This document shows positions 1 through 64,000 of a stretch of 64,000 bases of DNA, piece by piece. The stretch is from positions 113,605 to 177,604 of the forward strand of contig JAYPKL010000001.1 of NCBI GenBank assembly GCA_038128845.1, written 5' to 3'. The position numbers and the translations under genes are program-made. The DNA is from Candidatus Woesearchaeota archaeon (GTDB taxonomy: Archaea; Nanobdellota; Nanobdellia; UBA10117; ARS21). How positions within the stretch are numbered: position 1 is the first letter of the stretch; each line of letters opens with the position of its first letter. The notes under the pieces were generated by a model. It did not search any database. It worked only from the letters and a program-made list of their open reading frames with translations, and had not been told where the DNA came from.

Positions 1-587
1 TACCATACGCCCTGTTCATTAGCACATTCTACTGCTTGTGCAGATATTTCTGCTGCAGCATGGAAAGATAGAGGGAAATGTTTGTATACATATCTTACTT
101 TGCCCGTATCGATATAGTTGGTTTTAATTTCTTTTATTGTAGTTTCATAAAATCTTTTACAGAATGGACATTGGAAATCAGACCATTCAACTAAAGTTAC
201 TGGAGCATCAATCGAACCCAATGATAGTTCATTTTCTGAGAGAGTTATTTCAGATCTAGTTGGTTTTGGTTTTGATGAAATAGATTCGGATATGTGTTGA
301 ATATCTCCTAAGATTAATGCAGTACCGTCTCTACTAACATGTATATCTGTTTGTTGATTTAGAGTTCCTTGAGTCAAGTTTAAATAAATTTGATACATTT
401 CATGATGTAATTCATATCCAATTGCTTCTATTATTACCGTATCGTCTCCAATCATTTTTGAAACTTCGTTTTCTGCTATATTCATTGCTTGGTTTGGAGA
501 AACACTAGTTCCTAATGGAAACATTAAAATTGCTATTACTGTGAATAAAAAAATAATACCATTATTTTTCTTTGTTTTTTTAGACAT
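1..587 (-). CDS. DsbA/thioredoxin-fold thiol-disulfide oxidoreductase, membrane-anchored (C-terminus beyond window start)
   Basis: Reverse-strand translation from ATG at 585-587 gives MSKKTKKNNGIIFLFTVIAILMFPLGT... with a CPFC active-site motif and ...VECANEQG. N-terminal signal anchor. No stop within the window, so it is absent from the ORF track. Confidence 0.5.
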   Translation of the reverse strand, partial: MSKKTKKNNGIIFLFTVIAILMFPLGTSVSPNQAMNIAENEVSKMIGDDTVIIEAIGYELHHEMYQIYLNLTQGTLNQQTDIHVSRDGTALILGDIQHISESISSKPKPTRSEITLSENELSLGSIDAPVTLVEWSDFQCPFCKRFYETTIKEIKTNYIDTGKVRYVYKHFPLSFHAAAEISAQAVECANEQGVW

Positions 588-607
588 TTTTAATTAATAT
601 TCTTAAT

Positions 608-1123
608 CTATATAATGTTTGCGTAGTTTTGAACTAATAAAATAAGTGCAGCAGAATAAGATAAAACAGATATTACTTTTTCTGAAAAAGATCCGCTAGA
701 AATTGGACCTCTAATAACTGAATTAGAAATTGGAAAAAATAATTTTACTCCGTGAGGAGTTAAACCATCAGTCAATAAATGAACAAAATATCCTATAAAA
801 AACCATCCTGCATTCGCCATATTTAAATTAAGAAAAGATAAAATAAATCCCAATCCCACCATAAATAAAAATCCTGAAAATAATGAGTGAACAAAACCTC
901 TATGTTTAGTAAATAAACTTGCAAAATAATGAAAGAAAGGTGAATGCCTGCTTATCTTTGAATGAGGAGAATCAATATCAGGTAGTATTAAACCAAATAA
1001 ATAAAATATTGTTGTAGTTACAGTCGGACTATTTAGAGTACCCAATGGCCAAAAAGAAATAGTTCTTGTCAATAATGCTGCAAATACAAATAGCCCTAAA
1101 CTTAAGTGAGATCTAAATAACAT
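608..1123 (-). CDS. polytopic membrane protein, possible DUF457/YdjM-like membrane-bound metal-dependent hydrolase
   Basis: 171 aa, multiple TM helices, His/Asp-containing loops (DIDSPHSKISRHSP). Family call is by resemblance only. Confidence 0.35.
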   Translation of the reverse strand: MLFRSHLSLGLFVFAALLTRTISFWPLGTLNSPTVTTTIFYLFGLILPDIDSPHSKISRHSPFFHYFASLFTKHRGFVHSLFSGFLFMVGLGFILSFLNLNMANAGWFFIGYFVHLLTDGLTPHGVKLFFPISNSVIRGPISSGSFSEKVISVLSYSAALILLVQNYANII

Positions 1124-1164
1124 AATATACGAAGTGTTTTTTAAATTTAATAATTACTATTTTT

Positions 1165-1992
1165 ATGAAGAATCAACTAAAAACTGCAGTACTTCTGGGA
1201 AGTTTAGGCGGATTTATGTTATTAGTAGGCCAATTAATCGGAGGTCAACAAGGACTATATGTTGCTTTGATATTTGCTTTATTTTCAAATTTTATGGCAT
1301 ATTTTTATTCAGATAAATTTGTTTTAAGAGTATATAGAGCAAAAGAATTATCTGTTTCAGAATATCCGAGAGTACATCAAATTGTAAATAAATTATGTAA
1401 ATCAAATAATATGAAGAAACCGAGAGTTTATTTAATACCATCAAATAATCCTAATGCTTTTGCAACGGGAAGAAATCAAAATCACTCTGTAATCGGATTA
1501 ACTCAAGGAATCCTGGATTTACTTAACGAAAAAGAATTGAAAGGAGTTATTGCACATGAATTGGGACATATAAAAAATAAAGATATTTTGATTGGAAGTA
1601 TTGCTGCCACAATGGCAACAACAATTTCATTTTTAGCAAACATGGCTCAATGGGCAGCAATTTTTGGTTCAAGAGATAGAAATAATAATATTTTTTCAAT
1701 GTTGATTATTGCATTAATTACACCAATCATTGCAGCAATAATACAAATGGCAATAAGTAGATCAAGAGAATTTCAAGCAGATAAAACTGGAGCAAAATTT
1801 GCAAAAGATACAGAAGGCTTAAGTTCTGCATTAAAAAAAATGGAAACCAGATCAAAAGCAGTTCCGATGAGGATGGGAGACACTGCATCATCTCATTTAT
1901 TTATTGTTAATCCGTTTTCTAAAGAACTTTTTTCAACACACCCATCAACTGATGCCAGAATTAAAAGATTAAAAAACATGAAAATAAACTAA
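1165..1992 (+). CDS. htpX: HtpX-family M48 zinc metalloprotease
   Basis: HEXXH zinc motif in GVIAHELGHIKNKD, N-terminal TM helices, ~275 aa typical of HtpX. Confidence 0.85.
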   Translation: MKNQLKTAVLLGSLGGFMLLVGQLIGGQQGLYVALIFALFSNFMAYFYSDKFVLRVYRAKELSVSEYPRVHQIVNKLCKSNNMKKPRVYLIPSNNPNAFATGRNQNHSVIGLTQGILDLLNEKELKGVIAHELGHIKNKDILIGSIAATMATTISFLANMAQWAAIFGSRDRNNNIFSMLIIALITPIIAAIIQMAISRSREFQADKTGAKFAKDTEGLSSALKKMETRSKAVPMRMGDTASSHLFIVNPFSKELFSTHPSTDARIKRLKNMKIN

Positions 1993-2030
1993 AACCGGCA
2001 TATTTTTAATAAAAATAATAAGGTTATTGT

Positions 2031-2702
2031 ATGTCAATAAGGTCAAGATTTTGTCCAGAGTGTGGAAAAACTGTAGAAAAGTTATATGAATCTAAATGTA
2101 TTGATTGCTATGCAGAAAATTCAAATGTTAAAATACCAAACAAAAAAAATGTTCTTTTTTGTGTAAAGTGTGAACAAATTTTTAATAATGGATTTTGGAC
2201 AAATGGAGATTCAGATAAAATATTATTAAATAGAATTAAAAAATCAGTAATTTTACCTGAAAAAGAATTAATGATATCAGTTAAATTTGATGAAAACAAT
2301 GAAGGAGTAATTGTAAAATCAAAACTTGAATCTGCAATAATTAAAAGATTAGTAAAAGGAAAATTTGAAGTTAAAAAATACTGTTGCCCAGCATGTTCTA
2401 GAGAAATGGGAGTTGATTATCTTGCTAAATTGCAATTAAGATCAAAAGATCCAAATTTCGTTGAAAATGCTTTAAATTATATTCGTTCAAGTAAACCAAA
2501 AATTTCAAAAGTTGAATATGTTGCAGCAGGTGCAGATATATACTTAGTAAATCAGCAAATAGCCAGACAAGCATCAAGAAGAATAAAAAAACACTTCAAT
2601 TGCCATATTAAAGCTAGTTACAAAGCTTATGGTTGGGATAAAGAAAAAGATAAACCAAAACAACGAATAACAATTCTTTTAAAACAAAAAGAGAGAAATT
2701 AA
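2031..2702 (+). CDS. NMD3-family protein (short form), ribosome large-subunit maturation/export factor homolog
   Basis: N-terminal FCPECG...CIDCY...CVKCEQ...CCPACSRE: four CxxC pairs arranged as in the archaeal NMD3 zinc-binding N-terminal domain. 223 aa is shorter than typical NMD3. Confidence 0.5.
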   Translation: MSIRSRFCPECGKTVEKLYESKCIDCYAENSNVKIPNKKNVLFCVKCEQIFNNGFWTNGDSDKILLNRIKKSVILPEKELMISVKFDENNEGVIVKSKLESAIIKRLVKGKFEVKKYCCPACSREMGVDYLAKLQLRSKDPNFVENALNYIRSSKPKISKVEYVAAGADIYLVNQQIARQASRRIKKHFNCHIKASYKAYGWDKEKDKPKQRITILLKQKERN

Positions 2703-2704
2703 AA

Positions 2705-3055
2705 ATGGCTGAATCAAGTAAAAAAAATAAGAAAGGGAATAGACATGCACATAACAAACCTGATGAAAAAGTTAGATTACCAAAATCAGATGAATTGTTT
2801 GGTATTGTTGATACAAGATTAGGGATGGGCAAGTCCAGAATTAGATGTTCTGATGGTAATGAGAGAATTTGCAGAGTTCCGGGAGCATTAAAAAGACGTC
2901 TATGGGTTCGACCAGATAATATCGTAATAGTTAAACCTTGGGAATATGAAGGTGACAGAAAAGGTGACATACTTTTCAATTACAATCCAATTCAAGTTAA
3001 GTGGTTAAAGAAAGAAGGACACCTTAAGGAATTACTGGAACAAGAAGAATTTTAG
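2705..3055 (+). CDS. eif1a: translation initiation factor aIF-1A
   Basis: 116 aa. An S1-like OB core (FGIVDTRLGMGKSRIRCSDGNERICRVPGALKRRLWVRPDNIVIV) matches eIF-1A. Conserved neighbourhood with a KH-protein gene downstream. Confidence 0.85.
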   Translation: MAESSKKNKKGNRHAHNKPDEKVRLPKSDELFGIVDTRLGMGKSRIRCSDGNERICRVPGALKRRLWVRPDNIVIVKPWEYEGDRKGDILFNYNPIQVKWLKKEGHLKELLEQEEF

Positions 3056-3541
3056 ATGCAAATTAATATACCTGAGAATAGAGTCTCCATTTTAATTGGG
3101 GAAAAGGGAAAAACAAAAAGATTAATCGAAAAATTAACAAAATCAAAATTAAATATTTCAAATAAAGGTAATATAACCATATTGTCCGAAAATTTAAAGA
3201 CACGAGATATAATTGAAGCAATCGGAAGAGGTTTTAATCCAAAAATTGCATTAAAATTAGTTTCAGAAGATATAATTTTTGATTTAGTTGAAATTAATGA
3301 TTTTTCAAAAAATAAATTACGTCAATCATCACTTAGATCAAGAGTTATTGGAAGAAATGGTTCTGCAAAAAAGATGATTGAAACTAGAACAAATACGGAT
3401 ATTGCAGTATTTGGGAAAACAGTTGCATTTATCGGTAAAGTTGAAGATGTGTATCTTGCAAGACGAACAATAGAACTTATTCTCCAAGGAAGTCAACACG
3501 GTTCAGTTTATCGGTGGTTAAAAGATCAAACTAATGATTAG
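3056..3541 (+). CDS. KH-domain RNA-binding protein (archaeal Dim2/Pno1-like)
   Basis: Two KH-like segments (ILIGEKGKTKRLIE; VIGRNGSAKKMIE). It sits immediately downstream of aIF-1A as in many archaea. Confidence 0.6.
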   Translation: MQINIPENRVSILIGEKGKTKRLIEKLTKSKLNISNKGNITILSENLKTRDIIEAIGRGFNPKIALKLVSEDIIFDLVEINDFSKNKLRQSSLRSRVIGRNGSAKKMIETRTNTDIAVFGKTVAFIGKVEDVYLARRTIELILQGSQHGSVYRWLKDQTND

Positions 3542-3614
3542 TATTATTCATAATTTTTAATTTTATTTTTAATAATTAGAAATATTTATAATATAATGGT
3601 TATTTATTTGGTTA

Positions 3615-5219
3615 ATGAGCGGTTCTAACCATAAACAAGTATCAGTTGCAGAGTTTTTTGAAAAAAATAGACATTTACTTGGATTTAATAATCCTGCAAA
3701 AGCACTTTTAACTTCAGTAAAAGAAGCAGTAGATAATTCTTTGGATGCATGTGAAAGTTCAAAGATTCTTCCAGATATTTTTGTTAAGATTCAAGATATG
3801 GGAAATGATAGATATAAATTAATTGTCGAAGATAATGGTCCGGGCCTAGATAAAAAAGTATTGGGTAAAGCATTTGGTTCATTGTTATATGGTTCTAAAT
3901 TCAGATCTACTGGAGGAAAACAAGGAAGAGGACAACAAGGTATTGGTATATCTGCAGTTATAATGTATGGTCAACTTACTACGGGTAAACCGGCAGTTAT
4001 TATTTCAAAAACTGCAAAAGAAAGCAAGGCAAGACATTACAAGTTACATATTGATGTTAAAAATAATGAACCAGACATTTTAGAATCTGAAGAAAAAGAT
4101 TGGAAAAAAGATCACGGAACCAGAATTGAAGTTATTATGGATGGAAAAATATTGAAAACAAAACAATCTCCATTTGAATTTATTAAGCAAACAGCAGTTG
4201 TTAATCCTCATGCAAAATTGGAATATGTAGATCAAGAGGGTCAAAAATATAAATTTCCAAGAGTAATTAATGAATTACCAAAAGAAGCTAAAGAATTAAA
4301 ACCACATCCACACGGTACCGAATTTGGTGTTTTCAAAAGAATGTCAAAAGCAACTAACGCAAGATCTATTAAGAGCTTTTTAACTACTGATTTTGACAAA
4401 GTTGGAGCAGGTACTGCCGAATTAATATTAAAAGAGGCAGAAATTGATGAAAGAATTATGCCAAAATTATTGAATGATGATCAATTACATTCAATTCATA
4501 AAGCAATTGCAAATGCAAAAATAATGAATCCTAGTACTGATTGTTTAAGCCCAATAGGTGCAGAAGCATTAAGAAAAAGTTTAGAATCAGAGTACGATTT
4601 AGAATTTACTAAAGCAGTTACAAGACGTCCAACTGTATATAGAGGATTTCCATTTCAAATTGAAGTTGCCATCGGATACGGAGGAGAATTAAATCCCGAA
4701 GGATCTGTAAATTTGAATCGTTTTGCAAATAAAGTTCCATTATTATACGAAGAAGGTGCATGTGCAATTACGAAAGAACTTAAGAAAATAACTTGGAGAA
4801 GTTACGGTTTATCAAATTCTTCGGGCAGTATGCCGAGCGGACCTGCAATTATTGTAGTTCACATGGCTTCAGTTTGGGTACCATTTACTTCCGAAAGTAA
4901 GGCATCGGTTGCAAGTTATCCGGATATAAATAAAGAATTAAGATTAGCAATTCAAGAATGTGCAAGAAGTTTGCAAGTATATGTAAAGAGAAAACAAAAA
5001 TCAGCATTAGAAGAAGAAAAAAGACAAAAGTTCAGAGGTTATTCTGACGAAGTTTCAAAAGCGGTTGCTAAACTTACATTAAAAGATTCATACAAAGCAG
5101 ATACAAAACAAATATTAAATGTTTCAGATAAAATAAGAGATTCATTACTAAAGACTGCAGAATCAATGTATTCTTCAGGAAAGAATTTGGAAGAATCGGA
5201 GGAAGAAGAAAATGAGTAA
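3615..5219 (+). CDS. top6B: DNA topoisomerase VI subunit B
   Basis: GHKL/Bergerat ATPase motifs (VKEAVDNSLDACE, DNGPGL, GxxGxG). 534 aa. Overlaps top6A by 8 nt. Confidence 0.9.
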   Translation: MSGSNHKQVSVAEFFEKNRHLLGFNNPAKALLTSVKEAVDNSLDACESSKILPDIFVKIQDMGNDRYKLIVEDNGPGLDKKVLGKAFGSLLYGSKFRSTGGKQGRGQQGIGISAVIMYGQLTTGKPAVIISKTAKESKARHYKLHIDVKNNEPDILESEEKDWKKDHGTRIEVIMDGKILKTKQSPFEFIKQTAVVNPHAKLEYVDQEGQKYKFPRVINELPKEAKELKPHPHGTEFGVFKRMSKATNARSIKSFLTTDFDKVGAGTAELILKEAEIDERIMPKLLNDDQLHSIHKAIANAKIMNPSTDCLSPIGAEALRKSLESEYDLEFTKAVTRRPTVYRGFPFQIEVAIGYGGELNPEGSVNLNRFANKVPLLYEEGACAITKELKKITWRSYGLSNSSGSMPSGPAIIVVHMASVWVPFTSESKASVASYPDINKELRLAIQECARSLQVYVKRKQKSALEEEKRQKFRGYSDEVSKAVAKLTLKDSYKADTKQILNVSDKIRDSLLKTAESMYSSGKNLEESEEEENE

Positions 5220-6324
5220 TAAAGATAAAGTAAGAGCAGAAATAATAGAAAAATTAAGAGTATTAGGTGAAAAATTACAAAAAGAAATTCTTGCAAATCA
5301 AGATCCAGAATTTAATATGCCAATAAGAACATTATCAAATTCCTTCTTTGATGAAAAATCAAAATTAATAAGACTTGGAGATAAAGTTCAAACTAGAAAC
5401 TTTTTCAATGTAGGACAAGCAAGAAAATTTATGCAGACTGCACTAATCGCTTCACAAATCAAGGAATTATTGGAACAAGATAAACCGAGCATCTCTACAA
5501 GACAACTTTATTATATTCTTAAAAGAACTATCGAAGGCTTAAAAGAAAATACTTTCGAAGAGCAAGGAGAGAGTGACCCAATTATAGAAGATATAGAAGT
5601 CACAATCGACGCACTTAGAGAAGATTTAGGATTGGAACCTACTCCGGATGGAGTTTTCTCGGGACCATTACAATATAAAGATTTGAAAACCGGAGATCTA
5701 ATTGATTGTTCTAAGATGGGAACTGCAGGTGCAGCAATTCCTGCAAATACTGAGCCAGGCGTTATGAAATTTGAAAAATGTGATGCAAAATATGTACTAG
5801 TAGTAGAAAAGTTTGCAGTTTGGTCCGTGCTTAATCAACTTAAATACTGGCAAAAAAACAATTGTATTTTATTAACAGGTAAGGGACAAGCAGGAAGGTC
5901 AACAAGAAGATTAGTTGCAAGATTAAATAAAGAATTAAAACTGCCAGTTTATGTTTTTGCAGATTTTGATCCATATGGTTATTATATTTATTCAGTTTAC
6001 AAACAAGGTTCAATAAATTTAGCTTTCTTCTCCGAAAAAGCAGGATGTCCAGAGGCTAAATATATCGGATTGAAGCACGATGATATTGAAAAATTCGATA
6101 TTGCAAAATCTAATTTTATCAAACTAACTGATCAAGATGTTAAACGTCTTAAAGAAGTTAAAAACTATGATTGGTTTAAGAAAAAAGAATGGCAAACTGA
6201 GTTGACTAAAGCAATTAAGTTTGGTTATAAAATTGAATCTGATGCGCTTGTTTCTAAAACAATTGAATTTATGGCAGAAGAATATCTTCCAAAAGTAATT
6301 AAAGAAAAAGATTGGCTAGATTAA
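5212..6324 (+). CDS. top6A: DNA topoisomerase VI subunit A (Spo11 homolog)
   Basis: 370 aa, Toprim/winged-helix Spo11-like (YVLVVEKFAVW, catalytic Tyr region). Operonic with top6B. Confidence 0.9.
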   Translation: MSNKDKVRAEIIEKLRVLGEKLQKEILANQDPEFNMPIRTLSNSFFDEKSKLIRLGDKVQTRNFFNVGQARKFMQTALIASQIKELLEQDKPSISTRQLYYILKRTIEGLKENTFEEQGESDPIIEDIEVTIDALREDLGLEPTPDGVFSGPLQYKDLKTGDLIDCSKMGTAGAAIPANTEPGVMKFEKCDAKYVLVVEKFAVWSVLNQLKYWQKNNCILLTGKGQAGRSTRRLVARLNKELKLPVYVFADFDPYGYYIYSVYKQGSINLAFFSEKAGCPEAKYIGLKHDDIEKFDIAKSNFIKLTDQDVKRLKEVKNYDWFKKKEWQTELTKAIKFGYKIESDALVSKTIEFMAEEYLPKVIKEKDWLD

Positions 6325-6361
6325 CCGGTTAACTTTTTAAAATCTGAAAAATAATATTAAT

Positions 6362-6739
6362 ATGTACACAATTACTGAGTCACTTGCTTTAATTTTTGCA
6401 ATATCTGTTATTGTTAAATTTGCATTTATTTACTCTGGTACAAATACAACAAATGTTTTTCTAAAAAATTCTAAAAAAGTTTATGAAAATTCAATGATAA
6501 GAAATCTTTATTTATTATTGTTCATTGCAACTCTTTATTTATTATTAATGGAAATGACCATTGTTCAATTTACTGCAGCATTTACGGTAGGATTATTATT
6601 GTATGGTCATATGCTTCTACACTTTCCTAAAGAGATACAAAAAATTGCACAAGCATATTTTAAAGATAGAAAAAAATATTTACCAGAATTTTTTATTTAT
6701 TTAATTTTAGCCATTTGGGTTTTGAGAGTTTTATTTTAA
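6362..6739 (+). CDS. small polytopic membrane protein, unknown function
   Basis: 125 aa, 3-4 predicted TM helices, no recognisable motif. Confidence 0.3.
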   Translation: MYTITESLALIFAISVIVKFAFIYSGTNTTNVFLKNSKKVYENSMIRNLYLLLFIATLYLLLMEMTIVQFTAAFTVGLLLYGHMLLHFPKEIQKIAQAYFKDRKKYLPEFFIYLILAIWVLRVLF

Positions 6740-6782
6740 TAACAACACATTAAGTTTTTAATAAATTAATAAGATATATTTT

Positions 6783-7940
6783 ATGAGTGAGATTGCATTG
6801 TCTGTTGCTTTTGTTGGAGTAATCTTACTTATAGGAGTATTTCTTAAATTATTATCTGAAAAAAAAGGATATCCATTAACTTTGTTTTTATTACTTCTGG
6901 GTATAATTGTAGGTCACGTTTTCAAATTTAATCCTGAAGATAGTTTAACGAGCGTAGGTTCATTCGTTACATTAGCACTAGTAATAGTTCTTTTCGATGC
7001 AGGTATGACTATTAATGTTCGTAGATTATACAAAAATATTGCAGCTCCTTTTACTTTTGGAATGATTGCTGTCGGATTAACAATTGCTACTGTGGCAGTT
7101 TTTGCTAAGATGATATTGGGATTAGATTATATATTCGGTTTAATTCTTGGAAGTATTTTGGCATCAACTGATTTGACAATTATTGCACCAATATTTAATT
7201 CTATGAAAGTTAAACCACAAGTTAAAGAATTCATAGAAATTGAATCTTCTATCAATTCAATTTTTGCTGCAGTTTTTGTAGTTGTTTTAATTAATCTTTA
7301 TGAGACGGGTGCAAAACTTGCATTTAATGCAGATATTTTATCCACTGGTTTACAAACTCTTCTTTACAATATTTTTGTTGGAGCAGGTCTTGGATTAGTT
7401 ATAGGATATTTAATATTAAGATTTATTACAAAACTATCTGCGGGACAAATGCCACATTTAGTAATGTTTGGTTCATTATTTTTCACTTATGCAATATCCG
7501 AATTATTGGGAGCATCCGGAATCGCTACTGCTTTGGCAATAGGTATAGTTTTTGGAAATTCAAAAACAACAGTTCCAAGTATAATAAAATCCTTTGGCGG
7601 AGAAATGGAATTAATTTTAGTAACATTTGTTTATTTCTTACTAGGAGCAATAATTGACTTCAATATAATTTATAATTCTTTAATTCCGGCTTTAGTTTTA
7701 ATTTCATTAGTTTATTTATCAAGATATATCTCTGTAAAATATTTTACAAAAGGAATGGAAAAGTTAAGAAAATTCACATTATTAAGTTCACCGAGAGGTA
7801 TAACTTGTGCAGTACTAACTTTAAGTTATTCTTCAATCTTTCCAAATCCTGCATTAATCATAGGTCTTGTATTTTCAGTAATTTTAATAAGTTCACTGTC
7901 AATGTTTTTGATACCAAAATCCTTGCCTAAAAGGTATTAG
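6783..7940 (+). CDS. cation:proton antiporter (Na+/H+ exchanger family)
   Basis: 385 aa, ~11 TM helices, CPA-type composition (ASTDLTIIAPIF, GLGLVIGY). Confidence 0.55.
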   Translation: MSEIALSVAFVGVILLIGVFLKLLSEKKGYPLTLFLLLLGIIVGHVFKFNPEDSLTSVGSFVTLALVIVLFDAGMTINVRRLYKNIAAPFTFGMIAVGLTIATVAVFAKMILGLDYIFGLILGSILASTDLTIIAPIFNSMKVKPQVKEFIEIESSINSIFAAVFVVVLINLYETGAKLAFNADILSTGLQTLLYNIFVGAGLGLVIGYLILRFITKLSAGQMPHLVMFGSLFFTYAISELLGASGIATALAIGIVFGNSKTTVPSIIKSFGGEMELILVTFVYFLLGAIIDFNIIYNSLIPALVLISLVYLSRYISVKYFTKGMEKLRKFTLLSSPRGITCAVLTLSYSSIFPNPALIIGLVFSVILISSLSMFLIPKSLPKRY

Positions 7941-8161
7941 TCAAACAATAAGTTTTATAAATTAAATTATTCTTTCTGTTAATTAGTCAAGTAATTGACA
8001 TTTCTGTGAAGGCATAGCCGGAGAGAAGCTCACACTGAGCAATGGTGAATGCCAATTACATGAATTGGTATTATGTAGATGATCAATATCATGAAATAAT
8101 TTATTATTTCGATATCCTAATACTTGTGAACAGTGAAATCTATTCATATTTTAAGTTAAGA

Positions 8162-9626
<1,465 letters not shown>

Positions 9627-9680
9627 TTTATGAGAGCACTTACGGGTGCTCTCATAGAACTATATATTGGTCATCATAAG

Positions 9681-9753
9681 GGCTTGTAGCTCAATCTGGT
9701 AGAGCGCCTGCTTTGCACGCAGGAGGTTAGGTGTTCAAATCACTTCAAGTCCA
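9681..9753 (+). tRNA. tRNA-Ala (anticodon UGC) in the 16S-23S spacer
   Basis: GGGCTTGTAGCTCAATCTGGTAGAGCGCCTGCTTTGCACGCAGGAGGTTAGGTGTTCAAATCACTTCAAGTCCA. 7-bp acceptor stem, anticodon loop CTTTGCACG. Confidence 0.85.
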
Positions 9754-9799
9754 TCTCAATCGAGAATCATTGCAATCACGATACATTATCGTGGTTAAG

Positions 9800-12675
<2,876 letters not shown>

Positions 12676-12774
12676 ATTTTATTTTTGATTATTCGATTTA
12701 GAATAATTTAGGGTAGTATTTACTACCTTTAAATTTTTGATTAACTTTATTAGTGATAACTATCTTAAATTTAT

Positions 12775-12963
12775 ATGTCCAAAATAAATTTCAAAAAAGA
12801 TTTACCATTAATAATTATTTCTGCACTTATTGTGTATATTATTGATTTTTCAATATTCAGTCAGCTTAATTTTTTACCTGCTGTTGAATATATACTAGAT
12901 TTAATTCTATTCTATGTATTCTTAAAAACAATTAAAACAGAAATGAAAAGATCAAAAAGATAA
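12775..12963 (+). CDS. small membrane peptide, hypothetical
   Basis: 62 aa, two hydrophobic segments, no motif. Could be spurious. Confidence 0.2.
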   Translation: MSKINFKKDLPLIIISALIVYIIDFSIFSQLNFLPAVEYILDLILFYVFLKTIKTEMKRSKR

Positions 12964-13113
12964 TTATTTTTTTCTTGATTTTTCTATAACTTTAAGTTGT
13001 TTCATTGGAATAAAATATTTCCAAACTTTATGTTTATTGTATCCAATTATTTTTTTAAAAAAATCTTGCCACATAAAACATATTGTTATATATCATATAT
13101 AATTATATCTCTC

Positions 13114-13584
13114 ATGTTAGAGATGCCGAAGTATTCTGTAATAAAAGAATATAATAAATTTGAAATTAGAGAATACGAACCATCTGTCTGGACAGAGGTA
13201 AAAAATAAATCAAACATATCTTCTTTTAGAATACTAGCAGATTATATTTTTGGAAATAATTCAAAAAATATCAAAATGAATATGACTGCACCTGTGAGAA
13301 TTGGAGAAAAATTCAGTTTTTTCATGGAATCAAAATATGGAAAAAATCTTCCCGTTCCAAATAATAAAGAAATAAAAATTAAATCTTATGGAAAAGAAAA
13401 GTATGCAGTGATTACATTTTCAGGTTTAACAAATGATGCTAGAGTTAAAAAATTCACAGAAATATTATATTCGGAATTAAAAAAAGAAAAAATTAAACAC
13501 ACAAAAAATTCAATTCTTGCAAGATATGACGGACCATACAAATTACCAATTTTAAGAAGAAATGAAATTATGGTAAAGTTATAA
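13114..13584 (+). CDS. SOUL/HBP heme-binding-family protein
   Basis: From internal Met (MLEMPKYSVIKEYNKFEIREYEPSVWTEV...ILADYIFGNNSKNIKMNMTAPV) the sequence matches the SOUL family signature. The 5' extension of the tracked ORF is hydrophobic junk. Confidence 0.55.
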   Translation: MLEMPKYSVIKEYNKFEIREYEPSVWTEVKNKSNISSFRILADYIFGNNSKNIKMNMTAPVRIGEKFSFFMESKYGKNLPVPNNKEIKIKSYGKEKYAVITFSGLTNDARVKKFTEILYSELKKEKIKHTKNSILARYDGPYKLPILRRNEIMVKL

Positions 13585-13617
13585 TAAACTTTATAAACTC
13601 AAATTTAATAGCCAAAA

Positions 13618-13882
13618 TAACGCAGGGAGGCAGACCGTCGGTATTTATGCTGTGGAAAGTCCACCCACTCGCGAAGTCCAGCGTAAGCGAACTTTAATCG
13701 GTTCATCTGGCAACAGAAATAAACTGCTTTGATCGCATAATGATGCTTGTCTGAAGTTGTTCAAAGTTAGGTGAGATATGTTAGATTGGATGAGTGCAAG
13801 ACCTTGAGTCGCTAAGTTAAATGTCTGCATTTACTGTCCGATTACGGAGTAAAACAAAAGGTGGCTTATATCTCTGCGTTAC
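13618..13882 (+). ncRNA. rnpB: RNase P RNA (compact form)
   Basis: GC-rich island in an AT-rich intergenic region. CR-I GGAAAGTCCACCC and CR-V ACAAAAGGTGGCTTA can form P4 with the universally conserved bulged U. Terminal P1 pairing AACGCAGGGAG / TCTCTGCGTT. Confidence 0.7.
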
Positions 13883-13902
13883 TTTTATAATAAATTAATA
13901 AA

Positions 13903-14640
13903 ATGTGTTATATGAAAAAATTCACATTATTATTTTTATTGCCCTTTTTACTAGTTTCAGTATTTGCAACAAATCACACAATTAACGAAACAATTAACGA
14001 AACAATTAACGAAACAATTAACGAAACAATTAACGAAACAACAGAAGATGACCCAGGAATTACTCCAGATTCATTTTTATGGGGAATCGAACTTGCACTT
14101 GAAAGAATACAACTTGCGTTTACATTTAATGAAGAAAGAAAGGCAGAATTAGCTTTAGAACATGCAACAGAAAGATTATTAGAAGTTCAACAAATGATTA
14201 ATGAAAATAATTTTGATGATGCAGAAAAAGCCCAAATAAGATATAATGATAAAGTATCATCATTAAATTTAGAATTTGAAGGTGCAAGTTCTGAATTTTT
14301 AGATTCAATTTATGAAGAATTTGAATTCAAATCCACCAATATACAAGATAAAATTAGAATTAAAATTGATTCAGAAGATCTTGATGAAGACAACAGAGTA
14401 AGAGCTAAAACAATTATAGAAACTATTGAAGGAGATAAATTAATCAAGATTAAAATTAAAGAAATAGCTGACGAAATTAACATACAAATTAAAGAAAAAT
14501 CATTAAGCGAAGATGATGATCTTCTAGATGATGACGATGACGACAAAAGAAAAGGAAAATCAGAAAAAGACGATGACGATGACAGAAAAGGAAAATCAGA
14601 AAAAGATGACGATGATGATGACGAAGCTTCTGATGACTAA
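13903..14640 (+). CDS. secreted acidic low-complexity protein with (ETIN)x5 repeat and poly-Asp C-terminal repeats
   Basis: Signal peptide MKKFTLLFLLPFLLVSVFA. INETINETINET... . C-terminal DDDDDKRKGKSEKDDDDD x2. Confidence 0.5.
   Translation: MCYMKKFTLLFLLPFLLVSVFATNHTINETINETINETINETINETTEDDPGITPDSFLWGIELALERIQLAFTFNEERKAELALEHATERLLEVQQMINENNFDDAEKAQIRYNDKVSSLNLEFEGASSEFLDSIYEEFEFKSTNIQDKIRIKIDSEDLDEDNRVRAKTIIETIEGDKLIKIKIKEIADEINIQIKEKSLSEDDDLLDDDDDDKRKGKSEKDDDDDRKGKSEKDDDDDDEASDD
13978..14037 (+). repeat. perfect tandem repeat, 12 nt x5 (ACAATTAACGAA), in frame within the CDS
   Basis: Directly visible in sequence. Encodes TINE x5. Confidence 0.9.
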
Positions 14641-14674
14641 ATAGTTTTTTAAATTATTATTAAAACATCTCAAT

Positions 14675-14830
14675 ATGGCAAAACAAAAGAAAGTAAAGCT
14701 ACCTTCTTCACAAGGAGGAATCGTTAGCTATTCAGATAGTGATTTTTCATATATTAATATTAAACCAACAACTGTTATGGCATTTGTTGTTGTAATTACA
14801 ATTTTAGCTATCGTAGTGAGACTTTTATGA
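14675..14830 (+). CDS. secG: preprotein translocase subunit Sec61-beta (archaeal SecG)
   Basis: 51-aa ORF below the ORF-track cutoff: MAKQKKVKLPSSQGGIVSYSDSDFSYINIKPTTVMAFVVVITILAIVVRLL. Matches the archaeal Sec61beta pattern (P.SS.GL.RY.D......I.P..V + C-terminal TM). Stop overlaps the xth start (ATGA). Confidence 0.6.
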   Translation: MAKQKKVKLPSSQGGIVSYSDSDFSYINIKPTTVMAFVVVITILAIVVRLL

Positions 14831-15582
14831 AAATAATTTCATGGAATGTTAACGGAATCAGAGCCGTAATGACAAAAGGTTTTCCTGATTTTGTAAAGAA
14901 ATATAATCCAGATATCTTATGTCTTCAAGAGACAAAAGCACATCCGGATCAAGTAGATGAATTATTACATGACTATGAGCATCATTTTTGGAATTCAGCC
15001 GATAAAAAAGGATATTCTGGTACTGCCATATTCTCAAAAATTAAACCTTTAAATGTTAGTTATGGCGGTGGCATTGATGTTGGAGATACCGAAGGTAGAA
15101 TTGTAACTGCAGAGTTTGATGAATTCTTTTTAGTAAATGTTTACACTCCTAATGCAAAACGAGGATTAGCAAGATTAGATTACAGACAAGAATGGGACAA
15201 ATTATTTTATGCGTATCTTAAAGAATTAGAAAAATCTAAACCGGTTATAACTTGCGGAGATTTAAATGTAGCTCATACTGAAATTGATTTAGCAAGACCA
15301 AAAAATAATACTAAAAATGCAGGATTCACACAAGAAGAAAGATCAGGTTTTCAAAGATATTTGGACGGCGGATTTTTAGACACTTTTAGAATGTTTAATC
15401 AAGATCCTGAAAACTATACTTGGTGGAGTTATATGTTTAATGCTAGAGCAAAAAATCTTGGTTGGAGAATTGATTATTTCTTAGCATCAGAAAAATTAAA
15501 GAATAATATTATTTCTGCAGAAATCTTAAACGAAGTTATGGGTTCAGATCATTGCCCGGTAACTTTAAACCTTAAATTCTAA
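14827..15582 (+). CDS. xth: exodeoxyribonuclease III / AP endonuclease
   Basis: MKIISWNVNGIRA...LCLQETK..., catalytic SDHCPV at C-terminus. 251 aa. Confidence 0.85.
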   Translation: MKIISWNVNGIRAVMTKGFPDFVKKYNPDILCLQETKAHPDQVDELLHDYEHHFWNSADKKGYSGTAIFSKIKPLNVSYGGGIDVGDTEGRIVTAEFDEFFLVNVYTPNAKRGLARLDYRQEWDKLFYAYLKELEKSKPVITCGDLNVAHTEIDLARPKNNTKNAGFTQEERSGFQRYLDGGFLDTFRMFNQDPENYTWWSYMFNARAKNLGWRIDYFLASEKLKNNIISAEILNEVMGSDHCPVTLNLKF

Positions 15583-15593
15583 ATACATATAAT

Positions 15594-15610
15594 TACATAT
15601 TTAATATGTA
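15594..15610. promoter_or_regulatory. inverted repeat TACATAT-TTA-ATATGTA upstream of RHH mini-gene (candidate operator)
   Basis: 7-bp perfect arms with a 3-nt spacer, 35 nt upstream of the RHH ORF start, in an A/T-rich promoter-like region. Confidence 0.3.
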
Positions 15611-15644
15611 GTTATATTTAAATATATGCAGTAGTTATTTCTAT

Positions 15645-15770
15645 ATGTCTAGACAACGCATATCGATAACTATCGATAAGAAGCTTTTGAATTGGGTTGA
15701 CAAGCAAGTCAAAGAAAAAAGATTTGCTAGCAGATCTCATGCATTGGAGTATTTATTAGCAAATGACTAA
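15645..15770 (+). CDS. ribbon-helix-helix (CopG/Arc-like) small DNA-binding protein, 41 aa
   Basis: MSRQRISITIDKKLLNWVDKQVKEKRFASRSHALEYLLAND: beta-strand ISITID + helix + SRSHALEYLL helix is the RHH signature. Its stop overlaps the giant-gene ATG (ATGACTAA). Not in the ORF track (<60 aa). Confidence 0.55.
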   Translation: MSRQRISITIDKKLLNWVDKQVKEKRFASRSHALEYLLAND

Positions 15771-18700
15771 GCCAAATTTTTTCCTAGGTAATTCTATTAT
15801 TGTTTTAGCTAGTTTGGTTGTTTTTATTTCTGCATTACTTTTACCATATAATCCTAATTTTGAAGGCTTCACACTAAGTGATCCTCAAGTATTAATTGAG
15901 AAATTTCCATCAAGCGTTTCACAAAGTGAAGTGCATGAGGCAGATAATAAAGTCGGTCTAACCGATTTTATTTCTGCTTTAAATTCAGGTTCTATTATTA
16001 CAGGTATGGCAGGAGGTTTACCAGGTCAATGTGCTTTAGTTAGCGAAGATCCTCAAGAAGTTGAGCAATTTTGTACTGGTTTTGTAGTACCTTTTTCAGT
16101 ATATAATGACGGTACATTCTGTTATCAAGATGCAAGGGATCCTGAAAATGCAGCTGCAAATGAATTTTATTGTAATAATGGAGAACCAAGTGCAATCGTC
16201 GGAGATTATATTGGACCGCCCTACGAACCACCACCTCCTTCTAATAATGCACCAACTTGGACACAAACAATAACTCATCCAACAGTTAATGAAGATTCAG
16301 GATCAACAATTGTTGACTCTGATTTAACTTCTAGCGGAAATGGTCAGTGTACGGATCCGGACGTCGGACAAACATTAATTTTTTCAGTTACATCAGAAAA
16401 TACTGCACAAGTTGATTGCGCAGTATCAGGTAATGCGTTAACAGTTACTCCCGCATCAAATTGGTTTGGTACAGCATCATGTACAATAACTTGTGATGAT
16501 GGAAATGGCGGAACTGCTGATGATACTCTGAGCATTACCGTAAACTCTGTGAATGATGCACCTGTTTTAACCGGAATTCCTGATCAAACACTAAGTCATA
16601 CTGCTTCATTAAATAATCTAATTGATCTTTATTCAAATCATAGCGATGTAGATGGTTCGGATGCTGCAACTACATTCACAATTAGTTCCGAAACAGATAC
16701 TTCGGTTGTAGATTGTTCTATTGATAGTGATAGATATGTTGATTGTACTTATGGAGATATGATCGGATCTTCAGATTATTCAGATATAACGATTACTGCC
16801 ACTGATGCAGGAAGCTTGACTGATACAGATACATTCAGAGTTACATTAACAAATATAGAACCAACAACAACAACTCCAACAATTTCACCAAGTTCTCCTT
16901 CTTCTGACGATGATTTAACAGGTTCAAGTTCATTAAGTGATTCGGACGGAGATTCTGTGAATTCAATTTTTGATTGGAGATTTTCCGGAACTTCATTTGC
17001 ATCATTAAATTTACCATTTGATACAAATCCTTCCAGTTCTACACTTAATGATTATACTAGTTACAATAATGATTTCACAAAAAATGGTGCCACATGGCAA
17101 AATAGCGCAACATGTGGACTAACTGGTTCAGGCGGATGTATGGAATTTGACGGTACAAACGACAGACTAACTAGAGCAGATGATTCAGATTTTGATAGCT
17201 TAACTGCATTATCTGTATGTGCATGGGTTTACCCTCACAGCTGGGGCGGAGCAACTGCTGCAGATTATATTTTTGATAAGAGACATGGTTCAAGTCCTTG
17301 GAATTCCGTGGCACTTTTTTTTCACGGAACAGGAGATAAATTAAGATTGGATTTGGGAGCAATAGACGGTACAAATTATGTTTTAGATTATGATTATCCT
17401 TCGGGAGATTTTCCAACAGGAAGTTGGCAATTTGTGTGTGGTACTTGGGATAGCACAAGTACAAATATGACAATATATTATAACGGTGCTAAAGCGAATT
17501 CAACAGGTACTACCTACGGCGGTACATTATTGGATGCAAACGATAAAGCAGTCATAGGAGTATTAGGAGATGAATTTCAGCACTGGTTTGACGGATATAT
17601 GGATAATATTCAATTTTATAACAAAGCCTTATCTTCACAACAAATTTCATCAATGTACGGTTCAGGAACTCCAAATTATGCAGTTTTAGTTTCAGAAGAA
17701 ACAAATGAGGCGGACTCAATAACTGTTACAATTACACCAAGTGATGCAATTGAAGACGGAACTTCTTCAACATCTTCTGCTTCAGTGGTTGCATCAAACT
17801 CTGCTCCAGTTGCTGCCGGTGCTTCACTTGCCGTTGATGAAGACACAACTCTTTCCGATACATTGACTGCAACAGATGCGGAGGGAGATCCATTAACTTT
17901 TTCCATAGTTTCACAAGCATCAAACGGAGTCGCTACAATTACAAACTCTGCAACTGGAGCTTTCAACTATGTTCCGGGCGCAAATTATACTGGAACAGAT
18001 TCATTTACTTTCAAAGCAAATGATGGAACAGCTGATTCGAATATTGAAACAATAAATATTTTAGTAAACCCTGTGAATGATGAACCAGTTTTAACTTCAA
18101 AATTATTATCAATTACTGGAAGTTCTCCATATTACACAACTGAATCTTTTACAGCATCTGCAACAGCATCTGATGTTGATGGAGACACATTAACATTCAT
18201 GTACGATTATAGATTTGATGGAAATTCAGACAGAGTTCTTCATTTATCTTTTGATACAAATACTTCCGAAAATTCAACCGATTATACTTCTTATTCAAAT
18301 GACGCAATAATAAATACGTCCGGAGCATATGATTCAAATGTTCATCCTGTTTGGACTTCTTCCGGAATCAAAGGAGGAGCATATGATTTTACAAATGTAG
18401 ACGATCATGATGCAGCTCATTCAAGTACAAATACTTTGAGAATTCCTTGGGATGAAAGTACATATGACTTAACTCAAGATCTATCTATTTGTTGGTGGAT
18501 GTATCCAACAAATATTGATCCTACCGGATCTACACAAGATAGACAAAACCCAATTTCAAAACATTATAGAGCAGAATTTCAATTCACGCTAGAGACCGAT
18601 GCAAGATTGAATTATTATCATGGTAATTCAAATCCAAATGGTACCACTTCAATTTATAGTTCTCACAGATTACTAAATGTTGGAGCAGTCACAGAAAATG

Positions 18701-21426
18701 ATTGGAATTTTGTTTGTATGGTCAGAGATGATTCCAACAAATGGGTATCCGGATTTTTAGACGGATCATTAAATAGAAATGAAACATATGATTTAATTGA
18801 TACTAATGACCCTTCCTTAGGTTATAGAGAACCAAATTCAGGAGCGGGAAATACATATTATGAAGATATATTAATTGGAGATGGTTATTCAAATCCGTTT
18901 ATCGGAAAAATTGATGAAGTAATGATTTGGAACAAAAAAATATCTGCAGAATATATTTTGTCAATGTATAATTCCGGAACTCCAGATTATTCAGTTTTAG
19001 TTTCACAAGAAACAAGAAAAGGAAATTATAATGTTAGCGTTACGCCTAGCGACGGAACAATTGACGGATCTTCAGGAATTACAAATACAATTGAAATTGT
19101 TAATTTGGCACCAACTTCCAGCACACCTGTTCTTCTTGCTTCAGATGATCCAGATAATAAAACAACAGCAGATTTAAGCGTAACAAACAATTTAGTAGAA
19201 CAAGATCCAGAAGATACTGAAACAAGAAGTTTCACAGAATGGTTTGTTGATTCCATTTCAACTTTAGAATTCTTTTACACTTTTTTCTTTAACTCAACTA
19301 CTGCCGAAGATTTGTCCAGTAATTCTGCAAATGGTACTTTATCCGATATAAATATGTATTACGGAACAGGCATACTTGATGGTGCAATTAATTTTGAACA
19401 AAATTCACAATATTATGTAGATTTAACTGCAAATAATTTTGATTTAACTAATGGAAAAACCCTTACTTTTTGGTATAAGTTAGCAGATAGTACAACAGTG
19501 AGTACGGGCTGTTATGCACCAAGTAGTTCTCAAGAAAGTTGTTATGGTATTTTTTCCAGCGGATCGAGTGGATCTTGGGACAATTATTTGAATTTACGTG
19601 TAGTTGGAACAAATCAAGCAGATATTCAATATGAATTACACGATGGTTCAAGCTTTGGAACACCAGGTTTTGACACAGACAGCACTTCATGGCACATGAT
19701 TGCACTTTCAATTGAATCAGGAAGTTTAAATTTATACCATGACGGACTTGTAATTGGCTCAGCACCTTTCGAAGAAGGTAAAAGAATAGACTTAAGCTAT
19801 TTAGGTATGGGATATGGAGGAGCAGATGATCCTCCTGCAAATGGTCAATTCTACGGACAATTAGACGAAGTTTCATTATTCACAAGAGCTCTACAGGGAG
19901 AACAAATTTTGGCAATTTATAATTCAGGTACTCCGTCTTATGACGAAATTGTTGCAGAAGAAACATTAAAAGGAGAAGATTGGAGCGTAGAAATAACGCC
20001 TATTGATAGAGAAGATTCAGGATCAACTGTGACCTCCAATACCGTTACTATTGAAAACACTGCACCAACAACTCCTTCAGGTTCTACATTATCGCCTTCT
20101 ACATTAAAAGTTGGAAATACATTAACAGCAACAGGAGCAGGATCAACTGACGCAGACGGAGATAGCTTAACATATTATTATGAATTTAGAAGTAATTCGG
20201 CTTCAGGAACAATACTACAAGCTTATTCAACAACCAATACTTACACAGTAGCTCAAAGTGATTCAGGAACTACAATTTATGTGAATATTAAAGCAAATGA
20301 CGCCACTGATGACTCATCTGCTGAAACTGTTTCAAAGGCAGTTTCAAATACTGCACCAACAATCGCCGGAACAGATATTACAATAAACGGTCAAGAAGAT
20401 ACAGATTTAATTTTTGGAACTGTTAATTTCACAACAAGTGCATCTTACAGTGATGCAGACGGAGATGCATTTGCAGGAATAAGAATTACGAGTGCGCCAA
20501 CAAATGGAGATTTATTTAATGGGGCAACTCAATTAACCGGTACAGGTTTACAATGTAATACGATTGTTTTGGGAGGATGTTCGGCTTATAATTTATTTGT
20601 ATCTTCATCAGATATTGCTTCAGGGAATTTTAAATTTGTACCTGACCCAAATGTTAACGGTAATACTGTTGCTGCATTCGGTTTCAATGTATATGATGGA
20701 ACAGAATATTCTTCCGGAGTTGGAACTTCAATTGTGATTAATTTAGGATCAGTTAATGATGCTCCAGTTGCTGTAGATGATGAATACTCTCTAGACTCAG
20801 GTAATACTTTAACAGTTTCAGCATCAGGCGTACTTACAAATGACTCTGATGTTGACGGAAATTCATTAACAACTGTTTTAGGAGTACCTCCTTCAGGAGC
20901 TTCAAGTTTTACACTTAACTCCGATGGAAGTTTCACATATGTTTCAGATCCAACATACTCTGGAGCCACAGATAGTTTCACGTATAGAGCAAATGACGGT
21001 TCTCTTAATTCGAATGTGGCAAATGTTACGATAAATCTTGCTAAAACAATTTCAATTGCACTTTCAAATTCACTTTCTACTGCTTTGACATTTAGTGCTT
21101 CACAAGCAAATGCCCAATTCAGCGGATCGGGTAATGACGATTATCATGTTAACTTAACTGCAAATGGAACAGCAGCAAATTTATCAATTAAAGCATCAGG
21201 TCCTTTATCTGACGGCGGATCAAACTCAATTGCATTATCAAATTTCAAATATAATTATACTGGATCATCAACTCCAGTAGCATTATCAACTTCAGAAACA
21301 AATACAACTAAATCATTTGCAGGTGTCTTAAAACAAACATTCTTTGAATTTTTTATAGACGTCCCAGCTAGCCAATCTGCAGGAACTTATACAAATACCA
21401 TTACATTTAGAGGTGAAACCTTGTAA
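15763..21426 (+). CDS. giant cell-surface protein (1887 aa): N-terminal signal anchor, three LamG/concanavalin-A-like modules, cadherin-like/VCBS-type repeats
   Basis: N-terminal TM (IIVLASLVVFISALLL). Three ~450-aa paralogous modules each ending in the Laminin_G_3 hallmark (MDNIQFYNKALSSQQISSMYGSGTPNY; IDEVMIWNKKISAEYILSMYNSGTPDY; LDEVSLFTRALQGEQILAIYNSGTPSY). Repeated VNDAPV/VNDEPV and DAPVAVDD...TNDSDVDGNSL motifs (cadherin-like/VCBS adhesin repeats). Thr/Ser/Asp-rich. Confidence 0.8.
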   Translation: MTKPNFFLGNSIIVLASLVVFISALLLPYNPNFEGFTLSDPQVLIEKFPSSVSQSEVHEADNKVGLTDFISALNSGSIITGMAGGLPGQCALVSEDPQEVEQFCTGFVVPFSVYNDGTFCYQDARDPENAAANEFYCNNGEPSAIVGDYIGPPYEPPPPSNNAPTWTQTITHPTVNEDSGSTIVDSDLTSSGNGQCTDPDVGQTLIFSVTSENTAQVDCAVSGNALTVTPASNWFGTASCTITCDDGNGGTADDTLSITVNSVNDAPVLTGIPDQTLSHTASLNNLIDLYSNHSDVDGSDAATTFTISSETDTSVVDCSIDSDRYVDCTYGDMIGSSDYSDITITATDAGSLTDTDTFRVTLTNIEPTTTTPTISPSSPSSDDDLTGSSSLSDSDGDSVNSIFDWRFSGTSFASLNLPFDTNPSSSTLNDYTSYNNDFTKNGATWQNSATCGLTGSGGCMEFDGTNDRLTRADDSDFDSLTALSVCAWVYPHSWGGATAADYIFDKRHGSSPWNSVALFFHGTGDKLRLDLGAIDGTNYVLDYDYPSGDFPTGSWQFVCGTWDSTSTNMTIYYNGAKANSTGTTYGGTLLDANDKAVIGVLGDEFQHWFDGYMDNIQFYNKALSSQQISSMYGSGTPNYAVLVSEETNEADSITVTITPSDAIEDGTSSTSSASVVASNSAPVAAGASLAVDEDTTLSDTLTATDAEGDPLTFSIVSQASNGVATITNSATGAFNYVPGANYTGTDSFTFKANDGTADSNIETINILVNPVNDEPVLTSKLLSITGSSPYYTTESFTASATASDVDGDTLTFMYDYRFDGNSDRVLHLSFDTNTSENSTDYTSYSNDAIINTSGAYDSNVHPVWTSSGIKGGAYDFTNVDDHDAAHSSTNTLRIPWDESTYDLTQDLSICWWMYPTNIDPTGSTQDRQNPISKHYRAEFQFTLETDARLNYYHGNSNPNGTTSIYSSHRLLNVGAVTENDWNFVCMVRDDSNKWVSGFLDGSLNRNETYDLIDTNDPSLGYREPNSGAGNTYYEDILIGDGYSNPFIGKIDEVMIWNKKISAEYILSMYNSGTPDYSVLVSQETRKGNYNVSVTPSDGTIDGSSGITNTIEIVNLAPTSSTPVLLASDDPDNKTTADLSVTNNLVEQDPEDTETRSFTEWFVDSISTLEFFYTFFFNSTTAEDLSSNSANGTLSDINMYYGTGILDGAINFEQNSQYYVDLTANNFDLTNGKTLTFWYKLADSTTVSTGCYAPSSSQESCYGIFSSGSSGSWDNYLNLRVVGTNQADIQYELHDGSSFGTPGFDTDSTSWHMIALSIESGSLNLYHDGLVIGSAPFEEGKRIDLSYLGMGYGGADDPPANGQFYGQLDEVSLFTRALQGEQILAIYNSGTPSYDEIVAEETLKGEDWSVEITPIDREDSGSTVTSNTVTIENTAPTTPSGSTLSPSTLKVGNTLTATGAGSTDADGDSLTYYYEFRSNSASGTILQAYSTTNTYTVAQSDSGTTIYVNIKANDATDDSSAETVSKAVSNTAPTIAGTDITINGQEDTDLIFGTVNFTTSASYSDADGDAFAGIRITSAPTNGDLFNGATQLTGTGLQCNTIVLGGCSAYNLFVSSSDIASGNFKFVPDPNVNGNTVAAFGFNVYDGTEYSSGVGTSIVINLGSVNDAPVAVDDEYSLDSGNTLTVSASGVLTNDSDVDGNSLTTVLGVPPSGASSFTLNSDGSFTYVSDPTYSGATDSFTYRANDGSLNSNVANVTINLAKTISIALSNSLSTALTFSASQANAQFSGSGNDDYHVNLTANGTAANLSIKASGPLSDGGSNSIALSNFKYNYTGSSTPVALSTSETNTTKSFAGVLKQTFFEFFIDVPASQSAGTYTNTITFRGETL

Positions 21427-21575
21427 TGAAATCCGTAATTACAATTTCTATAGACAAAGACTTACTAAAACGAATAGATGAAGGAATTAAAGATTATAAA
21501 TTCGCTAATAGATCGCATGGTTTTGAATACTTAATTTCTAGAGAAATATTGAAAAAGAAGGAGAGTAAAAATTAA
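21426..21575 (+). CDS. ribbon-helix-helix small protein, 49 aa, paralog of the upstream RHH
   Basis: MKSVITISIDKDLLKRIDEGIKDYKFANRSHGFEYLISREILKKKESKN. Same ISI.IDK.LL..(V/I)D......FA.RSH..EYL pattern as the 15645 ORF. Its ATG shares the A of the giant-gene TAA. The next gene starts 2 nt after its stop. Confidence 0.5.
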   Translation: MKSVITISIDKDLLKRIDEGIKDYKFANRSHGFEYLISREILKKKESKN

Positions 21576-21576
21576 T

Positions 21577-22212
21577 ATGAAAAAATTAAGTTTACTATTA
21601 ATTTTATTCTTAATTCCCTCAGGCTTTGCAGTATCTGGAGCAGGATTAAAATATAATTTTGAATATGTTGAACTTTTAGAAAAAGCAGAGCATTGTTTGA
21701 ATTATGGAGTTTACAATCCTTACGATTCAGATTCTTTAATTTCATTATCTGCAGAAGGAGATTTTCAAGACTATGTAATTGAAAGTGAACCAACAAATGT
21801 TCCTGCAAATACAAATGCAAATAATGAATTAAGAAAAGATATTTGTTTTAAAATTCCAAAAATAGTTGAGTCTTGTGAAGAAGGTAAAGTTCTTGAAGGT
21901 CAAATTATCGCTTCAACTTCACCAAGTACTGAAGGAATCGGAACTGCACTTGCTGTTTCTGCACCGCTAGAGATGAAAGTTAATTGTAATGATTCGTCTC
22001 AAGTAAATTTAATTTATTTTGTAATTCCTTTTATAATTATTTCAACACTTGTTGGATTATTCCAATTTAGAAAAAATTCACGAACTAAAAAATATAATTC
22101 TCTTTATTCCGAACTTATGTTTCTTCATAAAAAAATAAGTTCAGGAAACTTTGATCAATCTCATGTTGATAGATTTAACAAATTACGTTCTATTTTGATT
22201 AATTTCAAATAA
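21577..22212 (+). CDS. secreted protein with C-terminal TM anchor and short cytoplasmic tail
   Basis: Signal peptide MKKLSLLLILFLIPSGFAVSGA. C-terminal helix LIYFVIPFIIISTLVGLFQF followed by basic residues. Confidence 0.45.
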   Translation: MKKLSLLLILFLIPSGFAVSGAGLKYNFEYVELLEKAEHCLNYGVYNPYDSDSLISLSAEGDFQDYVIESEPTNVPANTNANNELRKDICFKIPKIVESCEEGKVLEGQIIASTSPSTEGIGTALAVSAPLEMKVNCNDSSQVNLIYFVIPFIIISTLVGLFQFRKNSRTKKYNSLYSELMFLHKKISSGNFDQSHVDRFNKLRSILINFK

Positions 22213-22288
22213 TTTTTTTATGTATTTGTTAAGTATATTAACAATAAATTATATATACTAATTATTTGTTAATATTATTAACAATTGG

Positions 22289-22774
22289 GTGGATAGTTTG
22301 AAGAATAACTTGTCAGATAGACATATTTACGTATTTAGCACTAGAAACCTCTCTGCAACTGAACGTGTAAAATTTCATTATGCTCTCAGGGGAAGAAATA
22401 ATCCCGGTATTCTTGAACAAACAAACTCAAAATATTTATCCAAAACAATTATTGAAACATCTGAAAAAAATACAAAAACTATAGCTGAATTTCTAGAAAA
22501 TTGGAATTGTTCTTATAATCTTCTAAAATTATCCAAAGGTAAATCACATCTTCTTGTGAAGTATTCTACCACCCAATTGAATTCTACACAATTAGTACAA
22601 TTTACTTACGGACTTTATGGAAGAAGCAAACCAGGTTTGATAAAAAAAGATTCTAAAGAGAAACTTTCCAAAGGTTATTTTTTACTAAAAAAAGATAACA
22701 GCAAAGAAATTTTAGAATTTTTGAACCACTGGAATTGTGAATTATTAATTGAGGAGGTGGATTTAAATGAATAA
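22289..22774 (+). CDS. cytoplasmic protein built from two tandem copies of an uncharacterised ~70-aa domain
   Basis: Copy 1 HIYVFSTRNLSATERVKFHYALRGRNNPGIL...EFLENWNCSYNLLKL. Copy 2 HLLVKYSTTQLNSTQLVQFTYGLYGRSKPGLI...EFLNHWNCELLIEEV. No TM. Confidence 0.45.
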   Translation: MDSLKNNLSDRHIYVFSTRNLSATERVKFHYALRGRNNPGILEQTNSKYLSKTIIETSEKNTKTIAEFLENWNCSYNLLKLSKGKSHLLVKYSTTQLNSTQLVQFTYGLYGRSKPGLIKKDSKEKLSKGYFLLKKDNSKEILEFLNHWNCELLIEEVDLNE

Positions 22775-23537
22775 TAACCAACTCAATTACAAAAGAAACG
22801 AATTAATTGGTAAACATAATCGAAGACTTAAGAGAATAACTTTACTAAACCAACAACTTAAAGCAGGTTTAATTACTTACGAAGAATATTCAAGAAGATA
22901 TGATGAGTTAACAAACAATAAACCAATTTCACATCATGAAAATCTTCTGAATAGAAGACTGGATCAAATTAGTAATCTAGGTTATAGAGAAAAGAGTAAG
23001 ATAAAGTTACTTCCATTAATCTTTGGACTAATTATGTTACCGGCATTAATTGGAATTGGAATAACCGGATTTGCAACTACTGGCGATCAAGATGTTACTG
23101 CAACATTAACAATTAGCAATAACATTGCAGGAAGTTTAAGTTATTCGGGAGTAACATTTACAGATACTAATTTACTTGGCGATAATAATGCTACTTTGAA
23201 TAATCTTGGAAGTTCAGCACCAGGATATACAATTGAGCTAGATGACAGTACGACTGTGAATAATCTCAATGTATGTATTAATGGTACAGATTTAACTTCT
23301 GGATCAAATACAATTGATGTAAGCAGGATAGAAGTATCTTCAAGCTTAACTGGAAGTTCAACAATACCGGCAAAGAGTTCAAGTATTGATTTATCCACCT
23401 CAAGACAAGAAATAGAAGGAGACTTGGATGCGGGAGAAACTCTTTACCAAAGATATTGGTTAGATTTAAGCGGAGGTACACAAACTGGAACATATACTGG
23501 TACATCCGAAATATTAATTACAGAAAATGCATGTTAA
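22767..23537 (+). CDS. bitopic membrane protein: cytoplasmic coiled N-domain, one TM, Thr/Ser-rich extracellular domain
   Basis: TM LLPLIFGLIMLPALIGIGITGF then ATTGDQDVTATLTISNN... . Overlaps the upstream gene by 8 nt. Confidence 0.45.
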   Translation: MNNNQLNYKRNELIGKHNRRLKRITLLNQQLKAGLITYEEYSRRYDELTNNKPISHHENLLNRRLDQISNLGYREKSKIKLLPLIFGLIMLPALIGIGITGFATTGDQDVTATLTISNNIAGSLSYSGVTFTDTNLLGDNNATLNNLGSSAPGYTIELDDSTTVNNLNVCINGTDLTSGSNTIDVSRIEVSSSLTGSSTIPAKSSSIDLSTSRQEIEGDLDAGETLYQRYWLDLSGGTQTGTYTGTSEILITENAC

Positions 23538-23598
23538 AGAAAAATTTGATAAAATATTCAATTTTTTATCAATAATCTTTTATATAAAAAATAAATAT

Positions 23599-23808
23599 AT
23601 GATTATGAATAACAAAAATATGTACGCGTATATATTGTTAGGAGCTGTTTTATTAGCAGGTGTTGCCGGATATATGATGGCAGACCAAGCAGATTCTGAC
23701 ACAGTTATTTTGCCAGACACCAATGAAGTGTTAATTACTGTTACAATAGCAGGTAATTCACTTGATGCAGATGTCACTACGGAGGATAATTATGGCTCGA
23801 GCACGTAG
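23599..23808 (+). CDS. small signal-anchored secreted peptide
   Basis: MIMNNKNMYAYILLGAVLLAGVAGYMMADQADSDTVILPDT... . Likely start at internal Met of the tracked 93-aa ORF. Overlaps the next gene. Confidence 0.3.
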   Translation: MIMNNKNMYAYILLGAVLLAGVAGYMMADQADSDTVILPDTNEVLITVTIAGNSLDADVTTEDNYGSST

Positions 23809-24346
23809 AAATGATGATATGATGAAACTTGCAGCAATTTCTGCAGCAGTTTCATTAGTAGTTGTTTTAGTTTTTTTTGGAGGTACATTGACAGGAAATT
23901 CTTCTACTGATGTAACTCTAACTACAACTATTGCTGCCACTACAACATGTACATTTAATGAAACAGCCGTAACTTTCGGAGCTTTAAATCTTGAAACAAA
24001 TTCTCAATCTCCTGATGCAGGTGATATTATTGAAGTTGTCAACGACGGTTCTACAATCGTAAATATGACTGCTGCTTTAAATCAAACTGCAACAAGTTTA
24101 TTGGGTACTACTACTGGAACTTCTGCATTGGATATAGCCGTTACAGCTGAATCAGGTACTGCAAGCAGTTTAACTGCCTTAGGAACATCAGCAACAGATG
24201 CTGTTACTTTGTTATTACCTGACGATGCAACAGATGCAGTAACACTTACGACCACTATTGACGTAGGTGGAGGAGCATCTAATGTAGGTATAGCAAATGA
24301 AGCACTAATTTCATTTGTTTGTACCGCAGATGTTGACGGAAGTTAA
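23792..24346 (+). CDS. secreted Thr-rich protein with N-terminal signal anchor
   Basis: GGAGGA SD-like then MARARRNDDMMKLAAISAAVSLVVVLVFFGGTLTGNSSTDVTLTTTIAATTT... . Low-complexity T/A/S-rich ectodomain. Confidence 0.45.
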   Translation: MARARRNDDMMKLAAISAAVSLVVVLVFFGGTLTGNSSTDVTLTTTIAATTTCTFNETAVTFGALNLETNSQSPDAGDIIEVVNDGSTIVNMTAALNQTATSLLGTTTGTSALDIAVTAESGTASSLTALGTSATDAVTLLLPDDATDAVTLTTTIDVGGGASNVGIANEALISFVCTADVDGS

Positions 24347-24874
24347 TTGGTAAAATTAAAATTTAGGAGTATCTTTTGGATACTTCTTATTTTTTTTTCA
24401 ATAAATCATGTTTTTTCTTATTCTTTACTCGGACCTCATGAAACATTCACAGTAATTCCTGAAAAAAAATATTCTGGAGAAATATGTATTGGCGCATTCG
24501 GCGATCAAGATTTATTTAATAGAACTTTTCTATATTCATTTGAAAGTAATGATACTGTATTTGTTAATTTCACAATGGACAAAGAAGTAACATCAGATAA
24601 ACGAGATAAATTTTGTAATTCTTATTATTTTTTTGGCGGAGAGTATACTTCTTCAGTAAGTAAAAGTCCTGCTGCTGCAATATTGGTTTCCGAAAAAGTA
24701 GATAGCGGTATTGTTATGGGATACAAAAGAATCATATATGCGGATACTTCTTCTGTGACTTATCGACACGCACTTATCAATCTTTCAAAAAATTTTATTT
24801 TTGTTTTTGTATCTATATTTTCAGTTTTTGGATTAATATTATATATTTTAAAAAAGAATAAATTTAATGAATAA
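24347..24874 (+). CDS. secreted protein with C-terminal TM anchor
   Basis: N-terminal hydrophobic FWILLIFFSINHVFS. C-terminal helix FIFVFVSIFSVFGLILYIL + KKNK. Confidence 0.4.
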   Translation: MVKLKFRSIFWILLIFFSINHVFSYSLLGPHETFTVIPEKKYSGEICIGAFGDQDLFNRTFLYSFESNDTVFVNFTMDKEVTSDKRDKFCNSYYFFGGEYTSSVSKSPAAAILVSEKVDSGIVMGYKRIIYADTSSVTYRHALINLSKNFIFVFVSIFSVFGLILYILKKNKFNE

Positions 24875-26204
24875 AAATATATTATTAGTATTTTCTTTAA
24901 CAATTGTTTTTTCAATTTTTTTCACATCATCAATTATAACGGGCTTATCAACTTATCAAATCAATTTATCTACAAATATAAATCCAATTTATTGGGAAGA
25001 AGAGATCCCCAATATTATAATTTTTCAAAATTCAAGTAGTTTTATTGTTGATTCAGATTTAAGTAATTCAGGTAACGGGTTTTGTAATTCATATAGCGAT
25101 CAAGACAATACAACATTTACAATATCGGATGAGTCTTCTTCAAAAGTTGATTGTAATATAGATGATGTTAAGTTATCGATTATTCCAAATAGCTCTTTTG
25201 CAGGTAGTACTGTTTGTGAAGTTACTTGTAATGAATTTAATTTTTCTGAATCAATTAATTTCACAATAAATGTTTTAGAAGATTTAGAACCAGAATCTGA
25301 AGTTGTTGTAGTAAGTTCTGGCGGAGGCGGAGGCGGAGGAATATCCCGAGCTCAATTAGCGAATATTCTTGGTCAAAATAATATTTTTAATATTGCCATA
25401 AATCCAGAGTCAATTAAACTTAAGTTACGTCCAGGGGAGACTATAAGTGAAATAATTAGTATTGAAAATAAATTAGATAAAATTTATGATATAAACATTC
25501 AAGAAAACACCTTAGTTTCTTATGTAAACATTAAAAATGAACATAGTTTAGAACCAAAATCTACAATAAAAATTCCAATTGAAATTGGAGTACCATTAAA
25601 TGAGTATAGATCAATTATTACAGGTACAATTGATTTTGATGAATATACGGATCTTGCAGTTGTTATAGAAGTTATAAATCCTTTATTAAATCCCGATTCA
25701 CAGCAAGAAGTTGAATTATTAGTTACTTTAGGAACAGACTATATATCTCCAACTCTAATATTCACAGGAGAAATTGATAAGAAAAATATACTTCCAGGTA
25801 CATTACTTAAGCCTAGGATAAAACTTACTGAGTTTTATCAATCAGGATATCCCGAAATAAGTCTCACTTATTATTTATTTGATATGAATAATAATGAATT
25901 GCTCTCATTTACTGACTATTATAAGACTTATGATGACAGAACTCTGAGCATTTTGTTACCTGAAGATATTCCTTTAGGTGAATATGCTCTCACTTTTGAA
26001 GCAAAATATGGTAATTTTGTTTCTAGGAATACTCAAACACTCCAAATAGTATCAAGTAAAGGTTTACTAACTGATGAATTAATAATCCTCACTTTGATGG
26101 TGGGTGTTATGGCTTATTCCATATATGCAGTATCAACTAGACGAAAACGGGGCGGAAATAAACGAAATAAACAAAAAACTAATGCTAAATTAATTTATCA
26201 TTAA
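24867..26204 (+). CDS. surface protein sharing an N-terminal domain with the giant protein; Gly7 linker; C-terminal TM + basic tail
   Basis: DSDLSNSGNGFCNSYSDQDNTTFTISDESSSKVDCNIDD...STVCEVTCNEF aligns with the giant protein segment DSDLTSSGNGQCTDPDVGQTLIFSVTSENTAQVDCAVSG...ASCTITCDDGNG. SSGGGGGGG linker. TM LIILTLMVGVMAYSIYAV then RRKRGGNKRNKQ. Confidence 0.55.
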   Translation: MNKNILLVFSLTIVFSIFFTSSIITGLSTYQINLSTNINPIYWEEEIPNIIIFQNSSSFIVDSDLSNSGNGFCNSYSDQDNTTFTISDESSSKVDCNIDDVKLSIIPNSSFAGSTVCEVTCNEFNFSESINFTINVLEDLEPESEVVVVSSGGGGGGGISRAQLANILGQNNIFNIAINPESIKLKLRPGETISEIISIENKLDKIYDINIQENTLVSYVNIKNEHSLEPKSTIKIPIEIGVPLNEYRSIITGTIDFDEYTDLAVVIEVINPLLNPDSQQEVELLVTLGTDYISPTLIFTGEIDKKNILPGTLLKPRIKLTEFYQSGYPEISLTYYLFDMNNNELLSFTDYYKTYDDRTLSILLPEDIPLGEYALTFEAKYGNFVSRNTQTLQIVSSKGLLTDELIILTLMVGVMAYSIYAVSTRRKRGGNKRNKQKTNAKLIYH

Positions 26205-26222
26205 ATAAAATTTTTTTTTGTT

Positions 26223-26474
26223 AACTCTCACTTTAGATTTATTATAAAATAATCTAGGCTAATAGTATAATAAGAGTAATTATCTCATTTTTATTCAATA
26301 GATATACTAACTCTTGACAATTTTAATTAATTATATTACTACTAAATATAACTCTCACTTTATTATTACAATCTATACTTGCATAGTTTGATCCAAATAA
26401 GAAGAGATATTTGAATATATTTTACGGTTTTTTTCAAAGATATTTTAACTTTATATTATCTAACTCTCACTTTA
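26223..26474. repeat. three dispersed copies of AACTCTCACTTTA in a 520-bp noncoding region
   Basis: Copies at 26223-26235, 26350-26362 and 26462-26474, each followed by A/T-rich sequence. Confidence 0.7.
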
Positions 26475-26627
26475 AACTTGTTATTTTGTGACTAATTTAG
26501 AGGCACTTTATCTATTATTTACTATTAATTTATATTAAATTTGGATCTATTTTTCTTACTCATTGTTCACTTTTTACGTATTTTTTAAAATTTGGAAATT
26601 TTTAGTAAATATTTTAATAAACTATTG

Positions 26628-26721
26628 TTAAACATATGATAAACACGTGATAAACACTTGATAAACATGTGTTAAACACATTAAACACGTGATAAACACA
26701 TTAAACACGTGATAAACACAT
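26628..26721 (+). promoter_or_regulatory. iteron-like tandem array, ~9 units of TAAACAC(G/A)TG with embedded CACGTG palindromes, ending 4 nt before the ATG at 26726
   Basis: TTAAACATATGA TAAACACGTGA TAAACACTTGA TAAACATGTGT TAAACACAT TAAACACGTGA TAAACACAT TAAACACGTGA TAAACACAT. A 20-mer TAAACACATTAAACACGTGA is repeated. Confidence 0.6.
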
Positions 26722-26725
26722 AAAA

Positions 26726-27241
26726 ATGGTGATAAAAACCGTATTACGGAAAGTATTTAGGAAAAAAACTAAAAAGAACTCTAAAAAAGAAGTAAAAGAT
26801 CACAAAGTTCTAAGTTCTTGGGAAGATATGTATGAAGAATTACAAGAACATCCATTAACTCAAGCCAAAATAATTAATGAAACTTTATTTAAGAACACAA
26901 ATAACGCAATTGAAAAAATAAACATTAGATTAGATGGCATTGATGATAGATTAACAAGACTTGAAAAAAGAAAAGTTAAATCAGGTTCTGAAGAAGTTAT
27001 TGTAGTTAAAGAAGAATCAGATGTTTTAATCAAGCCAATTTTAGATAAAGGAAGATTATCTGATCAAGAAGAATTAATTCTAGAAATGATTAAAGAACAA
27101 GGAGAGGTTGATGCTAAATCAGTTTCCAATAAATTTGATATATCCAGAGGTAATGCAAGCCTTAAATTAAACAAGCTTCATGATTTTGGTTTATTAAGTA
27201 AAAGAATGGATGATAAGACTGTATTTTATTTATTAAAATAA
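26726..27241 (+). CDS. putative DNA-binding protein with C-terminal winged helix-turn-helix
   Basis: Basic N-terminus (KVFRKKTKKNSKK), central coiled coil, C-terminal ELILEMIKEQGEVDAKSVSNKFDISRGNASLKLNKLHDFGLLSKR (wHTH-like). Confidence 0.4.
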   Translation: MVIKTVLRKVFRKKTKKNSKKEVKDHKVLSSWEDMYEELQEHPLTQAKIINETLFKNTNNAIEKINIRLDGIDDRLTRLEKRKVKSGSEEVIVVKEESDVLIKPILDKGRLSDQEELILEMIKEQGEVDAKSVSNKFDISRGNASLKLNKLHDFGLLSKRMDDKTVFYLLK

Positions 27242-27259
27242 CTAATTTTTTATTAAAAC

Positions 27260-28060
27260 TTATAATAAATCTAAAGGTGACTTTATTTTCTTTAATTCTT
27301 GGTTTGAAAGATGAGTATATACTTGCGTTGTATTAAGATTAGAATGCCCGAGAAGTGCCTGTATTTTTCTTATATCTGTGCCGTTTTCAAGTAGATGTGT
27401 TGCAAAGCTATGTCTTAAGGTATGTACATGTACATCTTTTTTTATTCCTGCTGCATTTGCACATTCTTTTACTACTTTTTGTATGTATCTTTTTGAAACA
27501 GGTTTATTTTCAAATCTTCCAGGAAAAAGATATCCTTCATGTGCAGCTAATATGGGTTTTAAGTCTTTGATCAAGTCATCTGATAAAATTATCATTCGAT
27601 CTTTCTGCCCTTTACCTTTTCTAACCCATCCAATTTTTTCTTTTATTTCAAAATCATTTGTTGTTATTTTTTGTATCTCCGATAGTCTTAAACCGGATGA
27701 ATACAATAGTTTAATTAATAATTTATGCTTCTTGTCTTTTGCAGAATTAATAAGTGCTCTAACTTCATCTATTTGAAGCACAGAGGGTAGGGTAAAAGGT
27801 ATTTTAGGGGCCTTGATTTTGATGTTTTTACCTAAAACATCTCTGTAATAAAATATTAGTGCAGATCTAACTAATGAAACAGATCTTGCAGAATATTTTT
27901 TTGTAATGAGAGATCCTAGATATTCTTTAAGATCATTTTCTGTTATATTCTTTGGATCTTTATTAATTTCATCAAGAAATTTTTTATTATGACTTAAGTA
28001 TGATTTAATTGTTTCCGGACTAAATCCTCTCATTTTTAGTTCAGATTCTAATCGATACAT
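27260..28060 (-). CDS. XerA/XerCD-family tyrosine recombinase (integrase)
   Basis: C-terminal catalytic signature HTLRHSFATHLLENGTDIRKIQALLGHSNLNTTQVYTHL with upstream R...K residues. N-terminal SAM-like core-binding domain. 266 aa. Confidence 0.8.
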   Translation of the reverse strand: MYRLESELKMRGFSPETIKSYLSHNKKFLDEINKDPKNITENDLKEYLGSLITKKYSARSVSLVRSALIFYYRDVLGKNIKIKAPKIPFTLPSVLQIDEVRALINSAKDKKHKLLIKLLYSSGLRLSEIQKITTNDFEIKEKIGWVRKGKGQKDRMIILSDDLIKDLKPILAAHEGYLFPGRFENKPVSKRYIQKVVKECANAAGIKKDVHVHTLRHSFATHLLENGTDIRKIQALLGHSNLNTTQVYTHLSNQELKKIKSPLDLL

Positions 28061-28154
28061 ATAGTATATTATATTAAATTATTATAAAATTAACGAGTTC
28101 GTATAATATACATTAGACGAACAAACTATATTTTAGCTTTATTTTACATTTTTA

Positions 28155-28331
28155 TTAATTAATTACAATATTGTAAATAAATATATTAAATTTTAATAAT
28201 TTATTATAACTTTTAATACGATATAACTGAATTAAAATTAATCAAAAATTTACAATTATTAATTACAATATTGAAAATAAATAAAGAAAATATTAATTAA
28301 TTACAATATTGAAAATAAATACAAATAAATA
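28155..28331. repeat. three copies of TTAATTACAATATTG(T/A)AAATAAATA; first copy contains the perfect 14-bp palindrome TTACAATATTGTAA
   Basis: Copies start near 28159, 28258 and 28298, in the divergent intergenic region between the recombinase gene and the 28352 ORF. Confidence 0.6.
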
Positions 28332-28351
28332 ATTTGTAATTATTATTATAT

Positions 28352-28789
28352 ATGAAAAAACTACAGTCAAAAGATATTCCGTTACAGGAAATAATTTTAC
28401 GTAGGTTTGAATCACCATACGGAATGGATGATAGAGAATTGGCACGTAAATTTTTGCTATCTTTAGGCTTACTTCAGACTGGCGAAAGCAGAGATATTAT
28501 AGTAGACTTATTCTTAATTTTACTAAAATCTAAAAAAAACACATCACCCAAAGACATTAATTTTTTTGTAAATGAATTAAAAGATCTTCCGGGCGGATCT
28601 AAACCAAATTTATTAAGACAAATAAAAAGATTAAGAGATATTAAGTTAGTAGAAAAAGTTCAACAAGGATATAGAATTACAGAGTTTGGAAGATTAGACA
28701 ACATTGTATCAAATTATATAACTCCCTTTATTGTAAACCAAACTATCGAACGAGTTAGAGAATATGCAAAGGAGATTGACAGAAGATGA
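28352..28789 (+). CDS. hypothetical protein (possible helical DNA-binding protein)
   Basis: 145 aa, no TM, no recognisable catalytic motif. 4-nt overlap with the next ORF. Confidence 0.35.
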   Translation: MKKLQSKDIPLQEIILRRFESPYGMDDRELARKFLLSLGLLQTGESRDIIVDLFLILLKSKKNTSPKDINFFVNELKDLPGGSKPNLLRQIKRLRDIKLVEKVQQGYRITEFGRLDNIVSNYITPFIVNQTIERVREYAKEIDRR

Positions 28790-29007
28790 AAAAATTATTC
28801 GGAATTATAGAAATAAGCTATAGCTCAGAAGGAAATAAATTTTGTTTTAAAAAATTATTACAAAAAGGAATTTTTTTTAATAAATATGGAGAACCTCAGT
28901 TCACTAGATCTAAAAATTTACAAGAATTACATAAAAAAATTAAATTAGGTTATAGATCAACAAAATTAGAAATTAAAAAATTAAAAGTATATGAAATAAT
29001 TAAGTAA
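28786..29007 (+). CDS. hypothetical small basic protein
   Basis: 73 aa, Lys-rich, coupled to the upstream ORF. Confidence 0.25.
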   Translation: MKKLFGIIEISYSSEGNKFCFKKLLQKGIFFNKYGEPQFTRSKNLQELHKKIKLGYRSTKLEIKKLKVYEIIK

Positions 29008-29019
29008 GAACCGAAGTTC

Positions 29020-29307
29020 TTACATTAATATTTTACCCAAGTCTTCAAAACTATTTGCGACTTGTTCGCCTTTTCCAGTCAATTGAACAATTTTCAATCT
29101 TCCGTTTTTTTCGAATCTAACTAATCCTTCTTGTTCCATTTTTTGTAATAAATGAACCGTATGGGAATAAGTACATCTTGCTTCTTTTGCAAGTAGCGAT
29201 GGGTACTTTGCCGTGTTTTGACGAGTCAAACAAAGCAACAATTCAACGGGCTTATCCCTTAAAAATATATCAAAACTTTTTCCTTTTTTCCACCAAAGAA
29301 GTGCCAT
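29020..29307 (-). CDS. winged-helix transcriptional regulator (ArsR/SmtB-like)
   Basis: LLLCLTRQNTAKYPSLLAKEARCTYSHTVHLLQKMEQEGLVRF: HTH with recognition helix + wing (GRLKIVQLTGKG). Confidence 0.5.
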   Translation of the reverse strand: MALLWWKKGKSFDIFLRDKPVELLLCLTRQNTAKYPSLLAKEARCTYSHTVHLLQKMEQEGLVRFEKNGRLKIVQLTGKGEQVANSFEDLGKILM

Positions 29308-29385
29308 TTAAATTTGTACTGAGTAAAATATATATAGCTTTCTCAAGGCTTTACGTAATGTGTTTTTTTATTAAAATAACAGTAG

Positions 29386-29790
29386 TTACTCTTTTGGTAC
29401 AACTTTTGGTAAATGAATCGGAGCAGGTAAGCCCAATGTTTTAGAGATTAAAACTGAATTTGTCATACCTAATTCAAATATTTTTCTTAAAACTGCAACT
29501 GCAACATTATCATCTAATTTTTTATTTTTCTTGTAATTTTTTTCTACTGTTTTTAATGCATCTCCATTACCTGTTATAAATAATGATCCTTCAACATTAA
29601 TGCTAGTATCTTTAGAATATGAAGTTGTATATGTATATTCAACAGATAAACCTAATTTTTTTTCACCTGCAGCAAATAAATCTTTAGTTTTAACAGACTT
29701 AATTTCAGGTTTACTTTCTATTGTACCGATTTTTGACTTGTCACCTCTTTGAGCAACAATTTTTGTAATTTTATCTCCTACGATTATCAT
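29386..29790 (-). CDS. hypothetical protein
   Basis: 134 aa, soluble, no recognised motif. Confidence 0.3.
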   Translation of the reverse strand: MIIVGDKITKIVAQRGDKSKIGTIESKPEIKSVKTKDLFAAGEKKLGLSVEYTYTTSYSKDTSINVEGSLFITGNGDALKTVEKNYKKNKKLDDNVAVAVLRKIFELGMTNSVLISKTLGLPAPIHLPKVVPKE

Positions 29791-29814
29791 TTTTGTAAGT
29801 GTTTTACTTCTTTT

Positions 29815-30990
29815 TTAAATATTATTGTTTTTCATTTTATTTAAATAAAAATAGTAAATTATTACAAAAATAGAAAATATGCCAAAAATAAAAATAAGAT
29901 TTTTATTATTCTCTTTTAGACTTATATCTTTTTCAGAAATACAAACGCCATCATTACAACTATTTAATCGACATTCGTAATCATAATTACATTCAGATCC
30001 TCCAACCTTCTTCGGATAATATTTAAATCCATCACAATAGAATGAAAGATTGTTTTCAAATTTTTCTTCACCTTTTTCACAAAAGGATGAATCAATTTTT
30101 TGTGGAGCTTCACAATCATTATCGTTCATATAGTTACAATTATAACTACAATATCCGTCATTATCTTTACAAATATCATTGTTTGTAAATTGGCATGTTT
30201 TTGGAATCAAGACGCCATCTCCGAAACAAATATCATCAGTAGATATATTAAGATCATTACAATCAATATCCGATATACATTCATTTAGTATATTACAATC
30301 TGAATCCTTGAATTCAAATAATTTTGAATTTTTTGAGCAACCTTCTGGACAACATTCATCCGAACCATCGCATTCAGTAATTTCATTATACTCACATCGC
30401 CCCGAATTTAGATTATCTCCATTACAAGTATCAATCGTACAACTATTTCCATCATCACAATCATTATCAGAATTACAGAAGTTTTTGCAATCATTATCCG
30501 CTCTATCAGAACATTTATTTGGACAATATCCATCATTATCTATACAAGACGTTATTTCTTCATATTTGCAAATATTTTTATCAAGATTACAGGTATCAAG
30601 AGTACTAATATCGCCATCATCACAATCAGAATTTGTTGTACATTGAAATTTATTTAAAATAATTATGTTAAGACTAACATATCTTTCATCAGGAGTATAA
30701 ACTATATCTTCTATTGTTAAATTAACTTCTTGCAACTTCAAAGTTTCATTTATTCTTAATATTTTATTATCTGAATAATCAACTGATACTAAAATTGCTT
30801 CTTCGAATATATTTTTTACCGATATATTTCTTCCATCTAATAAGACACTATCATTTTCATTTAATAGTTCAACTTCTTCAGTTAAAGAAAAAACAATAGG
30901 AAAAATAAATAAAAGAAATAATATTTTTTTCATATTATTATTTTTAATATTCATTAATAATAGCTCCGGCCGGATTTGAACCGGCGTCAT
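29815..30990 (-). CDS. cysteine-rich repeat surface protein (signal peptide, ~50 Cys in repeated CxxDxDCDDGNxCTxDxC modules, C-terminal TM)
   Basis: Signal MKKILFLLFIFPIVFS. Repeated TNSDCDDGDISTLDTCN / SDNDCDDGNSCTIDTCN / SDIDCNDLNISTDDICF modules. C-terminal helix IFIFGIFSIFVIIYYFYL. Confidence 0.5.
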   Translation of the reverse strand: MTPVQIRPELLLMNIKNNNMKKILFLLFIFPIVFSLTEEVELLNENDSVLLDGRNISVKNIFEEAILVSVDYSDNKILRINETLKLQEVNLTIEDIVYTPDERYVSLNIIILNKFQCTTNSDCDDGDISTLDTCNLDKNICKYEEITSCIDNDGYCPNKCSDRADNDCKNFCNSDNDCDDGNSCTIDTCNGDNLNSGRCEYNEITECDGSDECCPEGCSKNSKLFEFKDSDCNILNECISDIDCNDLNISTDDICFGDGVLIPKTCQFTNNDICKDNDGYCSYNCNYMNDNDCEAPQKIDSSFCEKGEEKFENNLSFYCDGFKYYPKKVGGSECNYDYECRLNSCNDGVCISEKDISLKENNKNLIFIFGIFSIFVIIYYFYLNKMKNNNI

Positions 30991-31033
30991 CCGGCCCAGA
31001 ACCGGATATGATTGACCGCTACACTACGGAGCT
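30962..31033 (-). tRNA. tRNA-Gln (anticodon CUG)
   Basis: Reverse complement AGCTCCGTAGTGTAGCGGTCAATCATATCCGGTTCTGGGCCGGATGACGCCGGTTCAAATCCGGCCGGAGCTA. Anticodon loop TTCTGGG. 7-bp acceptor stem. Confidence 0.8.
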
Positions 31034-31072
31034 GTTAAATAAATTTTATAAGTAACGTTAATATATCTTATT

Positions 31073-31543
31073 ATGCAATCAATAATTTATTCCATAATAC
31101 TAAATCCAATTTTTGTAATTAGCGTATTATCCTCAATAATTTCTCAATTTTTTAAGATGGTATTATATTCGATTAAGAAAAAAAAATTAATACTTGACGT
31201 CATATGGAAAGGTTACGGAAATAAAGCGGGGATGCCAAGTTCACACACTGCATTTGTTTCGGGAGCATGTGCAACTATTTTTTTAATGGAAGGAGGTCCA
31301 TCAAATCTTTTTATGTTATCTTTAATTACAGCTATTGTTACAGTTCAAACTGTTGTGGACCTTAAATTCCATTTTGATTCCGCATCAGATTATATTAATG
31401 ATATGTTTGATTTAATCGTTGATACTAAAGAAAATGCATGGAAAAAATTTGAACATTTAACAGGACATACTTACAATCAAGTAATTATCGGAGCAATTAT
31501 CGGAGTATATACCGCATTAACTCTTTATCCTAATTTAATATAG
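31073..31543 (+). CDS. DUF212-family membrane protein (divergent PAP2-like)
   Basis: GMPSSHTAFVSGACATIF motif characteristic of the DUF212/acid-phosphatase-like family. 4 TM helices. Confidence 0.5.
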   Translation: MQSIIYSIILNPIFVISVLSSIISQFFKMVLYSIKKKKLILDVIWKGYGNKAGMPSSHTAFVSGACATIFLMEGGPSNLFMLSLITAIVTVQTVVDLKFHFDSASDYINDMFDLIVDTKENAWKKFEHLTGHTYNQVIIGAIIGVYTALTLYPNLI

Positions 31544-31826
31544 AAAATTGAGCATGTTTTTGATTTCCAATTTTGACAACAGATTTCTTATCAATTATTT
31601 CTAATTTTAAAAATAAATTTACAATATTATTACCTATAATATTTCCATCATTACAAGTATCTAAAAAATTTATTACAGATTCATCAGTTATTTCAGAACC
31701 ATAAAAACGTTCACTCACTGTAAAATCCAAATCTTTATTTTTAATTGTTTTACCTAATAATTCTTTATCAGAAATTGCAATTAAATTCCCGTACTGCGTT
31801 TTAGGTATTTTATAATAGAATTTCAT
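31530..31826 (-). CDS. small conserved archaeal protein (DUF424-like), hypothetical
   Basis: 98 aa. LIAISDKELLGKTI motif resembles DUF424. Coupled to aIF-2beta upstream. Confidence 0.3.
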   Translation of the reverse strand: MKFYYKIPKTQYGNLIAISDKELLGKTIKNKDLDFTVSERFYGSEITDESVINFLDTCNDGNIIGNNIVNLFLKLEIIDKKSVVKIGNQKHAQFSILN

Positions 31827-32242
31827 TTTATCTGTTTTACTGAGTTTCTAGCACCACAAGCTTCACACTGTTTAAAATAGATACTTTTTGATTTTACTAA
31901 TTTTGTATCAGGTTTATTACATTGACCACAAATTACATATTCTTTAGTGTATTTTTCAATTTTTTCATTAATTCTTTTAGAATTAAATTTACCAATAAAT
32001 ATATAGTTTGTACCTTTTTTCTCACCAGTTGTTGCAAGAGATTTTACCAGGAATTTAACTATATGATTTGGCTCCCTAGATAATTGATTGGAGATTTTAG
32101 TTATATTTGAAATTATTGTTCGATTTCCCTCAAATCTTCCTTCTATGCTAGGTACTTCAAAACGACTGGTAGCTTTTGATAGTTTTGGTAAATTTTTATA
32201 TGCTTTTTTTAATAATTCCTCATAAGTATATTTCCAAGCCAT
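31823..32242 (-). CDS. eif2b: translation initiation factor aIF-2 beta subunit
   Basis: C-terminal C4 zinc ribbon VICGQCNKPDT...CEACGA and N-terminal helical domain. 139 aa. Confidence 0.75.
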   Translation of the reverse strand: MAWKYTYEELLKKAYKNLPKLSKATSRFEVPSIEGRFEGNRTIISNITKISNQLSREPNHIVKFLVKSLATTGEKKGTNYIFIGKFNSKRINEKIEKYTKEYVICGQCNKPDTKLVKSKSIYFKQCEACGARNSVKQIK

Positions 32243-32277
32243 ATCATGACTTATTTATATTATTTATATTAGTTTCG

Positions 32278-32973
32278 TTAATCTAAAATTTTTAAAATTC
32301 CCTTTTTAGGTTCATATATTTCTCCAACTTTTAAGAGTTCAAATAAAGCATCCTTTATTTTGTCATTTTCTTCTTTGATTGTAGAAGTAACTATATCCAT
32401 CATGACTCCCGAACCTGAGTCATTATTCTTAATGTAATTAAGAATTTCTTGTTTAATATTTATTGAAGAGTTTTCTTCAGAAGATGAGATTGATATTATT
32501 TCTTCTTCGTCAGTATTTTCTTCAACTTTAATAGAATTAATTTCATTAGAACTTTCATTTATTTTTGAATTATTATTTTCTGAATTTGATGTTAATTGTA
32601 ATTCGTTTACAATTAACCAATTTGGATTTATTTTTTTAACTAATTCACCTACAATATATTTTTCATCATTATATTCTTTTATTTTTCCAATAACTCTTAC
32701 TATATCCCCGATATCAACATTTTTAATAATATTAACTTCTGCTCCAAAATTCTTAATTCTTATTGTTTCACTACCGTCATCAAGAGTTATTGCACAATAA
32801 TTTTGATCATCAGTTAAATATTTTCCAACAACAGATGCAATTATATTAACTCTCGAAATTTCCAGATTATTATATTTTATAACGCTAGGATTAAATCCTT
32901 CCCTTTTTTCATAGTCTGAATTAATTATGTTTTTTAATTTAATTCTGTATGCAGTTGATCTTTTTATGGCCAT
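32278..32973 (-). CDS. OB-fold + C-terminal winged-helix protein (RPA32/Stn1-like ssDNA-binding subunit candidate)
   Basis: OB-like core (NIIASVVGKY...GDIVRVIGKIKEYNDEKYIVGELV), acidic Ser-rich linker, C-terminal wH (ILNYIKNNDSGSGVMMDIV...LFELLKVGEIYEP). Adjacent to mcm. Confidence 0.4.
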   Translation of the reverse strand: MAIKRSTAYRIKLKNIINSDYEKREGFNPSVIKYNNLEISRVNIIASVVGKYLTDDQNYCAITLDDGSETIRIKNFGAEVNIIKNVDIGDIVRVIGKIKEYNDEKYIVGELVKKINPNWLIVNELQLTSNSENNNSKINESSNEINSIKVEENTDEEEIISISSSEENSSINIKQEILNYIKNNDSGSGVMMDIVTSTIKEENDKIKDALFELLKVGEIYEPKKGILKILD

Positions 32974-33011
32974 ATTATGATTGAATAATTTTTATTTATA
33001 AGGTATTATAT

Positions 33012-35030
33012 TTATGAGCGTTGAATAAATCCATTTTTTGGTTCAAATAAATCTCCAGATCGAAGTAATTGTGTAATTAGTTCGTCTGTTTTATTTTTAT
33101 CAATACCTTGATTTTCAGCATTAGTTATAATTTCAGATTTCGGAACAGATTTACCAAATTGAGATTCAAGGCTTTCTATTATTTGTCTTACTACTGACAT
33201 TTTATTTCTGGTACTTGCAGTTATTCCCGTGGTTATTCTATCTATGTCTAGTTCTCCTGTTTCTGGATCAGTTCCTAATTGTTTTAATGTTTCTTCAACT
33301 AGTTTAATTGCTCTTTGAGCATCAGAATCTTCAACTGTTTTTGATAATCTAACTCTCGCAGAAGCCTCTGCCAATCTAACGATTGCTTGTAATTGTCTTG
33401 CAGATATTGGAATCGATTTTATACCTCCGTCACCCGATGCCGTTCCTCTAATTCTTACATAGTAATCTTGTATTAATTTTTGGGCCGAATTTGAAAGTTT
33501 AGGAAAACAATTTTGTCTAGCATATGCTATATATTTTCTTAGTAAATTATGTTCAATATCACTTGAAGTTGATTCAATATCTCCTTGTAATGCAAGTACA
33601 TGCTTTGCGACTCTTTCATCATTGTCTTGATTTGGTATATCTCTTATTACAAACATTAAGTCAAATCTATTTATTAGAGAAGGAGGTAAGTCGATTTGAG
33701 TTGGAGCAGGTCTAAATGGATCAAATCTTCCAAATTTAGGATTTGCTGCAGCCAAAACAGATGCTTGAGACATAAGAGTGGCTTGTATATTCGCTTTAGA
33801 TATTGAAACAGTTTGCTGTTCCATTGCTTCATGCATTGCACTTCGGTCATCTGCAGATATCTTATCTAGTTCGTCAATACAAGCCATACCTTTATTTGCC
33901 AATACTAAAGTACCTGCTTCAAGCGCCCAACCACCAAGAAATTCATCTTTAACTACTGCTGCAGTAAGACCTGCTCCGGAAGCACCTCTACCTGCAACAT
34001 ACCTTGCTTTAGGTGCAAGATTTCCAATGTATCTTAATAAAATAGATTTACCTGCTCCTGGATCACCCATTAAAAGTATATGAACATCACCTCGCCATTC
34101 TGTTCCATCATCTTTTACTTTACGTACTCCTCCAAATAATTGAAGTGCAATTGATTCTTTAATTTCTTCATATCCATAAATTACTGGAGCAATAGATCTT
34201 ATTAATTTAGAATAAATTTCTGGATCTTTTGATAATTTTAAAATTTCTTCTTCCTCTTCTTTATTTATTTCTAATTCTTCAAAATCTTCATCAGAAGTTG
34301 ATACTGAATTACATTCTATGATTATGTCAAATTGAGTTGACTGTGCACCAGTTTTAGAAGACATTACAACTTCTTTTACAATTCCAACAATTTTTACTTT
34401 ATTACCGGGATATCTTCTTCTTTCTTGATCAGGTTCCAATAAATCGTCGTCTAATATGCATCTTATTCGTTTAGGTTGTTCTCCACCATCTAATGATTCA
34501 GGAGGTTCCTCAATTACTAATTGTTGAATATCTGTTAATTTTTTATCAATTAAAGTAAATTTACCTTTATGTCTACACTGATTACAAGAACGAGGCTCCT
34601 GTATTTTGCTTTCAGTTTGATCAACTCTTAATTGAGCAGCACATTTTGGACATTCAAATGTTCCAACAACAACTCTAGGTCTTACATCAGATGCCTGTCT
34701 TATTAATCCATCACAAGTTATCATTAAGCCCAGATGTTCACTTCTCAAATCTCTAATTTTAAATTTTTGAGAATCTGGAAGATTAATTACTCTTGCTCTA
34801 ATTTTAAAATTAATTTCACCTAATTCAATTTCTTGTATTGCTGCATCTAGAAATTCAATACTTTCTTTAGGATTTGAAAGCAATTTTTCAGACAAAGATA
34901 TATCAAACTTTGTTAAATCTTGAAAATCAATAAATAAGGATCTTGAGCCTTTTTGAACATTTTTTGTTAATTGAGTTAAATAGAATCTTTCAATAAATGT
35001 TCTATATTTGCCTAAAGTCTCAGATTCCAT
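33012..35030 (-). CDS. mcm: MCM replicative helicase
   Basis: Zn finger CPKC...CNQC, Walker A GDPGAGKS, arginine finger SRFDL. 672 aa. Confidence 0.9.
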   Translation of the reverse strand: MESETLGKYRTFIERFYLTQLTKNVQKGSRSLFIDFQDLTKFDISLSEKLLSNPKESIEFLDAAIQEIELGEINFKIRARVINLPDSQKFKIRDLRSEHLGLMITCDGLIRQASDVRPRVVVGTFECPKCAAQLRVDQTESKIQEPRSCNQCRHKGKFTLIDKKLTDIQQLVIEEPPESLDGGEQPKRIRCILDDDLLEPDQERRRYPGNKVKIVGIVKEVVMSSKTGAQSTQFDIIIECNSVSTSDEDFEELEINKEEEEEILKLSKDPEIYSKLIRSIAPVIYGYEEIKESIALQLFGGVRKVKDDGTEWRGDVHILLMGDPGAGKSILLRYIGNLAPKARYVAGRGASGAGLTAAVVKDEFLGGWALEAGTLVLANKGMACIDELDKISADDRSAMHEAMEQQTVSISKANIQATLMSQASVLAAANPKFGRFDPFRPAPTQIDLPPSLINRFDLMFVIRDIPNQDNDERVAKHVLALQGDIESTSSDIEHNLLRKYIAYARQNCFPKLSNSAQKLIQDYYVRIRGTASGDGGIKSIPISARQLQAIVRLAEASARVRLSKTVEDSDAQRAIKLVEETLKQLGTDPETGELDIDRITTGITASTRNKMSVVRQIIESLESQFGKSVPKSEIITNAENQGIDKNKTDELITQLLRSGDLFEPKNGFIQRS

Positions 35031-35070
35031 TAAAAAAATTCATGAAATCTAATTAAAAGATTTTATATTA

Positions 35071-35670
35071 TTATTCTTCTAATTCGCCAACATCAATAAG
35101 TTGTTCTCTTAAAAAAACAACAGAATCTTTAATTTCTTTTTCAGATTTAGCTCCAGCAATTACGATTTTTCCAGTTCCAAATAATAAAAAAGTTATATTT
35201 TGAAGAACATCTTCTCCCTTCAGTTTGTAAACAAGACCCGGAAATTGCTCAGGTTCGTATTCAGTGTTCTCAAATAAGAATACAATTTCATTTAAATTTA
35301 ATTTTCCACCTACTGATCCAGATGCAACCATATTTTGTACAGTAATTTGTGGTTTTTTGGTTATTTCAATACCTACTTCTTTTAAGTCTTCTACTACGTG
35401 TTGAACTGCAGCTTTTGAATCCTTAATTGATTTTGTACCGGCACAGATAACTCTTCCGGAACTAAATAATAAAAATGAAGCTTTTTTGAAAGATAAATTT
35501 TCATCTTCAACTTTGTAAATTAAACCTGGAAATGTTTCAGGAGTATAATCTGAATTGTCTAAAACAACTGCTAATTTTTCTAAAGGCAAGGTTGCAAAAA
35601 TATTAGCAGAAACTACGACATTTTGAATTTTTGACCAAACTTTTGTATCAACTTCAGGTGCCATAAGCAT
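35071..35670 (-). CDS. tbp: TATA-box binding protein
   Basis: Two direct repeats (IQNVVVSANI... / VQNMVASGSV...) with ...FPGLIYK...SFLLFSSGRVICAGTKS and ...FPGLVYKL...TFLLFGTGKIVIAGAKS. Confidence 0.9.
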   Translation of the reverse strand: MLMAPEVDTKVWSKIQNVVVSANIFATLPLEKLAVVLDNSDYTPETFPGLIYKVEDENLSFKKASFLLFSSGRVICAGTKSIKDSKAAVQHVVEDLKEVGIEITKKPQITVQNMVASGSVGGKLNLNEIVFLFENTEYEPEQFPGLVYKLKGEDVLQNITFLLFGTGKIVIAGAKSEKEIKDSVVFLREQLIDVGELEE

Positions 35671-35700
35671 ATATATATTGGAAAACTATATAAAACCTAC

Positions 35701-38700
35701 TTATAAAGAGACGCTAAACTTTTTACCTCGTATTAGAAATGTATTTTTTGAAATTGGTTTTGATATTTGCTCAATTGTTTTTGCATTAACTTTATTTTGA
35801 ATTTCATTCAAATCAATTTCTATTTCAGAATAAATTTTTAGATCTATTTTTTTAGTTTTAGTAAGATTTTTTATTTTTCTTTCATCTTGTATTTTTCTTA
35901 TTATCTCTCTTGTGAAACCAGATTTTATCATATCTTCCGTTTCTTCCTGGTTTATTGTAAAAATATAATTTTTATTTGAAGAACCAATGTATCCGACAGG
36001 TAATTTTTTTAATTCTTCAAACATATCCGTACTTATTTTAATTTTTTTATTATTCAAATTCATAGTTAAATTTAGTTTACTTGGATTCAAATTTCTAATA
36101 AAATCAACAACTTTTTTTGTATCTTTTCCATATTTTGATCCAATTAATTTATAGTTTGGTTCATAAACCGTTTCCGAATTTTCAATATTTTTAACAAATT
36201 TAATATCATCAATATTTGTTTGAGACTTAAATAAATCAAGATTTTCTTTCAAAAATTTAGATTCTTTAATTGAGATTGTAATATCTTTTATTGGCCATCT
36301 CAAATTTCTTTTAATTCTTTCTCTATTTGCAAGAACATCAGAAATAAGTGAATTAAAAATTTCAAATTTATTCTCTAATTTTTTATCTATTCTATAATTA
36401 TCATACTTTGGAATTCTCTCAAGATGTATTGATTTTTCAGATATTTGAGGATAATCAGACAACATTAAATAAATTTTATCAGATACAAAAGGTGCTATTG
36501 GTGCAAGTAATTTCAATGAAGTTAATAATGATTCAAGCAAAACATACCCAATTTTTTGATCATCTCTGTTTCTAACATATTGAATATATGTTCTTGACAA
36601 ATCATTAATTATAAAATTAGAAATTGCTCTTCCCATATTTTGATATTCAAAATTTTCATACGCCTTTTCATATTCTTTAATCATAGTATTTGCTCTAGAA
36701 ATAATCCATTTATCTTCTGGTTTTGTCAATCTTTGAGAAGTAATGAAAGGATACTCAGTTTTCAAATAATTTGCCAAATTCCATAAAGTATTAACAACGG
36801 AAAAAGTTTCTTTTTTAACATCCGAAGGACTAAATCTTGCAAGCTCATAAGGCGCAGTATTAGTACAATAGTACAATCTTATCAAATCTGCACCAAGTTC
36901 ATTAATACCTTCTTTTGCCCAAACACCATTACCCTCAGATTTTGATATTTTTTCACCTTTTTCATCAACTCCAAATGCAGGCATTGTAACAGTTTTATAT
37001 GGTGATTTACCAAATACTGCAACTGAAGTATAAAGTAATGAAAAAAACCATCCTCTTATTTGATCTGTAGCTTCACTTACTTTATCAACAGGAAAATGTT
37101 TCTCAAATATTTTTTTATTCTTGTGAGGATATCCTAACCAAGCCCAAGGAGCCATACCAGAATCATACCATACATCAAAAATATCACCAATTGATTTTAA
37201 TTTACTTCCACACGAACAATCAACTTCTAAAGTATTTAATTCGTGTAAATCAAAATCAGGATCCAATTTTTTCTTTAAATATTTTTCAAGATCCTTTTTA
37301 GATTCTACTACAAAATTATTATTACAGGAGTTACATTCAAATATCGGAACAGGTATACCCCAAAATCTCTGACGAGTAAAATTCCAATCATCATAATTAC
37401 TTAACCAATCATGCATACGATCTTTCGCAAAATCAGGCATCCAGTTTATTTTTTGATTTTCCGATAATAATTTTTTAAGTATTTTATTTGTATTGAAGAA
37501 CCATTGATTACTTAACATGTATACCAAAGGAGTTTTACATCTCCAACAAACGGCTACAGAGTGATTTATTTTTTCATTATATAGCAAAGAATTAGTTCTT
37601 TTCAAATATTCAATAATTTTAATATCTGCATCTTTGTAAAACATTCCTTTATATGTTTCTACATCAGAAGTATAATTCCCTGATTCATCTATAGGACTCA
37701 ACTCAGGAAGCTTGTTTAATTTACCAAAAATATTATCCGTTTTACCATGACCAGGAGCAGTATGTAGAATTCCTGTTCCACTTTCAACAGAAACAAAATC
37801 TTCGTAAACTTCACCAGATTTCAAACCCAACTTTTCTGCTGCTTTAGGAGAAAGTCTTTCTTTTAACATAGGTCGAGATAAATACACCTTTCTTGCTTGA
37901 GGAATATTATCCAAACTTTTCTGAGTTTTTGTGTCAAATAGAGGTAAATACTTAGCTCCCTCCAATTTATTACCTTTAAATTTAGAAATTATTTCATATT
38001 TTAATTTAAATTTTTCAAATAATTCTAATCGGTTTTCTGCCAAAATAATTTTTTCATTATTTACTTTTATAGTCACATAATTTTCATCACCTTTAACTGC
38101 TAATGCAACATTTGAAGGTAAGGTCCAAGGAGTTGTTGTATATACTAATAAACTTTCATCTGAATCCTTAAGCTTAAATTTAACATAAACTGCAGGATCT
38201 GTCAAATTTTGATAAGAATCAGTAACTTCGTAACCAGCACAAGCAGTACTACATCTTGGACACCAGTGAACGGGTTTTCTACCTTTGTAAACCATGCCTT
38301 TATTCCATATTTGTTTAAATGCCCACCAGGAACTTTCTAAATAATTGTTTGAATAAGTTAAATAAGGGTCTTTATCTGTTGCAAACCAAGTACCATATTT
38401 ATCATAAATTTCCATATTTTCAGATATATTTTTGGTAGCTAATTTTTTACATTCATTTGAAAATTTTTTAATTCCGTATTTGAAAATATCTTTTTTATTT
38501 TTTATTTTTAGATTCTTTTCGACTTGATGTTCAATTGGCAGTCCATGTGTATCAAAACCTGCAGTGAATAAAACATCCTTACCTTTCATAAATTCATATC
38601 TTATCGATAAGTCTTTGAAGAAAATATTTCTTAAGTGACCCACATGAAGTTCATTATTAGCATACGGAGGACCCTCGAGTAGTATGTACGGTTTTCCGCC

Positions 38701-38790
38701 TTTGTTTTTTGTTTGTAGTTTTTTCAGTAAATTAATATTTTGCCAATGTTTGTTAATTTCTTTTTCTACTTTTTTATGATTATAATTCAT
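35701..38790 (-). CDS. ileS: isoleucyl-tRNA synthetase
   Basis: HIGH (PPYANNELHVGHLRN), KMSKS (KISKSEGN), CP1 editing domain. 1029 aa. Confidence 0.9.
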   Translation of the reverse strand: MNYNHKKVEKEINKHWQNINLLKKLQTKNKGGKPYILLEGPPYANNELHVGHLRNIFFKDLSIRYEFMKGKDVLFTAGFDTHGLPIEHQVEKNLKIKNKKDIFKYGIKKFSNECKKLATKNISENMEIYDKYGTWFATDKDPYLTYSNNYLESSWWAFKQIWNKGMVYKGRKPVHWCPRCSTACAGYEVTDSYQNLTDPAVYVKFKLKDSDESLLVYTTTPWTLPSNVALAVKGDENYVTIKVNNEKIILAENRLELFEKFKLKYEIISKFKGNKLEGAKYLPLFDTKTQKSLDNIPQARKVYLSRPMLKERLSPKAAEKLGLKSGEVYEDFVSVESGTGILHTAPGHGKTDNIFGKLNKLPELSPIDESGNYTSDVETYKGMFYKDADIKIIEYLKRTNSLLYNEKINHSVAVCWRCKTPLVYMLSNQWFFNTNKILKKLLSENQKINWMPDFAKDRMHDWLSNYDDWNFTRQRFWGIPVPIFECNSCNNNFVVESKKDLEKYLKKKLDPDFDLHELNTLEVDCSCGSKLKSIGDIFDVWYDSGMAPWAWLGYPHKNKKIFEKHFPVDKVSEATDQIRGWFFSLLYTSVAVFGKSPYKTVTMPAFGVDEKGEKISKSEGNGVWAKEGINELGADLIRLYYCTNTAPYELARFSPSDVKKETFSVVNTLWNLANYLKTEYPFITSQRLTKPEDKWIISRANTMIKEYEKAYENFEYQNMGRAISNFIINDLSRTYIQYVRNRDDQKIGYVLLESLLTSLKLLAPIAPFVSDKIYLMLSDYPQISEKSIHLERIPKYDNYRIDKKLENKFEIFNSLISDVLANRERIKRNLRWPIKDITISIKESKFLKENLDLFKSQTNIDDIKFVKNIENSETVYEPNYKLIGSKYGKDTKKVVDFIRNLNPSKLNLTMNLNNKKIKISTDMFEELKKLPVGYIGSSNKNYIFTINQEETEDMIKSGFTREIIRKIQDERKIKNLTKTKKIDLKIYSEIEIDLNEIQNKVNAKTIEQISKPISKNTFLIRGKKFSVSL

Positions 38791-38885
38791 TTATAAGTAA
38801 CCTGTGTAAAATTTATATAGTTAATGAATTGTTATAATGACTTTACTTACTAAATATTTATAATTAAATTACAATAAAATTTCGT

Positions 38886-39878
38886 ATGTTTGAAGTCTGG
38901 ACAGAAAAATATAGACCTAAGACTTTGTCCGAAGTTAAAGGTCAAGAAGATATTACCAATAGACTTTCAGCATTTATAAATTCAAAATCTATGCCACACC
39001 TATTATTTGCGGGAATGCAAGGAACAGGAAAAACTACATCATTTTTAGCATTAGCTAGAGATCTTTTTGGAGAAGATTATAAAGAAAATGTTCTTGAACT
39101 AAATGCTTCCGATGACAGAGGAATAAACATAGTTAGAACCGCAATCAAAGATTTTGCAAGAACAAGATCCGTTTCTGAAAAAGCACCATTTAAACTAATT
39201 TTTTTAGATGAAGCAGATGCTTTAACAAAAGATGCACAAAATGCTTTAAGAAGAACAATGGAAGATTATTCTTCAAATGTAAGATTTTGTTTAAGTTGTA
39301 ACTATTCATCAAGAATAATTCCGCCGATACAATCAAGATGTGCAATATTTAGGTTTCAACCTCTTCCTAAGAAAGTAGTAACAGAGGTATTAATGGATAT
39401 TTCAAAAAAAGAAAAATTAGATTTAGATCATACTGCAGCAGATTATATTTATGATGCATCCGAAGGAGATTTAAGAAAGGCAGAAAACATTTTACAAGCA
39501 ACAACAGCAATAGCAACAAAACCTTCTGAGTCTATACCTGGTTTAACAAGAGTAACAGTTAATGAAGTAAAAGAAGTTGTTTCTTTTGCCGAACCTTTAG
39601 AATTATATTCAATTGTCAAATTAGCATTGTCTGGTCAATTTAAACAATCCAAAGATAAATTATCTGATGTTATTGTTAAATACGGTCTTTCCGGAGTGGA
39701 CGCAATTTCTCAAATTCAAAAACAAATCTGGAATTCGGATGAGTTTTCTGATAAAATTAAAGTAAGACTTATGAAATCTTGTGGCGAATATGAATTTAGA
39801 ATTTCAGAAGGTTCTAATGAATTTGTTCAACTTAATGCTTTTCTTGCAGATCTAGTTTTATTAGGTAATGAAAACTAG
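38886..39878 (+). CDS. rfcS: replication factor C small subunit
   Basis: WTEKYRPKTL, Walker A GMQGTGKTT, DEAD-like FLDEAD, SRC motif QSRCAIFRF. Confidence 0.9.
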   Translation: MFEVWTEKYRPKTLSEVKGQEDITNRLSAFINSKSMPHLLFAGMQGTGKTTSFLALARDLFGEDYKENVLELNASDDRGINIVRTAIKDFARTRSVSEKAPFKLIFLDEADALTKDAQNALRRTMEDYSSNVRFCLSCNYSSRIIPPIQSRCAIFRFQPLPKKVVTEVLMDISKKEKLDLDHTAADYIYDASEGDLRKAENILQATTAIATKPSESIPGLTRVTVNEVKEVVSFAEPLELYSIVKLALSGQFKQSKDKLSDVIVKYGLSGVDAISQIQKQIWNSDEFSDKIKVRLMKSCGEYEFRISEGSNEFVQLNAFLADLVLLGNEN

Positions 39879-39939
39879 ATATTCTAAAATAGAATATTAA
39901 ATGAAATAATGTTTATAAGTAAAATAAATATATTAGTAT

Positions 39940-40362
39940 ATGAAAGCCAAAACCGGAGATCTTGTTGAAGTTCATTTTACAGGATTTTTGGAAGATGGAA
40001 CTGTTTTTGATACTTCTAAAGGTAAAGAACCGATTCAATTTGTCATGGGATCTGATGAAGTTATACCAGGATTTAGTCAAGGAATTTCTGGTATGAGACT
40101 TGGAGAAATTAGAAGAATTGAATTACCTCCTGAACATGCTTACGGAGAATATCATGATGAATTAATTAGAGATTTTCCAATAAGTAATTTTGAAGGGGGA
40201 GTTGAAGAAGGTGTCACGGTACACGGAATGGTTTCCGGAGAAGTGACAACAGGTATGATATTAAAAATAATTGATAATACCGTTTTAGTTGATTTTAATC
40301 ATCCTTTAGCTGGAAAAAGATTAATTTTTGAAGTTGAATTAATAAATAATACTAGACATTAG
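39940..40362 (+). CDS. FKBP-type peptidyl-prolyl cis-trans isomerase (short form)
   Basis: GDLVEVHFTGFLEDGTVFDTS... FKBP fold signature. 140 aa. Confidence 0.8.
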   Translation: MKAKTGDLVEVHFTGFLEDGTVFDTSKGKEPIQFVMGSDEVIPGFSQGISGMRLGEIRRIELPPEHAYGEYHDELIRDFPISNFEGGVEEGVTVHGMVSGEVTTGMILKIIDNTVLVDFNHPLAGKRLIFEVELINNTRH

Positions 40363-40406
40363 ACAAATGCTTACGAAGTTTATATATTAAATTTTAGATA
40401 TATTTT

Positions 40407-40592
40407 ATGAAAACTTTGAATTTATTCGGAAAAACTTTTTTTAGAAAAGGTTACATTGAATTGTCAAAAGTAAATCTTTTGCCAAGGACTTTAAATGAAG
40501 TATATAACATTGATCCAAACTCAATGGATAAAAAACAAGTTGAATATATTTTCAGCAAAGTTATCGGAGGATTAGATTATGTCAACAACTAA
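40407..40592 (+). CDS. hypothetical small protein
   Basis: 61 aa, no motif. Overlaps the next small ORF by 14 nt. Confidence 0.2.
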   Translation: MKTLNLFGKTFFRKGYIELSKVNLLPRTLNEVYNIDPNSMDKKQVEYIFSKVIGGLDYVNN

Positions 40593-40761
40593 TTCTCTAA
40601 TTGAATTTGCTTCACGCAATCGTGAACTTTTTTTTGAAGTAGTAGATATATTCAAAAATGATGAACCTTTGCTTGACATTATTAATCAGCAAAGTAAAAA
40701 AATTAATTTATTAAATAATCAACTTCTCAATCTAAAGAGACAACTAAACACAAGTATATAA
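40579..40761 (+). CDS. hypothetical small coiled-coil protein
   Basis: 60 aa. C-terminal heptad-like LLNNQLLNLKRQL. Confidence 0.2.
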   Translation: MSTTNSLIEFASRNRELFFEVVDIFKNDEPLLDIINQQSKKINLLNNQLLNLKRQLNTSI

Positions 40762-40783
40762 ATTAATTTTTTATTTTTATTTT

Positions 40784-41947
40784 ATGCTTATCAAAAAATA
40801 TATTCCAAAGAAATTAAACGATATTGTTGGACAATATTCCGGAATAGTAAAATTAAGTAGATTCATAAAGTCTAAATCAAAAAAAGCTTCAATTATATAT
40901 GGTGAAACGGGTATTGGTAAAAGTTTAGCTGTTCGTGTTTTTGCAACAGAAAATAATTTTGAACTATTTGAATTACCACCTTCTTCAACAAGAAAAGGAG
41001 AAAAAATTTTAGAAAAATTAAGACCAATTACTACTCAGCCATCTTTATTTGGAGGAGATAAAATTATCCTAATTGATGAATTAGAATCATTTAGTTCCTC
41101 AGATAGAGGTGGAATCAAAGCACTAATTGAAATTATAAAAAATACAAAATATCCTATAATAATTACAGCAAATGATCCTTGGAATTCTAAATATAAAACT
41201 TTAAGAAATTACTGTGAACTTATTCAATTCAATCCAGTAGATTATAAAGAAATTGAAAAGTATCTTTCTAAAATTTGTACAAAGGAAGAAGTAAAAGTTG
41301 AACCAGTTGTACTAAAAAGAATTGCTGCAAGAGCTCAAGGAGATGTACGTTCCGCATTAATGGATCTTGAAGTAATTATAAATGATAAAACGGAAATTGA
41401 AAATAAAGATATTTATGACTTATTTAGAGAAAGAGATGAATCAATATTTTATTCAGTAAAAATAACTCTAAAATCATTTGATTCAAAATTAGCATTATCA
41501 ATCTTTAATGATATTAAAGTCGATAATTCAGAATATATTCTTTGGATTGACCAAAATATTCACCAAGAATATTTTGATAAATATTCTTTGAGAGAAGCTT
41601 ATGTCTCAATTTCAGATTCAGATATTTTTAATTCAAGAATATCTAAAAATCAAAATTATAATTTAGCAAAATATCGAGATATATTTTCAACATCAGGAGT
41701 TCAACAAGCTAAAAAAGAAGTTTCTCAAACAATTTCTAGTTACAAGCGACCAGAGCTTTTAATGAAAATATATAGTTATGCTTCAAAACGAAAAAAAGCA
41801 AAAGGAATATCTGATCAAATTTCAAAAAAATTACATACATCCGCAAATGCATTAATGAAAGATTTCTATCCTTATTTCGACTTCATCAAACAAAATAATA
41901 AACAAATGGGTAAAGAATTAACAAAATATTTAGAATCTGAAAATTAA
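40784..41947 (+). CDS. rfcL: replication factor C large subunit
   Basis: KYIPKKLNDIVGQ, Walker A GETGIGKS, DEL box ILIDELES. 387 aa. Confidence 0.7.
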   Translation: MLIKKYIPKKLNDIVGQYSGIVKLSRFIKSKSKKASIIYGETGIGKSLAVRVFATENNFELFELPPSSTRKGEKILEKLRPITTQPSLFGGDKIILIDELESFSSSDRGGIKALIEIIKNTKYPIIITANDPWNSKYKTLRNYCELIQFNPVDYKEIEKYLSKICTKEEVKVEPVVLKRIAARAQGDVRSALMDLEVIINDKTEIENKDIYDLFRERDESIFYSVKITLKSFDSKLALSIFNDIKVDNSEYILWIDQNIHQEYFDKYSLREAYVSISDSDIFNSRISKNQNYNLAKYRDIFSTSGVQQAKKEVSQTISSYKRPELLMKIYSYASKRKKAKGISDQISKKLHTSANALMKDFYPYFDFIKQNNKQMGKELTKYLESEN

Positions 41948-41981
41948 TAATATTTTTAAATTAAAATTTAAGAGAAGATAT

Positions 41982-42252
41982 GGGCTAGACAGGCGGGTTA
42001 GGCGCCGTTGTAACTCCATATACCGGAGTGTCGAAGTTCATTGGGAGGCATTGACGGTATGCTATATCCCCAAACAATAATGTCGAAGCGTTGCCTTCCT
42101 TGGCGGTTAATTTTGAGAACCTGGTCAGGCGGGGAACCGAGCAGCCATAATCATGTTTATTCGTGCTTTGAAGTAGTGGCGTGGAGTTATTATTTGGTAA
42201 GATATTTTATTCAAGAAATGTCCACTTTTGAACGTGCCCACTTATTCTAAGT
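41982..42252 (+). ncRNA. ffs: signal recognition particle RNA (7S RNA)
   Basis: GC-rich island. 5' GGGCTAGACAGGCGGG. Helix-8 motif CTGGTCAGGCGGGGAACCGAGCAGCC (consensus GUCAGG-CC-GAAGG-AGCAGCC). 3' end complementary to the 5' end. Confidence 0.7.
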
Positions 42253-42292
42253 AGATTAAGAAAATATATAAAATAAAAACCATATTTTATTT

Positions 42293-42628
42293 ATGTCTTT
42301 AGAGATTATTTCAGATACGGTTTTTCCTTATCTTAAAATTGGAGATTTTAATATCAAAGTTAAATATGACATAGATAGAGATGCATATACTCAACATTCT
42401 TTATTGGATTTCAATATTACAACTGATTGTTATATTTGCATAATCAATGAAAGAGATATATCCAGAAATGATCTAATAGACAAAATTAATTCTAATTTTT
42501 ATTCAGAAATAATTTCAAATAAAACTCTTGTAAAAGATTTAGAAAATAATTCTCAAAGCTTAATTGATTTTATAGAAAATTTAGATACATATGCTTTAAC
42601 TTATAATCCGAGGAAAAAAAATGACTAA
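42293..42628 (+). CDS. hypothetical protein
   Basis: 111 aa, soluble, no motif. Confidence 0.3.
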   Translation: MSLEIISDTVFPYLKIGDFNIKVKYDIDRDAYTQHSLLDFNITTDCYICIINERDISRNDLIDKINSNFYSEIISNKTLVKDLENNSQSLIDFIENLDTYALTYNPRKKND

Positions 42629-42714
42629 AAACGATTTAATTAATTTTGGAAATTCTAAATACTTAATATATGCTTCAATTTTAGTTTCATTAATTTGGGT
42701 CATATTTTTATAAA

Positions 42715-43059
42715 TTAAATTAAATTTTGAGATTTTCCAATAACAATTAATCCAACAATTCTAATAATAAATAAAATAAGTGCATAATAAATTAGGTTTT
42801 TATTTGTAATTTGAATTTTATATCTTGAATTAATTAAATTTTGTAAAGAAGGTATTGCAATAATTAATGCTAAAATAAATATTATCAAATGAAACAAGAA
42901 TAATGTTAAGTTATAATATTCAGTAAATAATGGACCCATCAAACCAAAGTATTGATTGAACTCATATGGAACTAAACTGGATAATGGACCTCTAAAGGCA
43001 AAATATAATATAATTGCCAGATTTAATAATCCAAAATTATTGTTAATTTTCTTTTTCAT
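42715..43059 (-). CDS. hypothetical membrane protein
   Basis: 114 aa, 3 TM helices. Confidence 0.3.
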   Translation of the reverse strand: MKKKINNNFGLLNLAIILYFAFRGPLSSLVPYEFNQYFGLMGPLFTEYYNLTLFLFHLIIFILALIIAIPSLQNLINSRYKIQITNKNLIYYALILFIIRIVGLIVIGKSQNLI

Positions 43060-43093
43060 ATAAGCTTATTTTATATTAATATAAAAATTAAAC

Positions 43094-43174
43094 GCCAAGG
43101 ACGGGATTTGAACCCGCGATCCCAAAGGGACAGGATTAGCAATCCTGCGCAATACCAGGCTATGCGACCTTGGC
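43094..43174 (-). tRNA. tRNA-Ser (anticodon GCU), class II with long variable arm
   Basis: Reverse complement GCCAAGGTCGCATAGCCTGGTATTGCGCAGGATTGCTAATCCTGTCCCTTTGGGATCGCGGGTTCAAATCCCGTCCTTGGCG. Confidence 0.8.
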
Positions 43175-43265
43175 CTAATTAATTTGGTTCAATATATGTT
43201 TAAAAAGTTAATTATGTCTCTCCACTCGGGGTTAAGGAGGGTCTAAAAAGACGAAGAGAGACAAA

Positions 43266-43339
43266 TGGGACTGGCAGGATTTGAACCAGCGACACCTCGA
43301 TCTTCAGTCGAGCGCTCTTCCAGGCTGAGCTACAGTCCC
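43266..43339 (-). tRNA. tRNA-Phe (anticodon GAA)
   Basis: Reverse complement GGGACTGTAGCTCAGCCTGGAAGAGCGCTCGACTGAAGATCGAGGTGTCGCTGGTTCAAATCCTGCCAGTCCCA. Confidence 0.85.
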
Positions 43340-43409
43340 ATTATTGCTTGATTTAAGAAATTTATAAAGTTTATCATAATGATTAAATAGCTTTATTTAC
43401 AAAAAATAT

Positions 43410-46079
43410 ATGGAATTTTATAATGAGGATTTAAAAAATATTTATTCAAATTTAAATTCATCAGATTCCGGATTATCAGACAGTCAATCAAAAAATAGAT
43501 TAAAAAAATACGGTTATAATAAATTAATAAAGAAAAAAGATTACAAAACATTAAAATTATTAATCGGGGAATTTAAATCACCTTTAGTTTTACTACTAGT
43601 TGCAGCCGGTGCAATTTCATATTATCTTAATGAATTAGTTGATGCATATGTAATTTTTTTAGTTGTCATTGTTAATGCATTACTTGGATTTTTTCAAGAA
43701 TACCGTGCCGAAAAAGCAATTGAATCTCTTAAAAAATTGTCTTCAACAAAAGCAAAAGTTTTACGAAATTCAAAAGAATTTCAAATTGATGCTTCCGAAC
43801 TGGTTCCAGGTGATATAATAATTATTGAAGAGGGAGATAGAATTCCCGCAGATGCCAGAATTATTCAATCTGCCAATTTATCTTGTGACGAATCTGCTCT
43901 TACTGGGGAATCTAGTTCTGTAGATAAAGTTTCAAATAAAATTTTATCAAAAAATGTTGCAGTTGCAGATCAAAAAAATATGGTTTTTATGAATACTATT
44001 GTTTCTAGAGGAAGAGCAACAGCAATTGTAGTAAATACCGGAATGGATACAGAAATTGGTAAAATTGCAAAAAGTATTCAAGATCAAGATGCACCAATAA
44101 CTCCTTTACAAAAAAAATTAAATATAGTTGCAAAAAATTTAGGAATCGCAGCAATAGCAATATCTGGTGCAGTATTTTTTATAGGTTTATTTAAAGGTGA
44201 AACTTTAATTGAAATGTTTACCACTTCAGTATCTCTTGCAGTTGCAGCAGTACCAGAAGGTCTACCTGCAGTCGTAACCATAACTCTTGCAATTGGATTG
44301 ACTAAATTAGTTAAAGTAAAGTCTATTGTTAGAAGATTGCCAGTTGTTGAAACATTAGGAAGTGCAAATATTATCTGCTCAGATAAAACTGGAACATTAA
44401 CAAAAAATGAAATGACTGTAAAAAAGATTTATACAAACCATTCTCATATTGAAGTTTCAGGATCCGGTTATAATCCCGAAGGAAATTTTAATTACAAAGA
44501 TACAACTTCAACAAAAATTAAGAAAAATTTAGACATGATATTAAAAATTGGTTTATTTTGTAATACTGCAAGATTAGTAAAAAATAAATCTTGGCAAATT
44601 TTTGGAGATCCAACAGAAGGTGCATTAATTGTTTCTGCAAATAAGAACGGACTAATAAAATCAAAATTAAAGGAGTATTCCTTTGTTAACGAGTTACCAT
44701 TTGACTCAAATAGAAAAATGATGTCATCAATTTATAAGTCAGGAAAAAATAATATTGCATTCATAAAAGGTGCGCCTGAAATACTTTTAGAAAAATCAAA
44801 TTTTATTTTTATTGACGGAGTTGTTAAACCCATAAAAAAGGCAGATAAAAACAAGATTAAAGAGGTTATTGAATCTTATTCTAATGATGCTTTAAGAGTA
44901 CTTGCTTTTGGGTATAAATATGTTGGAAGTAAAAAATTAACAACTAATTATGTTGAAAATGATATTGTGTTTGTAGGTTTACAAGCAATGATGGATCCAC
45001 CAAGACCGGAAGTAAAACCTGCATTAGTAAAATGTGAAAATGCAGGAATAAGAACTATTATGATCACAGGAGATCATGAAAATACTGCTCGAGCAATTGC
45101 AAAGGAATTGGGATTCAAAAATTCAGATTTATCCATTACTGGAGCGGAATTAGATAAATTATCGGATTCAGAATTAAATAAAAAATTAATAGATTGCAAT
45201 ATATTTGCAAGAGTTAGTCCAGAACACAAGTTAAGAATAGTTACTTCACTTAATAAAAAAGATAATGTTGTTGCTATGACTGGAGACGGAGTTAATGATG
45301 CTCCTGCACTTAAGGCTGCAGATATAGGTATTGCAATGGGCATAAAAGGTACCGATGTAGCAAAAGATTCCTCAGATATGATTCTTATGGACGATAATTT
45401 TTCATCAATTGTAAATGCAGTTGAAGAAGGAAGAGGAATTTTTGATAATATTCGAAATTTTATAAGATATTTAATCTCTTCAAACATTGGAGAAATTTTT
45501 ACAATATTTGCTGCTTTAATAGTAGGATTACCTTTACCTTTAATTGCAGTTCAAATTTTATGGATGAATCTTCTAACAGACGGACTACCTGCATTAGCGC
45601 TAGGTACAGATCCACCTCAAAAAGATATAATGACAAGAAAACCAATTAAATCAAATGTCGGAGCAATATCTAAATCTACTTGGACATTTTCTGTTTTTAT
45701 CGGAATAATTATGATGATTGGTACTCTGAGTTTATTCCTAGTATACTTAGGAGAAGGTTTAGATTATGCAAGATCTATTGCATTTTCAACAATAGTTTTC
45801 TATCAATTATTTAATATATTTAATTCAAGAACAGATAAATCTGTATTTCATGAACCTGAATTATTTTTTAATAATAAATATCTAGTTTCAGCAATAATCG
45901 CATCTGCATCATTACAATATTTTGTAGTATCAATGCCATTCTTTCAAACATATTTTTCAACAGTTAATATTGCTCCACTTGACTGGTTTATTGTTATTTT
46001 AACTGCATCTTCAGTATTAATAATAACTGAAATTGTTAAGAACAACTTCAAAAACATTATAAACCTTAGTCAAAATTAA
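43410..46079 (+). CDS. P-type cation-transporting ATPase (type IIA, Ca2+-ATPase-like)
   Basis: DKTGTLT phosphorylation motif, TGES actuator, TGDGVNDAPALK hinge, 10 TM. 889 aa. Confidence 0.9.
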   Translation: MEFYNEDLKNIYSNLNSSDSGLSDSQSKNRLKKYGYNKLIKKKDYKTLKLLIGEFKSPLVLLLVAAGAISYYLNELVDAYVIFLVVIVNALLGFFQEYRAEKAIESLKKLSSTKAKVLRNSKEFQIDASELVPGDIIIIEEGDRIPADARIIQSANLSCDESALTGESSSVDKVSNKILSKNVAVADQKNMVFMNTIVSRGRATAIVVNTGMDTEIGKIAKSIQDQDAPITPLQKKLNIVAKNLGIAAIAISGAVFFIGLFKGETLIEMFTTSVSLAVAAVPEGLPAVVTITLAIGLTKLVKVKSIVRRLPVVETLGSANIICSDKTGTLTKNEMTVKKIYTNHSHIEVSGSGYNPEGNFNYKDTTSTKIKKNLDMILKIGLFCNTARLVKNKSWQIFGDPTEGALIVSANKNGLIKSKLKEYSFVNELPFDSNRKMMSSIYKSGKNNIAFIKGAPEILLEKSNFIFIDGVVKPIKKADKNKIKEVIESYSNDALRVLAFGYKYVGSKKLTTNYVENDIVFVGLQAMMDPPRPEVKPALVKCENAGIRTIMITGDHENTARAIAKELGFKNSDLSITGAELDKLSDSELNKKLIDCNIFARVSPEHKLRIVTSLNKKDNVVAMTGDGVNDAPALKAADIGIAMGIKGTDVAKDSSDMILMDDNFSSIVNAVEEGRGIFDNIRNFIRYLISSNIGEIFTIFAALIVGLPLPLIAVQILWMNLLTDGLPALALGTDPPQKDIMTRKPIKSNVGAISKSTWTFSVFIGIIMMIGTLSLFLVYLGEGLDYARSIAFSTIVFYQLFNIFNSRTDKSVFHEPELFFNNKYLVSAIIASASLQYFVVSMPFFQTYFSTVNIAPLDWFIVILTASSVLIITEIVKNNFKNIINLSQN

Positions 46080-46083
46080 TTTT

Positions 46084-46734
46084 ATGGTTAAAATTAAAAA
46101 AGGAGATTTAATTGAGCTAGATTTTGTAGCTTCATTCAAAGAATCCGGAGAAATTTTTGACTTAACTTTAGAAGAAGAAGCTAAAAAAAATAATATTTAT
46201 CAAAAAGATTTTCCATACAAACCGATGAAGGCTTTTGTTGGAAGCGGACAATTATTGAAAGGTATTGAATCTAATATCATAGGTATGTCAGTAAATGATT
46301 CTAAAGAAGTAGATTTGAAGCCAGAAGACGCATTTGGTAAAAGATCACCTAAATTAATACAGTTAATATCAATAAATAAATTAAGAGAAAAAAAGCTAAA
46401 TCCAGTTACTGGAATGCAATTAGATATTGACGGACGAAGAGCTACAATAAGATCAGTTAATGGTGGAAGAGTTATTTTAGATTTTAATCATCCGTTTGCA
46501 GGAAAAGAAGTTCATTATTTCTTAAAAGTTTCAAGTGTTATAAATGATTTAAAAGAAAAAGTTAATTATGCCACAGAAATTATAGGTTTCAAAGCCGAAA
46601 ATTTAACTATAAATGAAAAAAATGTTAAATTTAAGATCGCAAATAAAGAAAAACTAGGGGAACAATTTATTGATTTATTAAAAACAACTATAAAGAAATA
46701 CGTGCCCGAAGTTAAAGAAATTACTATTGACTAG
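46084..46734 (+). CDS. FKBP-type peptidyl-prolyl isomerase, long form with insert/C-terminal domain
   Basis: N-terminal GDLIELDFVASFKESGEIFD and later LDFNHPFAGKEVHYFLKV (FKBP core split by an IF-like insert). 216 aa. Confidence 0.7.
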   Translation: MVKIKKGDLIELDFVASFKESGEIFDLTLEEEAKKNNIYQKDFPYKPMKAFVGSGQLLKGIESNIIGMSVNDSKEVDLKPEDAFGKRSPKLIQLISINKLREKKLNPVTGMQLDIDGRRATIRSVNGGRVILDFNHPFAGKEVHYFLKVSSVINDLKEKVNYATEIIGFKAENLTINEKNVKFKIANKEKLGEQFIDLLKTTIKKYVPEVKEITID

Positions 46735-46773
46735 TGTAATAATGTTTATAAAAAACATTCAATTCAGTAATTA

Positions 46774-48054
46774 ATGGATCCTTATGACGAATATTCAAAC
46801 GAAATAGATTATAATACAGGTGCAGAAAAATCATCAAGTGAAGATTCTTATTCTTCCGATTATGATTCAAACGATAATTATGATTCAGGAAATTCTTATT
46901 CTTCCGATTATGATTCAAATGATTCTTACAGTTCAAATAATGATTCTTACAGTTCAAATAATTCACAATCTTATTCATCCTACCAAGACCAAAGTGTTTC
47001 TAAATTGAGCAATGAGGACGAAGAATTAGAAAAAATTTTGTCAAATAGAAAAGCAAGAATAAAAGTAGTAGGTTGTGGAGGAGCAGGAAACAATACAATT
47101 GCAAGGATTTCTGAAATAGGAGTAACAGGTGCAGAAATTGTTGGTATTAATACTGATGCTCAAGATTTACTTAATACAACTGCAGATAAAAAAATACTTA
47201 TTGGAAAAGATCTGACTCAAGGATTGGGTGCAGGATCAGATCCTCAAATAGGTAAAGATTCTGCAAAAGAATCTCAAAAAGAAATTAAAGATGCGCTTCA
47301 AGGTGCACATTTAGTATTTATTACAGGTGGACTTGGCGGAGGAACAGGTACAGGAAGTATGCCCGTTGTAGCAAGTATTGCTAAAAAAATGGGAATTTTA
47401 ACTGTTGCAGTAGTAACGCTTCCTTTTGAGATGGAAGGAGTATTACGACATGAAAATGCCATGGTAGGTCTTGAAGAATTAGAAGGATTGGTTGATACTT
47501 TGATTTTGATTCCAAATGATAAATTAATTGAATTAGCACCAGATTTACCACTTCATACTGCTTTCAAAGTTGCTGATGAAATTTTAACTAATGCTGTAAA
47601 AGGCATTGCTGAGCTAATAACTAAGCCTGGTTTAATTAACTTAGATTTTGCAGATATCAAGGCAGTTATGTCTTCCGGCGGTATAGCTATGATCGGATTA
47701 GGAGAGAGTGATACCGAAAATAGAGCTGTAGAATCAGTTGAGAAAGCACTAAATAATCCATTATTGGACGTAGAAGTCCAAGGAGCAACTGGAGCATTAA
47801 TAAATGTTATCGGAGGACCAAATATGACGTTAGATGAAGCAAAAAGAGTTGTTGAGGCAGTTACAGAAAGATTAGACAATTCTGCTAAAGTAATATGGGG
47901 AGCACAATTATCTCCAGAATTACAAAATTCTTTAAGAACAATGTTAGTCGTAGTCGGAGTAAAATCTCCTCAAATATTCGGACCAAAAAGAACATTATCT
48001 AAAAAACGACAAGAAGATATGGAAGATAATTTTGGTATCAGATTCATCGATTAG
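46774..48054 (+). CDS. ftsZ: cell division GTPase FtsZ with ~90-aa low-complexity N-terminal extension
   Basis: KVVGCGGAGNN, tubulin signature GGLGGGTGTGS, T7 loop NVIGGPNMTLDE. N-terminus SEDSYSSDYDSNDNYDSGNSYSSDYDSNDSYSSNNDSYSSNN. Confidence 0.9.
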   Translation: MDPYDEYSNEIDYNTGAEKSSSEDSYSSDYDSNDNYDSGNSYSSDYDSNDSYSSNNDSYSSNNSQSYSSYQDQSVSKLSNEDEELEKILSNRKARIKVVGCGGAGNNTIARISEIGVTGAEIVGINTDAQDLLNTTADKKILIGKDLTQGLGAGSDPQIGKDSAKESQKEIKDALQGAHLVFITGGLGGGTGTGSMPVVASIAKKMGILTVAVVTLPFEMEGVLRHENAMVGLEELEGLVDTLILIPNDKLIELAPDLPLHTAFKVADEILTNAVKGIAELITKPGLINLDFADIKAVMSSGGIAMIGLGESDTENRAVESVEKALNNPLLDVEVQGATGALINVIGGPNMTLDEAKRVVEAVTERLDNSAKVIWGAQLSPELQNSLRTMLVVVGVKSPQIFGPKRTLSKKRQEDMEDNFGIRFID

Positions 48055-48091
48055 TTCAAAAGTTTTATAAATAGAGTTAAAATCTCATAAT

Positions 48092-48331
48092 ATGGTTACA
48101 CCTATCGAGTTTAATCCTGATGACATTAAAATTCCTAAGTTAAAGGAAATACCAGGAATACTTCGAAAAAAAGCAAGAGAATATAAAAGAGTACTTGCTA
48201 TCACAAAGAAACCAAAAATGAACGAATTTCAAGCAGTTGTAAAAGTGACTGGGCTTGGAATGATCGTAATAGGATTAATTGGATTTTCAATTTTTGTATT
48301 GGTTCAATTAATTACAAAATTAGCAGCTTAA
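48092..48331 (+). CDS. secE: preprotein translocase subunit SecE (Sec61-gamma)
   Basis: EFQAVVKVTGLGMIVIGLIGFSIFVLVQLI C-terminal TM. Conserved position between ftsZ and spt5. Confidence 0.65.
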   Translation: MVTPIEFNPDDIKIPKLKEIPGILRKKAREYKRVLAITKKPKMNEFQAVVKVTGLGMIVIGLIGFSIFVLVQLITKLAA

Positions 48332-48332
48332 A

Positions 48333-48782
48333 ATGGGAATATTTACAGTAAGAACAGCAATTGGAAGAGAACAACAAGTAATGGATGCATTATCAACTAA
48401 TGCAAAAAGAGCAGAAGGAATTCATGCTTTATTATCTCCTTATGGAGTAGTTGGTTATATCTTCATAGAAGCAGATTCTTTATCCGATGTTCAACAAATT
48501 TCATATAGAGTTCCTTATGTAAGAGGAGTACTTTCAAGAGAAGTAGAATTATCTTCAATAGAACACCTAATCGAATTTAAACCAGAAAATGTAGATATTC
48601 AACTTGGAGATATTGTAGAAATTATTGGAGGACCTTTCAAAGGAGAAAGAGGTAAGGTAACTCGATTAAATACTCAAAAATCAGAAGTAATTGTGGAATT
48701 ACTAGAAGCAGCAGTTCCAATTCCAATTACATTAAACCTGGACTCAGTCAGAGTTGTAGGAATTGAGGGGAGATCAGAATGA
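48333..48782 (+). CDS. spt5: transcription elongation factor Spt5 (NusG homolog)
   Basis: NGN domain (IFTVRTAIGREQQV...GYIFIEA) + KOW (GDIVEIIGGPFKGERGKV). 149 aa. Confidence 0.8.
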   Translation: MGIFTVRTAIGREQQVMDALSTNAKRAEGIHALLSPYGVVGYIFIEADSLSDVQQISYRVPYVRGVLSREVELSSIEHLIEFKPENVDIQLGDIVEIIGGPFKGERGKVTRLNTQKSEVIVELLEAAVPIPITLNLDSVRVVGIEGRSE

Positions 48783-49048
48783 GAACACCAGAATTAATTA
48801 GAAAAGAAATAAATTTAAGTAAAGGCTCAGGTGCACCTGGAACAGATTTAATTGCAGATATTTCTGTTGATCAATTAAAAAATGTATCAGAACAATTGGG
48901 CGATAAAATTATTGGTAAAACTACTAAATCAAGAGTTAAAGAATTAGTAGGTATTTGTCAATCTATGGGTATAAAAGTAAATGGTACTCCTGCAGATAAA
49001 GCATCAAAAATGATTGCAGCAGGAAAATGGGACAATTTATTTAATTAA
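48779..49048 (+). CDS. rpl11: ribosomal protein L11, C-terminal (rRNA-binding) domain only
   Basis: 89 aa: RTPELIRKEINLSKGSGAPGTD...QLKNVSEQ...GICQSMGIKV aligns with the L11 CTD (TP..LLKKAAGI.KGSG.P...VG.I...Q...IA......SMG..V). ATG overlaps the spt5 stop, so there is no room for the N-terminal domain upstream. Confidence 0.6.
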   Translation: MRTPELIRKEINLSKGSGAPGTDLIADISVDQLKNVSEQLGDKIIGKTTKSRVKELVGICQSMGIKVNGTPADKASKMIAAGKWDNLFN

Positions 49049-49059
49049 TTGTTCCTTTT

Positions 49060-51582
49060 TTATTTTCTAAGTTTTTTATATTGTTTTTTTGTCTTTTTCC
49101 ATAAAATAAATAGTTCTTCTACGGATTTTACAATATTGTTTTTATCAAATTTTAATTTAGATTGAATTTCGCTATCCGAGTAATCCAATTTATTCATTAT
49201 ATCTTTTGTTTCATTCATGAATTTTGTAATATTTTTTGCTAAATGATTTTTTTGAGTTTTTAATATCTCTGCAGCAGATTCAATTGAATCAATATCCGTC
49301 GTTGTATTAAATCCAAATGCTTTCATAACTTCTTTTCCCAGTTCTTTTTCTTCTATTTCTAATTTTTCTGCTACATCTCCTGCCACATATGTTAACCTAA
49401 TTAATCCGTCTTGTACTTTTTTTGAGTTAATTATTTTAATTTTCTTAAGTTCAGAAGTGTTATCTAAATGAGTACCTCCGCATGCTTGAGCATCAAATCC
49501 TTTGACATGAAGAACTCTTATTTCGCTTCCCGGTACAAAACCACCTTGGTAAAGAGTAAATCCAAATATTTTTTCAGCTTGATCTTTAGGATATATTTCC
49601 TTAGTTACTTGAATTTTTTGAGAAATTGCTTTATTTGCCACTTCTTCTATTTTTTTAATTTCCTTTTTTGACAAGTTATCGTAGTGAGTTATATCTAATC
49701 TTCCTCTATCTTGATTAACATCAGATCCGCCTTGCCAAAGATGATCTCCAAGTACTATTCTTGCAGCACCACCAACTACATGAGTCGCAGTATGATGTCT
49801 CATTGTATTTGTTCTTCTAATATCATTAATATTTCCAATAACTAAATCTCCTTCTTTGAAATTTATATTTTCAAGTTCATGAATTATATGAGGACCTTTA
49901 TTATAAACGTCTATTACTTTACAACCATTTATGTAACCAGTATCATTTAGCTGACCGCCAGAAGTTGCATAAAATAAAGTTTTATCCAATATTACCTTAT
50001 TATCAAAAATTTTAATGACTCTTGCTTCAAATTCTCTTAATTTTTCATCAGCCCAAAATAATTTAATTGTTGGTTCAAGATTTAATTCAGTTTCTTCAGT
50101 TTCTTCAAACTTCTGAACTATATTTTTTTCATGTCTCTCTGAAATTTTAGTATAAAAATCTGCAGGAATTTTTAATTTCTTATTTTGTGAAATTGCAACT
50201 TTTTCTAACTGCTCAGGAGATATACCTTTAGAATCATAAAGTTCTATCATTTTTTCAGAAGTTAATTTTTCAATTACGATTTTTTTAAGTAATTTATTTG
50301 AATTTTCTATATTGTTTTTATATTTTTTTTCTTCAGACTCAAGTATTTTGTTAACCGTATTAATACTCTTTTTTAGTTCAGGATATTGAGGTTTCAAATA
50401 ATTTGCTTGTAATTCGATTAATTTTTTGTAATCAAAATTAATATTATATTTATTTGATAGATCCATAGATCTTCTAAAAATTGATCTTAAATTATATCCA
50501 CCTCCCGAATTGGAAGGTAATGCACCGTCTGATGAGGAAAATAATAAGGTTCTAAAGTGATCTGCAATAGCATAAAGAGAAGAAACAGGATAAATTTCTT
50601 TCTTTAATTCTTCTTTTGTATAACCTATTTTTTTAGAGACATTCGACCAAGTTTTTTCAATATCATCAACTTCATCAATATTTAATTTTCCGGACAAAGG
50701 CACAAATTTTTCCCATAATTTTTTGTCAGGCTTTATTCCTGATTGTTTATACAAATATTTAATTGAATCCGGCATAGTTAGCTCATAACTAATCGGGTTA
50801 CCGCTAGTTAGCCAGGGATATCTTTCCTGTCCAGATCCCATATCTAGAATGTTAAGTGGTAAATCCTTATATCCGCCCGGTGTAATTTTATATTTCATAT
50901 AAACTTGATTACCTAGCTCAAGTCCATTAGAAAAATATTCTAAAGATGTTCCGAGATTTCCTCCGCCACCCCATTGATCTTCATGAAATTGTATTTCTTC
51001 AAGAGGTATTTTAGCTCCATCTTTTATCCAAGAAATAATATCAGATAAATATTTTTCTTGATCATATTCTTCTTTAGGAACAAAAGCATGTTGACCTAAA
51101 TGAAAATGAGTAGAATAGTGTCTTCCCGTTATACCAACATTATCTATATCATTAAATCTAAGACTGGGTTGAGACATAACTAATGGATTTGCAGGAGGTT
51201 TAACTTGACCAGTTACTACATATGGTTGAAAACAATAAATTGAAGCCTGAGTAAACCAAGTATCATCTCTCCATCTTGCAACAACAGGATAACGCTTTAT
51301 TGGAGTGTAACCTAATTTTTTGAAATGTTTTGAATATTCTTTCCAAGTGTCAATATATCCTATTTTCTTTTTTGTTGGTGAATTATTAATAAAACTATAA
51401 CCATCATTACAATCAGGTTCACCACAAGTACTTCTTTTAGTAATAGACCAATATTTAGTTGAACATTTTTTACAAGTTGATCTATTAAAACCTAGATTTT
51501 GTAAAACTGATATGGGATAATATTTTTCAGGATTTTTATCTGTTTTTGATTTTAATTCCTGTTTTAGCAATTTAATATCCAT
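49060..51582 (-). CDS. alaS: alanyl-tRNA synthetase (archaeal type)
   Basis: Editing-domain HxxxH (HHTATHVVGG) and CGGTHL zinc motif, class II catalytic core. 840 aa. Confidence 0.9.
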   Translation of the reverse strand: MDIKLLKQELKSKTDKNPEKYYPISVLQNLGFNRSTCKKCSTKYWSITKRSTCGEPDCNDGYSFINNSPTKKKIGYIDTWKEYSKHFKKLGYTPIKRYPVVARWRDDTWFTQASIYCFQPYVVTGQVKPPANPLVMSQPSLRFNDIDNVGITGRHYSTHFHLGQHAFVPKEEYDQEKYLSDIISWIKDGAKIPLEEIQFHEDQWGGGGNLGTSLEYFSNGLELGNQVYMKYKITPGGYKDLPLNILDMGSGQERYPWLTSGNPISYELTMPDSIKYLYKQSGIKPDKKLWEKFVPLSGKLNIDEVDDIEKTWSNVSKKIGYTKEELKKEIYPVSSLYAIADHFRTLLFSSSDGALPSNSGGGYNLRSIFRRSMDLSNKYNINFDYKKLIELQANYLKPQYPELKKSINTVNKILESEEKKYKNNIENSNKLLKKIVIEKLTSEKMIELYDSKGISPEQLEKVAISQNKKLKIPADFYTKISERHEKNIVQKFEETEETELNLEPTIKLFWADEKLREFEARVIKIFDNKVILDKTLFYATSGGQLNDTGYINGCKVIDVYNKGPHIIHELENINFKEGDLVIGNINDIRRTNTMRHHTATHVVGGAARIVLGDHLWQGGSDVNQDRGRLDITHYDNLSKKEIKKIEEVANKAISQKIQVTKEIYPKDQAEKIFGFTLYQGGFVPGSEIRVLHVKGFDAQACGGTHLDNTSELKKIKIINSKKVQDGLIRLTYVAGDVAEKLEIEEKELGKEVMKAFGFNTTTDIDSIESAAEILKTQKNHLAKNITKFMNETKDIMNKLDYSDSEIQSKLKFDKNNIVKSVEELFILWKKTKKQYKKLRK

Positions 51583-51610
51583 ATTTATTAATAAAGAAAT
51601 AAGATTAAAA

Positions 51611-52417
51611 CTATTTCCTCATTAACTTTTTTTGCAATTTTAATATTGCATCTTTGTCCAACTTATTTCCTAAAGTTAGTTTTATTTTTTCATCTTTAGG
51701 TTTAGTAAAAGTTAATGCAGATTTAGCTGCACCAGGTATTTTGGACATTTCGTTTAAAACACTAGATAATTTAGAGTTTAAAGTATTTATTTGATCTTTT
51801 AATCCATTAAGTATAACTTTTGTTAAGTTTTTTTCCTTCTTAATTGAAGATATTTCCTTAGATATTTGAGTTAATCTGTCAAATATTTCCGAGGATTCTT
51901 TTGCTTTTATTTGCAATTCTTTGTGATAATTATCCGATTTTTTCTTTATTTTTTTAAGTTCTTTTCTTAATCTATTATACTTATTTTTTGTATCTTTATC
52001 TTTGTCTTCTAATTCTTTTTTAATATCTTTAATTTGCTTCATCAATTCCTTTTCCTTTTTACCAGAAAGAGATTCAGTTTCAACTCTAAAATTTAAAGCG
52101 TCTAAATCTTTTTTCAATTTATCAGAATTATTATTTTTCTTTCGATTTCTTAAATAAGAATCTCTTATTTTTTTAAGTTCTTTTAAACCAGTTTGAACTT
52201 CTAAGTTATACTGATTTCTATTTTTTTTAGCTTCTGCTATTTCCTTAATAATTTTGGATTTTTTAGATTTTAGTTCATTGGCTTCTTTTATAAGCTTGTT
52301 AAGATTATTTTCAAGTTTATTTTTTTCCTTGAATTTTTTCTCTTTTTTTGTTCCTAGCTCTCTAAGATCATTACTGATCTTTTTTGCCTTACTATTTAGA
52401 TCTTCTATATCCATCAT
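51611..52417 (-). CDS. Lys/Glu-rich coiled-coil protein (archaeal COG1340-like), function unknown
   Basis: 268 aa, continuous heptad-like K/E/L pattern, no TM. Confidence 0.4.
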   Translation of the reverse strand: MMDIEDLNSKAKKISNDLRELGTKKEKKFKEKNKLENNLNKLIKEANELKSKKSKIIKEIAEAKKNRNQYNLEVQTGLKELKKIRDSYLRNRKKNNNSDKLKKDLDALNFRVETESLSGKKEKELMKQIKDIKKELEDKDKDTKNKYNRLRKELKKIKKKSDNYHKELQIKAKESSEIFDRLTQISKEISSIKKEKNLTKVILNGLKDQINTLNSKLSSVLNEMSKIPGAAKSALTFTKPKDEKIKLTLGNKLDKDAILKLQKKLMRK

Positions 52418-52444
52418 TTATACCCTCTCAAAGAGGAAGGTGCA

Positions 52445-52756
52445 TTATCCAAATAATGCACCAAGACCTTGGGAAACTTCCTCATCACTTGCTGAAGCTT
52501 TTTCTTCTGCTGCCGGTGCTGCTGCTGGAGCTTCACTAGCTGCTGCTGCCGGTGCTGCTGCTGCCGGTGCTGAGCTTGCAATTTGTGTTTCAGCAATTAC
52601 TTTTTCAATATCAACGTCTTTAAGAGCTGAAGCTGTAGCTTTTACTCTTGCTTCGTCAACATCAATTCCTGCTGCTTTCAAAGTTGCAGTTAATGCTTCT
52701 GAAGTAATTTCTTTCCCTGCTTTGTGCAATAACATTGCGCCATATATATATTCCAT
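52445..52756 (-). CDS. rpl12: ribosomal stalk protein P1/L12
   Basis: MEYIYGAMLLHKAGKEI..., Ala/Pro hinge, C-terminal EEKASASDEE...GLGALFG. Confidence 0.8.
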   Translation of the reverse strand: MEYIYGAMLLHKAGKEITSEALTATLKAAGIDVDEARVKATASALKDVDIEKVIAETQIASSAPAAAAPAAAASEAPAAAPAAEEKASASDEEVSQGLGALFG

Positions 52757-52765
52757 TTTTTACTC

Positions 52766-53623
52766 CTAATTTACCACCTTTTTATTTAATGCTGAAGCTT
52801 CTGCTTCTGCCTTAGATAAAAGTAGTGATTTTGTTTTTTCAACAAGTATATCTTGTGAATATGCTAATTTAATTGAATCCATTTCTGCATTTTGTATTGT
52901 ATGTTTAATTGTTTCACTATTTACTATATTTGCACCAATACCTAATTTAAATGCGTCTGAATAAGCGCTCTTAATTTTTTCTATGTATTCATCTGGATCC
53001 ACATCTAGTGTTGATTTTAAGTAAATTGTTCCATCTTCAAGTGATGCTATTAAGTTTAAACCAAGTTTCATTGGTCTAACATCCAATCTTGAAAGTATTG
53101 CAGCTAATTTTGCACTTATTTCTTCACCTTCAGAAACAACTTTTGAATCTTGCTTTACTTCAATTTTACCTGCATTTATTCCTGCCTTAATACCTACGTC
53201 ACCTAATTCTCCTAAAATAGGTCCAGGTGCAAAACCTGTAGGTCCTGCTGGAATAATTATATCAAATGGAGCAAGTTGACCTGCCTTTGCTAAGGAATCG
53301 GACATATTTTCTTTTAGTAATGTCCATAAATTAAAGGAATCGTCATCAAATAAAACTAATGCAGGCATTCCGTCAAAATATTCAATTAATTTTTCTGAAT
53401 TTTTTATTTTAGAATTTTTTAATGCCAAAGATAATAATGTTTTTTTTGCCATTCTAATTTTTAATTTAGAATCAACATTATTTCTTATTCCTTGTAATTG
53501 TTTTGATGGTAAATTATTAAGATCAATTACTGCTACAACTTTTGAATTATCAATTTCTTTTGTTAAGTTAGTTACATATTCTTTTTTATTCCCTGATGCT
53601 CTTGTAACGTATTCTGTTGTCAT
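52766..53623 (-). CDS. rpl10: ribosomal protein P0/L10
   Basis: 285 aa. Position between L1 and L12. N-terminal rRNA-binding domain. C-terminal A/E-rich tail. Confidence 0.8.
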   Translation of the reverse strand: MTTEYVTRASGNKKEYVTNLTKEIDNSKVVAVIDLNNLPSKQLQGIRNNVDSKLKIRMAKKTLLSLALKNSKIKNSEKLIEYFDGMPALVLFDDDSFNLWTLLKENMSDSLAKAGQLAPFDIIIPAGPTGFAPGPILGELGDVGIKAGINAGKIEVKQDSKVVSEGEEISAKLAAILSRLDVRPMKLGLNLIASLEDGTIYLKSTLDVDPDEYIEKIKSAYSDAFKLGIGANIVNSETIKHTIQNAEMDSIKLAYSQDILVEKTKSLLLSKAEAEASALNKKVVN

Positions 53624-54264
53624 TATATTTTCACCGCCTTAGACATTGTAGATTTTAAGTATATTTTACCAATATTATTTTTTCCGTTTGGAAGAATATT
53701 TTCTGCAGAAGATAGTATAGATAAAATATTTTTTGTTAAATCTTCATCTTTTTGGCTTTCATCACCAACTCCGCACATAAAAAATGGGTTTTTATTTGCC
53801 ACAATTTGTACTGTGTTTCTTAATCTTTCTACAATTGGAGCAATATTTGTTCGTGCAGGAACTACACAACCTGCCTTAGGACTAGGCATCTTATTTACTG
53901 GACCAAAATATCTACCAAAAGTTTGAGCAATCAAAGGCATCATATCTGCTTGAGCAATAAAATAGTCATATTGTCTTGCCAATTTCTTTATTTTACTTTT
54001 TTCTTTATATTTACCAAAATCAGAACTTAGTATAACATGATCTGCAGAAGTTACAGAATCAGCAGATTCATTACCTACTAATGCGCAAATTTTTGATTGT
54101 TTTATTTTACCTGAAGGAAGATTAATATATTGCTCCAATTTAGGAACTTTTGCCATATCAATATCTTTGAAAGATATAATTAATTCAATTGATTGTTTAA
54201 AATTTCTTTTAGAAATTACTTTTCTTAATTCTTTTAATGCATTTTGTACGCTATTTTCGTCCAT
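53623..54264 (-). CDS. rpl1: ribosomal protein L1
   Basis: 213 aa. FDVAIA-like central motif (YDYFIAQADMMPLI) and L1 fold pattern. Stop overlaps the L10 start. Confidence 0.85.
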   Translation of the reverse strand: MDENSVQNALKELRKVISKRNFKQSIELIISFKDIDMAKVPKLEQYINLPSGKIKQSKICALVGNESADSVTSADHVILSSDFGKYKEKSKIKKLARQYDYFIAQADMMPLIAQTFGRYFGPVNKMPSPKAGCVVPARTNIAPIVERLRNTVQIVANKNPFFMCGVGDESQKDEDLTKNILSILSSAENILPNGKNNIGKIYLKSTMSKAVKI

Positions 54265-54325
54265 TTTATTTAGCTACTGACTAGTCAGTTTAATATTTGC
54301 TTTGATTATATATTTATAAAACTAT

Positions 54326-56401
54326 CTATATTTCTAAATTGTAAGAAAGAGAATCAATAATTTTATTTTTATTTCCTGTTTTTACTTTAAAGAAAGGAAT
54401 ATATGCATTCCGATGTGCTAAAACTTTAAATCCATTATTTTGTAAATAATCTTGAACATCCGAAAAGTTAATTTTTGATTTTCTAATTTTTCCATTTAAA
54501 TTATTGTATTTGGGTCTTATTGGAAAATTATATATTCCTAAGTTAAAACTAGAATCTAATTTATTTATTATTTTGTTTTTAACAGAAATAATTTTTTGAT
54601 TTGAAAGTGTGTTCAATGTGTCATTAAATTCACTAAACGAGAGACCAGATTTTACAAATATTTCTGAAAGAGGATTGTTTTTAGTTATTAAGTTATATAT
54701 TTTATTTTGAATCGGAGATAAATTTGTTGAAGAAGATAACCTAGTTTTTGTTAATTTTCCGTCAAATTTGTATATACTAAGATTTTGTAGATCAAATACT
54801 AAATGAAAATTTCTGTTATTTTTTGAAACTATAGTAGATATAACAGGATTAAGTTCATAAGATACAGAATCAACATTATTTTCAAGAGTTTCTAATTCCT
54901 TTCTATTGATTTTAGGTTCAAAAATAAATAATTCAGTGGAATTATTATTTTCTTCTTTTTCAATTTTCTTAGGCTTATCGGAAACATAATTAGATTTTAC
55001 TACTGCCTTTTTTGCTTCACCTAATGAAAATGATTTTGCCGCACCACCATGTTGAGATTTTCTAACACGAATATCAACAAATATTGGAAAATCAGTTGCA
55101 CCAATTATCATAGCCTTTCCTATAGGCAAATTCTTTATTTCACTTTCAGCTTCAGAAGTTATACCTTCAAAACTTTTTGATATAGCGCTAAGGTCACTAG
55201 GATTAGATACTTGTAAAGCTATTTGACTACTACATTGAGAAAGAACAGATTTATCAACTCGAGCAGGTCTCTGAGAGATAACACACAATCCTACTCCAAA
55301 TTTTCTACCTTCTGCTGCAATTGTTCTAATTATTTTGGATGATTTTGTTTCACCAAAACCTCTTTCAGGACAATAATTATGTGCCTCATCAACAACAATA
55401 AACGTAGGAGGTATATTTTCTTTTTTTCTTTCATCAAAAATTTTATTTAATATTCCTCTTGCAACAATTTCTTGTAGTTCAGAAGATGCACCTTTGAAAT
55501 TTATTATTGAAAGTTGACCCGGTTTTACAATATCGGATATATTTGTTGAACCATGAGAAAATAATTGACTTTGTTCAAGTTGCTGTATTCCACCTATTAA
55601 TCTCCATTTTGCAGTTGATTCTGCTATTTCTAATTCTTTTATTAATTCATCAAATTCAAAAACTCCTTTTCTTTCAACTAAGTCATTTACAACATTATAT
55701 AATAAACCTCTTTGAGCATCAGTTGGCTTGAAAGGTAGAGATTCCATTAAACTAAATGAATCGTTCGGTATCGGCAAACGAATAGGATGAGCATCAATAT
55801 TTACTGAAGTATTAACTGCAAATTCCATAACTTTATTTGAAAATCCTTTTCCACTTATTCCAAAAGTTTTGAAATATTTTGTTTCTTCAGAGTTCTTATT
55901 TTCATATTTAATTGAAGAATATTCTCCATGCGGATCTAGAATTACTATTGGTAGACCCATTTCAAGTAATTCTTCCAGTATAACTCCGACAGCATAAGAT
56001 TTTCCTGCACCGGATTTAGCTAATACTGCTAAATGTTTTGTTACTAATTTTTTTGGATCTAAATATGCTTGTATATCTTTTCCTTGTAATTTACCTAAAT
56101 ATATACCATTCATTCTCAAATCAAGAATTGATTTTATTAAATCGTCTTTTGCTATATAAACTTCTGAACCAGGTTCTAGAGGAGTTCTAGGTTGTCTCAA
56201 AAAATTTCTTTCAGTTCGGTAACCAATAATTTGACATTTTGCAATAGTTTTATCATATTCTTTTTCAATTTCAGAAACTTGATTAAGTATAGGACCCAAT
56301 TCTGGATGATTAACTGCAACGTAGTCCCACTTATTTACACTACCTTCAACTATAAAATTAAATTTAGTTGTTGAAGTTTTTCCATAAACTGTTCCCAGCA
56401 T
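54326..56401 (-). CDS. HerA-like (DUF87/FtsK-HerA superfamily) ATPase with ~230-aa C-terminal extension
   Basis: N-terminal HAS-barrel-like segment. Walker A LAKSGAGKSY. Walker B IVVDEAHNY. Asn/Lys-rich uncharacterised C-terminal third. No nurA/mre11/rad50 neighbour. Confidence 0.55.
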   Translation of the reverse strand: MLGTVYGKTSTTKFNFIVEGSVNKWDYVAVNHPELGPILNQVSEIEKEYDKTIAKCQIIGYRTERNFLRQPRTPLEPGSEVYIAKDDLIKSILDLRMNGIYLGKLQGKDIQAYLDPKKLVTKHLAVLAKSGAGKSYAVGVILEELLEMGLPIVILDPHGEYSSIKYENKNSEETKYFKTFGISGKGFSNKVMEFAVNTSVNIDAHPIRLPIPNDSFSLMESLPFKPTDAQRGLLYNVVNDLVERKGVFEFDELIKELEIAESTAKWRLIGGIQQLEQSQLFSHGSTNISDIVKPGQLSIINFKGASSELQEIVARGILNKIFDERKKENIPPTFIVVDEAHNYCPERGFGETKSSKIIRTIAAEGRKFGVGLCVISQRPARVDKSVLSQCSSQIALQVSNPSDLSAISKSFEGITSEAESEIKNLPIGKAMIIGATDFPIFVDIRVRKSQHGGAAKSFSLGEAKKAVVKSNYVSDKPKKIEKEENNNSTELFIFEPKINRKELETLENNVDSVSYELNPVISTIVSKNNRNFHLVFDLQNLSIYKFDGKLTKTRLSSSTNLSPIQNKIYNLITKNNPLSEIFVKSGLSFSEFNDTLNTLSNQKIISVKNKIINKLDSSFNLGIYNFPIRPKYNNLNGKIRKSKINFSDVQDYLQNNGFKVLAHRNAYIPFFKVKTGNKNKIIDSLSYNLEI

Positions 56402-56445
56402 TATAAATTTTTTCTACAGTTATATAAAAGTCTATATATTGAAAA

Positions 56446-57426
56446 TTAGTTATTCCAAATTACTTCGACATCATCTGTTCTCCAAGATCCGTCTATCTGA
56501 GTTGAACTAATATCTTGTCTTTTTCCAGAAGAATACTCTAGTATTCCTTGCCATGCAATCATTACACCATTATCGCCAGAAACGCTTCTTGGACAAATTC
56601 CAACTTTTATTCCTCTTTGTTTACACATATCTGTAACCATTTTAGCCAGTCTCTTATTTGCAGCTACTCCTCCAGTAACTAGAACTTCTTTTGAATCAAG
56701 ATGTGCAACTGCTCTTTCTGTTGCTTCAACTAAAATTGCAAAAACAGTCTCTTGAATAGAATAGCATAAATCCTCTACCTTATTTTTTTCTAAAAGCTGC
56801 CTTACTTTATTTTGAATTCCAGAAAAATTGAAATCCATGCCTTTGATTGTGTATGGTAGTTCAATATAATTTTTGCTTTTTTCTGCTAGTTTCTCAATTT
56901 TTGGTCCACCAGGAAATCCTAAGTTCATATATCTACCAACATTATCCAGAAAATTTCCAACACCAATATCCATTGTTTCACCAAAAATTCTATATTTTCC
57001 ATTAGATTTTGCGATAATTTGAGTATTTGCTCCGGAAGTATAAAGCGTAACTGGATCTTTTAAATCACATAATTTTTTACCAATTTCTACATGTGCAACG
57101 CAGTGATTTACTCCAATTATTGGTATTTTATATAACAAAGATAAAGATCTTGCTATAACTGCTCCTCTTCTAAGACACTGACCCAATCCTGGTCCCTGAG
57201 AGAAGGATATAAGATCAATTTTATCCATAGATAAATTTGCTTCATCTAATGCTCCTCTGATTAGAGTATCATAAAATAATTCATGAGCTTGAGCAGCTTT
57301 AATTGGATGAATTCCACCAGTTTCTGTTTCTAAAGTATGCCTCTTATTCGCAAGAATTGTTCCATTAGAATCAATAATACCTATTCCTAATGTGTGTGCT
57401 GTAGATTCTATACCTAAACAAATCAT
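56446..57426 (-). CDS. kae1: tRNA N6-adenosine threonylcarbamoyltransferase Kae1
   Basis: MICLGIESTAHTLGIGI, His-His metal site (HCVAHV), ASKH fold. 326 aa, not fused to Bud32. Confidence 0.9.
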   Translation of the reverse strand: MICLGIESTAHTLGIGIIDSNGTILANKRHTLETETGGIHPIKAAQAHELFYDTLIRGALDEANLSMDKIDLISFSQGPGLGQCLRRGAVIARSLSLLYKIPIIGVNHCVAHVEIGKKLCDLKDPVTLYTSGANTQIIAKSNGKYRIFGETMDIGVGNFLDNVGRYMNLGFPGGPKIEKLAEKSKNYIELPYTIKGMDFNFSGIQNKVRQLLEKNKVEDLCYSIQETVFAILVEATERAVAHLDSKEVLVTGGVAANKRLAKMVTDMCKQRGIKVGICPRSVSGDNGVMIAWQGILEYSSGKRQDISSTQIDGSWRTDDVEVIWNN

Positions 57427-57518
57427 ATTATATGTTAAAAAGCAACTTTATAATCTTTATTTTTAGCTTTAAAAAAACAAAAAGCTTATAAACTCAACAT
57501 ATAATCTTAATTCTTAAA

Positions 57519-58454
57519 ATGTTAACTCAAAAAAGATCCGAATTATTAAAAGAAAAAACTAGAACTGAAATTTCTCCATCTAAATTGGATATTATTGTAA
57601 AACATATTGGATCTCCTTCAGAAGAATCAGGTAAAAAAAGGCAATATCTAAGTCCAAATAGTGCATTTCTTGCAAAAGGTGCTAAAATAAATTTTGTTGA
57701 ACCCGAGTTTGCTTTAAATTATTTAATAAATTCAGATAATACAATAAAGAATTTAATTCGAGCAGATTCTTATTTTGCTCACTCAATTGATAAATTTTTA
57801 TGGGATTCAGCTGTTGAGAATAAATTTGGTGAAGGAGATGTAGTAGGTTTAACTGCATTATCACCAGAAATTACCAAGTTATGTAGAATCGATTACCATA
57901 ATAAGATAAATGATAAACTTGGAGTTTCAAGAACTGAAATTCCGAATGAAGATCAAGAATTTGATTTTATTGTAGATAATATAATCGCACAACCATATAG
58001 TTTGGGTCCAGTTTTAGAAAGAGGTCATAATGATACAAAATTAGGAACTCATATCTTGAAGCCAGAAATAAGTAGCGTATATATGGATATGTTTACAGAT
58101 ATAAAAGAAATTTCAAGAGAAAGAGGATCAAGAAAATTTGATAAAAATCAATCAGATTTAGAAAGCGCCATTAAAAAGATTATACGTGGCGGATTTATTG
58201 ATTCAAAATCTGTTTCAAGACCTGTTAACGGTTTATTAAAAGATTTAAGACATGGTAGAATTATTACCCGTCCAATAAATTATTCAAGAAGATTGGATAG
58301 CTTGTCAGACTTAGATTATCCTTATCTTAATTCAGAATTAGATTTAAAAATTCCTCTTAAAGGTTCTCGACCAATTATAACTAACGCCGGTAATAATCAC
58401 GGCGTCATAAGTACTTATAATAGTATTAGTAGACAAACAACTAATCCAATATAA
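57519..58454 (+). CDS. hypothetical protein, no recognisable family
   Basis: 311 aa, soluble, no motif identified by inspection. Confidence 0.3.
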   Translation: MLTQKRSELLKEKTRTEISPSKLDIIVKHIGSPSEESGKKRQYLSPNSAFLAKGAKINFVEPEFALNYLINSDNTIKNLIRADSYFAHSIDKFLWDSAVENKFGEGDVVGLTALSPEITKLCRIDYHNKINDKLGVSRTEIPNEDQEFDFIVDNIIAQPYSLGPVLERGHNDTKLGTHILKPEISSVYMDMFTDIKEISRERGSRKFDKNQSDLESAIKKIIRGGFIDSKSVSRPVNGLLKDLRHGRIITRPINYSRRLDSLSDLDYPYLNSELDLKIPLKGSRPIITNAGNNHGVISTYNSISRQTTNPI

Positions 58455-59375
58455 TTAATCAGCAATTATTAAAGGTAATATTAAAGTTACATCACCTTCT
58501 ACAGTTATATGAGTTGCTTCTTCACTTATTTTACCCCAAGAAATTGCTTCTCTTGTTTGTGCACCACTTAATGATCCATCATATTCTACTGCAGTACTGA
58601 TTTGTATTGCATAATCCATACCGTTTCTAAATTGATTAAACCAAATTACGTGATGTTTAGATATTCCACCACCTAACATAATTGCACCAACTTTTTTAGC
58701 ATCAGTAACTCTTATGAAAAAATCTTGATCATCTTCAAATAAATTTAAATTAAAATCTCTATGCATTTGCCAAAAATTCCAAAGTTGAGCTCCCCAGGCG
58801 CCGTCTAATGGACCAGGTAAGTAAATTGGTATTTTATTTTTCCAAGACCAATAAATAATTGTATCTTCTGCATTTTCTTCATCTTTAATTGCTTCTCCAA
58901 ATGCCCAGATTAATTCATGCACATTCCAGACCTTTTTTTCAGAATATAATTTTTTAATTATTGGTTGAAGTCTTTCTTCAAGCACATCACCATAACATTC
59001 ATTAGGAACTAAAACATTACCTAATCTATTTATTCCTTGTTGATGTAATTCTTTATCATCCATATTAAATGAACCTTGGTAATAATCTTTCCAAAGTCTT
59101 GCTAAATCATGATCTAAAGTTCCACAAGTAGTCATAACTGCGTCAACTTTTTTATTTTTAATCATATCTTTGATTAATCCTCGTGTTCCAGTAGAAACAA
59201 TACATGCAGGATGACTTAATATTTTAAAACAATCTTTATCATTTTGCATATTTTTGTAAATATTCTTAGCAGTGTTAATTTTTTTAACTGAGAAACCTCC
59301 GGCATTTCCAAAATTATCCATTAGTTCTTTTATTGTTGTATTTTCATTAACACTATAATCTTTAACGGATTTCAT
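58455..59375 (-). CDS. dys: deoxyhypusine synthase
   Basis: NAD-binding and catalytic Lys region GGGISKHHV. 306 aa. Confidence 0.85.
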   Translation of the reverse strand: MKSVKDYSVNENTTIKELMDNFGNAGGFSVKKINTAKNIYKNMQNDKDCFKILSHPACIVSTGTRGLIKDMIKNKKVDAVMTTCGTLDHDLARLWKDYYQGSFNMDDKELHQQGINRLGNVLVPNECYGDVLEERLQPIIKKLYSEKKVWNVHELIWAFGEAIKDEENAEDTIIYWSWKNKIPIYLPGPLDGAWGAQLWNFWQMHRDFNLNLFEDDQDFFIRVTDAKKVGAIMLGGGISKHHVIWFNQFRNGMDYAIQISTAVEYDGSLSGAQTREAISWGKISEEATHITVEGDVTLILPLIIAD

Positions 59376-59516
59376 AAGTTCACTTCAGAAAGTGGTTTAA
59401 AAATGTTGTCTTTTTGATAATATTATTCTTCTTCAGAAAGACGATGTTTGTTATTTATATATGCATGATTTAATGCCATAATTTGGACTTAAATAATTGG
59501 TTTATAAATTTATTTA

Positions 59517-60119
59517 TTAGACCTTTTTTAGAATAGATATTAATTGTTGTCTATTTTTTGTTTCAAATTCATCAACTAATAAAAAAATATTTTGTTTTTT
59601 AATAGCCATATGAGAAGAGTTCAATTCAATCATTTTTTGATTAAATATTTTTTCATCAAAATTTTCTGAGTTTCTATTTAATATATCACTTCCCCAATTT
59701 GAGTTTTTAGTTGGTTCAAAAATAAAAAAATAACCTCCTTTTTTAAGAAACTTATATACATTTTTTAATGCAAGGTCTTTGTTTTTTGAGAAATGAAAAG
59801 AGTTATTTGCAATAACAATATCAAATTTTTTATTTAAGGGTATGTTTTCAAAACTTCCGACTTTAAATGTCAAGTTTTTATTAAAATTAATTTTATTTTT
59901 ATTAGCAATTTTTATAGAATTTTCATTTGGATCAATTCCCGTAAATGTTTTTACTAAAGATCCGATATGAAATCCAATATTTCCTGTTCCACAACCAATA
60001 TCTAGAATTTCTTTATCAGTTAGTGAGATATGTTTTTCAATTATTGTTTTAATAAACTTCTTAAATTTAGGTAATATTTCAACATACTTACCATACGTAT
60101 TTAGGTATGTTTTTTTCAT
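59517..60119 (-). CDS. class I SAM-dependent methyltransferase
   Basis: Motif I ILDIGCGTGN, motif post-I D, motif II-like FDIVIAN. Confidence 0.6.
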   Translation of the reverse strand: MKKTYLNTYGKYVEILPKFKKFIKTIIEKHISLTDKEILDIGCGTGNIGFHIGSLVKTFTGIDPNENSIKIANKNKINFNKNLTFKVGSFENIPLNKKFDIVIANNSFHFSKNKDLALKNVYKFLKKGGYFFIFEPTKNSNWGSDILNRNSENFDEKIFNQKMIELNSSHMAIKKQNIFLLVDEFETKNRQQLISILKKV

Positions 60120-60128
60120 AAAAATAAA

Positions 60129-60500
60129 TTATTCTTCTGCAGGTTTTTCTTCTTCAGCTGGAGCTTCTTCTGCAGTTTGTTCTTCTTCAGCTGGTGCATT
60201 TTCTTCATTAATTTTTTCTAAAAGTTTACTTTGTTTTTCAATTTGTTTTTTATCTTCAATTTCTTTTAATTTTGCTTCTGAATCGTAAGCGTAAATTAAT
60301 CCATTTGAATTTGAATAACCAAATTTACTTGATATTTTTTTGATAATAATATTTTGAACAGGTGATTTTAATTTTACTGCAAAATAATTCATAATGTCTT
60401 TTCTTGAAGGAGTAGATTCATTATTATGTTTAATTTCAAATGATACTTCTTTTCTTGAAAATAATTTATTTTCAGTTTGGTTTGTAATTTTTATATCCAT
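60129..60500 (-). CDS. rps24e: ribosomal protein S24e with acidic C-terminal tail
   Basis: MDIKITNQTENKLFSRKEVSFEIKH...PSRKDI matches the S24e N-terminus. Downstream of rpoE'/spt4 as in other archaea. Confidence 0.7.
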   Translation of the reverse strand: MDIKITNQTENKLFSRKEVSFEIKHNNESTPSRKDIMNYFAVKLKSPVQNIIIKKISSKFGYSNSNGLIYAYDSEAKLKEIEDKKQIEKQSKLLEKINEENAPAEEEQTAEEAPAEEEKPAEE

Positions 60501-60501
60501 T

Positions 60502-60648
60502 TTATCTTAATCCGTATTCTCCAGATTCACTTAGTTTAACTTTTTTTGCAATTTCAGATTTTGCAGGATTAACTAAGATTAATCTTCCTTTCCAATTATC
60601 TGACTTTTTTAAGCCTTTTGCTATTACAGGTAATTCTTTTTTTGCCAT
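60502..60648 (-). CDS. Spt4/RpoE''-like micro-protein lacking the zinc ribbon (48 aa)
   Basis: MAKKELPVIAKGLKKSDNWKGRLILVNPAKSEIAKKVKLSESGEYGLR. C-terminal W.G..I...P..SEIAKK.....G.Y motif matches Spt4. Position directly after rpoE' (TAATG overlap) matches Spt4. No Cys residues. Confidence 0.45.
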   Translation of the reverse strand: MAKKELPVIAKGLKKSDNWKGRLILVNPAKSEIAKKVKLSESGEYGLR

Positions 60649-61193
60649 TATTTTTCTAATTTCCTCATTTCTTCAATATAATCTATTTTACCTAAGTAAG
60701 GTTGTCTCATTGTCATACCAATTTTTGGATCTAATGGATTTTTAAGACTGATAGCAATAATTCTGGATCTTACTTTATCTCCAACTTTAAGTACTCTTTT
60801 TGATTCTTTACCTAAAAGTGTTCCATCTTTTGAAAAGGACACAAAATCATCCATAGTTTGAGATATATGAATCATACCTTCGAATGCACCAAAGTCAATA
60901 AATGCACCGAAATTTGCAATATCTTTTACTTCACCTTCAACTAATTCATTTAATTCAGGTAAATAATGAACTGCTTCAAATTCAACATTATAGAAAGCTG
61001 CTCCATCTCCTGGAACAATCATACCATCTCCTACTTTTTTTATGCTATTTACAATAAGTACTCTTCCTAAATCTTCAATTACTTTATTTTGATAATTTTC
61101 TTTTAATTCTTCTAAAAGTACTTTTTTCAGATTTTCAGAAAATCTTGATGGATCAACTCTGATTGTACCTTCAATAATAGATCTGTAATACAT
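60648..61193 (-). CDS. rpoE: DNA-directed RNA polymerase subunit E' (Rpo7)
   Basis: N-terminal RNP-like domain + S1 domain (GEVKDIANFGAFIDFGAFEGMIHISQ). 181 aa. Confidence 0.85.
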   Translation of the reverse strand: MYYRSIIEGTIRVDPSRFSENLKKVLLEELKENYQNKVIEDLGRVLIVNSIKKVGDGMIVPGDGAAFYNVEFEAVHYLPELNELVEGEVKDIANFGAFIDFGAFEGMIHISQTMDDFVSFSKDGTLLGKESKRVLKVGDKVRSRIIAISLKNPLDPKIGMTMRQPYLGKIDYIEEMRKLEK

Positions 61194-61231
61194 ATCTATT
61201 TCTTAATTATTAGCTTTTTAAAGGTTATGAT

Positions 61232-61579
61232 TTATATTTTCTTTATTGTTTTATTTGACACAGTGAAAGTCTCTATATTTAATAAATTAAGATTTTTCTT
61301 TAATATTTTATCATTTGTTAGTATTGCACAATTATTTTTTTTGGCATAGTTAGTTAAGATTTCATCCGGATGACCATCTTGAGATTTTATAATTTTTATA
61401 TTTTTATTATTAATAATATCTAAGAATAGTTTATGTTTTTTTGAATCTACTTTTTTTAATTCATTAAGAATAATGTCAAATAATAATATGTCATAATTTC
61501 TTTCTTCAAAATAATTTATTAAATCAACTTTTTTTTCTAAGCAATATATTATAGAATTTGTATCAAATAATATTTTCAT
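61232..61579 (-). CDS. PIN-domain protein
   Basis: N-terminal ILFDTNSII and C-terminal ILTNDK acidic residues typical of the PIN fold. 115 aa. Confidence 0.55.
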   Translation of the reverse strand: MKILFDTNSIIYCLEKKVDLINYFEERNYDILLFDIILNELKKVDSKKHKLFLDIINNKNIKIIKSQDGHPDEILTNYAKKNNCAILTNDKILKKNLNLLNIETFTVSNKTIKKI

Positions 61580-61616
61580 ATAATTATAATTAAATATAAT
61601 TATTAAATATAGTTAT

Positions 61617-62111
61617 ATGACAAATAAATTAAAGGAAATAAAAAACGCGTATGATGGTTCTTCCGAGTTTTATAATTTAAGATATAAGGAAATTCAATTT
61701 AAAAAATATAATTTTGCTTTGAATAATATTCAGCTTGAAGGAAAAATTCTTGATTTAGGTGCAGGAACTGGACTTCTTTCAAAATTTATACATAATGACT
61801 TAATTTCATTAGATATATCATTTAATATGCTAAATAAATTCAAAGGAAAAAGAATTCAGGCAGATATGTCAAATATACCAATAAAAAAAGAAACATTTGA
61901 CTATATATTATCTTTTTCAGCATTAATGAATTCAGATAATGTAGAAAGAACTTTGAATGAAATTAAACGAATTTTAAAAAAAGATGGTAAAATTATAATT
62001 TCTTATCTTAAAAAATTTGATTATATAGAATTAATAAAAAATAATTTTAAAATTTTAAAACAAAATATAATTGATGAAGACGTTATGTTTATCCTCGAAC
62101 AAAAAGTTTAA
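61617..62111 (+). CDS. class I SAM-dependent methyltransferase
   Basis: Motif I ILDLGAGTGLL. 164 aa. Confidence 0.6.
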   Translation: MTNKLKEIKNAYDGSSEFYNLRYKEIQFKKYNFALNNIQLEGKILDLGAGTGLLSKFIHNDLISLDISFNMLNKFKGKRIQADMSNIPIKKETFDYILSFSALMNSDNVERTLNEIKRILKKDGKIIISYLKKFDYIELIKNNFKILKQNIIDEDVMFILEQKV

Positions 62112-62661
62112 ATCGATCTTGACCTTCTAGTTCAATCATTATTCTTTCAATTACTGCTTTTTTAGGACTAGGTACTGAACTAACTCTGCTTTTTATATCT
62201 TCAAAAGATTTGAAAGGTTCTAATTCTCTTTCATTTAGTAATTCTTTTGCATGTTTTTTTCCAATTCCCGGAAGAATTTCAAGTTGATGAGATCTTAATG
62301 AAATTGGACCAGAATTGTTGAAAAAATTAATGAACTTTTCTTCGTTATTTTCAATTATTTTTTCAATTACAAATCTTAATTCATTTTTCGAAGTTTGAGT
62401 TAATTTATCCATTTGTAAACTTCCTTTAATATATGCAACTTTATCTCTTTCACCGTCTCCAATATAGATTTCTTCGTGAGGGTTTATTGAAACATTTGGT
62501 TTTGCAACAAGTTCAAGTAAATAAAAATATTCTTTACCAATACATTGAATAATTGGTTCCTTCATATGAAATGGTCGGCTATCGTTTGAATAACCATTTT
62601 TTAAAAAATCTAAGACTACGACGTATTCTTCTTTTGCTTTTGTTCTTTTATCTCGTTCCAT
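62089..62661 (-). CDS. DUF655/COG1491-family predicted nucleic-acid-binding protein (OB fold + HhH)
   Basis: EEYVVVLDFLKNGY N-terminus and HhH LPGIGKKHAKELL. Conserved neighbourhood with rpoF and L21e. Confidence 0.55.
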   Translation of the reverse strand: MERDKRTKAKEEYVVVLDFLKNGYSNDSRPFHMKEPIIQCIGKEYFYLLELVAKPNVSINPHEEIYIGDGERDKVAYIKGSLQMDKLTQTSKNELRFVIEKIIENNEEKFINFFNNSGPISLRSHQLEILPGIGKKHAKELLNERELEPFKSFEDIKSRVSSVPSPKKAVIERIMIELEGQDRFKLFVRG

Positions 62662-62677
62662 GTCTTTATTTTAACTT

Positions 62678-63013
62678 TCATTTGGATTTTAATATTGATA
62701 ATATTTTATCTGAATTTTCTTTTGAAATTGTAAGTCTATTTCTTACAAGTACTGTTTTTAGTTCAGTTTCATTTTGAGGCATCATATTTATTATTTCAAT
62801 TATTGTGTCTAAAGTTAATCTAGGTATATCTGACGCTTCAAGTTCCTTAATTAAATTAAGTGTTTTTTCTTTATTAAGATTATTAAATTTTGATGTAAAG
62901 TCTCTAATTTTTTGTTGGTTTGGACTTAGTTCACCTGATTTTTCAAGTTCAACTAATAATTCTGAAACTTCGTTTAAACTTAATGGATCTTTCTTTAAAA
63001 TAACTGGTCTCAT
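62678..63013 (-). CDS. rpoF: DNA-directed RNA polymerase subunit F (Rpo4)
   Basis: 111 aa helical protein in the conserved L21e-rpoF-DUF655 arrangement. Weak sequence pattern match (I.EV.ELL...MP....E). Confidence 0.5.
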   Translation of the reverse strand: MRPVILKKDPLSLNEVSELLVELEKSGELSPNQQKIRDFTSKFNNLNKEKTLNLIKELEASDIPRLTLDTIIEIINMMPQNETELKTVLVRNRLTISKENSDKILSILKSK

Positions 63014-63318
63014 TTTGATTTTACTAAATGCACTGCTCTTGAAACTACTGTTTTAAGTTTATTTCCGTCTTTTATTTGCAGAGTATATGCATTTTTACCC
63101 TCTTTTGTTAATACTTTTCCAACAAGATTTCTAAATCTTGGATGTGGCATTCCTTTTTGTACTGCCGGTTCTTGTATGATTCTAACTCTATCGCCGATAT
63201 TAAATTTTTGTAATAATCTAGTTATAGTAACTTTACCTTTTGTTCCAGCTCTTTTTCTTAACTTATATCTGGTATTAGCTCTAAATCCGCCTTTTCTACC
63301 AGTTCCGCTTCCTGCCAT
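63010..63318 (-). CDS. rpl21e: ribosomal protein L21e
   Basis: GSGTGRKGGFRANTRYKLRKRAGTKGKV...FNIGDRVRI... characteristic of L21e. 102 aa. Confidence 0.85.
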   Translation of the reverse strand: MAGSGTGRKGGFRANTRYKLRKRAGTKGKVTITRLLQKFNIGDRVRIIQEPAVQKGMPHPRFRNLVGKVLTKEGKNAYTLQIKDGNKLKTVVSRAVHLVKSK

Positions 63319-63376
63319 TCTAAATTCTAGGTAATTTACTTTTTAAATGTTTCGAGAACATATTTTTATTAATATT

Positions 63377-64000
63377 TTAAAATAATCCGGGAATCTTTGG
63401 CATTCCGCCTTTACCAAGTCTTTTTTGCATTCTTGATAATTTTTTTGATTGACCAGTTAAAGTTTTCATCATTTTTTTCATTTGTTTTTGTTGTTTTATT
63501 AATTCCCTTAAATCTTCAATTTTTTTACCGGAACCAGAAACAATACGATTGATTCTTGATTCGTTCATCAAAGAAGGATTATTTTTTTCTTCTTTTGTCA
63601 TTGAATCCATCATCGTTTTCCAATTTTTCATTTTTTCTTGTTGTTGATTAAACATCTCATTAGAAATATTTAATTTACTCATTCCCGGAATTAAATTTGC
63701 TATTTGACTTAGAGATCCCATTTTATTCATTGAATCCATTTGGTTATATAGATCGTTGAATGAAAATTCACCCTTCATCATATTTTTCATATTTTTTTCT
63801 GCATCTTCTGAATTGATTGCATCTTTTGCTTTCTCAAGTAAGGTTTCAAGATCCCCCATACCCAAAAGTCTAGAAACAAAATTTTTTGGTTTAAATTCTT
63901 CAAGATTATCTAATTTTTCTCCGGTACCTATAAATTTTATATTTGAATTTGTTGCTGCAGAAGCAGATAGAGCACCACCTCCTTTGGCAGTACCATCTAA
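63377..64000 (-). CDS. srp54: signal recognition particle protein SRP54 (C-terminal part; gene continues past window end)
   Basis: Met-rich M domain (MKNMMKGEF...KKLSRMQKRLGKGGMPKIPG). The frame stays open upstream through the G-domain motif LDGTAKGGGALSASAATNSNIKFIGTGEKLDNLE up to position 64000. Confidence 0.85.
   Translation of the reverse strand, partial: LDGTAKGGGALSASAATNSNIKFIGTGEKLDNLEEFKPKNFVSRLLGMGDLETLLEKAKDAINSEDAEKNMKNMMKGEFSFNDLYNQMDSMNKMGSLSQIANLIPGMSKLNISNEMFNQQQEKMKNWKTMMDSMTKEEKNNPSLMNESRINRIVSGSGKKIEDLRELIKQQKQMKKMMKTLTGQSKKLSRMQKRLGKGGMPKIPGLF

Follow-up and report, generated by a model that had tools for sequence, protein, structure and literature searches.

What is the function of a noncoding gap that is crowded with repeats and opens directly onto the start codon of a winged helix-turn-helix (wHTH) gene next to a tyrosine recombinase gene? 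This question is raised by the 521 bp at positions 26205-26725 of the window, the 64-kb stretch of Woesearchaeota DNA analyzed here, between ORF 24867-26204 and ORF 26726-27241. An initial annotation likened the arrangement either to the iterons and Rep protein of a plasmid or viral origin or to an autoregulatory operator array. As argued below, the locus is probably an autoregulatory multi-site operator that forms part of a conserved, dif-linked hub of chromosomal repeats.

The Noncoding Gap and Its Polar Boxes

The gap is the most AT-rich stretch of its neighborhood, with a GC content of ~20% in the 500 bp from −600 to −100 of the wHTH gene as opposed to 30% for the window. No ORFs of at least 30 aa were found in it, and it has no Rfam match at the gathering or E ≤ 1 thresholds. 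The idea that the gap is a decayed relic of the extra genes present in loci L007 and L009 was discarded, as tblastn gave no signal.

The motif AACTCTCACTTTA occurs exactly three times in the window, always on the + strand and always inside the gap (0.23 copies expected by chance; three copies reached in 0/100 shuffles). The three copies and their spacings of 127 and 112 bp had been correctly reported, while two additional CTCACTTT cores farther upstream, in the 3′ end of ORF 24867-26204, had gone unseen (Table 1). With these, CTCACTTT is found five times on the forward and never on the reverse strand of the 64 kb, in all cases within 740 bp of the wHTH gene. Boxes 1-3 are kept in the strain variants L001 and L003 despite diverged flanks.

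Among orthologous loci, CTCACTTT is the top de novo 8-mer of the interval from −1500 to −100 (19/19 loci). It has 73 forward matches in the 25.6 kb of upstream sequence from these loci versus nine in the other 110 kb, and no reverse-strand copy upstream of the wHTH gene in any of the 19. The boxes are densest at −500 to −250, follow one another at a median distance of 143 bp, and are all oriented 5′ to 3′ toward the array and dif. They keep to the strand of the wHTH gene over noncoding DNA, + strand ORFs (in three frames), and − strand ORFs, including a gene for pyruvate:ferredoxin oxidoreductase. The AACTCTCACTTTA boxes are a second, strictly one-directional class of cis-element, and it is they, not the array, that are the more widely conserved and the stranger feature. 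The polar 8-mer is maintained by selection even within unrelated coding sequences on either strand, and the boxes are probably bound by a separate, highly conserved factor other than the binder of the array.

Table 1. Features of the locus in window coordinates
Feature	Position	Strand	Remarks
CTCACTTT core	25989-25996	+	Within coding sequence of ORF 24867-26204, codons A-L-T-F
CTCACTTT core	26088-26095	+	ORF 24867-26204, C-terminal membrane-anchor codons I-L-T-L
Box 1, AACTCTCACTTTA	26223-26235	+	Exact match
Box 2, AACTCTCACTTTA	26350-26362	+	Exact match
Box 3, AACTCTCACTTTA	26462-26474	+	Exact match
Putative BRE/TATA-like element, TAGTAAATATTTTAA	26603-26617	+	Abuts first array unit; position inferred
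TAAACAC half-site array, ten units	26618-26721	+	11- or 9-bp period; ends 4 nt before ATG
Array unit TAAACTATTGT	26618 (start)	+
Array unit TAAACATATGA	26629 (start)	+
Array unit TAAACACGTGA	26640 (start)	+
Array unit TAAACACTTGA	26651 (start)	+
Array unit TAAACATGTGT	26662 (start)	+
Array unit TAAACACAT	26673 (start)	+
Array unit TAAACACGTGA	26682 (start)	+
Array unit TAAACACAT	26693 (start)	+
Array unit TAAACACGTGA	26702 (start)	+
Array unit TAAACACAT	26713 (start)	+
wHTH gene, 171-aa product	26726-27241	+	DPANN-specific protein
xerA, chromosomal tyrosine recombinase	27260-28060	−	Pfam Phage_integrase, 5e-43; convergent with wHTH gene
dif-like site, AGTTCGTATAA-TATACA-TTAGACGAACA	28096-28123	+	11-6-11; 36 bp upstream of xerA
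Three copies of ATTAATTACAATATTG(T/A)AAATAAATA	28144-28328		Palindromic core TTACAATATTGTAA; divergent gap between xerA and ORF 28352
145-aa winged-helix-like protein	28352-28789	+	Weak PF25213 match; syntenic neighbor
95-aa winged-helix protein	29020-29307	−	Conserved neighbor

The TAAACAC Array and Its Putative Promoter

The tandem array at the end of the gap is real and, when its units are counted by eye, somewhat longer than first described, with ten units from 26618 rather than about nine from 26628. TRF reports a period of 11 with 8.8 copies at 26629-26721 and a second array of period 20 (score 127) at 26640-26736. The last unit is followed by AAAA and the ATG at 26726, in agreement with the distance to the start codon given earlier. 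The duplicated 20-mer (26682-26701 = 26702-26721) and the CACGTG palindromes, three in number, are likewise present; overlapping GTGTTAAACAC and CACGTG dyads arise from the array units. The array is found nowhere else in the 64 kb, and seven of the window's nine exact copies of TAAACAC fall inside it. A CRISPR array, which has 24-48-bp repeats and unique spacers of similar length, was rightly dismissed at the outset, because the units here are 9-11 bp long and run head to tail with no spacers.

The candidate promoter element TAGTAAATATTTTAA matches by position TAGCAAGGTTTTTATT in loci L009, L015, L017, and L018 and the clear TTTATATAT boxes of distant orthologs; in the very AT-rich DNA of the window, the position of the promoter itself is putative.

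The initial annotation held that its reading would fall if the repeat units were not conserved. TAAAC/GTTTA half-sites between the TATA-like box and the ATG are present in 20/20 orthologous loci for which upstream sequence is available (protein identity 35 to 100%). They occupy the last 60-150 bp before the start codon at 4-11 per locus, with the exception of L019, which has a degenerate array of one half-site. Their density is 43.2 per kb before the ATG versus 3.6 per kb elsewhere, a ~12-fold enrichment, and same-strand spacings peak at 11 bp (27 cases), with another 17 cases at 9-10 bp. Because the TATA box TTTATATAT of distant orthologs stands just 5′ of the cluster, the half-sites fill the TATA-to-ATG interval. 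Their arrangement depends on lineage: the window has direct repeats of 11 bp, whereas other loci combine direct with inverted copies, including GTGTTTAAACAC. The 7-mer itself is preserved across freely changing orientations and spacings, and some loci carry an additional half-site past the stop codon of the wHTH gene.

The Winged-Helix Protein

The C-terminal wHTH proposed for ORF 26726 is borne out by the predicted structure. The 171-aa protein has a basic N-terminus, two long helices (residues 2-40 and 43-87), and a C-terminal winged helix (113-170); in the AF2 model, the linker at 88-105 is disordered and the winged helix has a pLDDT >90. Foldseek relates it to MarR/ArsR-type repressors and to AspA, the centromere-binding protein of pNOB8. 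Although the family cut-offs are missed (16.5 bits versus 24.6 for Pfam MarR and 24.9 versus 55 for NCBIfam ArsR/SmtB), the modeled fold is of the MarR/ArsR type. The protein contains one winged helix and no Rep-like, AAA+, or second WH domain.

The family is confined to Woesearchaeota-like DPANN archaea. Searches of plasmid, phage, and IMG/VR collections returned no relatives of the protein, and a scan of IMG/VR for the array sequence was empty. The recognition helix, ISRGNASLKLNKL, is the most conserved segment of the protein; at all loci it is nearly invariant as ISR(S/G)N(A/S)(S/A)LK(L/M)(N/S)(K/R)L, with conservative changes only, and in this it matches the invariant half-site. As helix and half-site are both essentially invariant across loci, covariation analysis has nothing to correlate.

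XerA, dif, and the Chromosomal Setting

The next gene does encode a tyrosine recombinase, as annotated, and this enzyme is the chromosomal XerA, scoring 242.7 bits against the NCBIfam equivalog model NF040815 (cut-off 220). A dif site consists of 28 bp with two 11-bp imperfect inverted repeats, a 6-bp spacer, and ATAA/TTA inner arms, and it is present as a single copy (PMC2958812, PMC8371274). The site upstream of xerA fits this definition in its arms, spacer, and uniqueness in the window. An XerA/dif dimer-resolution system adjoins the locus, its recombination activity being predicted from these sequences. The same dif site occurs in 11 other loci, some of them with no adjacent xer gene. In 12/17 loci with enough sequence, the start of the wHTH gene is followed 0.9-2.6 kb downstream by a dif-like site, among them L024/L012, L025, L031, and L034, all of which lack an adjacent xer gene; in the other five loci, none is within reach. 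In the window, ~1.4 kb and two genes separate the array from dif, and genes converge on the locus. The sequence TTAAAC is common to the half-site and the right arm of dif, so XerA itself might bind the half-sites.

The repeats between xerA and ORF 28352 form a separate operator-like set, and related TTTTCAATATTGTAAATAAA sites occur in loci L007, L009, L015, L021, and L028. Between loci whose 171-aa proteins share only 51-62% identity, the 95-aa winged-helix neighbor retains 89-97%. Genes for MCM, RPA, and RFC lie 5-15 kb from the locus, tRNA-Gln lies at 30961-31033, and an FtsZ gene is 20 kb away.

The genes around the locus stand in the same order in relatives with 40-60% protein identity, and the same flanking core genes (eIF2-beta, DUF424, DUF212, and a surface-protein operon) are retained down to ~50% identity. 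In CP070803.1, the locus occupies 446.7-455.1 kb of a 919.5-kb chromosome (~49% of its length); counted from the record start only, this position is suggestive of a location opposite the start of the record. Raw GC skew, a check proposed for an origin, has its cumulative maximum at ~28 kb, which is explained by gene orientation since it tracks the switch from + to − genes. Skew at third codon positions suggests no strand switch at the locus (−0.063 for left + genes, −0.017 for right + genes, and +0.162 for right − genes; 57 genes, p ~0.1), and GC skew was set aside as an origin predictor.

Loci of a sister clade were brought to light by a metagenome scan with the pattern CTCTCACTTT N{90,120} CTCTCACTTT, which was swamped by unrelated regular-period tandem repeats; among the matches listed, 0/80 loci encode the 171-aa family. 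In L089/L076 and L155-L157 of this clade, CTCACTTT boxes and analogous coiled-coil/wHTH genes stand 2-3 kb from a canonical oriC with two readily visible ORBs, an AT-rich unwinding region, and orc1 and PolD genes. One of the coiled-coil/wHTH genes, with weak HTH_36 and DnaD_N matches, contains a third full ORB. Homology between the 171-aa family and the 211-aa family of the sister clade is not demonstrable by profile-profile comparison (probability 0.3%). The only neighboring protein with detected sequence homology between the two clades is one of 134 aa, whose weak SecB-like fold says nothing on DNA function.

A Probable Autoregulatory Operator in a dif-Linked Hub

The TAAACAC array may best be understood as an operator with multiple sites for the protein encoded directly downstream. 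The N-terminal coiled-coil or helical hairpin presumably oligomerizes the 171-aa protein, and the flexible linker would lead to a winged helix that reads one 7-bp half-site. With spacings of about one turn (11, 10, or 9 bp), all sites would lie on the same DNA face and could be occupied by a cooperative, extended oligomer. The variable arrangement of half-sites among lineages fits winged helices that are carried on such flexible tethers. The array takes up the ~105 bp from the TATA-like box to the ATG, so that protein bound along it would mask the transcription start and the early transcribed region and would repress its own gene.

The operator array suggested by the initial annotation gains comparative support from the half-sites between TATA-like box and ATG in all orthologs examined and from the recognition helix being the best-conserved part of the protein; binding of the one to the other is putative. 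Two observations sit less easily with an operator: ten sites far exceed the need of simple autorepression, and the half-site beyond the stop codon in some loci is unexplained by autoregulation. Synteny, XerA, and dif mark this as a core-chromosome locus, conserved among Woesearchaeota-like DPANN archaea, that comprises the boxes, the array, the wHTH gene, xerA, and dif; it probably serves an architectural function where dimers are resolved as well.

Alternative Explanations

A doubtful though not far-fetched explanation is that architecture is the main function and that the boxes and array form a polar nucleoprotein complex controlling events at dif, be it as an Xer accessory or directionality element in place of FtsK, as an SMC roadblock or domain boundary, or as a fork barrier that fixes termination by dif. 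It draws on the recurrence of dif downstream of the wHTH gene even where no xer gene is adjacent, on the uniform direction of the boxes, on the convergence of genes in the window, and on the order of boxes, TTTAAAC-type arrays, and dif in sister-clade loci L089 and L155, where it recurs around a protein of no demonstrable homology. Archaea lack FtsK, and how their dimer resolution is controlled is an open question (PMC8371274); in T. kodakarensis, the winged-helix filament protein TrmBL2 sets an SMC boundary at the long gap that surrounds dif and separates convergent genes (PMC11840125). These points are countered by the distance and the two genes between array and dif, the five loci with no dif within reach, the lack of an opposed box cluster on the far side of dif, and the third-position skew, which suggests no strand switch, and the placement of half-sites from TATA to ATG is more simply explained by autoregulation. 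More speculatively, and in our view unlikely, the polar CTCACTTT boxes and the phased array would together constitute a hitherto unknown polar nucleoprotein device, defined by sequence, that marks the dimer-resolution region of DPANN chromosomes. Such a device could block or steer replication forks, SMC complexes, or a translocase, or it could serve as an Xer accessory structure that directs XerA-dif recombination in organisms lacking FtsK. In the sister clade, where it would lie between oriC and dif, it could make replication effectively unidirectional, ending next to the origin. An origin at the locus itself, chromosomal or descended from an anciently captured plasmid-like replicon, is improbable. 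The units would then correspond to iterons and the boxes to sites for further origin proteins, with the wHTH protein acting as initiator or as an accessory factor that binds the origin. The sister-clade oriC, the AT-richness of the gap, the nearby MCM, RPA, and RFC genes, and the median box spacing, which is near the size of archaeal Okazaki fragments, speak for it. However, none of the 24 family-A loci has an ORB-like element nearby, and a search of the window for the ORB core TCCA..GGAAA gave one loose match ~7 kb upstream of the wHTH gene. Archaeal ORBs are typically inverted around an AT-rich unwinding element, whereas the repeats here are all unidirectional, and the array occupies the promoter-to-ATG interval. 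Pfam scans of window proteins revealed no orc1/cdc6, and third-position skew suggests no switch. With core synteny, XerA, and dif added to these results, the plasmid or viral origin of the initial annotation is not sustained. Its iterons would be direct repeats of ~17-22 bp as opposed to 9-11-bp units with a 7-bp core that is also inverted in orthologs; its Rep protein would carry a nuclease/helicase domain or a pair of winged helices and would have plasmid or viral relatives, none of which were found; and its extrachromosomal location is at odds with the synteny to core genes in relatives.

Two further readings fare worse. Repeats acting as RNA, in a structured 5′ UTR or as small RNAs, are very improbable: the array is probably part of the 5′ UTR, and the inverted half-sites of distant orthologs could form hairpins, but the predicted fold of the window array is no more stable than those of shuffled versions (z = −1.14), no Rfam match or intrinsic terminator was found, half-sites are free in orientation and spacing with the 7-mer kept, and the boxes lie upstream of the promoter and also antisense to unrelated genes. 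The notion of an integrated mobile element at 26.2-29.3 kb, with integrase, regulators, and att repeats, is effectively refuted. A tyrosine recombinase between small winged-helix genes and repeat-rich gaps, with a tRNA-Gln nearby, invites it, but the recombinase is an XerA equivalog with a dif site, and no att-type direct repeats were found between tRNA-Gln and the gap, nor any that joins tRNA-Gln to the far end. Viral and plasmid homologs are absent, and the segment is present in all relatives with its gene order and flanking core genes intact, which settles the earlier question of an insertion in the negative.

Significance

Along with the control of dimer resolution, defined termination and boundary elements are an open matter in archaea (PMC8371274, PMC11840125). 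The locus offers a sequence-defined handle on both, consisting of (i) a protein family, (ii) a phased array of its likely sites, (iii) a polar 8-mer, and (iv) dif by xerA, four elements that co-occur across uncultivated, genome-reduced DPANN lineages. If the array is an operator, the locus would add a novel family of DNA-binding proteins together with its likely target and would correct the tempting annotation of an integrase plus regulators as a mobile element. If its role is architectural, it would be the first specific cis-acting chromosome-organizing or termination-type element described in archaea.

Comparison with Known Systems

MarR/ArsR autorepressors are the closest folds to the 171-aa protein by Foldseek and share with it the winged helix and the location of sites of dyad character (GTGTTAAACAC and CACGTG as putative binding sites here) between a promoter element and their own start codon. 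Unlike in these repressors, the winged helix here sits at the C-terminus, preceded by a long coiled-coil hairpin and a disordered linker; ten phased half-sites take the place of one or two dyads; scores fall short of the family cut-offs; and no ligand-binding or metal-site features were found.

Plasmid centromeres consist of head-to-tail 11-12-bp units upstream of the gene for their binder, which coats one face cooperatively with autoregulation as a by-product. ParR-parC of R1 has ten 11-bp repeats, TubR-tubC combines 12-bp repeats with a winged helix, and AspA of pNOB8 belongs to the same group. The array has the same head-to-tail units directly upstream of its putative binder's gene, and this protein would likewise coat one face cooperatively and regulate its own gene. 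In contrast to plasmid centromeres, the locus is chromosomal and core, and the wHTH gene stands alone, convergent with xerA, with no ParA, ParM, or TubZ gene in an operon with it or nearby at any locus.

Iteron/Rep origins and archaeal oriC likewise place a repeat- and AT-rich gap beside a winged-helix gene, and the sister clade carries the same boxes beside a canonical oriC. The differences are half-sites of 9-11 bp rather than iterons of 17-22 bp, a single winged helix unaccompanied by another WH or an AAA+ domain, the lack of ORBs and orc1, and the lack of replicon-type relatives.

RTP-Ter of Bacillus subtilis and Tus-Ter of E. coli are polar fork barriers. RTP is a small winged-helix protein whose gene adjoins its own polar sites in the dif region and is autoregulated by them, an arrangement much like the one proposed here; the locus differs in having no homology to these systems, no opposed second set of sites, and no apparent skew switch. 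Specific termination sites are not known in archaea.

The accessory sequences of Xer sites such as cer and psi (bound by PepA and ArgR/ArcA) abut the core site within ~200 bp, and the KOPS read by FtsK are distributed genome-wide and mirrored on both sides of dif. Both are one-sided or polar DNA elements that impose directionality at an Xer core site, and elements of this kind would be relevant here because archaea lack FtsK. The boxes and array differ from cer/psi in their ~1.4-2 kb gap to dif and from KOPS in forming one local, one-sided cluster.

Within archaea, the dif boundary of T. kodakarensis (TrmBL2/Smc-ScpAB; PMC11840125) resembles the locus in its long gap at convergent genes holding dif and in a winged-helix protein proposed to coat DNA. 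TrmBL2 differs as an abundant nucleoid protein of low sequence specificity and different architecture, and no specific repeat motifs are reported at that boundary (PMC11840125). In haloarchaea, dif adjoins the xerA operon (PMC11840125), and the same adjacency is found here.

Genomic setting

The archaeon is AT-rich (26-30% GC in the window), and its locus genes have relatives solely among DPANN archaea, namely Woesearchaeota, Pacearchaeota, Nanoarchaeota and Nanoarchaeia MAGs. Besides an archaeal rRNA operon, the window carries RNase P RNA, four tRNAs, and informational or core genes for Topo VI, eIF1A, eIF2-beta, RPA, MCM, TBP, both RFC subunits, FtsZ, Spt5, L1/L10, HerA, and Kae1. A single SRP RNA match was found; it falls in a 345-bp gap and comes from the bacterial small SRP model (43.2 bits; gathering cut-off 40). 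The actual SRP RNA may extend further or be unusually reduced.

Coordinates of features in the window and in related contig loci (L numbers)
Feature	Locus	Position (strand)	Remarks
Archaeal rRNA operon	window	8162-12665	
12-bp tandem repeat	window	13978-14041	perfect, ACAATTAACGAA x 5.3; within ORF 13903-14640, just 3′ of RNase P RNA
Noncoding gap	window	26205-26725	
AACTCTCACTTTA copies	window	26223, 26350, 26462	
Array	window	26618-26721	ten head-to-tail units, core TAAACAC, period 11 or 9 bp
wHTH gene	window	26726-27241	171-aa product
dif-like site	window	28096-28123	AGTTCGTATAA-TATACA-TTAGACGAACA; 36 bp upstream of xerA; unique in window
Repeats in divergent gap	window	28144-28328	three ATTAATTACAATATTG(T/A)AAATAAATA copies, palindromic core TTACAATATTGTAA; between xerA/dif and ORF 28352
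95-aa winged-helix gene	window	29020-29307 (-)	
134-aa gene	window	29386-29790 (-)	
Cys-rich secreted protein, longest ORF	window	29815-30990 (-)	overlaps tRNA-Gln by 30 nt
tRNA-Gln	window	30961-31033 (-)	
SRP RNA match	window	42090-42186 (+)	
Extra site after wHTH stop	L007/L014; L015; L017; L022; L033	+527 to +531; +504; +501; +556; +450	from gene start
Masked N run	L033 (CP070803.1)	5477-5553	~240 bp upstream of xer
ORB within 235-286-aa gene	L089; L155; L156; L157; L046; L092	4460-4474; 11300; 11213; 11157; 1338; 6419	
TGTTTGAACA array in linker	L089	5480-5560	equivalents in L065, L088
AGCTAACCTAAGT copies	L089	6107-7295	five, one-directional; between TTTAAAC-type array and dif-like site at 7357
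CTCACTTT boxes	L058	1579-1887	four, irregularly spaced
AAA+ ATPase gene	L058	196-1278 (-)	360 aa, C-terminal winged helix

The gap and its array

The gap upstream of the winged helix-turn-helix (wHTH) gene is noncoding, as the initial annotation had it, with no ORF of at least 30 aa and no RNA-family match. The three AACTCTCACTTTA copies described there are present and do not recur in the rest of the 64-kb window (chance expectation 0.23). The tandem array likewise stands, ending 4 nt before the ATG and including the duplicated 20-mer and three CACGTG palindromes; its units, put at about nine of 9-11 bp from 26628, number ten by eye and begin at 26618. AACAC is the reverse complement of GTGTT, and the array therefore forms a chain of overlapping dyads (GTGTT-A-AACAC, AACAC-GTGTT).

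Contigs bearing the wHTH gene and its orthologues (35-98% protein identity) were compared. All loci with upstream sequence have TAAAC/GTTTA half-sites within the last 60-150 bp 5′ of the ATG, at 4-11 per locus except in L019, whose degenerate array has one, and half-site density is 43.2/kb before the ATG versus 3.6/kb elsewhere. Same-strand half-sites are most commonly spaced by 11 bp. The units are direct repeats in close relatives, as in the window, and direct and inverted half-sites are mixed in distant ones, including perfect GTGTTTAAACAC palindromes. Distant loci have a clear TATA box (TTTATATAT) directly 5′ of the first half-site, a place held by TAGCAAGGTTTTTATT in nearer loci and by TAGTAAATATTTTAAT in the window, the putative promoter by position; the array thus occupies the stretch between promoter element and start codon. 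Some loci carry an extra TTAAACAC/GTGTTTAA site directly 3′ of the wHTH stop codon, in the short gap to convergent xerA, and none was found in the window.

The 171-aa winged-helix protein

The C-terminal wHTH first recognized from sequence is confirmed by an AlphaFold model (24-sequence alignment, mean pLDDT 80), in which two long helices (2-40 and 43-87) and a disordered linker (88-105) precede a confident winged helix, and by Foldseek matches to MarR/ArsR-type repressors and the pNOB8 protein AspA (E ~1e-4). The protein falls below curated family cut-offs. Its family is small: an indexed search found 33 proteins, and a profile run exhaustively against 1.84 billion representatives found 310 at E <= 1e-3, of which 17 reach E <= 1e-30. 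Two segments are invariant, HPLTQAK in the N-terminal region and the recognition helix, ISR.N.SLKLNKL; the latter is near-identical across 20/20 loci.

The most economical reading of the array is a multi-site operator that the adjacent 171-aa protein would bind, favored by half-site conservation in orthologues, placement between TATA element and ATG, conservation of the helix, and the null result of RNA folding. Cooperative, phased binding across the transcription start would lead to autorepression. The comparison thus favors the autoregulatory operator already proposed among other options, and it is rather probable that the array serves as such within a conserved dif-linked hub of boxes, array, wHTH gene, xerA, and dif.

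A second, polar element

The boxes are a stranger element than the array. When 8-mers were counted de novo over positions -1500 to -100 relative to the wHTH gene in 19 non-redundant loci, CTCACTTT stood far above all others, with 73 forward copies in 19/19 loci (25.6 kb) against 9 across the other 110 kb; upstream of the gene, the reverse strand has none. Density peaks at 6.4/kb between -500 and -250 and reaches background by -1500; adjacent copies lie at least 58 bp apart (median 143 bp). The boxes overlie noncoding DNA (window, L024-L034), plus-strand ORFs in three reading frames, and the antisense of unrelated genes, including that of the pyruvate:ferredoxin oxidoreductase alpha subunit. 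The window has five copies in all, two of them inside the 3′ end of ORF 24867-26204, and strain variants retain the boxes even though the left part of their gap is too divergent to align readily. This distribution reflects DNA-level selection on a polar element anchored to the wHTH gene. In L058, a 48% GC contig, boxes adjoin an AAA+ ATPase gene, which suggests yet other contexts and lineages.

A metagenome scan for paired boxes gave, among the matches listed, mostly unrelated tandem repeats, together with Pacearchaeota-like loci (L046, L065, L088, L089/L076, L092) in which two convergent genes flank 3-4 CTCACTTT boxes. In both gene products, a coiled coil is joined by a Q/T-rich linker to a C-terminal winged helix. 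One product, of 211 aa, has 2334 homologues; its homology to the 171-aa family is not demonstrable. Judged from this sister clade, the boxes predate that family and are distributed more widely. Arrays of TGTTTGAACA and CTGTTTAAACAG occur in the linker-coding DNA and the upstream gap. The linker peptides (AVQTGVQTGVQT and similar) are encoded by TGTTTGAACA, a putative binding motif, so putative site arrays would lie inside the binder's own coding sequence. AGCTAACCTAAGT is another polar repeat class in the L089 lineage.

In three additional genomes, L155-L157, the 211-aa gene is followed toward oriC by boxes, a 235-286-aa gene, a short wHTH gene, a gene homologous to the 134-aa gene of the window, a PRC-barrel gene, an AT-rich canonical oriC with ORBs, orc1, and PolD. 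In the opposite direction, L155 has a dif-like site ~1.7 kb upstream of the 211-aa gene, and L157 has a Xer-type integrase gene ~2.3 kb upstream. In the sister clade, the boxes thus lie between oriC and dif. The 235-286-aa coiled-coil/wHTH gene contains a full canonical ORB (e.g., ACCCCTCTATTTCCTGTGGAAAG) encoding the conserved peptide STGNRGV. This ORB is ~2 kb away from the oriC beside orc1 and runs in inverted orientation to the two ORBs there.

Neighborhood and dif site

The locus reads: surface-protein operon, gap, wHTH gene, convergent recombinase, 145-aa gene, 95-aa wHTH gene, 134-aa gene, Cys-rich secreted protein, DUF212, DUF424, eIF2-beta. This order is intact in relatives at 50-62% identity and in parts at 35-40%. 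The 95-aa protein is 89-97% identical where its neighbors are only 51-68%, and this unusually strong constraint makes it a candidate binder of the invariant CTCACTTT boxes. The 134-aa protein, modeled as a four-stranded sheet with two helices (pLDDT 85) and weakly resembling SecB-like chaperones (E 2e-3, TM ~0.47), has a homologue in sister-clade L092 and positional counterparts in other sister-clade loci. The Cys-rich protein probably starts at an internal Met preceding its signal peptide (MKKILFLLF...).

A scan for 11-6-11 inverted repeats located a site that fits the definition of dif in bacteria and archaea (PMC2958812, PMC8371274). Of 17 loci with enough sequence, 12 have the same site 0.9-2.6 kb 3′ of the wHTH start, some of them without an adjacent xer gene, and in the other five it was not detected; this recurrence defines a conserved order of boxes, array, wHTH gene, (xerA), and dif. 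In the complete genome L033, masked Ns occupy the expected position, so dif absence is not judgeable there. TTAAAC is common to the dif right arm and the half-site. The repeats in the neighboring divergent gap are probably an operator set for another small winged-helix protein, and L007, L009, L015, L021, and L028 have related TTTTCAATATTGTAAATAAA sites close to the locus.

Alternative readings

The initial annotation had likened the region to an iteron-plus-Rep origin of a plasmid or virus, possibly inserted. The tyrosine recombinase that it placed next to the wHTH gene is there, scoring above the NCBI XerA equivalog cut-off. With this equivalog, a neighborhood shared by relatives, and no att repeat connecting the locus to tRNA-Gln, an insertion at 26.2-29.3 kb is effectively ruled out, and an integrated mobile element is scarcely conceivable. 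The conserved neighborhood speaks against a plasmid or viral origin, as do the lack of homologues of the 171-aa protein in plasmid, phage, and IMG/VR collections and the absence of orc1/cdc6 among the window proteins scanned against Pfam. Action of the repeats at the RNA level is very improbable, as the gap matches no RNA family and the array folds no better than shuffled sequence.

A replication origin is distinctly unlikely. The GC-skew peak at ~28 kb follows gene orientation, and third-position skew per coding strand (left plus-strand genes, -0.063; right plus-strand genes, -0.017; right minus-strand genes, +0.162) agrees more closely with a single replichore spanning the window than with a switch here. 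This counts, weakly, against both an origin and a terminus in this genome. The window is without ORBs, save one loose core match ~7 kb upstream of the gene. In the sole complete genome carrying it, the locus lies at ~49% of the record.

Comparison with known systems

The 171-aa protein resembles the centromere-binding AspA in fold, according to Foldseek. A hub acting primarily as an architectural or polar device at dif is a tentative and rather unlikely reading, which the operator reading does not exclude. The RTP-Ter arrangement of B. subtilis offers one precedent for such a device. Another, in T. kodakarensis, is a boundary that depends on TrmBL2 and lies in the long gap surrounding dif (PMC11840125).

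What the first reader, a model, noticed from the sequence alone, without database searches (positions are those of the whole stretch)
27260..29307. XerA-like tyrosine recombinase with a triplicated palindrome-containing repeat and flanking wHTH genes: mobile-element remnant or xer/dif locus
The recombinase (266 aa, full R..H..R..Y catalytic C-terminus) is divergently oriented to ORF 28352. The intergenic region carries three copies of TTAATTACAATATTG(T/A)AAATAAATA; the first includes the perfect palindrome TTACAATATTGTAA. An additional GTTCGT...ACGAAC inverted repeat lies right next to the recombinase ATG. Downstream are two small hypothetical ORFs and an ArsR-like wHTH on the opposite strand. 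Together with the iteron-like array (finding above) and the nearby tRNA-Gln 3' end at 30962, this 21.4-31 kb stretch could be an integrated element or accessory island. Alternatively the repeats could be the chromosomal dif/XerA site.
Basis: partly seen in the sequence, partly recalled or inferred. Interest (0 to 1): 0.55.

Follow-up and report, generated by a model that had tools for sequence, protein, structure and literature searches.

The report
Archaeal xerA–dif chromosome-resolution locus
This is the ordinary chromosomal XerA recombinase gene of a small marine DPANN archaeon sitting next to its own 28-bp dif target, with a conserved block of three palindromic protein-binding repeats beside it; it is not a mobile element.

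Summary
ORF 27260-28060(-) is a bona fide XerA: it scores above the NCBIfam XerA equivalog cut-off and its best PDB match is P. abyssi XerA. The mobile-element reading fails. There is no tRNA-Gln att repeat, no compositional deviation and no viral similarity, and the 21-33 kb block is collinear in many related contigs.

The xer/dif reading holds, but the site is different. The dif is the "additional" inverted repeat at 28096-28123, TGTTCGTCTAA-TGTATA-TTATACGAACT. It has the 11-6-11 layout and the TAA-N6-TTA hallmark, and is 20/28 identical to E. coli dif. A pattern scan of metagenomes found it in 41 contigs. In 31 of them an archaeal-type XerA homologue (44-100% identity) lies beside it; most of the rest are cut at the site or look bacterial.

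The triplicated 25-nt repeat is not dif. It belongs to a conserved 250-300 bp non-coding cassette (sites A and B, a BRE/TATA-like block D, site C, then dif) on the 5' side of the xerA operon. It is found only in relatives with XerA at or above about 58% identity. Most likely it holds operator sites for a dimeric DNA-binding protein. A cer/psi-like or SMC-boundary accessory role is not excluded.

This is a new member of a known kind, of moderate interest.

The parts
27260..28060 (-). xerA, archaeal Xer tyrosine recombinase (266 aa)
   Evidence: NCBIfam NF040815 recomb_XerA_Arch scores 242.7 bits against a cut-off of 220. The best PDB match is 4A8E, P. abyssi XerA, at E = 1e-45. Pfam finds SAM-like N-terminal and catalytic domains. 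Catalytic motifs GLR125, GKGQK153, H213TLR216, GH239 and VY248 are present.
28079..28089 (-). TATA-like element (TTTTATAATAA) at -29 to -19 from the xerA ATG; putative promoter of a leaderless xerA mRNA
   Evidence: Read directly from the sequence. An A/T-rich element sits at the equivalent position in the aligned relatives. This is an inference; no promoter tool for archaea was available.
28096..28123 (-). dif-like XerA target: TGTTCGTCTAA-TGTATA-TTATACGAACT (11-bp arms with 9/11 dyad symmetry, 6-bp spacer)
   Evidence: It is unique in the window and is the window's best match to E. coli dif at 20/28. Most of its columns are invariant across 23 distinct cassette sequences from three clades. 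A pattern scan found it in 41 metagenome contigs, 31 of them with an adjacent archaeal-type XerA. It also lies next to xerA in L060.
28156..28184 (+). repeat copy 1, called site C here; contains the perfect palindrome TTACAATATTGTAA; its centre is 60 bp from the dif centre
   Evidence: It is conserved in all relatives with XerA at 65% identity or above, and is recognisable in L060 and L057.
28184..28220 (-). block D: a conserved AT-rich BRE/TATA-like element (on the xerA-sense strand CGTATTAAAAGTTATAATAAATTATTAAAATTTAATATAT) immediately 5' of site C
   Evidence: It shows up as a phylogenetic footprint. An nhmmer profile of the D-C block finds one strong copy per related locus. The promoter reading is an inference.
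28259..28283 (+). repeat copy 2, called site B here
   Evidence: The B-C spacing varies (100-123 bp). B is deleted in L025.
28297..28321 (+). repeat copy 3, called site A here; lies 31-55 nt upstream of the wHTH145 ATG in this lineage
   Evidence: The A-B spacing is conserved at 37-39 bp. The half-sites of A differ between clades: TTTCAATATTGTAA here, TTGTTAATATTAACAA in the L008 clade.
28352..28789 (+). wHTH145, a winged-helix protein of a DPANN-wide family; divergent neighbour of xerA
   Evidence: 165 homologues were found in Woesearchaeota, Pacearchaeota and Nanoarchaeota. The AF2 model has pLDDT 82 and a generic wHTH fold, with no close solved relative. It is not linked to xerA in distant lineages.
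29020..29307 (-). wHTH95, a small winged-helix protein that is exceptionally conserved
   Evidence: Pfam HTH_27 matches above its cut-off and WHD_DUF6293 matches weakly. It is 90-100% identical in relatives whose XerA is only 66-73% identical.
26726..27241 (+). wHTH171, with a basic N-terminus and a C-terminal ArsR/Lrs14-like wHTH; convergent with xerA
   Evidence: Only weak ArsR, MarR and Lrs14 matches. It sits immediately 3' of xerA in all relatives down to 50% identity.

Best explanation
The locus is the chromosomal xerA-dif module of an AT-rich marine DPANN archaeon (Nanoarchaeota/Woesearchaeota).

XerA (27260-28060, minus strand) most likely acts on the 28-bp site at 28096-28123. Two XerA monomers would bind the two 11-bp arms and exchange strands across the 6-bp TGTATA spacer, resolving chromosome dimers. 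This mechanism is inferred from P. abyssi, T. acidophilum and T. kodakarensis XerA/dif.

Because dif sits directly upstream of the TATA-like element of xerA, XerA bound there probably also modulates its own transcription. That step is inferred too.

The triplicated 25-nt repeat is a separate element: three near-palindromic sites (core CAATATTG with T-rich and A-rich flanks). They lie in a conserved 250-300 bp non-coding cassette ordered A, 37-39 bp, B, a variable 100-123 bp stretch, BRE/TATA-like block D, C, 60-112 bp, then dif. The cassette lies 5' of the xerA operon.

The sites are most likely bound by a dimeric DNA-binding protein. Site C overlaps the expected transcription start of the D promoter, so the protein would control transcription running through dif into xerA. 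In this lineage it could also control the divergent wHTH145 gene. One of the three syntenic winged-helix proteins is the obvious candidate; wHTH95 is as invariant as the motif.

The surrounding 21-33 kb is ordinary conserved chromosome, not an island.
For: XerA identity:
- It passes the XerA equivalog cut-off.
- P. abyssi and T. acidophilum XerA are the top solved relatives.

dif:
- It has 11-6-11 geometry and the TAA-N6-TTA hallmark used for archaeal dif in PMC11840125.
- Its spacer is identical to that of E. coli dif. Overall identity to E. coli dif is 20/28 in the window. By my own hand count of the L009 sequence it is 22/28 there. The E. coli string was confirmed.
- Most of its columns are invariant within otherwise diverged AT-rich intergenic DNA.
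- The site-anchored metagenome scan gave 41 contigs. In 31 an archaeal-type XerA homologue of 44-100% identity lies within about 1.3 kb, usually 20-500 bp. Three further contigs from human gut carry a 25%-identical recombinase instead.
- XerA-anchored look-ups also recover the site in L060 and L059.
- xerA/dif modules and dif upstream of the xerA operon are documented in other archaea (PMC5357621; PMC11840125).

Not an island.

Cassette:
- A, B, D and C are conserved across three clades whether the upstream gene is wHTH145 or an inserted epimerase.
- In L060 a small ORF separates C from dif, and C stays about 35 nt upstream of the first gene of the operon. This fits a promoter/operator role.
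- D contains canonical TTTATATA-type boxes. That is a direct reading of the alignment against general knowledge of archaeal promoters.
Against: - No experiment exists, and there are no binding data for XerA or any of the wHTH proteins.
- The generic 11-6-11/TAA-TTA pattern is common in this AT-rich DNA: 17 hits in 64 kb. Four unrelated 28-mers reach 19/28 against E. coli dif. The case therefore rests on conservation and linkage, not on the pattern itself.
- The site matches P. abyssi and T. kodakarensis dif no better than background.
- A terminus location could not be shown. GC and oligomer skews follow gene orientation only.
- Single copy per genome cannot be checked from 64 kb.
- Several XerA loci at 50-58% identity have no such site within 3-6 kb: L003, L004, L057, L058, L061, L062 and L063.
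- Against a simple operator role: sites A-C lie 100-290 nt upstream of the xerA TATA. In L057 a C-like site sits between the 3' ends of convergent genes, with no ORF or Rfam RNA nearby.
- wHTH145 homologues in distant lineages carry no such motif upstream.
Confidence: 0.72

Rival explanations
1. The A-B-D-C cassette is an accessory or architectural region for dif rather than a transcriptional operator. Proteins bound to the three palindromes would act on one side of the core site. They might build a cer/psi-like interwrapped synapse that restricts XerA to intramolecular resolution. Alternatively they might act as a roadblock that positions SMC at dif, as TrmBL2 does in T. kodakarensis. Either role would supply the directionality control that FtsK-less archaea lack.
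For: - In three clades the cassette stays attached to dif while genes are inserted outside the unit: an epimerase to the left of A, ORF101 to the right of dif.
- The sites span about 60-250 bp on one side of the core. This is the scale of the cer/psi accessory sequences, which I recall from memory and did not check in a paper.
- The C-dif distances of 60, 102 and 112 bp differ by about 4, 5 and 1 helical turns.
- In L057 the C-like site lies in a non-promoter, convergent intergenic AT island next to xerA.
- Cortez et al. proposed that repeats flanking Thermococcales dif bind a partner (PMC2958812).
- dif-flanking DNA forms an SMC boundary in T. kodakarensis (PMC11840125).
Against: - In L060 an ORF separates C from dif by about 330 bp.
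- The B-C spacing is not phase-conserved, and B is deleted in L025.
- The cassette is absent from the 44-56% XerA lineages that keep dif next to xerA.
- The phasing argument rests on three independent distances only.
- No homologue of PepA, ArgR or ArcA was examined, and TrmBL2 appears only as a weak TrmB-family match of wHTH171.
Confidence: 0.2
2. The xerA-adjacent site is only an autoregulatory XerA operator or a non-functional binding site. The recombination-competent dif lies elsewhere, at the terminus.
For: - T. acidophilum has two XerA-binding sites, of which only one recombines (PMC11840125).
- Thermococcales dif is not next to xerA (PMC2958812).
- The site abuts the xerA TATA-like element.
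- Lineages without a full adjacent site keep half-site-like words just upstream of the xerA ATG.
- No terminus signal is seen here.
Against: - The full 28-bp, two-arm, 6-bp-spacer structure is conserved with an invariant spacer core. That is more constraint than an operator needs.
- In L009, L035, L040 and L059 the site is 0.3-1.5 kb from xerA, with other ORFs in between, so it is not tied to the xerA promoter.
- Adjacent xerA/dif modules are accepted as functional dif in other single-recombinase systems (XerS/difSL, XerH/difH; PMC5357621).
Confidence: 0.1
3. The locus is the remnant of an integrated element or accessory island, with the recombinase as its integrase and the repeats as att or arm-type sites.
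For: A tyrosine recombinase lies next to repeats, small hypothetical ORFs and HTH genes. A tRNA gene is 3 kb away. The neighbouring surface-protein genes evolve fast.
Against: - The recombinase is an XerA equivalog.
- There is no att duplication.
- There is no GC deviation.
- Synteny is complete in relatives from 99% down to about 51% protein identity.
- There is no viral or phage similarity.
- At 266 aa, XerA has no arm-binding domain.
Confidence: 0.02
4. The repeat cassette is a replication origin, with ORB-like repeats flanking an AT-rich unwinding element, that happens to lie beside xerA.
For: - It is an AT-rich intergenic region with three copies of a repeat, and its central spacer is variable and AT-rich.
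- Replication genes (RPA-like, MCM, RFC) lie 4-13 kb away.
- In L057, a 45% GC genome, the region is a distinct AT island.
Against: - The motif lacks the invariant TTCC...GAA core of ORB and mini-ORB elements (PMC1904270).
- No Orc1/Cdc6 gene was found among the ORFs annotated in the 64 kb or in any related locus.
- Flanking genes converge on the region rather than diverge from it.
- All three copies are in direct orientation.
Confidence: 0.05

Closest known systems
XerA/dif of Thermococcales (P. abyssi, T. kodakarensis) and T. acidophilum
   Same: A single XerA recombinase of the same family. The target is 28 bp with 11-bp imperfect inverted arms, a 6-bp spacer and TAA-N6-TTA. There is no FtsK partner.
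   Different: In Thermococcales dif is not next to xerA (PMC2958812). Here it is 36 nt from the start codon. The arm sequences differ: the window site does not stand out against P. abyssi or T. kodakarensis dif, and it resembles bacterial dif more (20/28; 22/28 for L009 by hand count).
Haloarchaeal dif-like element upstream of a xerA-containing operon (H. volcanii, H. salinarum; PMC11840125) and the 'individual xerA/dif module' noted in PMC5357621
   Same: dif lies immediately 5' of the xerA transcription unit. In relatives (L009, L035, L040, L060) small ORFs join xerA in an apparent operon downstream of, or around, dif.
   Different: The phylum differs (DPANN). The site sequence differs. There is an additional conserved cassette of three palindromic sites, which those papers do not describe.
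Bacterial single-recombinase modules XerS/difSL and XerH/difH
   Same: One recombinase gene is genetically linked to its own site as a module (PMC5357621).
   Different: Those recombinases are about 355 aa, FtsK-dependent and only distantly related (XerS 69.6 bits, XerH 68.9 bits). Their sites have different arm and spacer lengths.
Cre/loxP and lox-like sites of small plasmid or phage recombinases
   Same: The inner 28 bp of loxP (written from memory, not checked against a paper) is 22/28 identical to the window site and 24/28 to the perfect-palindrome variant by hand count. Gut-metagenome contigs carry that palindrome next to a roughly 200-aa tyrosine recombinase.
   Different: The spacer is 6 bp here and 8 bp in loxP, and the arms are 11 bp rather than 13 bp. 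The recombinase here is an XerA orthologue in conserved chromosomal synteny, not a Cre-like phage or plasmid enzyme.
cer/psi accessory sequences (PepA/ArgR/ArcA-dependent Xer sites of plasmids)
   Same: About 150-250 bp of conserved protein-binding DNA lies on one side of a Xer core site.
   Different: No accessory proteins are identified here. Linkage to the core is broken in L060 and L057. This is a working analogy, not a membership claim.

Membership tests
XerA (archaeal Xer recombinase) | Scores above the curated equivalog threshold of NF040815 recomb_XerA_Arch | tested here: met
   242.7 bits against a cut-off of 220, covering residues 5-259 of 266.
XerA (archaeal Xer recombinase) | SAM-like core-binding domain plus a catalytic domain with R-K-H-R-H-Y | tested here: met
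   Pfam PF13495 and PF00589 match. R125, K153, H213, R216, H239 and Y248 are present, and the sequence aligns with 4A8E and 5HXY.
XerA (archaeal Xer recombinase) | Chromosomally encoded and vertically inherited in conserved context | tested here: met
   Neighbourhoods are collinear in more than 20 contigs with XerA at 59-99% identity.
XerA (archaeal Xer recombinase) | Recombines dif and resolves dimers | not testable with these tools
   Needs purified protein or genetics.
dif (Xer core site) | 28 bp: two 11-bp imperfect inverted repeats and a 6-bp spacer | tested here: met
   TGTTCGTCTAA/TGTATA/TTATACGAACT has 9/11 dyad matches.
dif (Xer core site) | TAA-N6-TTA inner-arm hallmark of archaeal and bacterial dif (PMC11840125 methods) | tested here: met
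   Present in the window and in every variant found.
dif (Xer core site) | Conserved among relatives and non-coding | tested here: met
   Most of the 28 columns are invariant in 23 distinct sequences. The pattern scan found 41 metagenome contigs.
dif (Xer core site) | Single copy per chromosome | tested here: inconclusive
   Unique in the 64-kb window, and one match per related contig. The whole genome was not available.
dif (Xer core site) | Located at the replication terminus or a skew inversion | tested here: inconclusive
   Cumulative GC skew peaks at 26-28 kb and genes converge there. However, skew flips with every change of gene strand (38, 48 kb). GTTG and GTTC show no inversion at the site.
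dif (Xer core site) | Bound and cleaved by the cognate Xer | not testable with these tools
   Needs EMSA and recombination assays.
   Read as 11-6-11 it gives TAC-N6-GTA. It has three copies. It is 12/28 identical to the true site by hand count, which is at about chance level. It is absent from the 44-56% XerA loci that keep dif.
Integrated mobile element or tRNA-targeting island | att direct repeats derived from the tRNA 3' half | tested here: not met
   No repeat of 16 nt or more. All 12-14-nt matches fall in the AT-rich flanks, not in the tRNA body.
Integrated mobile element or tRNA-targeting island | Presence/absence polymorphism among relatives; atypical composition; viral or plasmid gene content | tested here: not met
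   The block is collinear in all relatives. GC is 0.25-0.34, like the flanks. There were no phage or IMG/VR hits.
cer/psi-type accessory region | Accessory protein-binding DNA fixed on one side of the core site | tested here: inconclusive
   The geometry is met in three clades, but C is separated from dif in L060 and displaced in L057.
cer/psi-type accessory region | Accessory proteins impose resolution selectivity | not testable with these tools
   Needs biochemistry and product topology analysis.
Archaeal oriC (ORB/mini-ORB) | Repeats with the conserved TTCC...GAA core; adjacent orc1/cdc6 | tested here: not met
   The motif is TTWCAATATTGWAA and has no TTCC. No Orc1/Cdc6 was found among the ORFs annotated in the window or in related loci.

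The most novel reading that the evidence does not exclude
The three palindromic sites and block D would form a dif-accessory region. A small winged-helix protein bound there would give XerA recombination its directionality in an organism without FtsK, either through a cer/psi-like topological filter or by stalling SMC at dif. That would be the first sequence-defined accessory element for an archaeal Xer system.
Probability: 0.18. Interest if true: 0.75.

Novelty: new member of a known kind. Interest (0 to 1): 0.4.

Why it matters
It supplies a concrete, well-supported dif sequence and xerA-dif module for marine Nanoarchaeota/Woesearchaeota. I found no DPANN dif described in the searchable literature.

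The site is closer to bacterial dif and loxP than to Thermococcales dif. This bears on how Xer sites evolved.

It gives a practical marker for the dimer-resolution locus in DPANN MAGs, and perhaps for the terminus. The conserved cassette beside dif is a short, testable candidate for the unknown factor that controls XerA in FtsK-less archaea.

It also removes a false mobile-element call.

Tried and rejected
- tRNA-Gln att search: nothing found.
- Rfam search of the intergenic region and of the L057 AT island: only the tRNA and sub-threshold noise.
- Generic 11-6-11/TAA-TTA scanner: too unspecific in 28% GC DNA, with 17 hits in the window, so it was not used as evidence on its own.
- GC skew and GTTG/GTTC (ASPS) polarity around the site: dominated by gene orientation and uninformative.
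- wHTH145 as the motif's binding protein: a profile search against PDB and AF2 plus Foldseek gave only a generic wHTH. Its homologues in distant lineages are not next to xerA and carry no motif upstream. The link is unproven.
- The repeat as a degenerate dif: rejected (12/28 identity by hand count, wrong hallmark).
- The repeat as ORB: rejected (no TTCC...GAA).
- IMG/VR scan with the dif pattern, looking for IMEX-like elements: no hits.
- Phage blastn of 26.7-29.3 kb: no match.
- XerA-anchored look-ups at 50-58% identity (L003, L004, L057, L058, L061-L063): no full adjacent site, so adjacency is patchy rather than universal.
Full report
**Observation.** The window is about 28% GC and reads as a DPANN archaeal chromosome. 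The nearest named relatives are MAGs labelled Nanoarchaeota and Candidatus Woesearchaeota.
- The 266-aa ORF lies at 27260-28060(-).
- Three exact copies of TTAATTACAATATTGWAAATAAATA lie at 28159, 28259 and 28297. Only 0.01 matches are expected by shuffling. The first copy holds the perfect palindrome TTACAATATTGTAA.
- A GTTCGT...ACGAAC inverted repeat lies 36 nt from the recombinase ATG.
- Winged-helix genes flank the locus on both sides.
- tRNA-Gln is at 30961-31033(-).

**The recombinase.**
- It scores 242.7 bits on NCBIfam NF040815 (recomb_XerA_Arch, equivalog, cut-off 220). It is far below the cut-offs of XerC, XerD, XerS and integron integrase.
- Its best solved relatives are P. abyssi XerA (4A8E, E = 1e-45) and T. 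acidophilum XerA (5HXY).
- The catalytic R125, K153, H213, R216, H239 and Y248 are all in place.
- At 266 aa it has only the SAM-like core-binding domain and the catalytic domain, with no arm-binding domain.

**Not a mobile element.**
- No segment of the tRNA-Gln body is repeated anywhere in the window.
- GC content of 21-31 kb is the same as elsewhere.
- The dif pattern is absent from IMG/VR, and the 2.6-kb locus has no phage match.
- Every ORF from 21.4 to 33 kb has a collinear homologue in related contigs whose XerA is 99% down to 66% identical. The order is eIF-2beta, DUF424, DUF212, Cys-rich protein, orf134, wHTH95, wHTH145, xerA, wHTH171, then a pilin-like cluster.
- L060 (XerA 59%) still has the core wHTH145-like, xerA, 172-aa arrangement.
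- The wider window is core chromosome: Topo VI A/B, rRNA operon, RPA-like, MCM, IleRS, RFC small and large subunits, FtsZ, AlaRS, HerA, Kae1 and ribosomal proteins.

**The real dif.** On the xerA-sense strand, 28123-28096 reads TGTTCGTCTAA TGTATA TTATACGAACT. It has 11-bp arms with 9/11 dyad symmetry and a 6-bp spacer. It also has the TAA-N6-TTA feature that Yamaura et al. used as the most conserved hallmark of archaeal dif (PMC11840125).

It is the best match in the window to E. coli dif GGTGCGCATAATGTATATTATGTTAAAT, at 20/28 with an identical spacer (the string was verified). By my hand count the L009-clade variant AGTGCGTTTAATGTATATTATGCGAACT reaches 22/28.

Similarity alone is weak evidence in this AT-rich DNA. 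Four chance 28-mers reach 19/28, and the generic pattern hits 17 times. It also does not stand out against P. abyssi dif (ATTGGATATAATCGGCCTTATATCTAAA, PMC2958812) or T. kodakarensis dif.

The decisive evidence is comparative.
- (a) In an alignment of 23 distinct cassette sequences from three clades, most of the 28 dif columns are invariant while the surrounding intergenic DNA has diverged or carries indels.
- (b) A scan of JGI metagenomes with GTKCGTNTAATGTATRTTATRCGAAC returned 41 contigs. In 31 of them an archaeal-type XerA homologue of 44-100% identity lies beside the site. Three contigs are cut off at the site, and seven look bacterial or phage-like (GC 37-60%). Three of those seven carry a 25%-identical recombinase next to the site.
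- (c) XerA-anchored look-ups recover the site between a small ORF and xerA in L060 (XerA 59%), and 1.45 kb upstream of xerA in L059 (56%).

Arm changes between clades are not compensatory (left-arm T4G, right-arm A22G). This is what a protein-binding site shows, not an RNA hairpin.

Adjacency is patchy. Seven other XerA loci at 50-58% identity lack a full site within 3-6 kb. Three of them keep half-site-like words just before the ATG.

Adjacent xerA/dif modules are already documented. The Castillo et al. review states that some archaea harbour "an individual xerA/dif module" (PMC5357621). Haloarchaeal dif lies upstream of a xerA operon (PMC11840125). Thermococcales dif is unlinked (PMC2958812).

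**The triplicated repeat.** It is not dif. Read as 11-6-11 it gives TAC-N6-GTA, it is multi-copy, and it shares only chance-level identity with the true site.

It is, however, clearly functional. Alignment shows a conserved cassette on the xerA-sense strand:
- site A, then 37-39 bp, then site B;
- a variable stretch that brings the B-C distance to 100-123 bp;
- block D, TTAAAAsTTwTAATAAAwwATTAAAATyTAwATATAT, which is BRE/TATA-like;
- site C, then 60, 102 or 112 bp, then dif;
- a TATA-like element and the ATG.

The common core is CAATATTG with T-rich 5' and A-rich 3' flanks. That is a typical target for a dimeric HTH protein.

The cassette is kept whether the gene on its far side is the divergent wHTH145 (window, L007, L022) or an inserted, co-directional epimerase (L001, L008, L009, L046). 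It is therefore not simply the wHTH145 operator.

In the L009 clade an extra ORF lies between dif and xerA, and the A-C-dif unit stays intact. In L060 a small membrane ORF lies between C and dif, and C stays about 35 nt upstream of that first gene. In L057 (45% GC, XerA 58%) a C-like site (TTTACAATATTGTAAT) with a D-like flank sits in an AT island 160 bp downstream of xerA. It lies between convergent genes, with no ORF or Rfam RNA there.

The motif is absent from the 44-56% XerA lineages that retain dif.

**Mechanism.**
- Shown: an XerA orthologue; a conserved dif-type site linked to it; a conserved repeat cassette.
- Inferred from the characterised XerA systems: XerA dimers bind the two arms and exchange strands at the spacer to resolve chromosome dimers.
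- Inferred from geometry: dif ends 6 nt before a TTTTATAATAA box that lies 19-29 nt from the ATG. XerA occupancy therefore probably also tunes xerA expression.

For the repeats I favour operator sites. D looks like a strong archaeal promoter pointing at dif and xerA, and C overlaps its expected start. A and B could bind cooperatively, and in this lineage they could also overlap the wHTH145 promoter. The L060 arrangement supports this reading.

The main rival (about 0.2) is an accessory or architectural role at dif. The A-C-dif unit persists through flanking insertions, the cassette spans about 250 bp on one side of the core, the C-dif distances are roughly helical-phase-compatible, and the L057 site lies in a non-promoter context. 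Published ideas point the same way: partner-binding repeats flank Thermococcales dif (PMC2958812), and a protein-dependent SMC boundary forms at dif (PMC11840125).

The binding protein is unknown. wHTH95 is as invariant as the motif, at 90-100% identity where XerA is 66%. wHTH145 belongs to a DPANN-wide family with a generic winged-helix fold. It is not linked to xerA or to the motif in distant lineages.

**Other rivals.**
- An origin of replication is unlikely: no TTCC...GAA ORB core (PMC1904270), no orc1/cdc6 found, and convergent flanking genes.
- "Operator only, true dif elsewhere" cannot be excluded from a 64-kb window, given the T. acidophilum dif1 precedent. It is disfavoured because the full two-arm, 6-bp-spacer structure is conserved, and because the site lies 0.3-1.5 kb from xerA in some lineages.

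**Limits.**
- A terminus location could not be tested. GC skew and oligomer skews track gene strand only.
- Single copy per genome could not be checked.
- No archaeal promoter predictor was available.

**Verdict.** The island reading is refuted. The xer/dif reading is supported after moving dif to 28096-28123. This is a new DPANN member of the known xerA-dif module type, with an uncharacterised conserved cassette beside it. Interest is moderate.

Noticed in passing
window 23527-24874 (compare L013 5704-7040): Three small secreted or pilin-like ORFs are only 33-49% identical to their counterparts in L013. The flanking genes (22289-22774 and everything from 26726 to 30990) are 96-100% identical. 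This is a hypervariable surface-protein cassette between near-identical strains.
   Followed up: partly
window 29020-29307 (wHTH95): This 95-aa winged-helix protein is 90-100% identical across relatives whose XerA is 66-73% identical and whose other neighbours are 50-68% identical. The constraint is unusually strong. It is a candidate binder of the equally invariant CAATATTG sites.
   Followed up: partly
L014 4173-4200, L015 11330-11357, L042 967-994, L045 9443-9470 (human-gut metagenome contigs, GC 40-41%): The perfect palindrome AGTTCGTATAATGTATATTATACGAACT is 24/28 identical by hand count to the inner 28 bp of loxP (written from memory). It lies about 40 bp upstream of a roughly 200-aa, catalytic-domain-only tyrosine recombinase. 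Extra TACGAAC half-sites and a possible antitoxin-like 116-aa ORF (a guess from its sequence, not tested) are nearby. It looks like a bacterial plasmid or phage lox/dif-like resolution module using almost the same site.
   Followed up: partly
L016, L020, L023, L031, L033, L034, L037, L043, L051 (from the pattern scan) and L011: Nine of the 41 contigs from the dif-pattern scan (L037 by a couple of bases), plus L011 from a XerA look-up, end within about 150 bp of the site. L031 starts 2 nt before dif. This is more than random placement would give. It suggests strain heterogeneity or a coverage drop in the AT-rich variable part of the cassette.
   Followed up: no
L057 3985-3995, L062 about 2975-2990, L063 about 2975-2990: XerA loci at 58% identity that lack a full adjacent dif still carry dif half-site-like words within 25 nt upstream of the xerA ATG: GGTTCGCATAA, TTAAAGCGAACT and AGTTCGCCTTAA. 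They could be remnants or autoregulatory half-sites.
   Followed up: no
L001 about 4840-5660, L008 875-1690, L009 4422-5237 and 5593-5898; L060 3640-3942; L035 and L040 between dif and xerA: The boundaries of the cassette are insertion-prone. A 271-aa NAD-dependent epimerase gene sits between wHTH145 and site A in some lineages. A 101-aa ORF sits between dif and xerA in the L009 clade. Small membrane ORFs sit between C and dif (L060) or between dif and xerA (L035, L040).
   Followed up: partly
window 29815-30990 and 30961-31033: The mechanically listed 391-aa Cys-rich ORF overlaps tRNA-Gln by 30 nt. The real start is probably the Met of MKKILFLLF, about 57 nt downstream, which begins a signal peptide.
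   Followed up: no
window 15763-21426: There is a 1887-aa secreted giant protein with repeated Asp-rich (cadherin- or LamG-like) modules. The 8-12.5 kb stretch has a GC of 0.45-0.47 and contains tRNA-Ala, so it is the rRNA operon.
   Followed up: no
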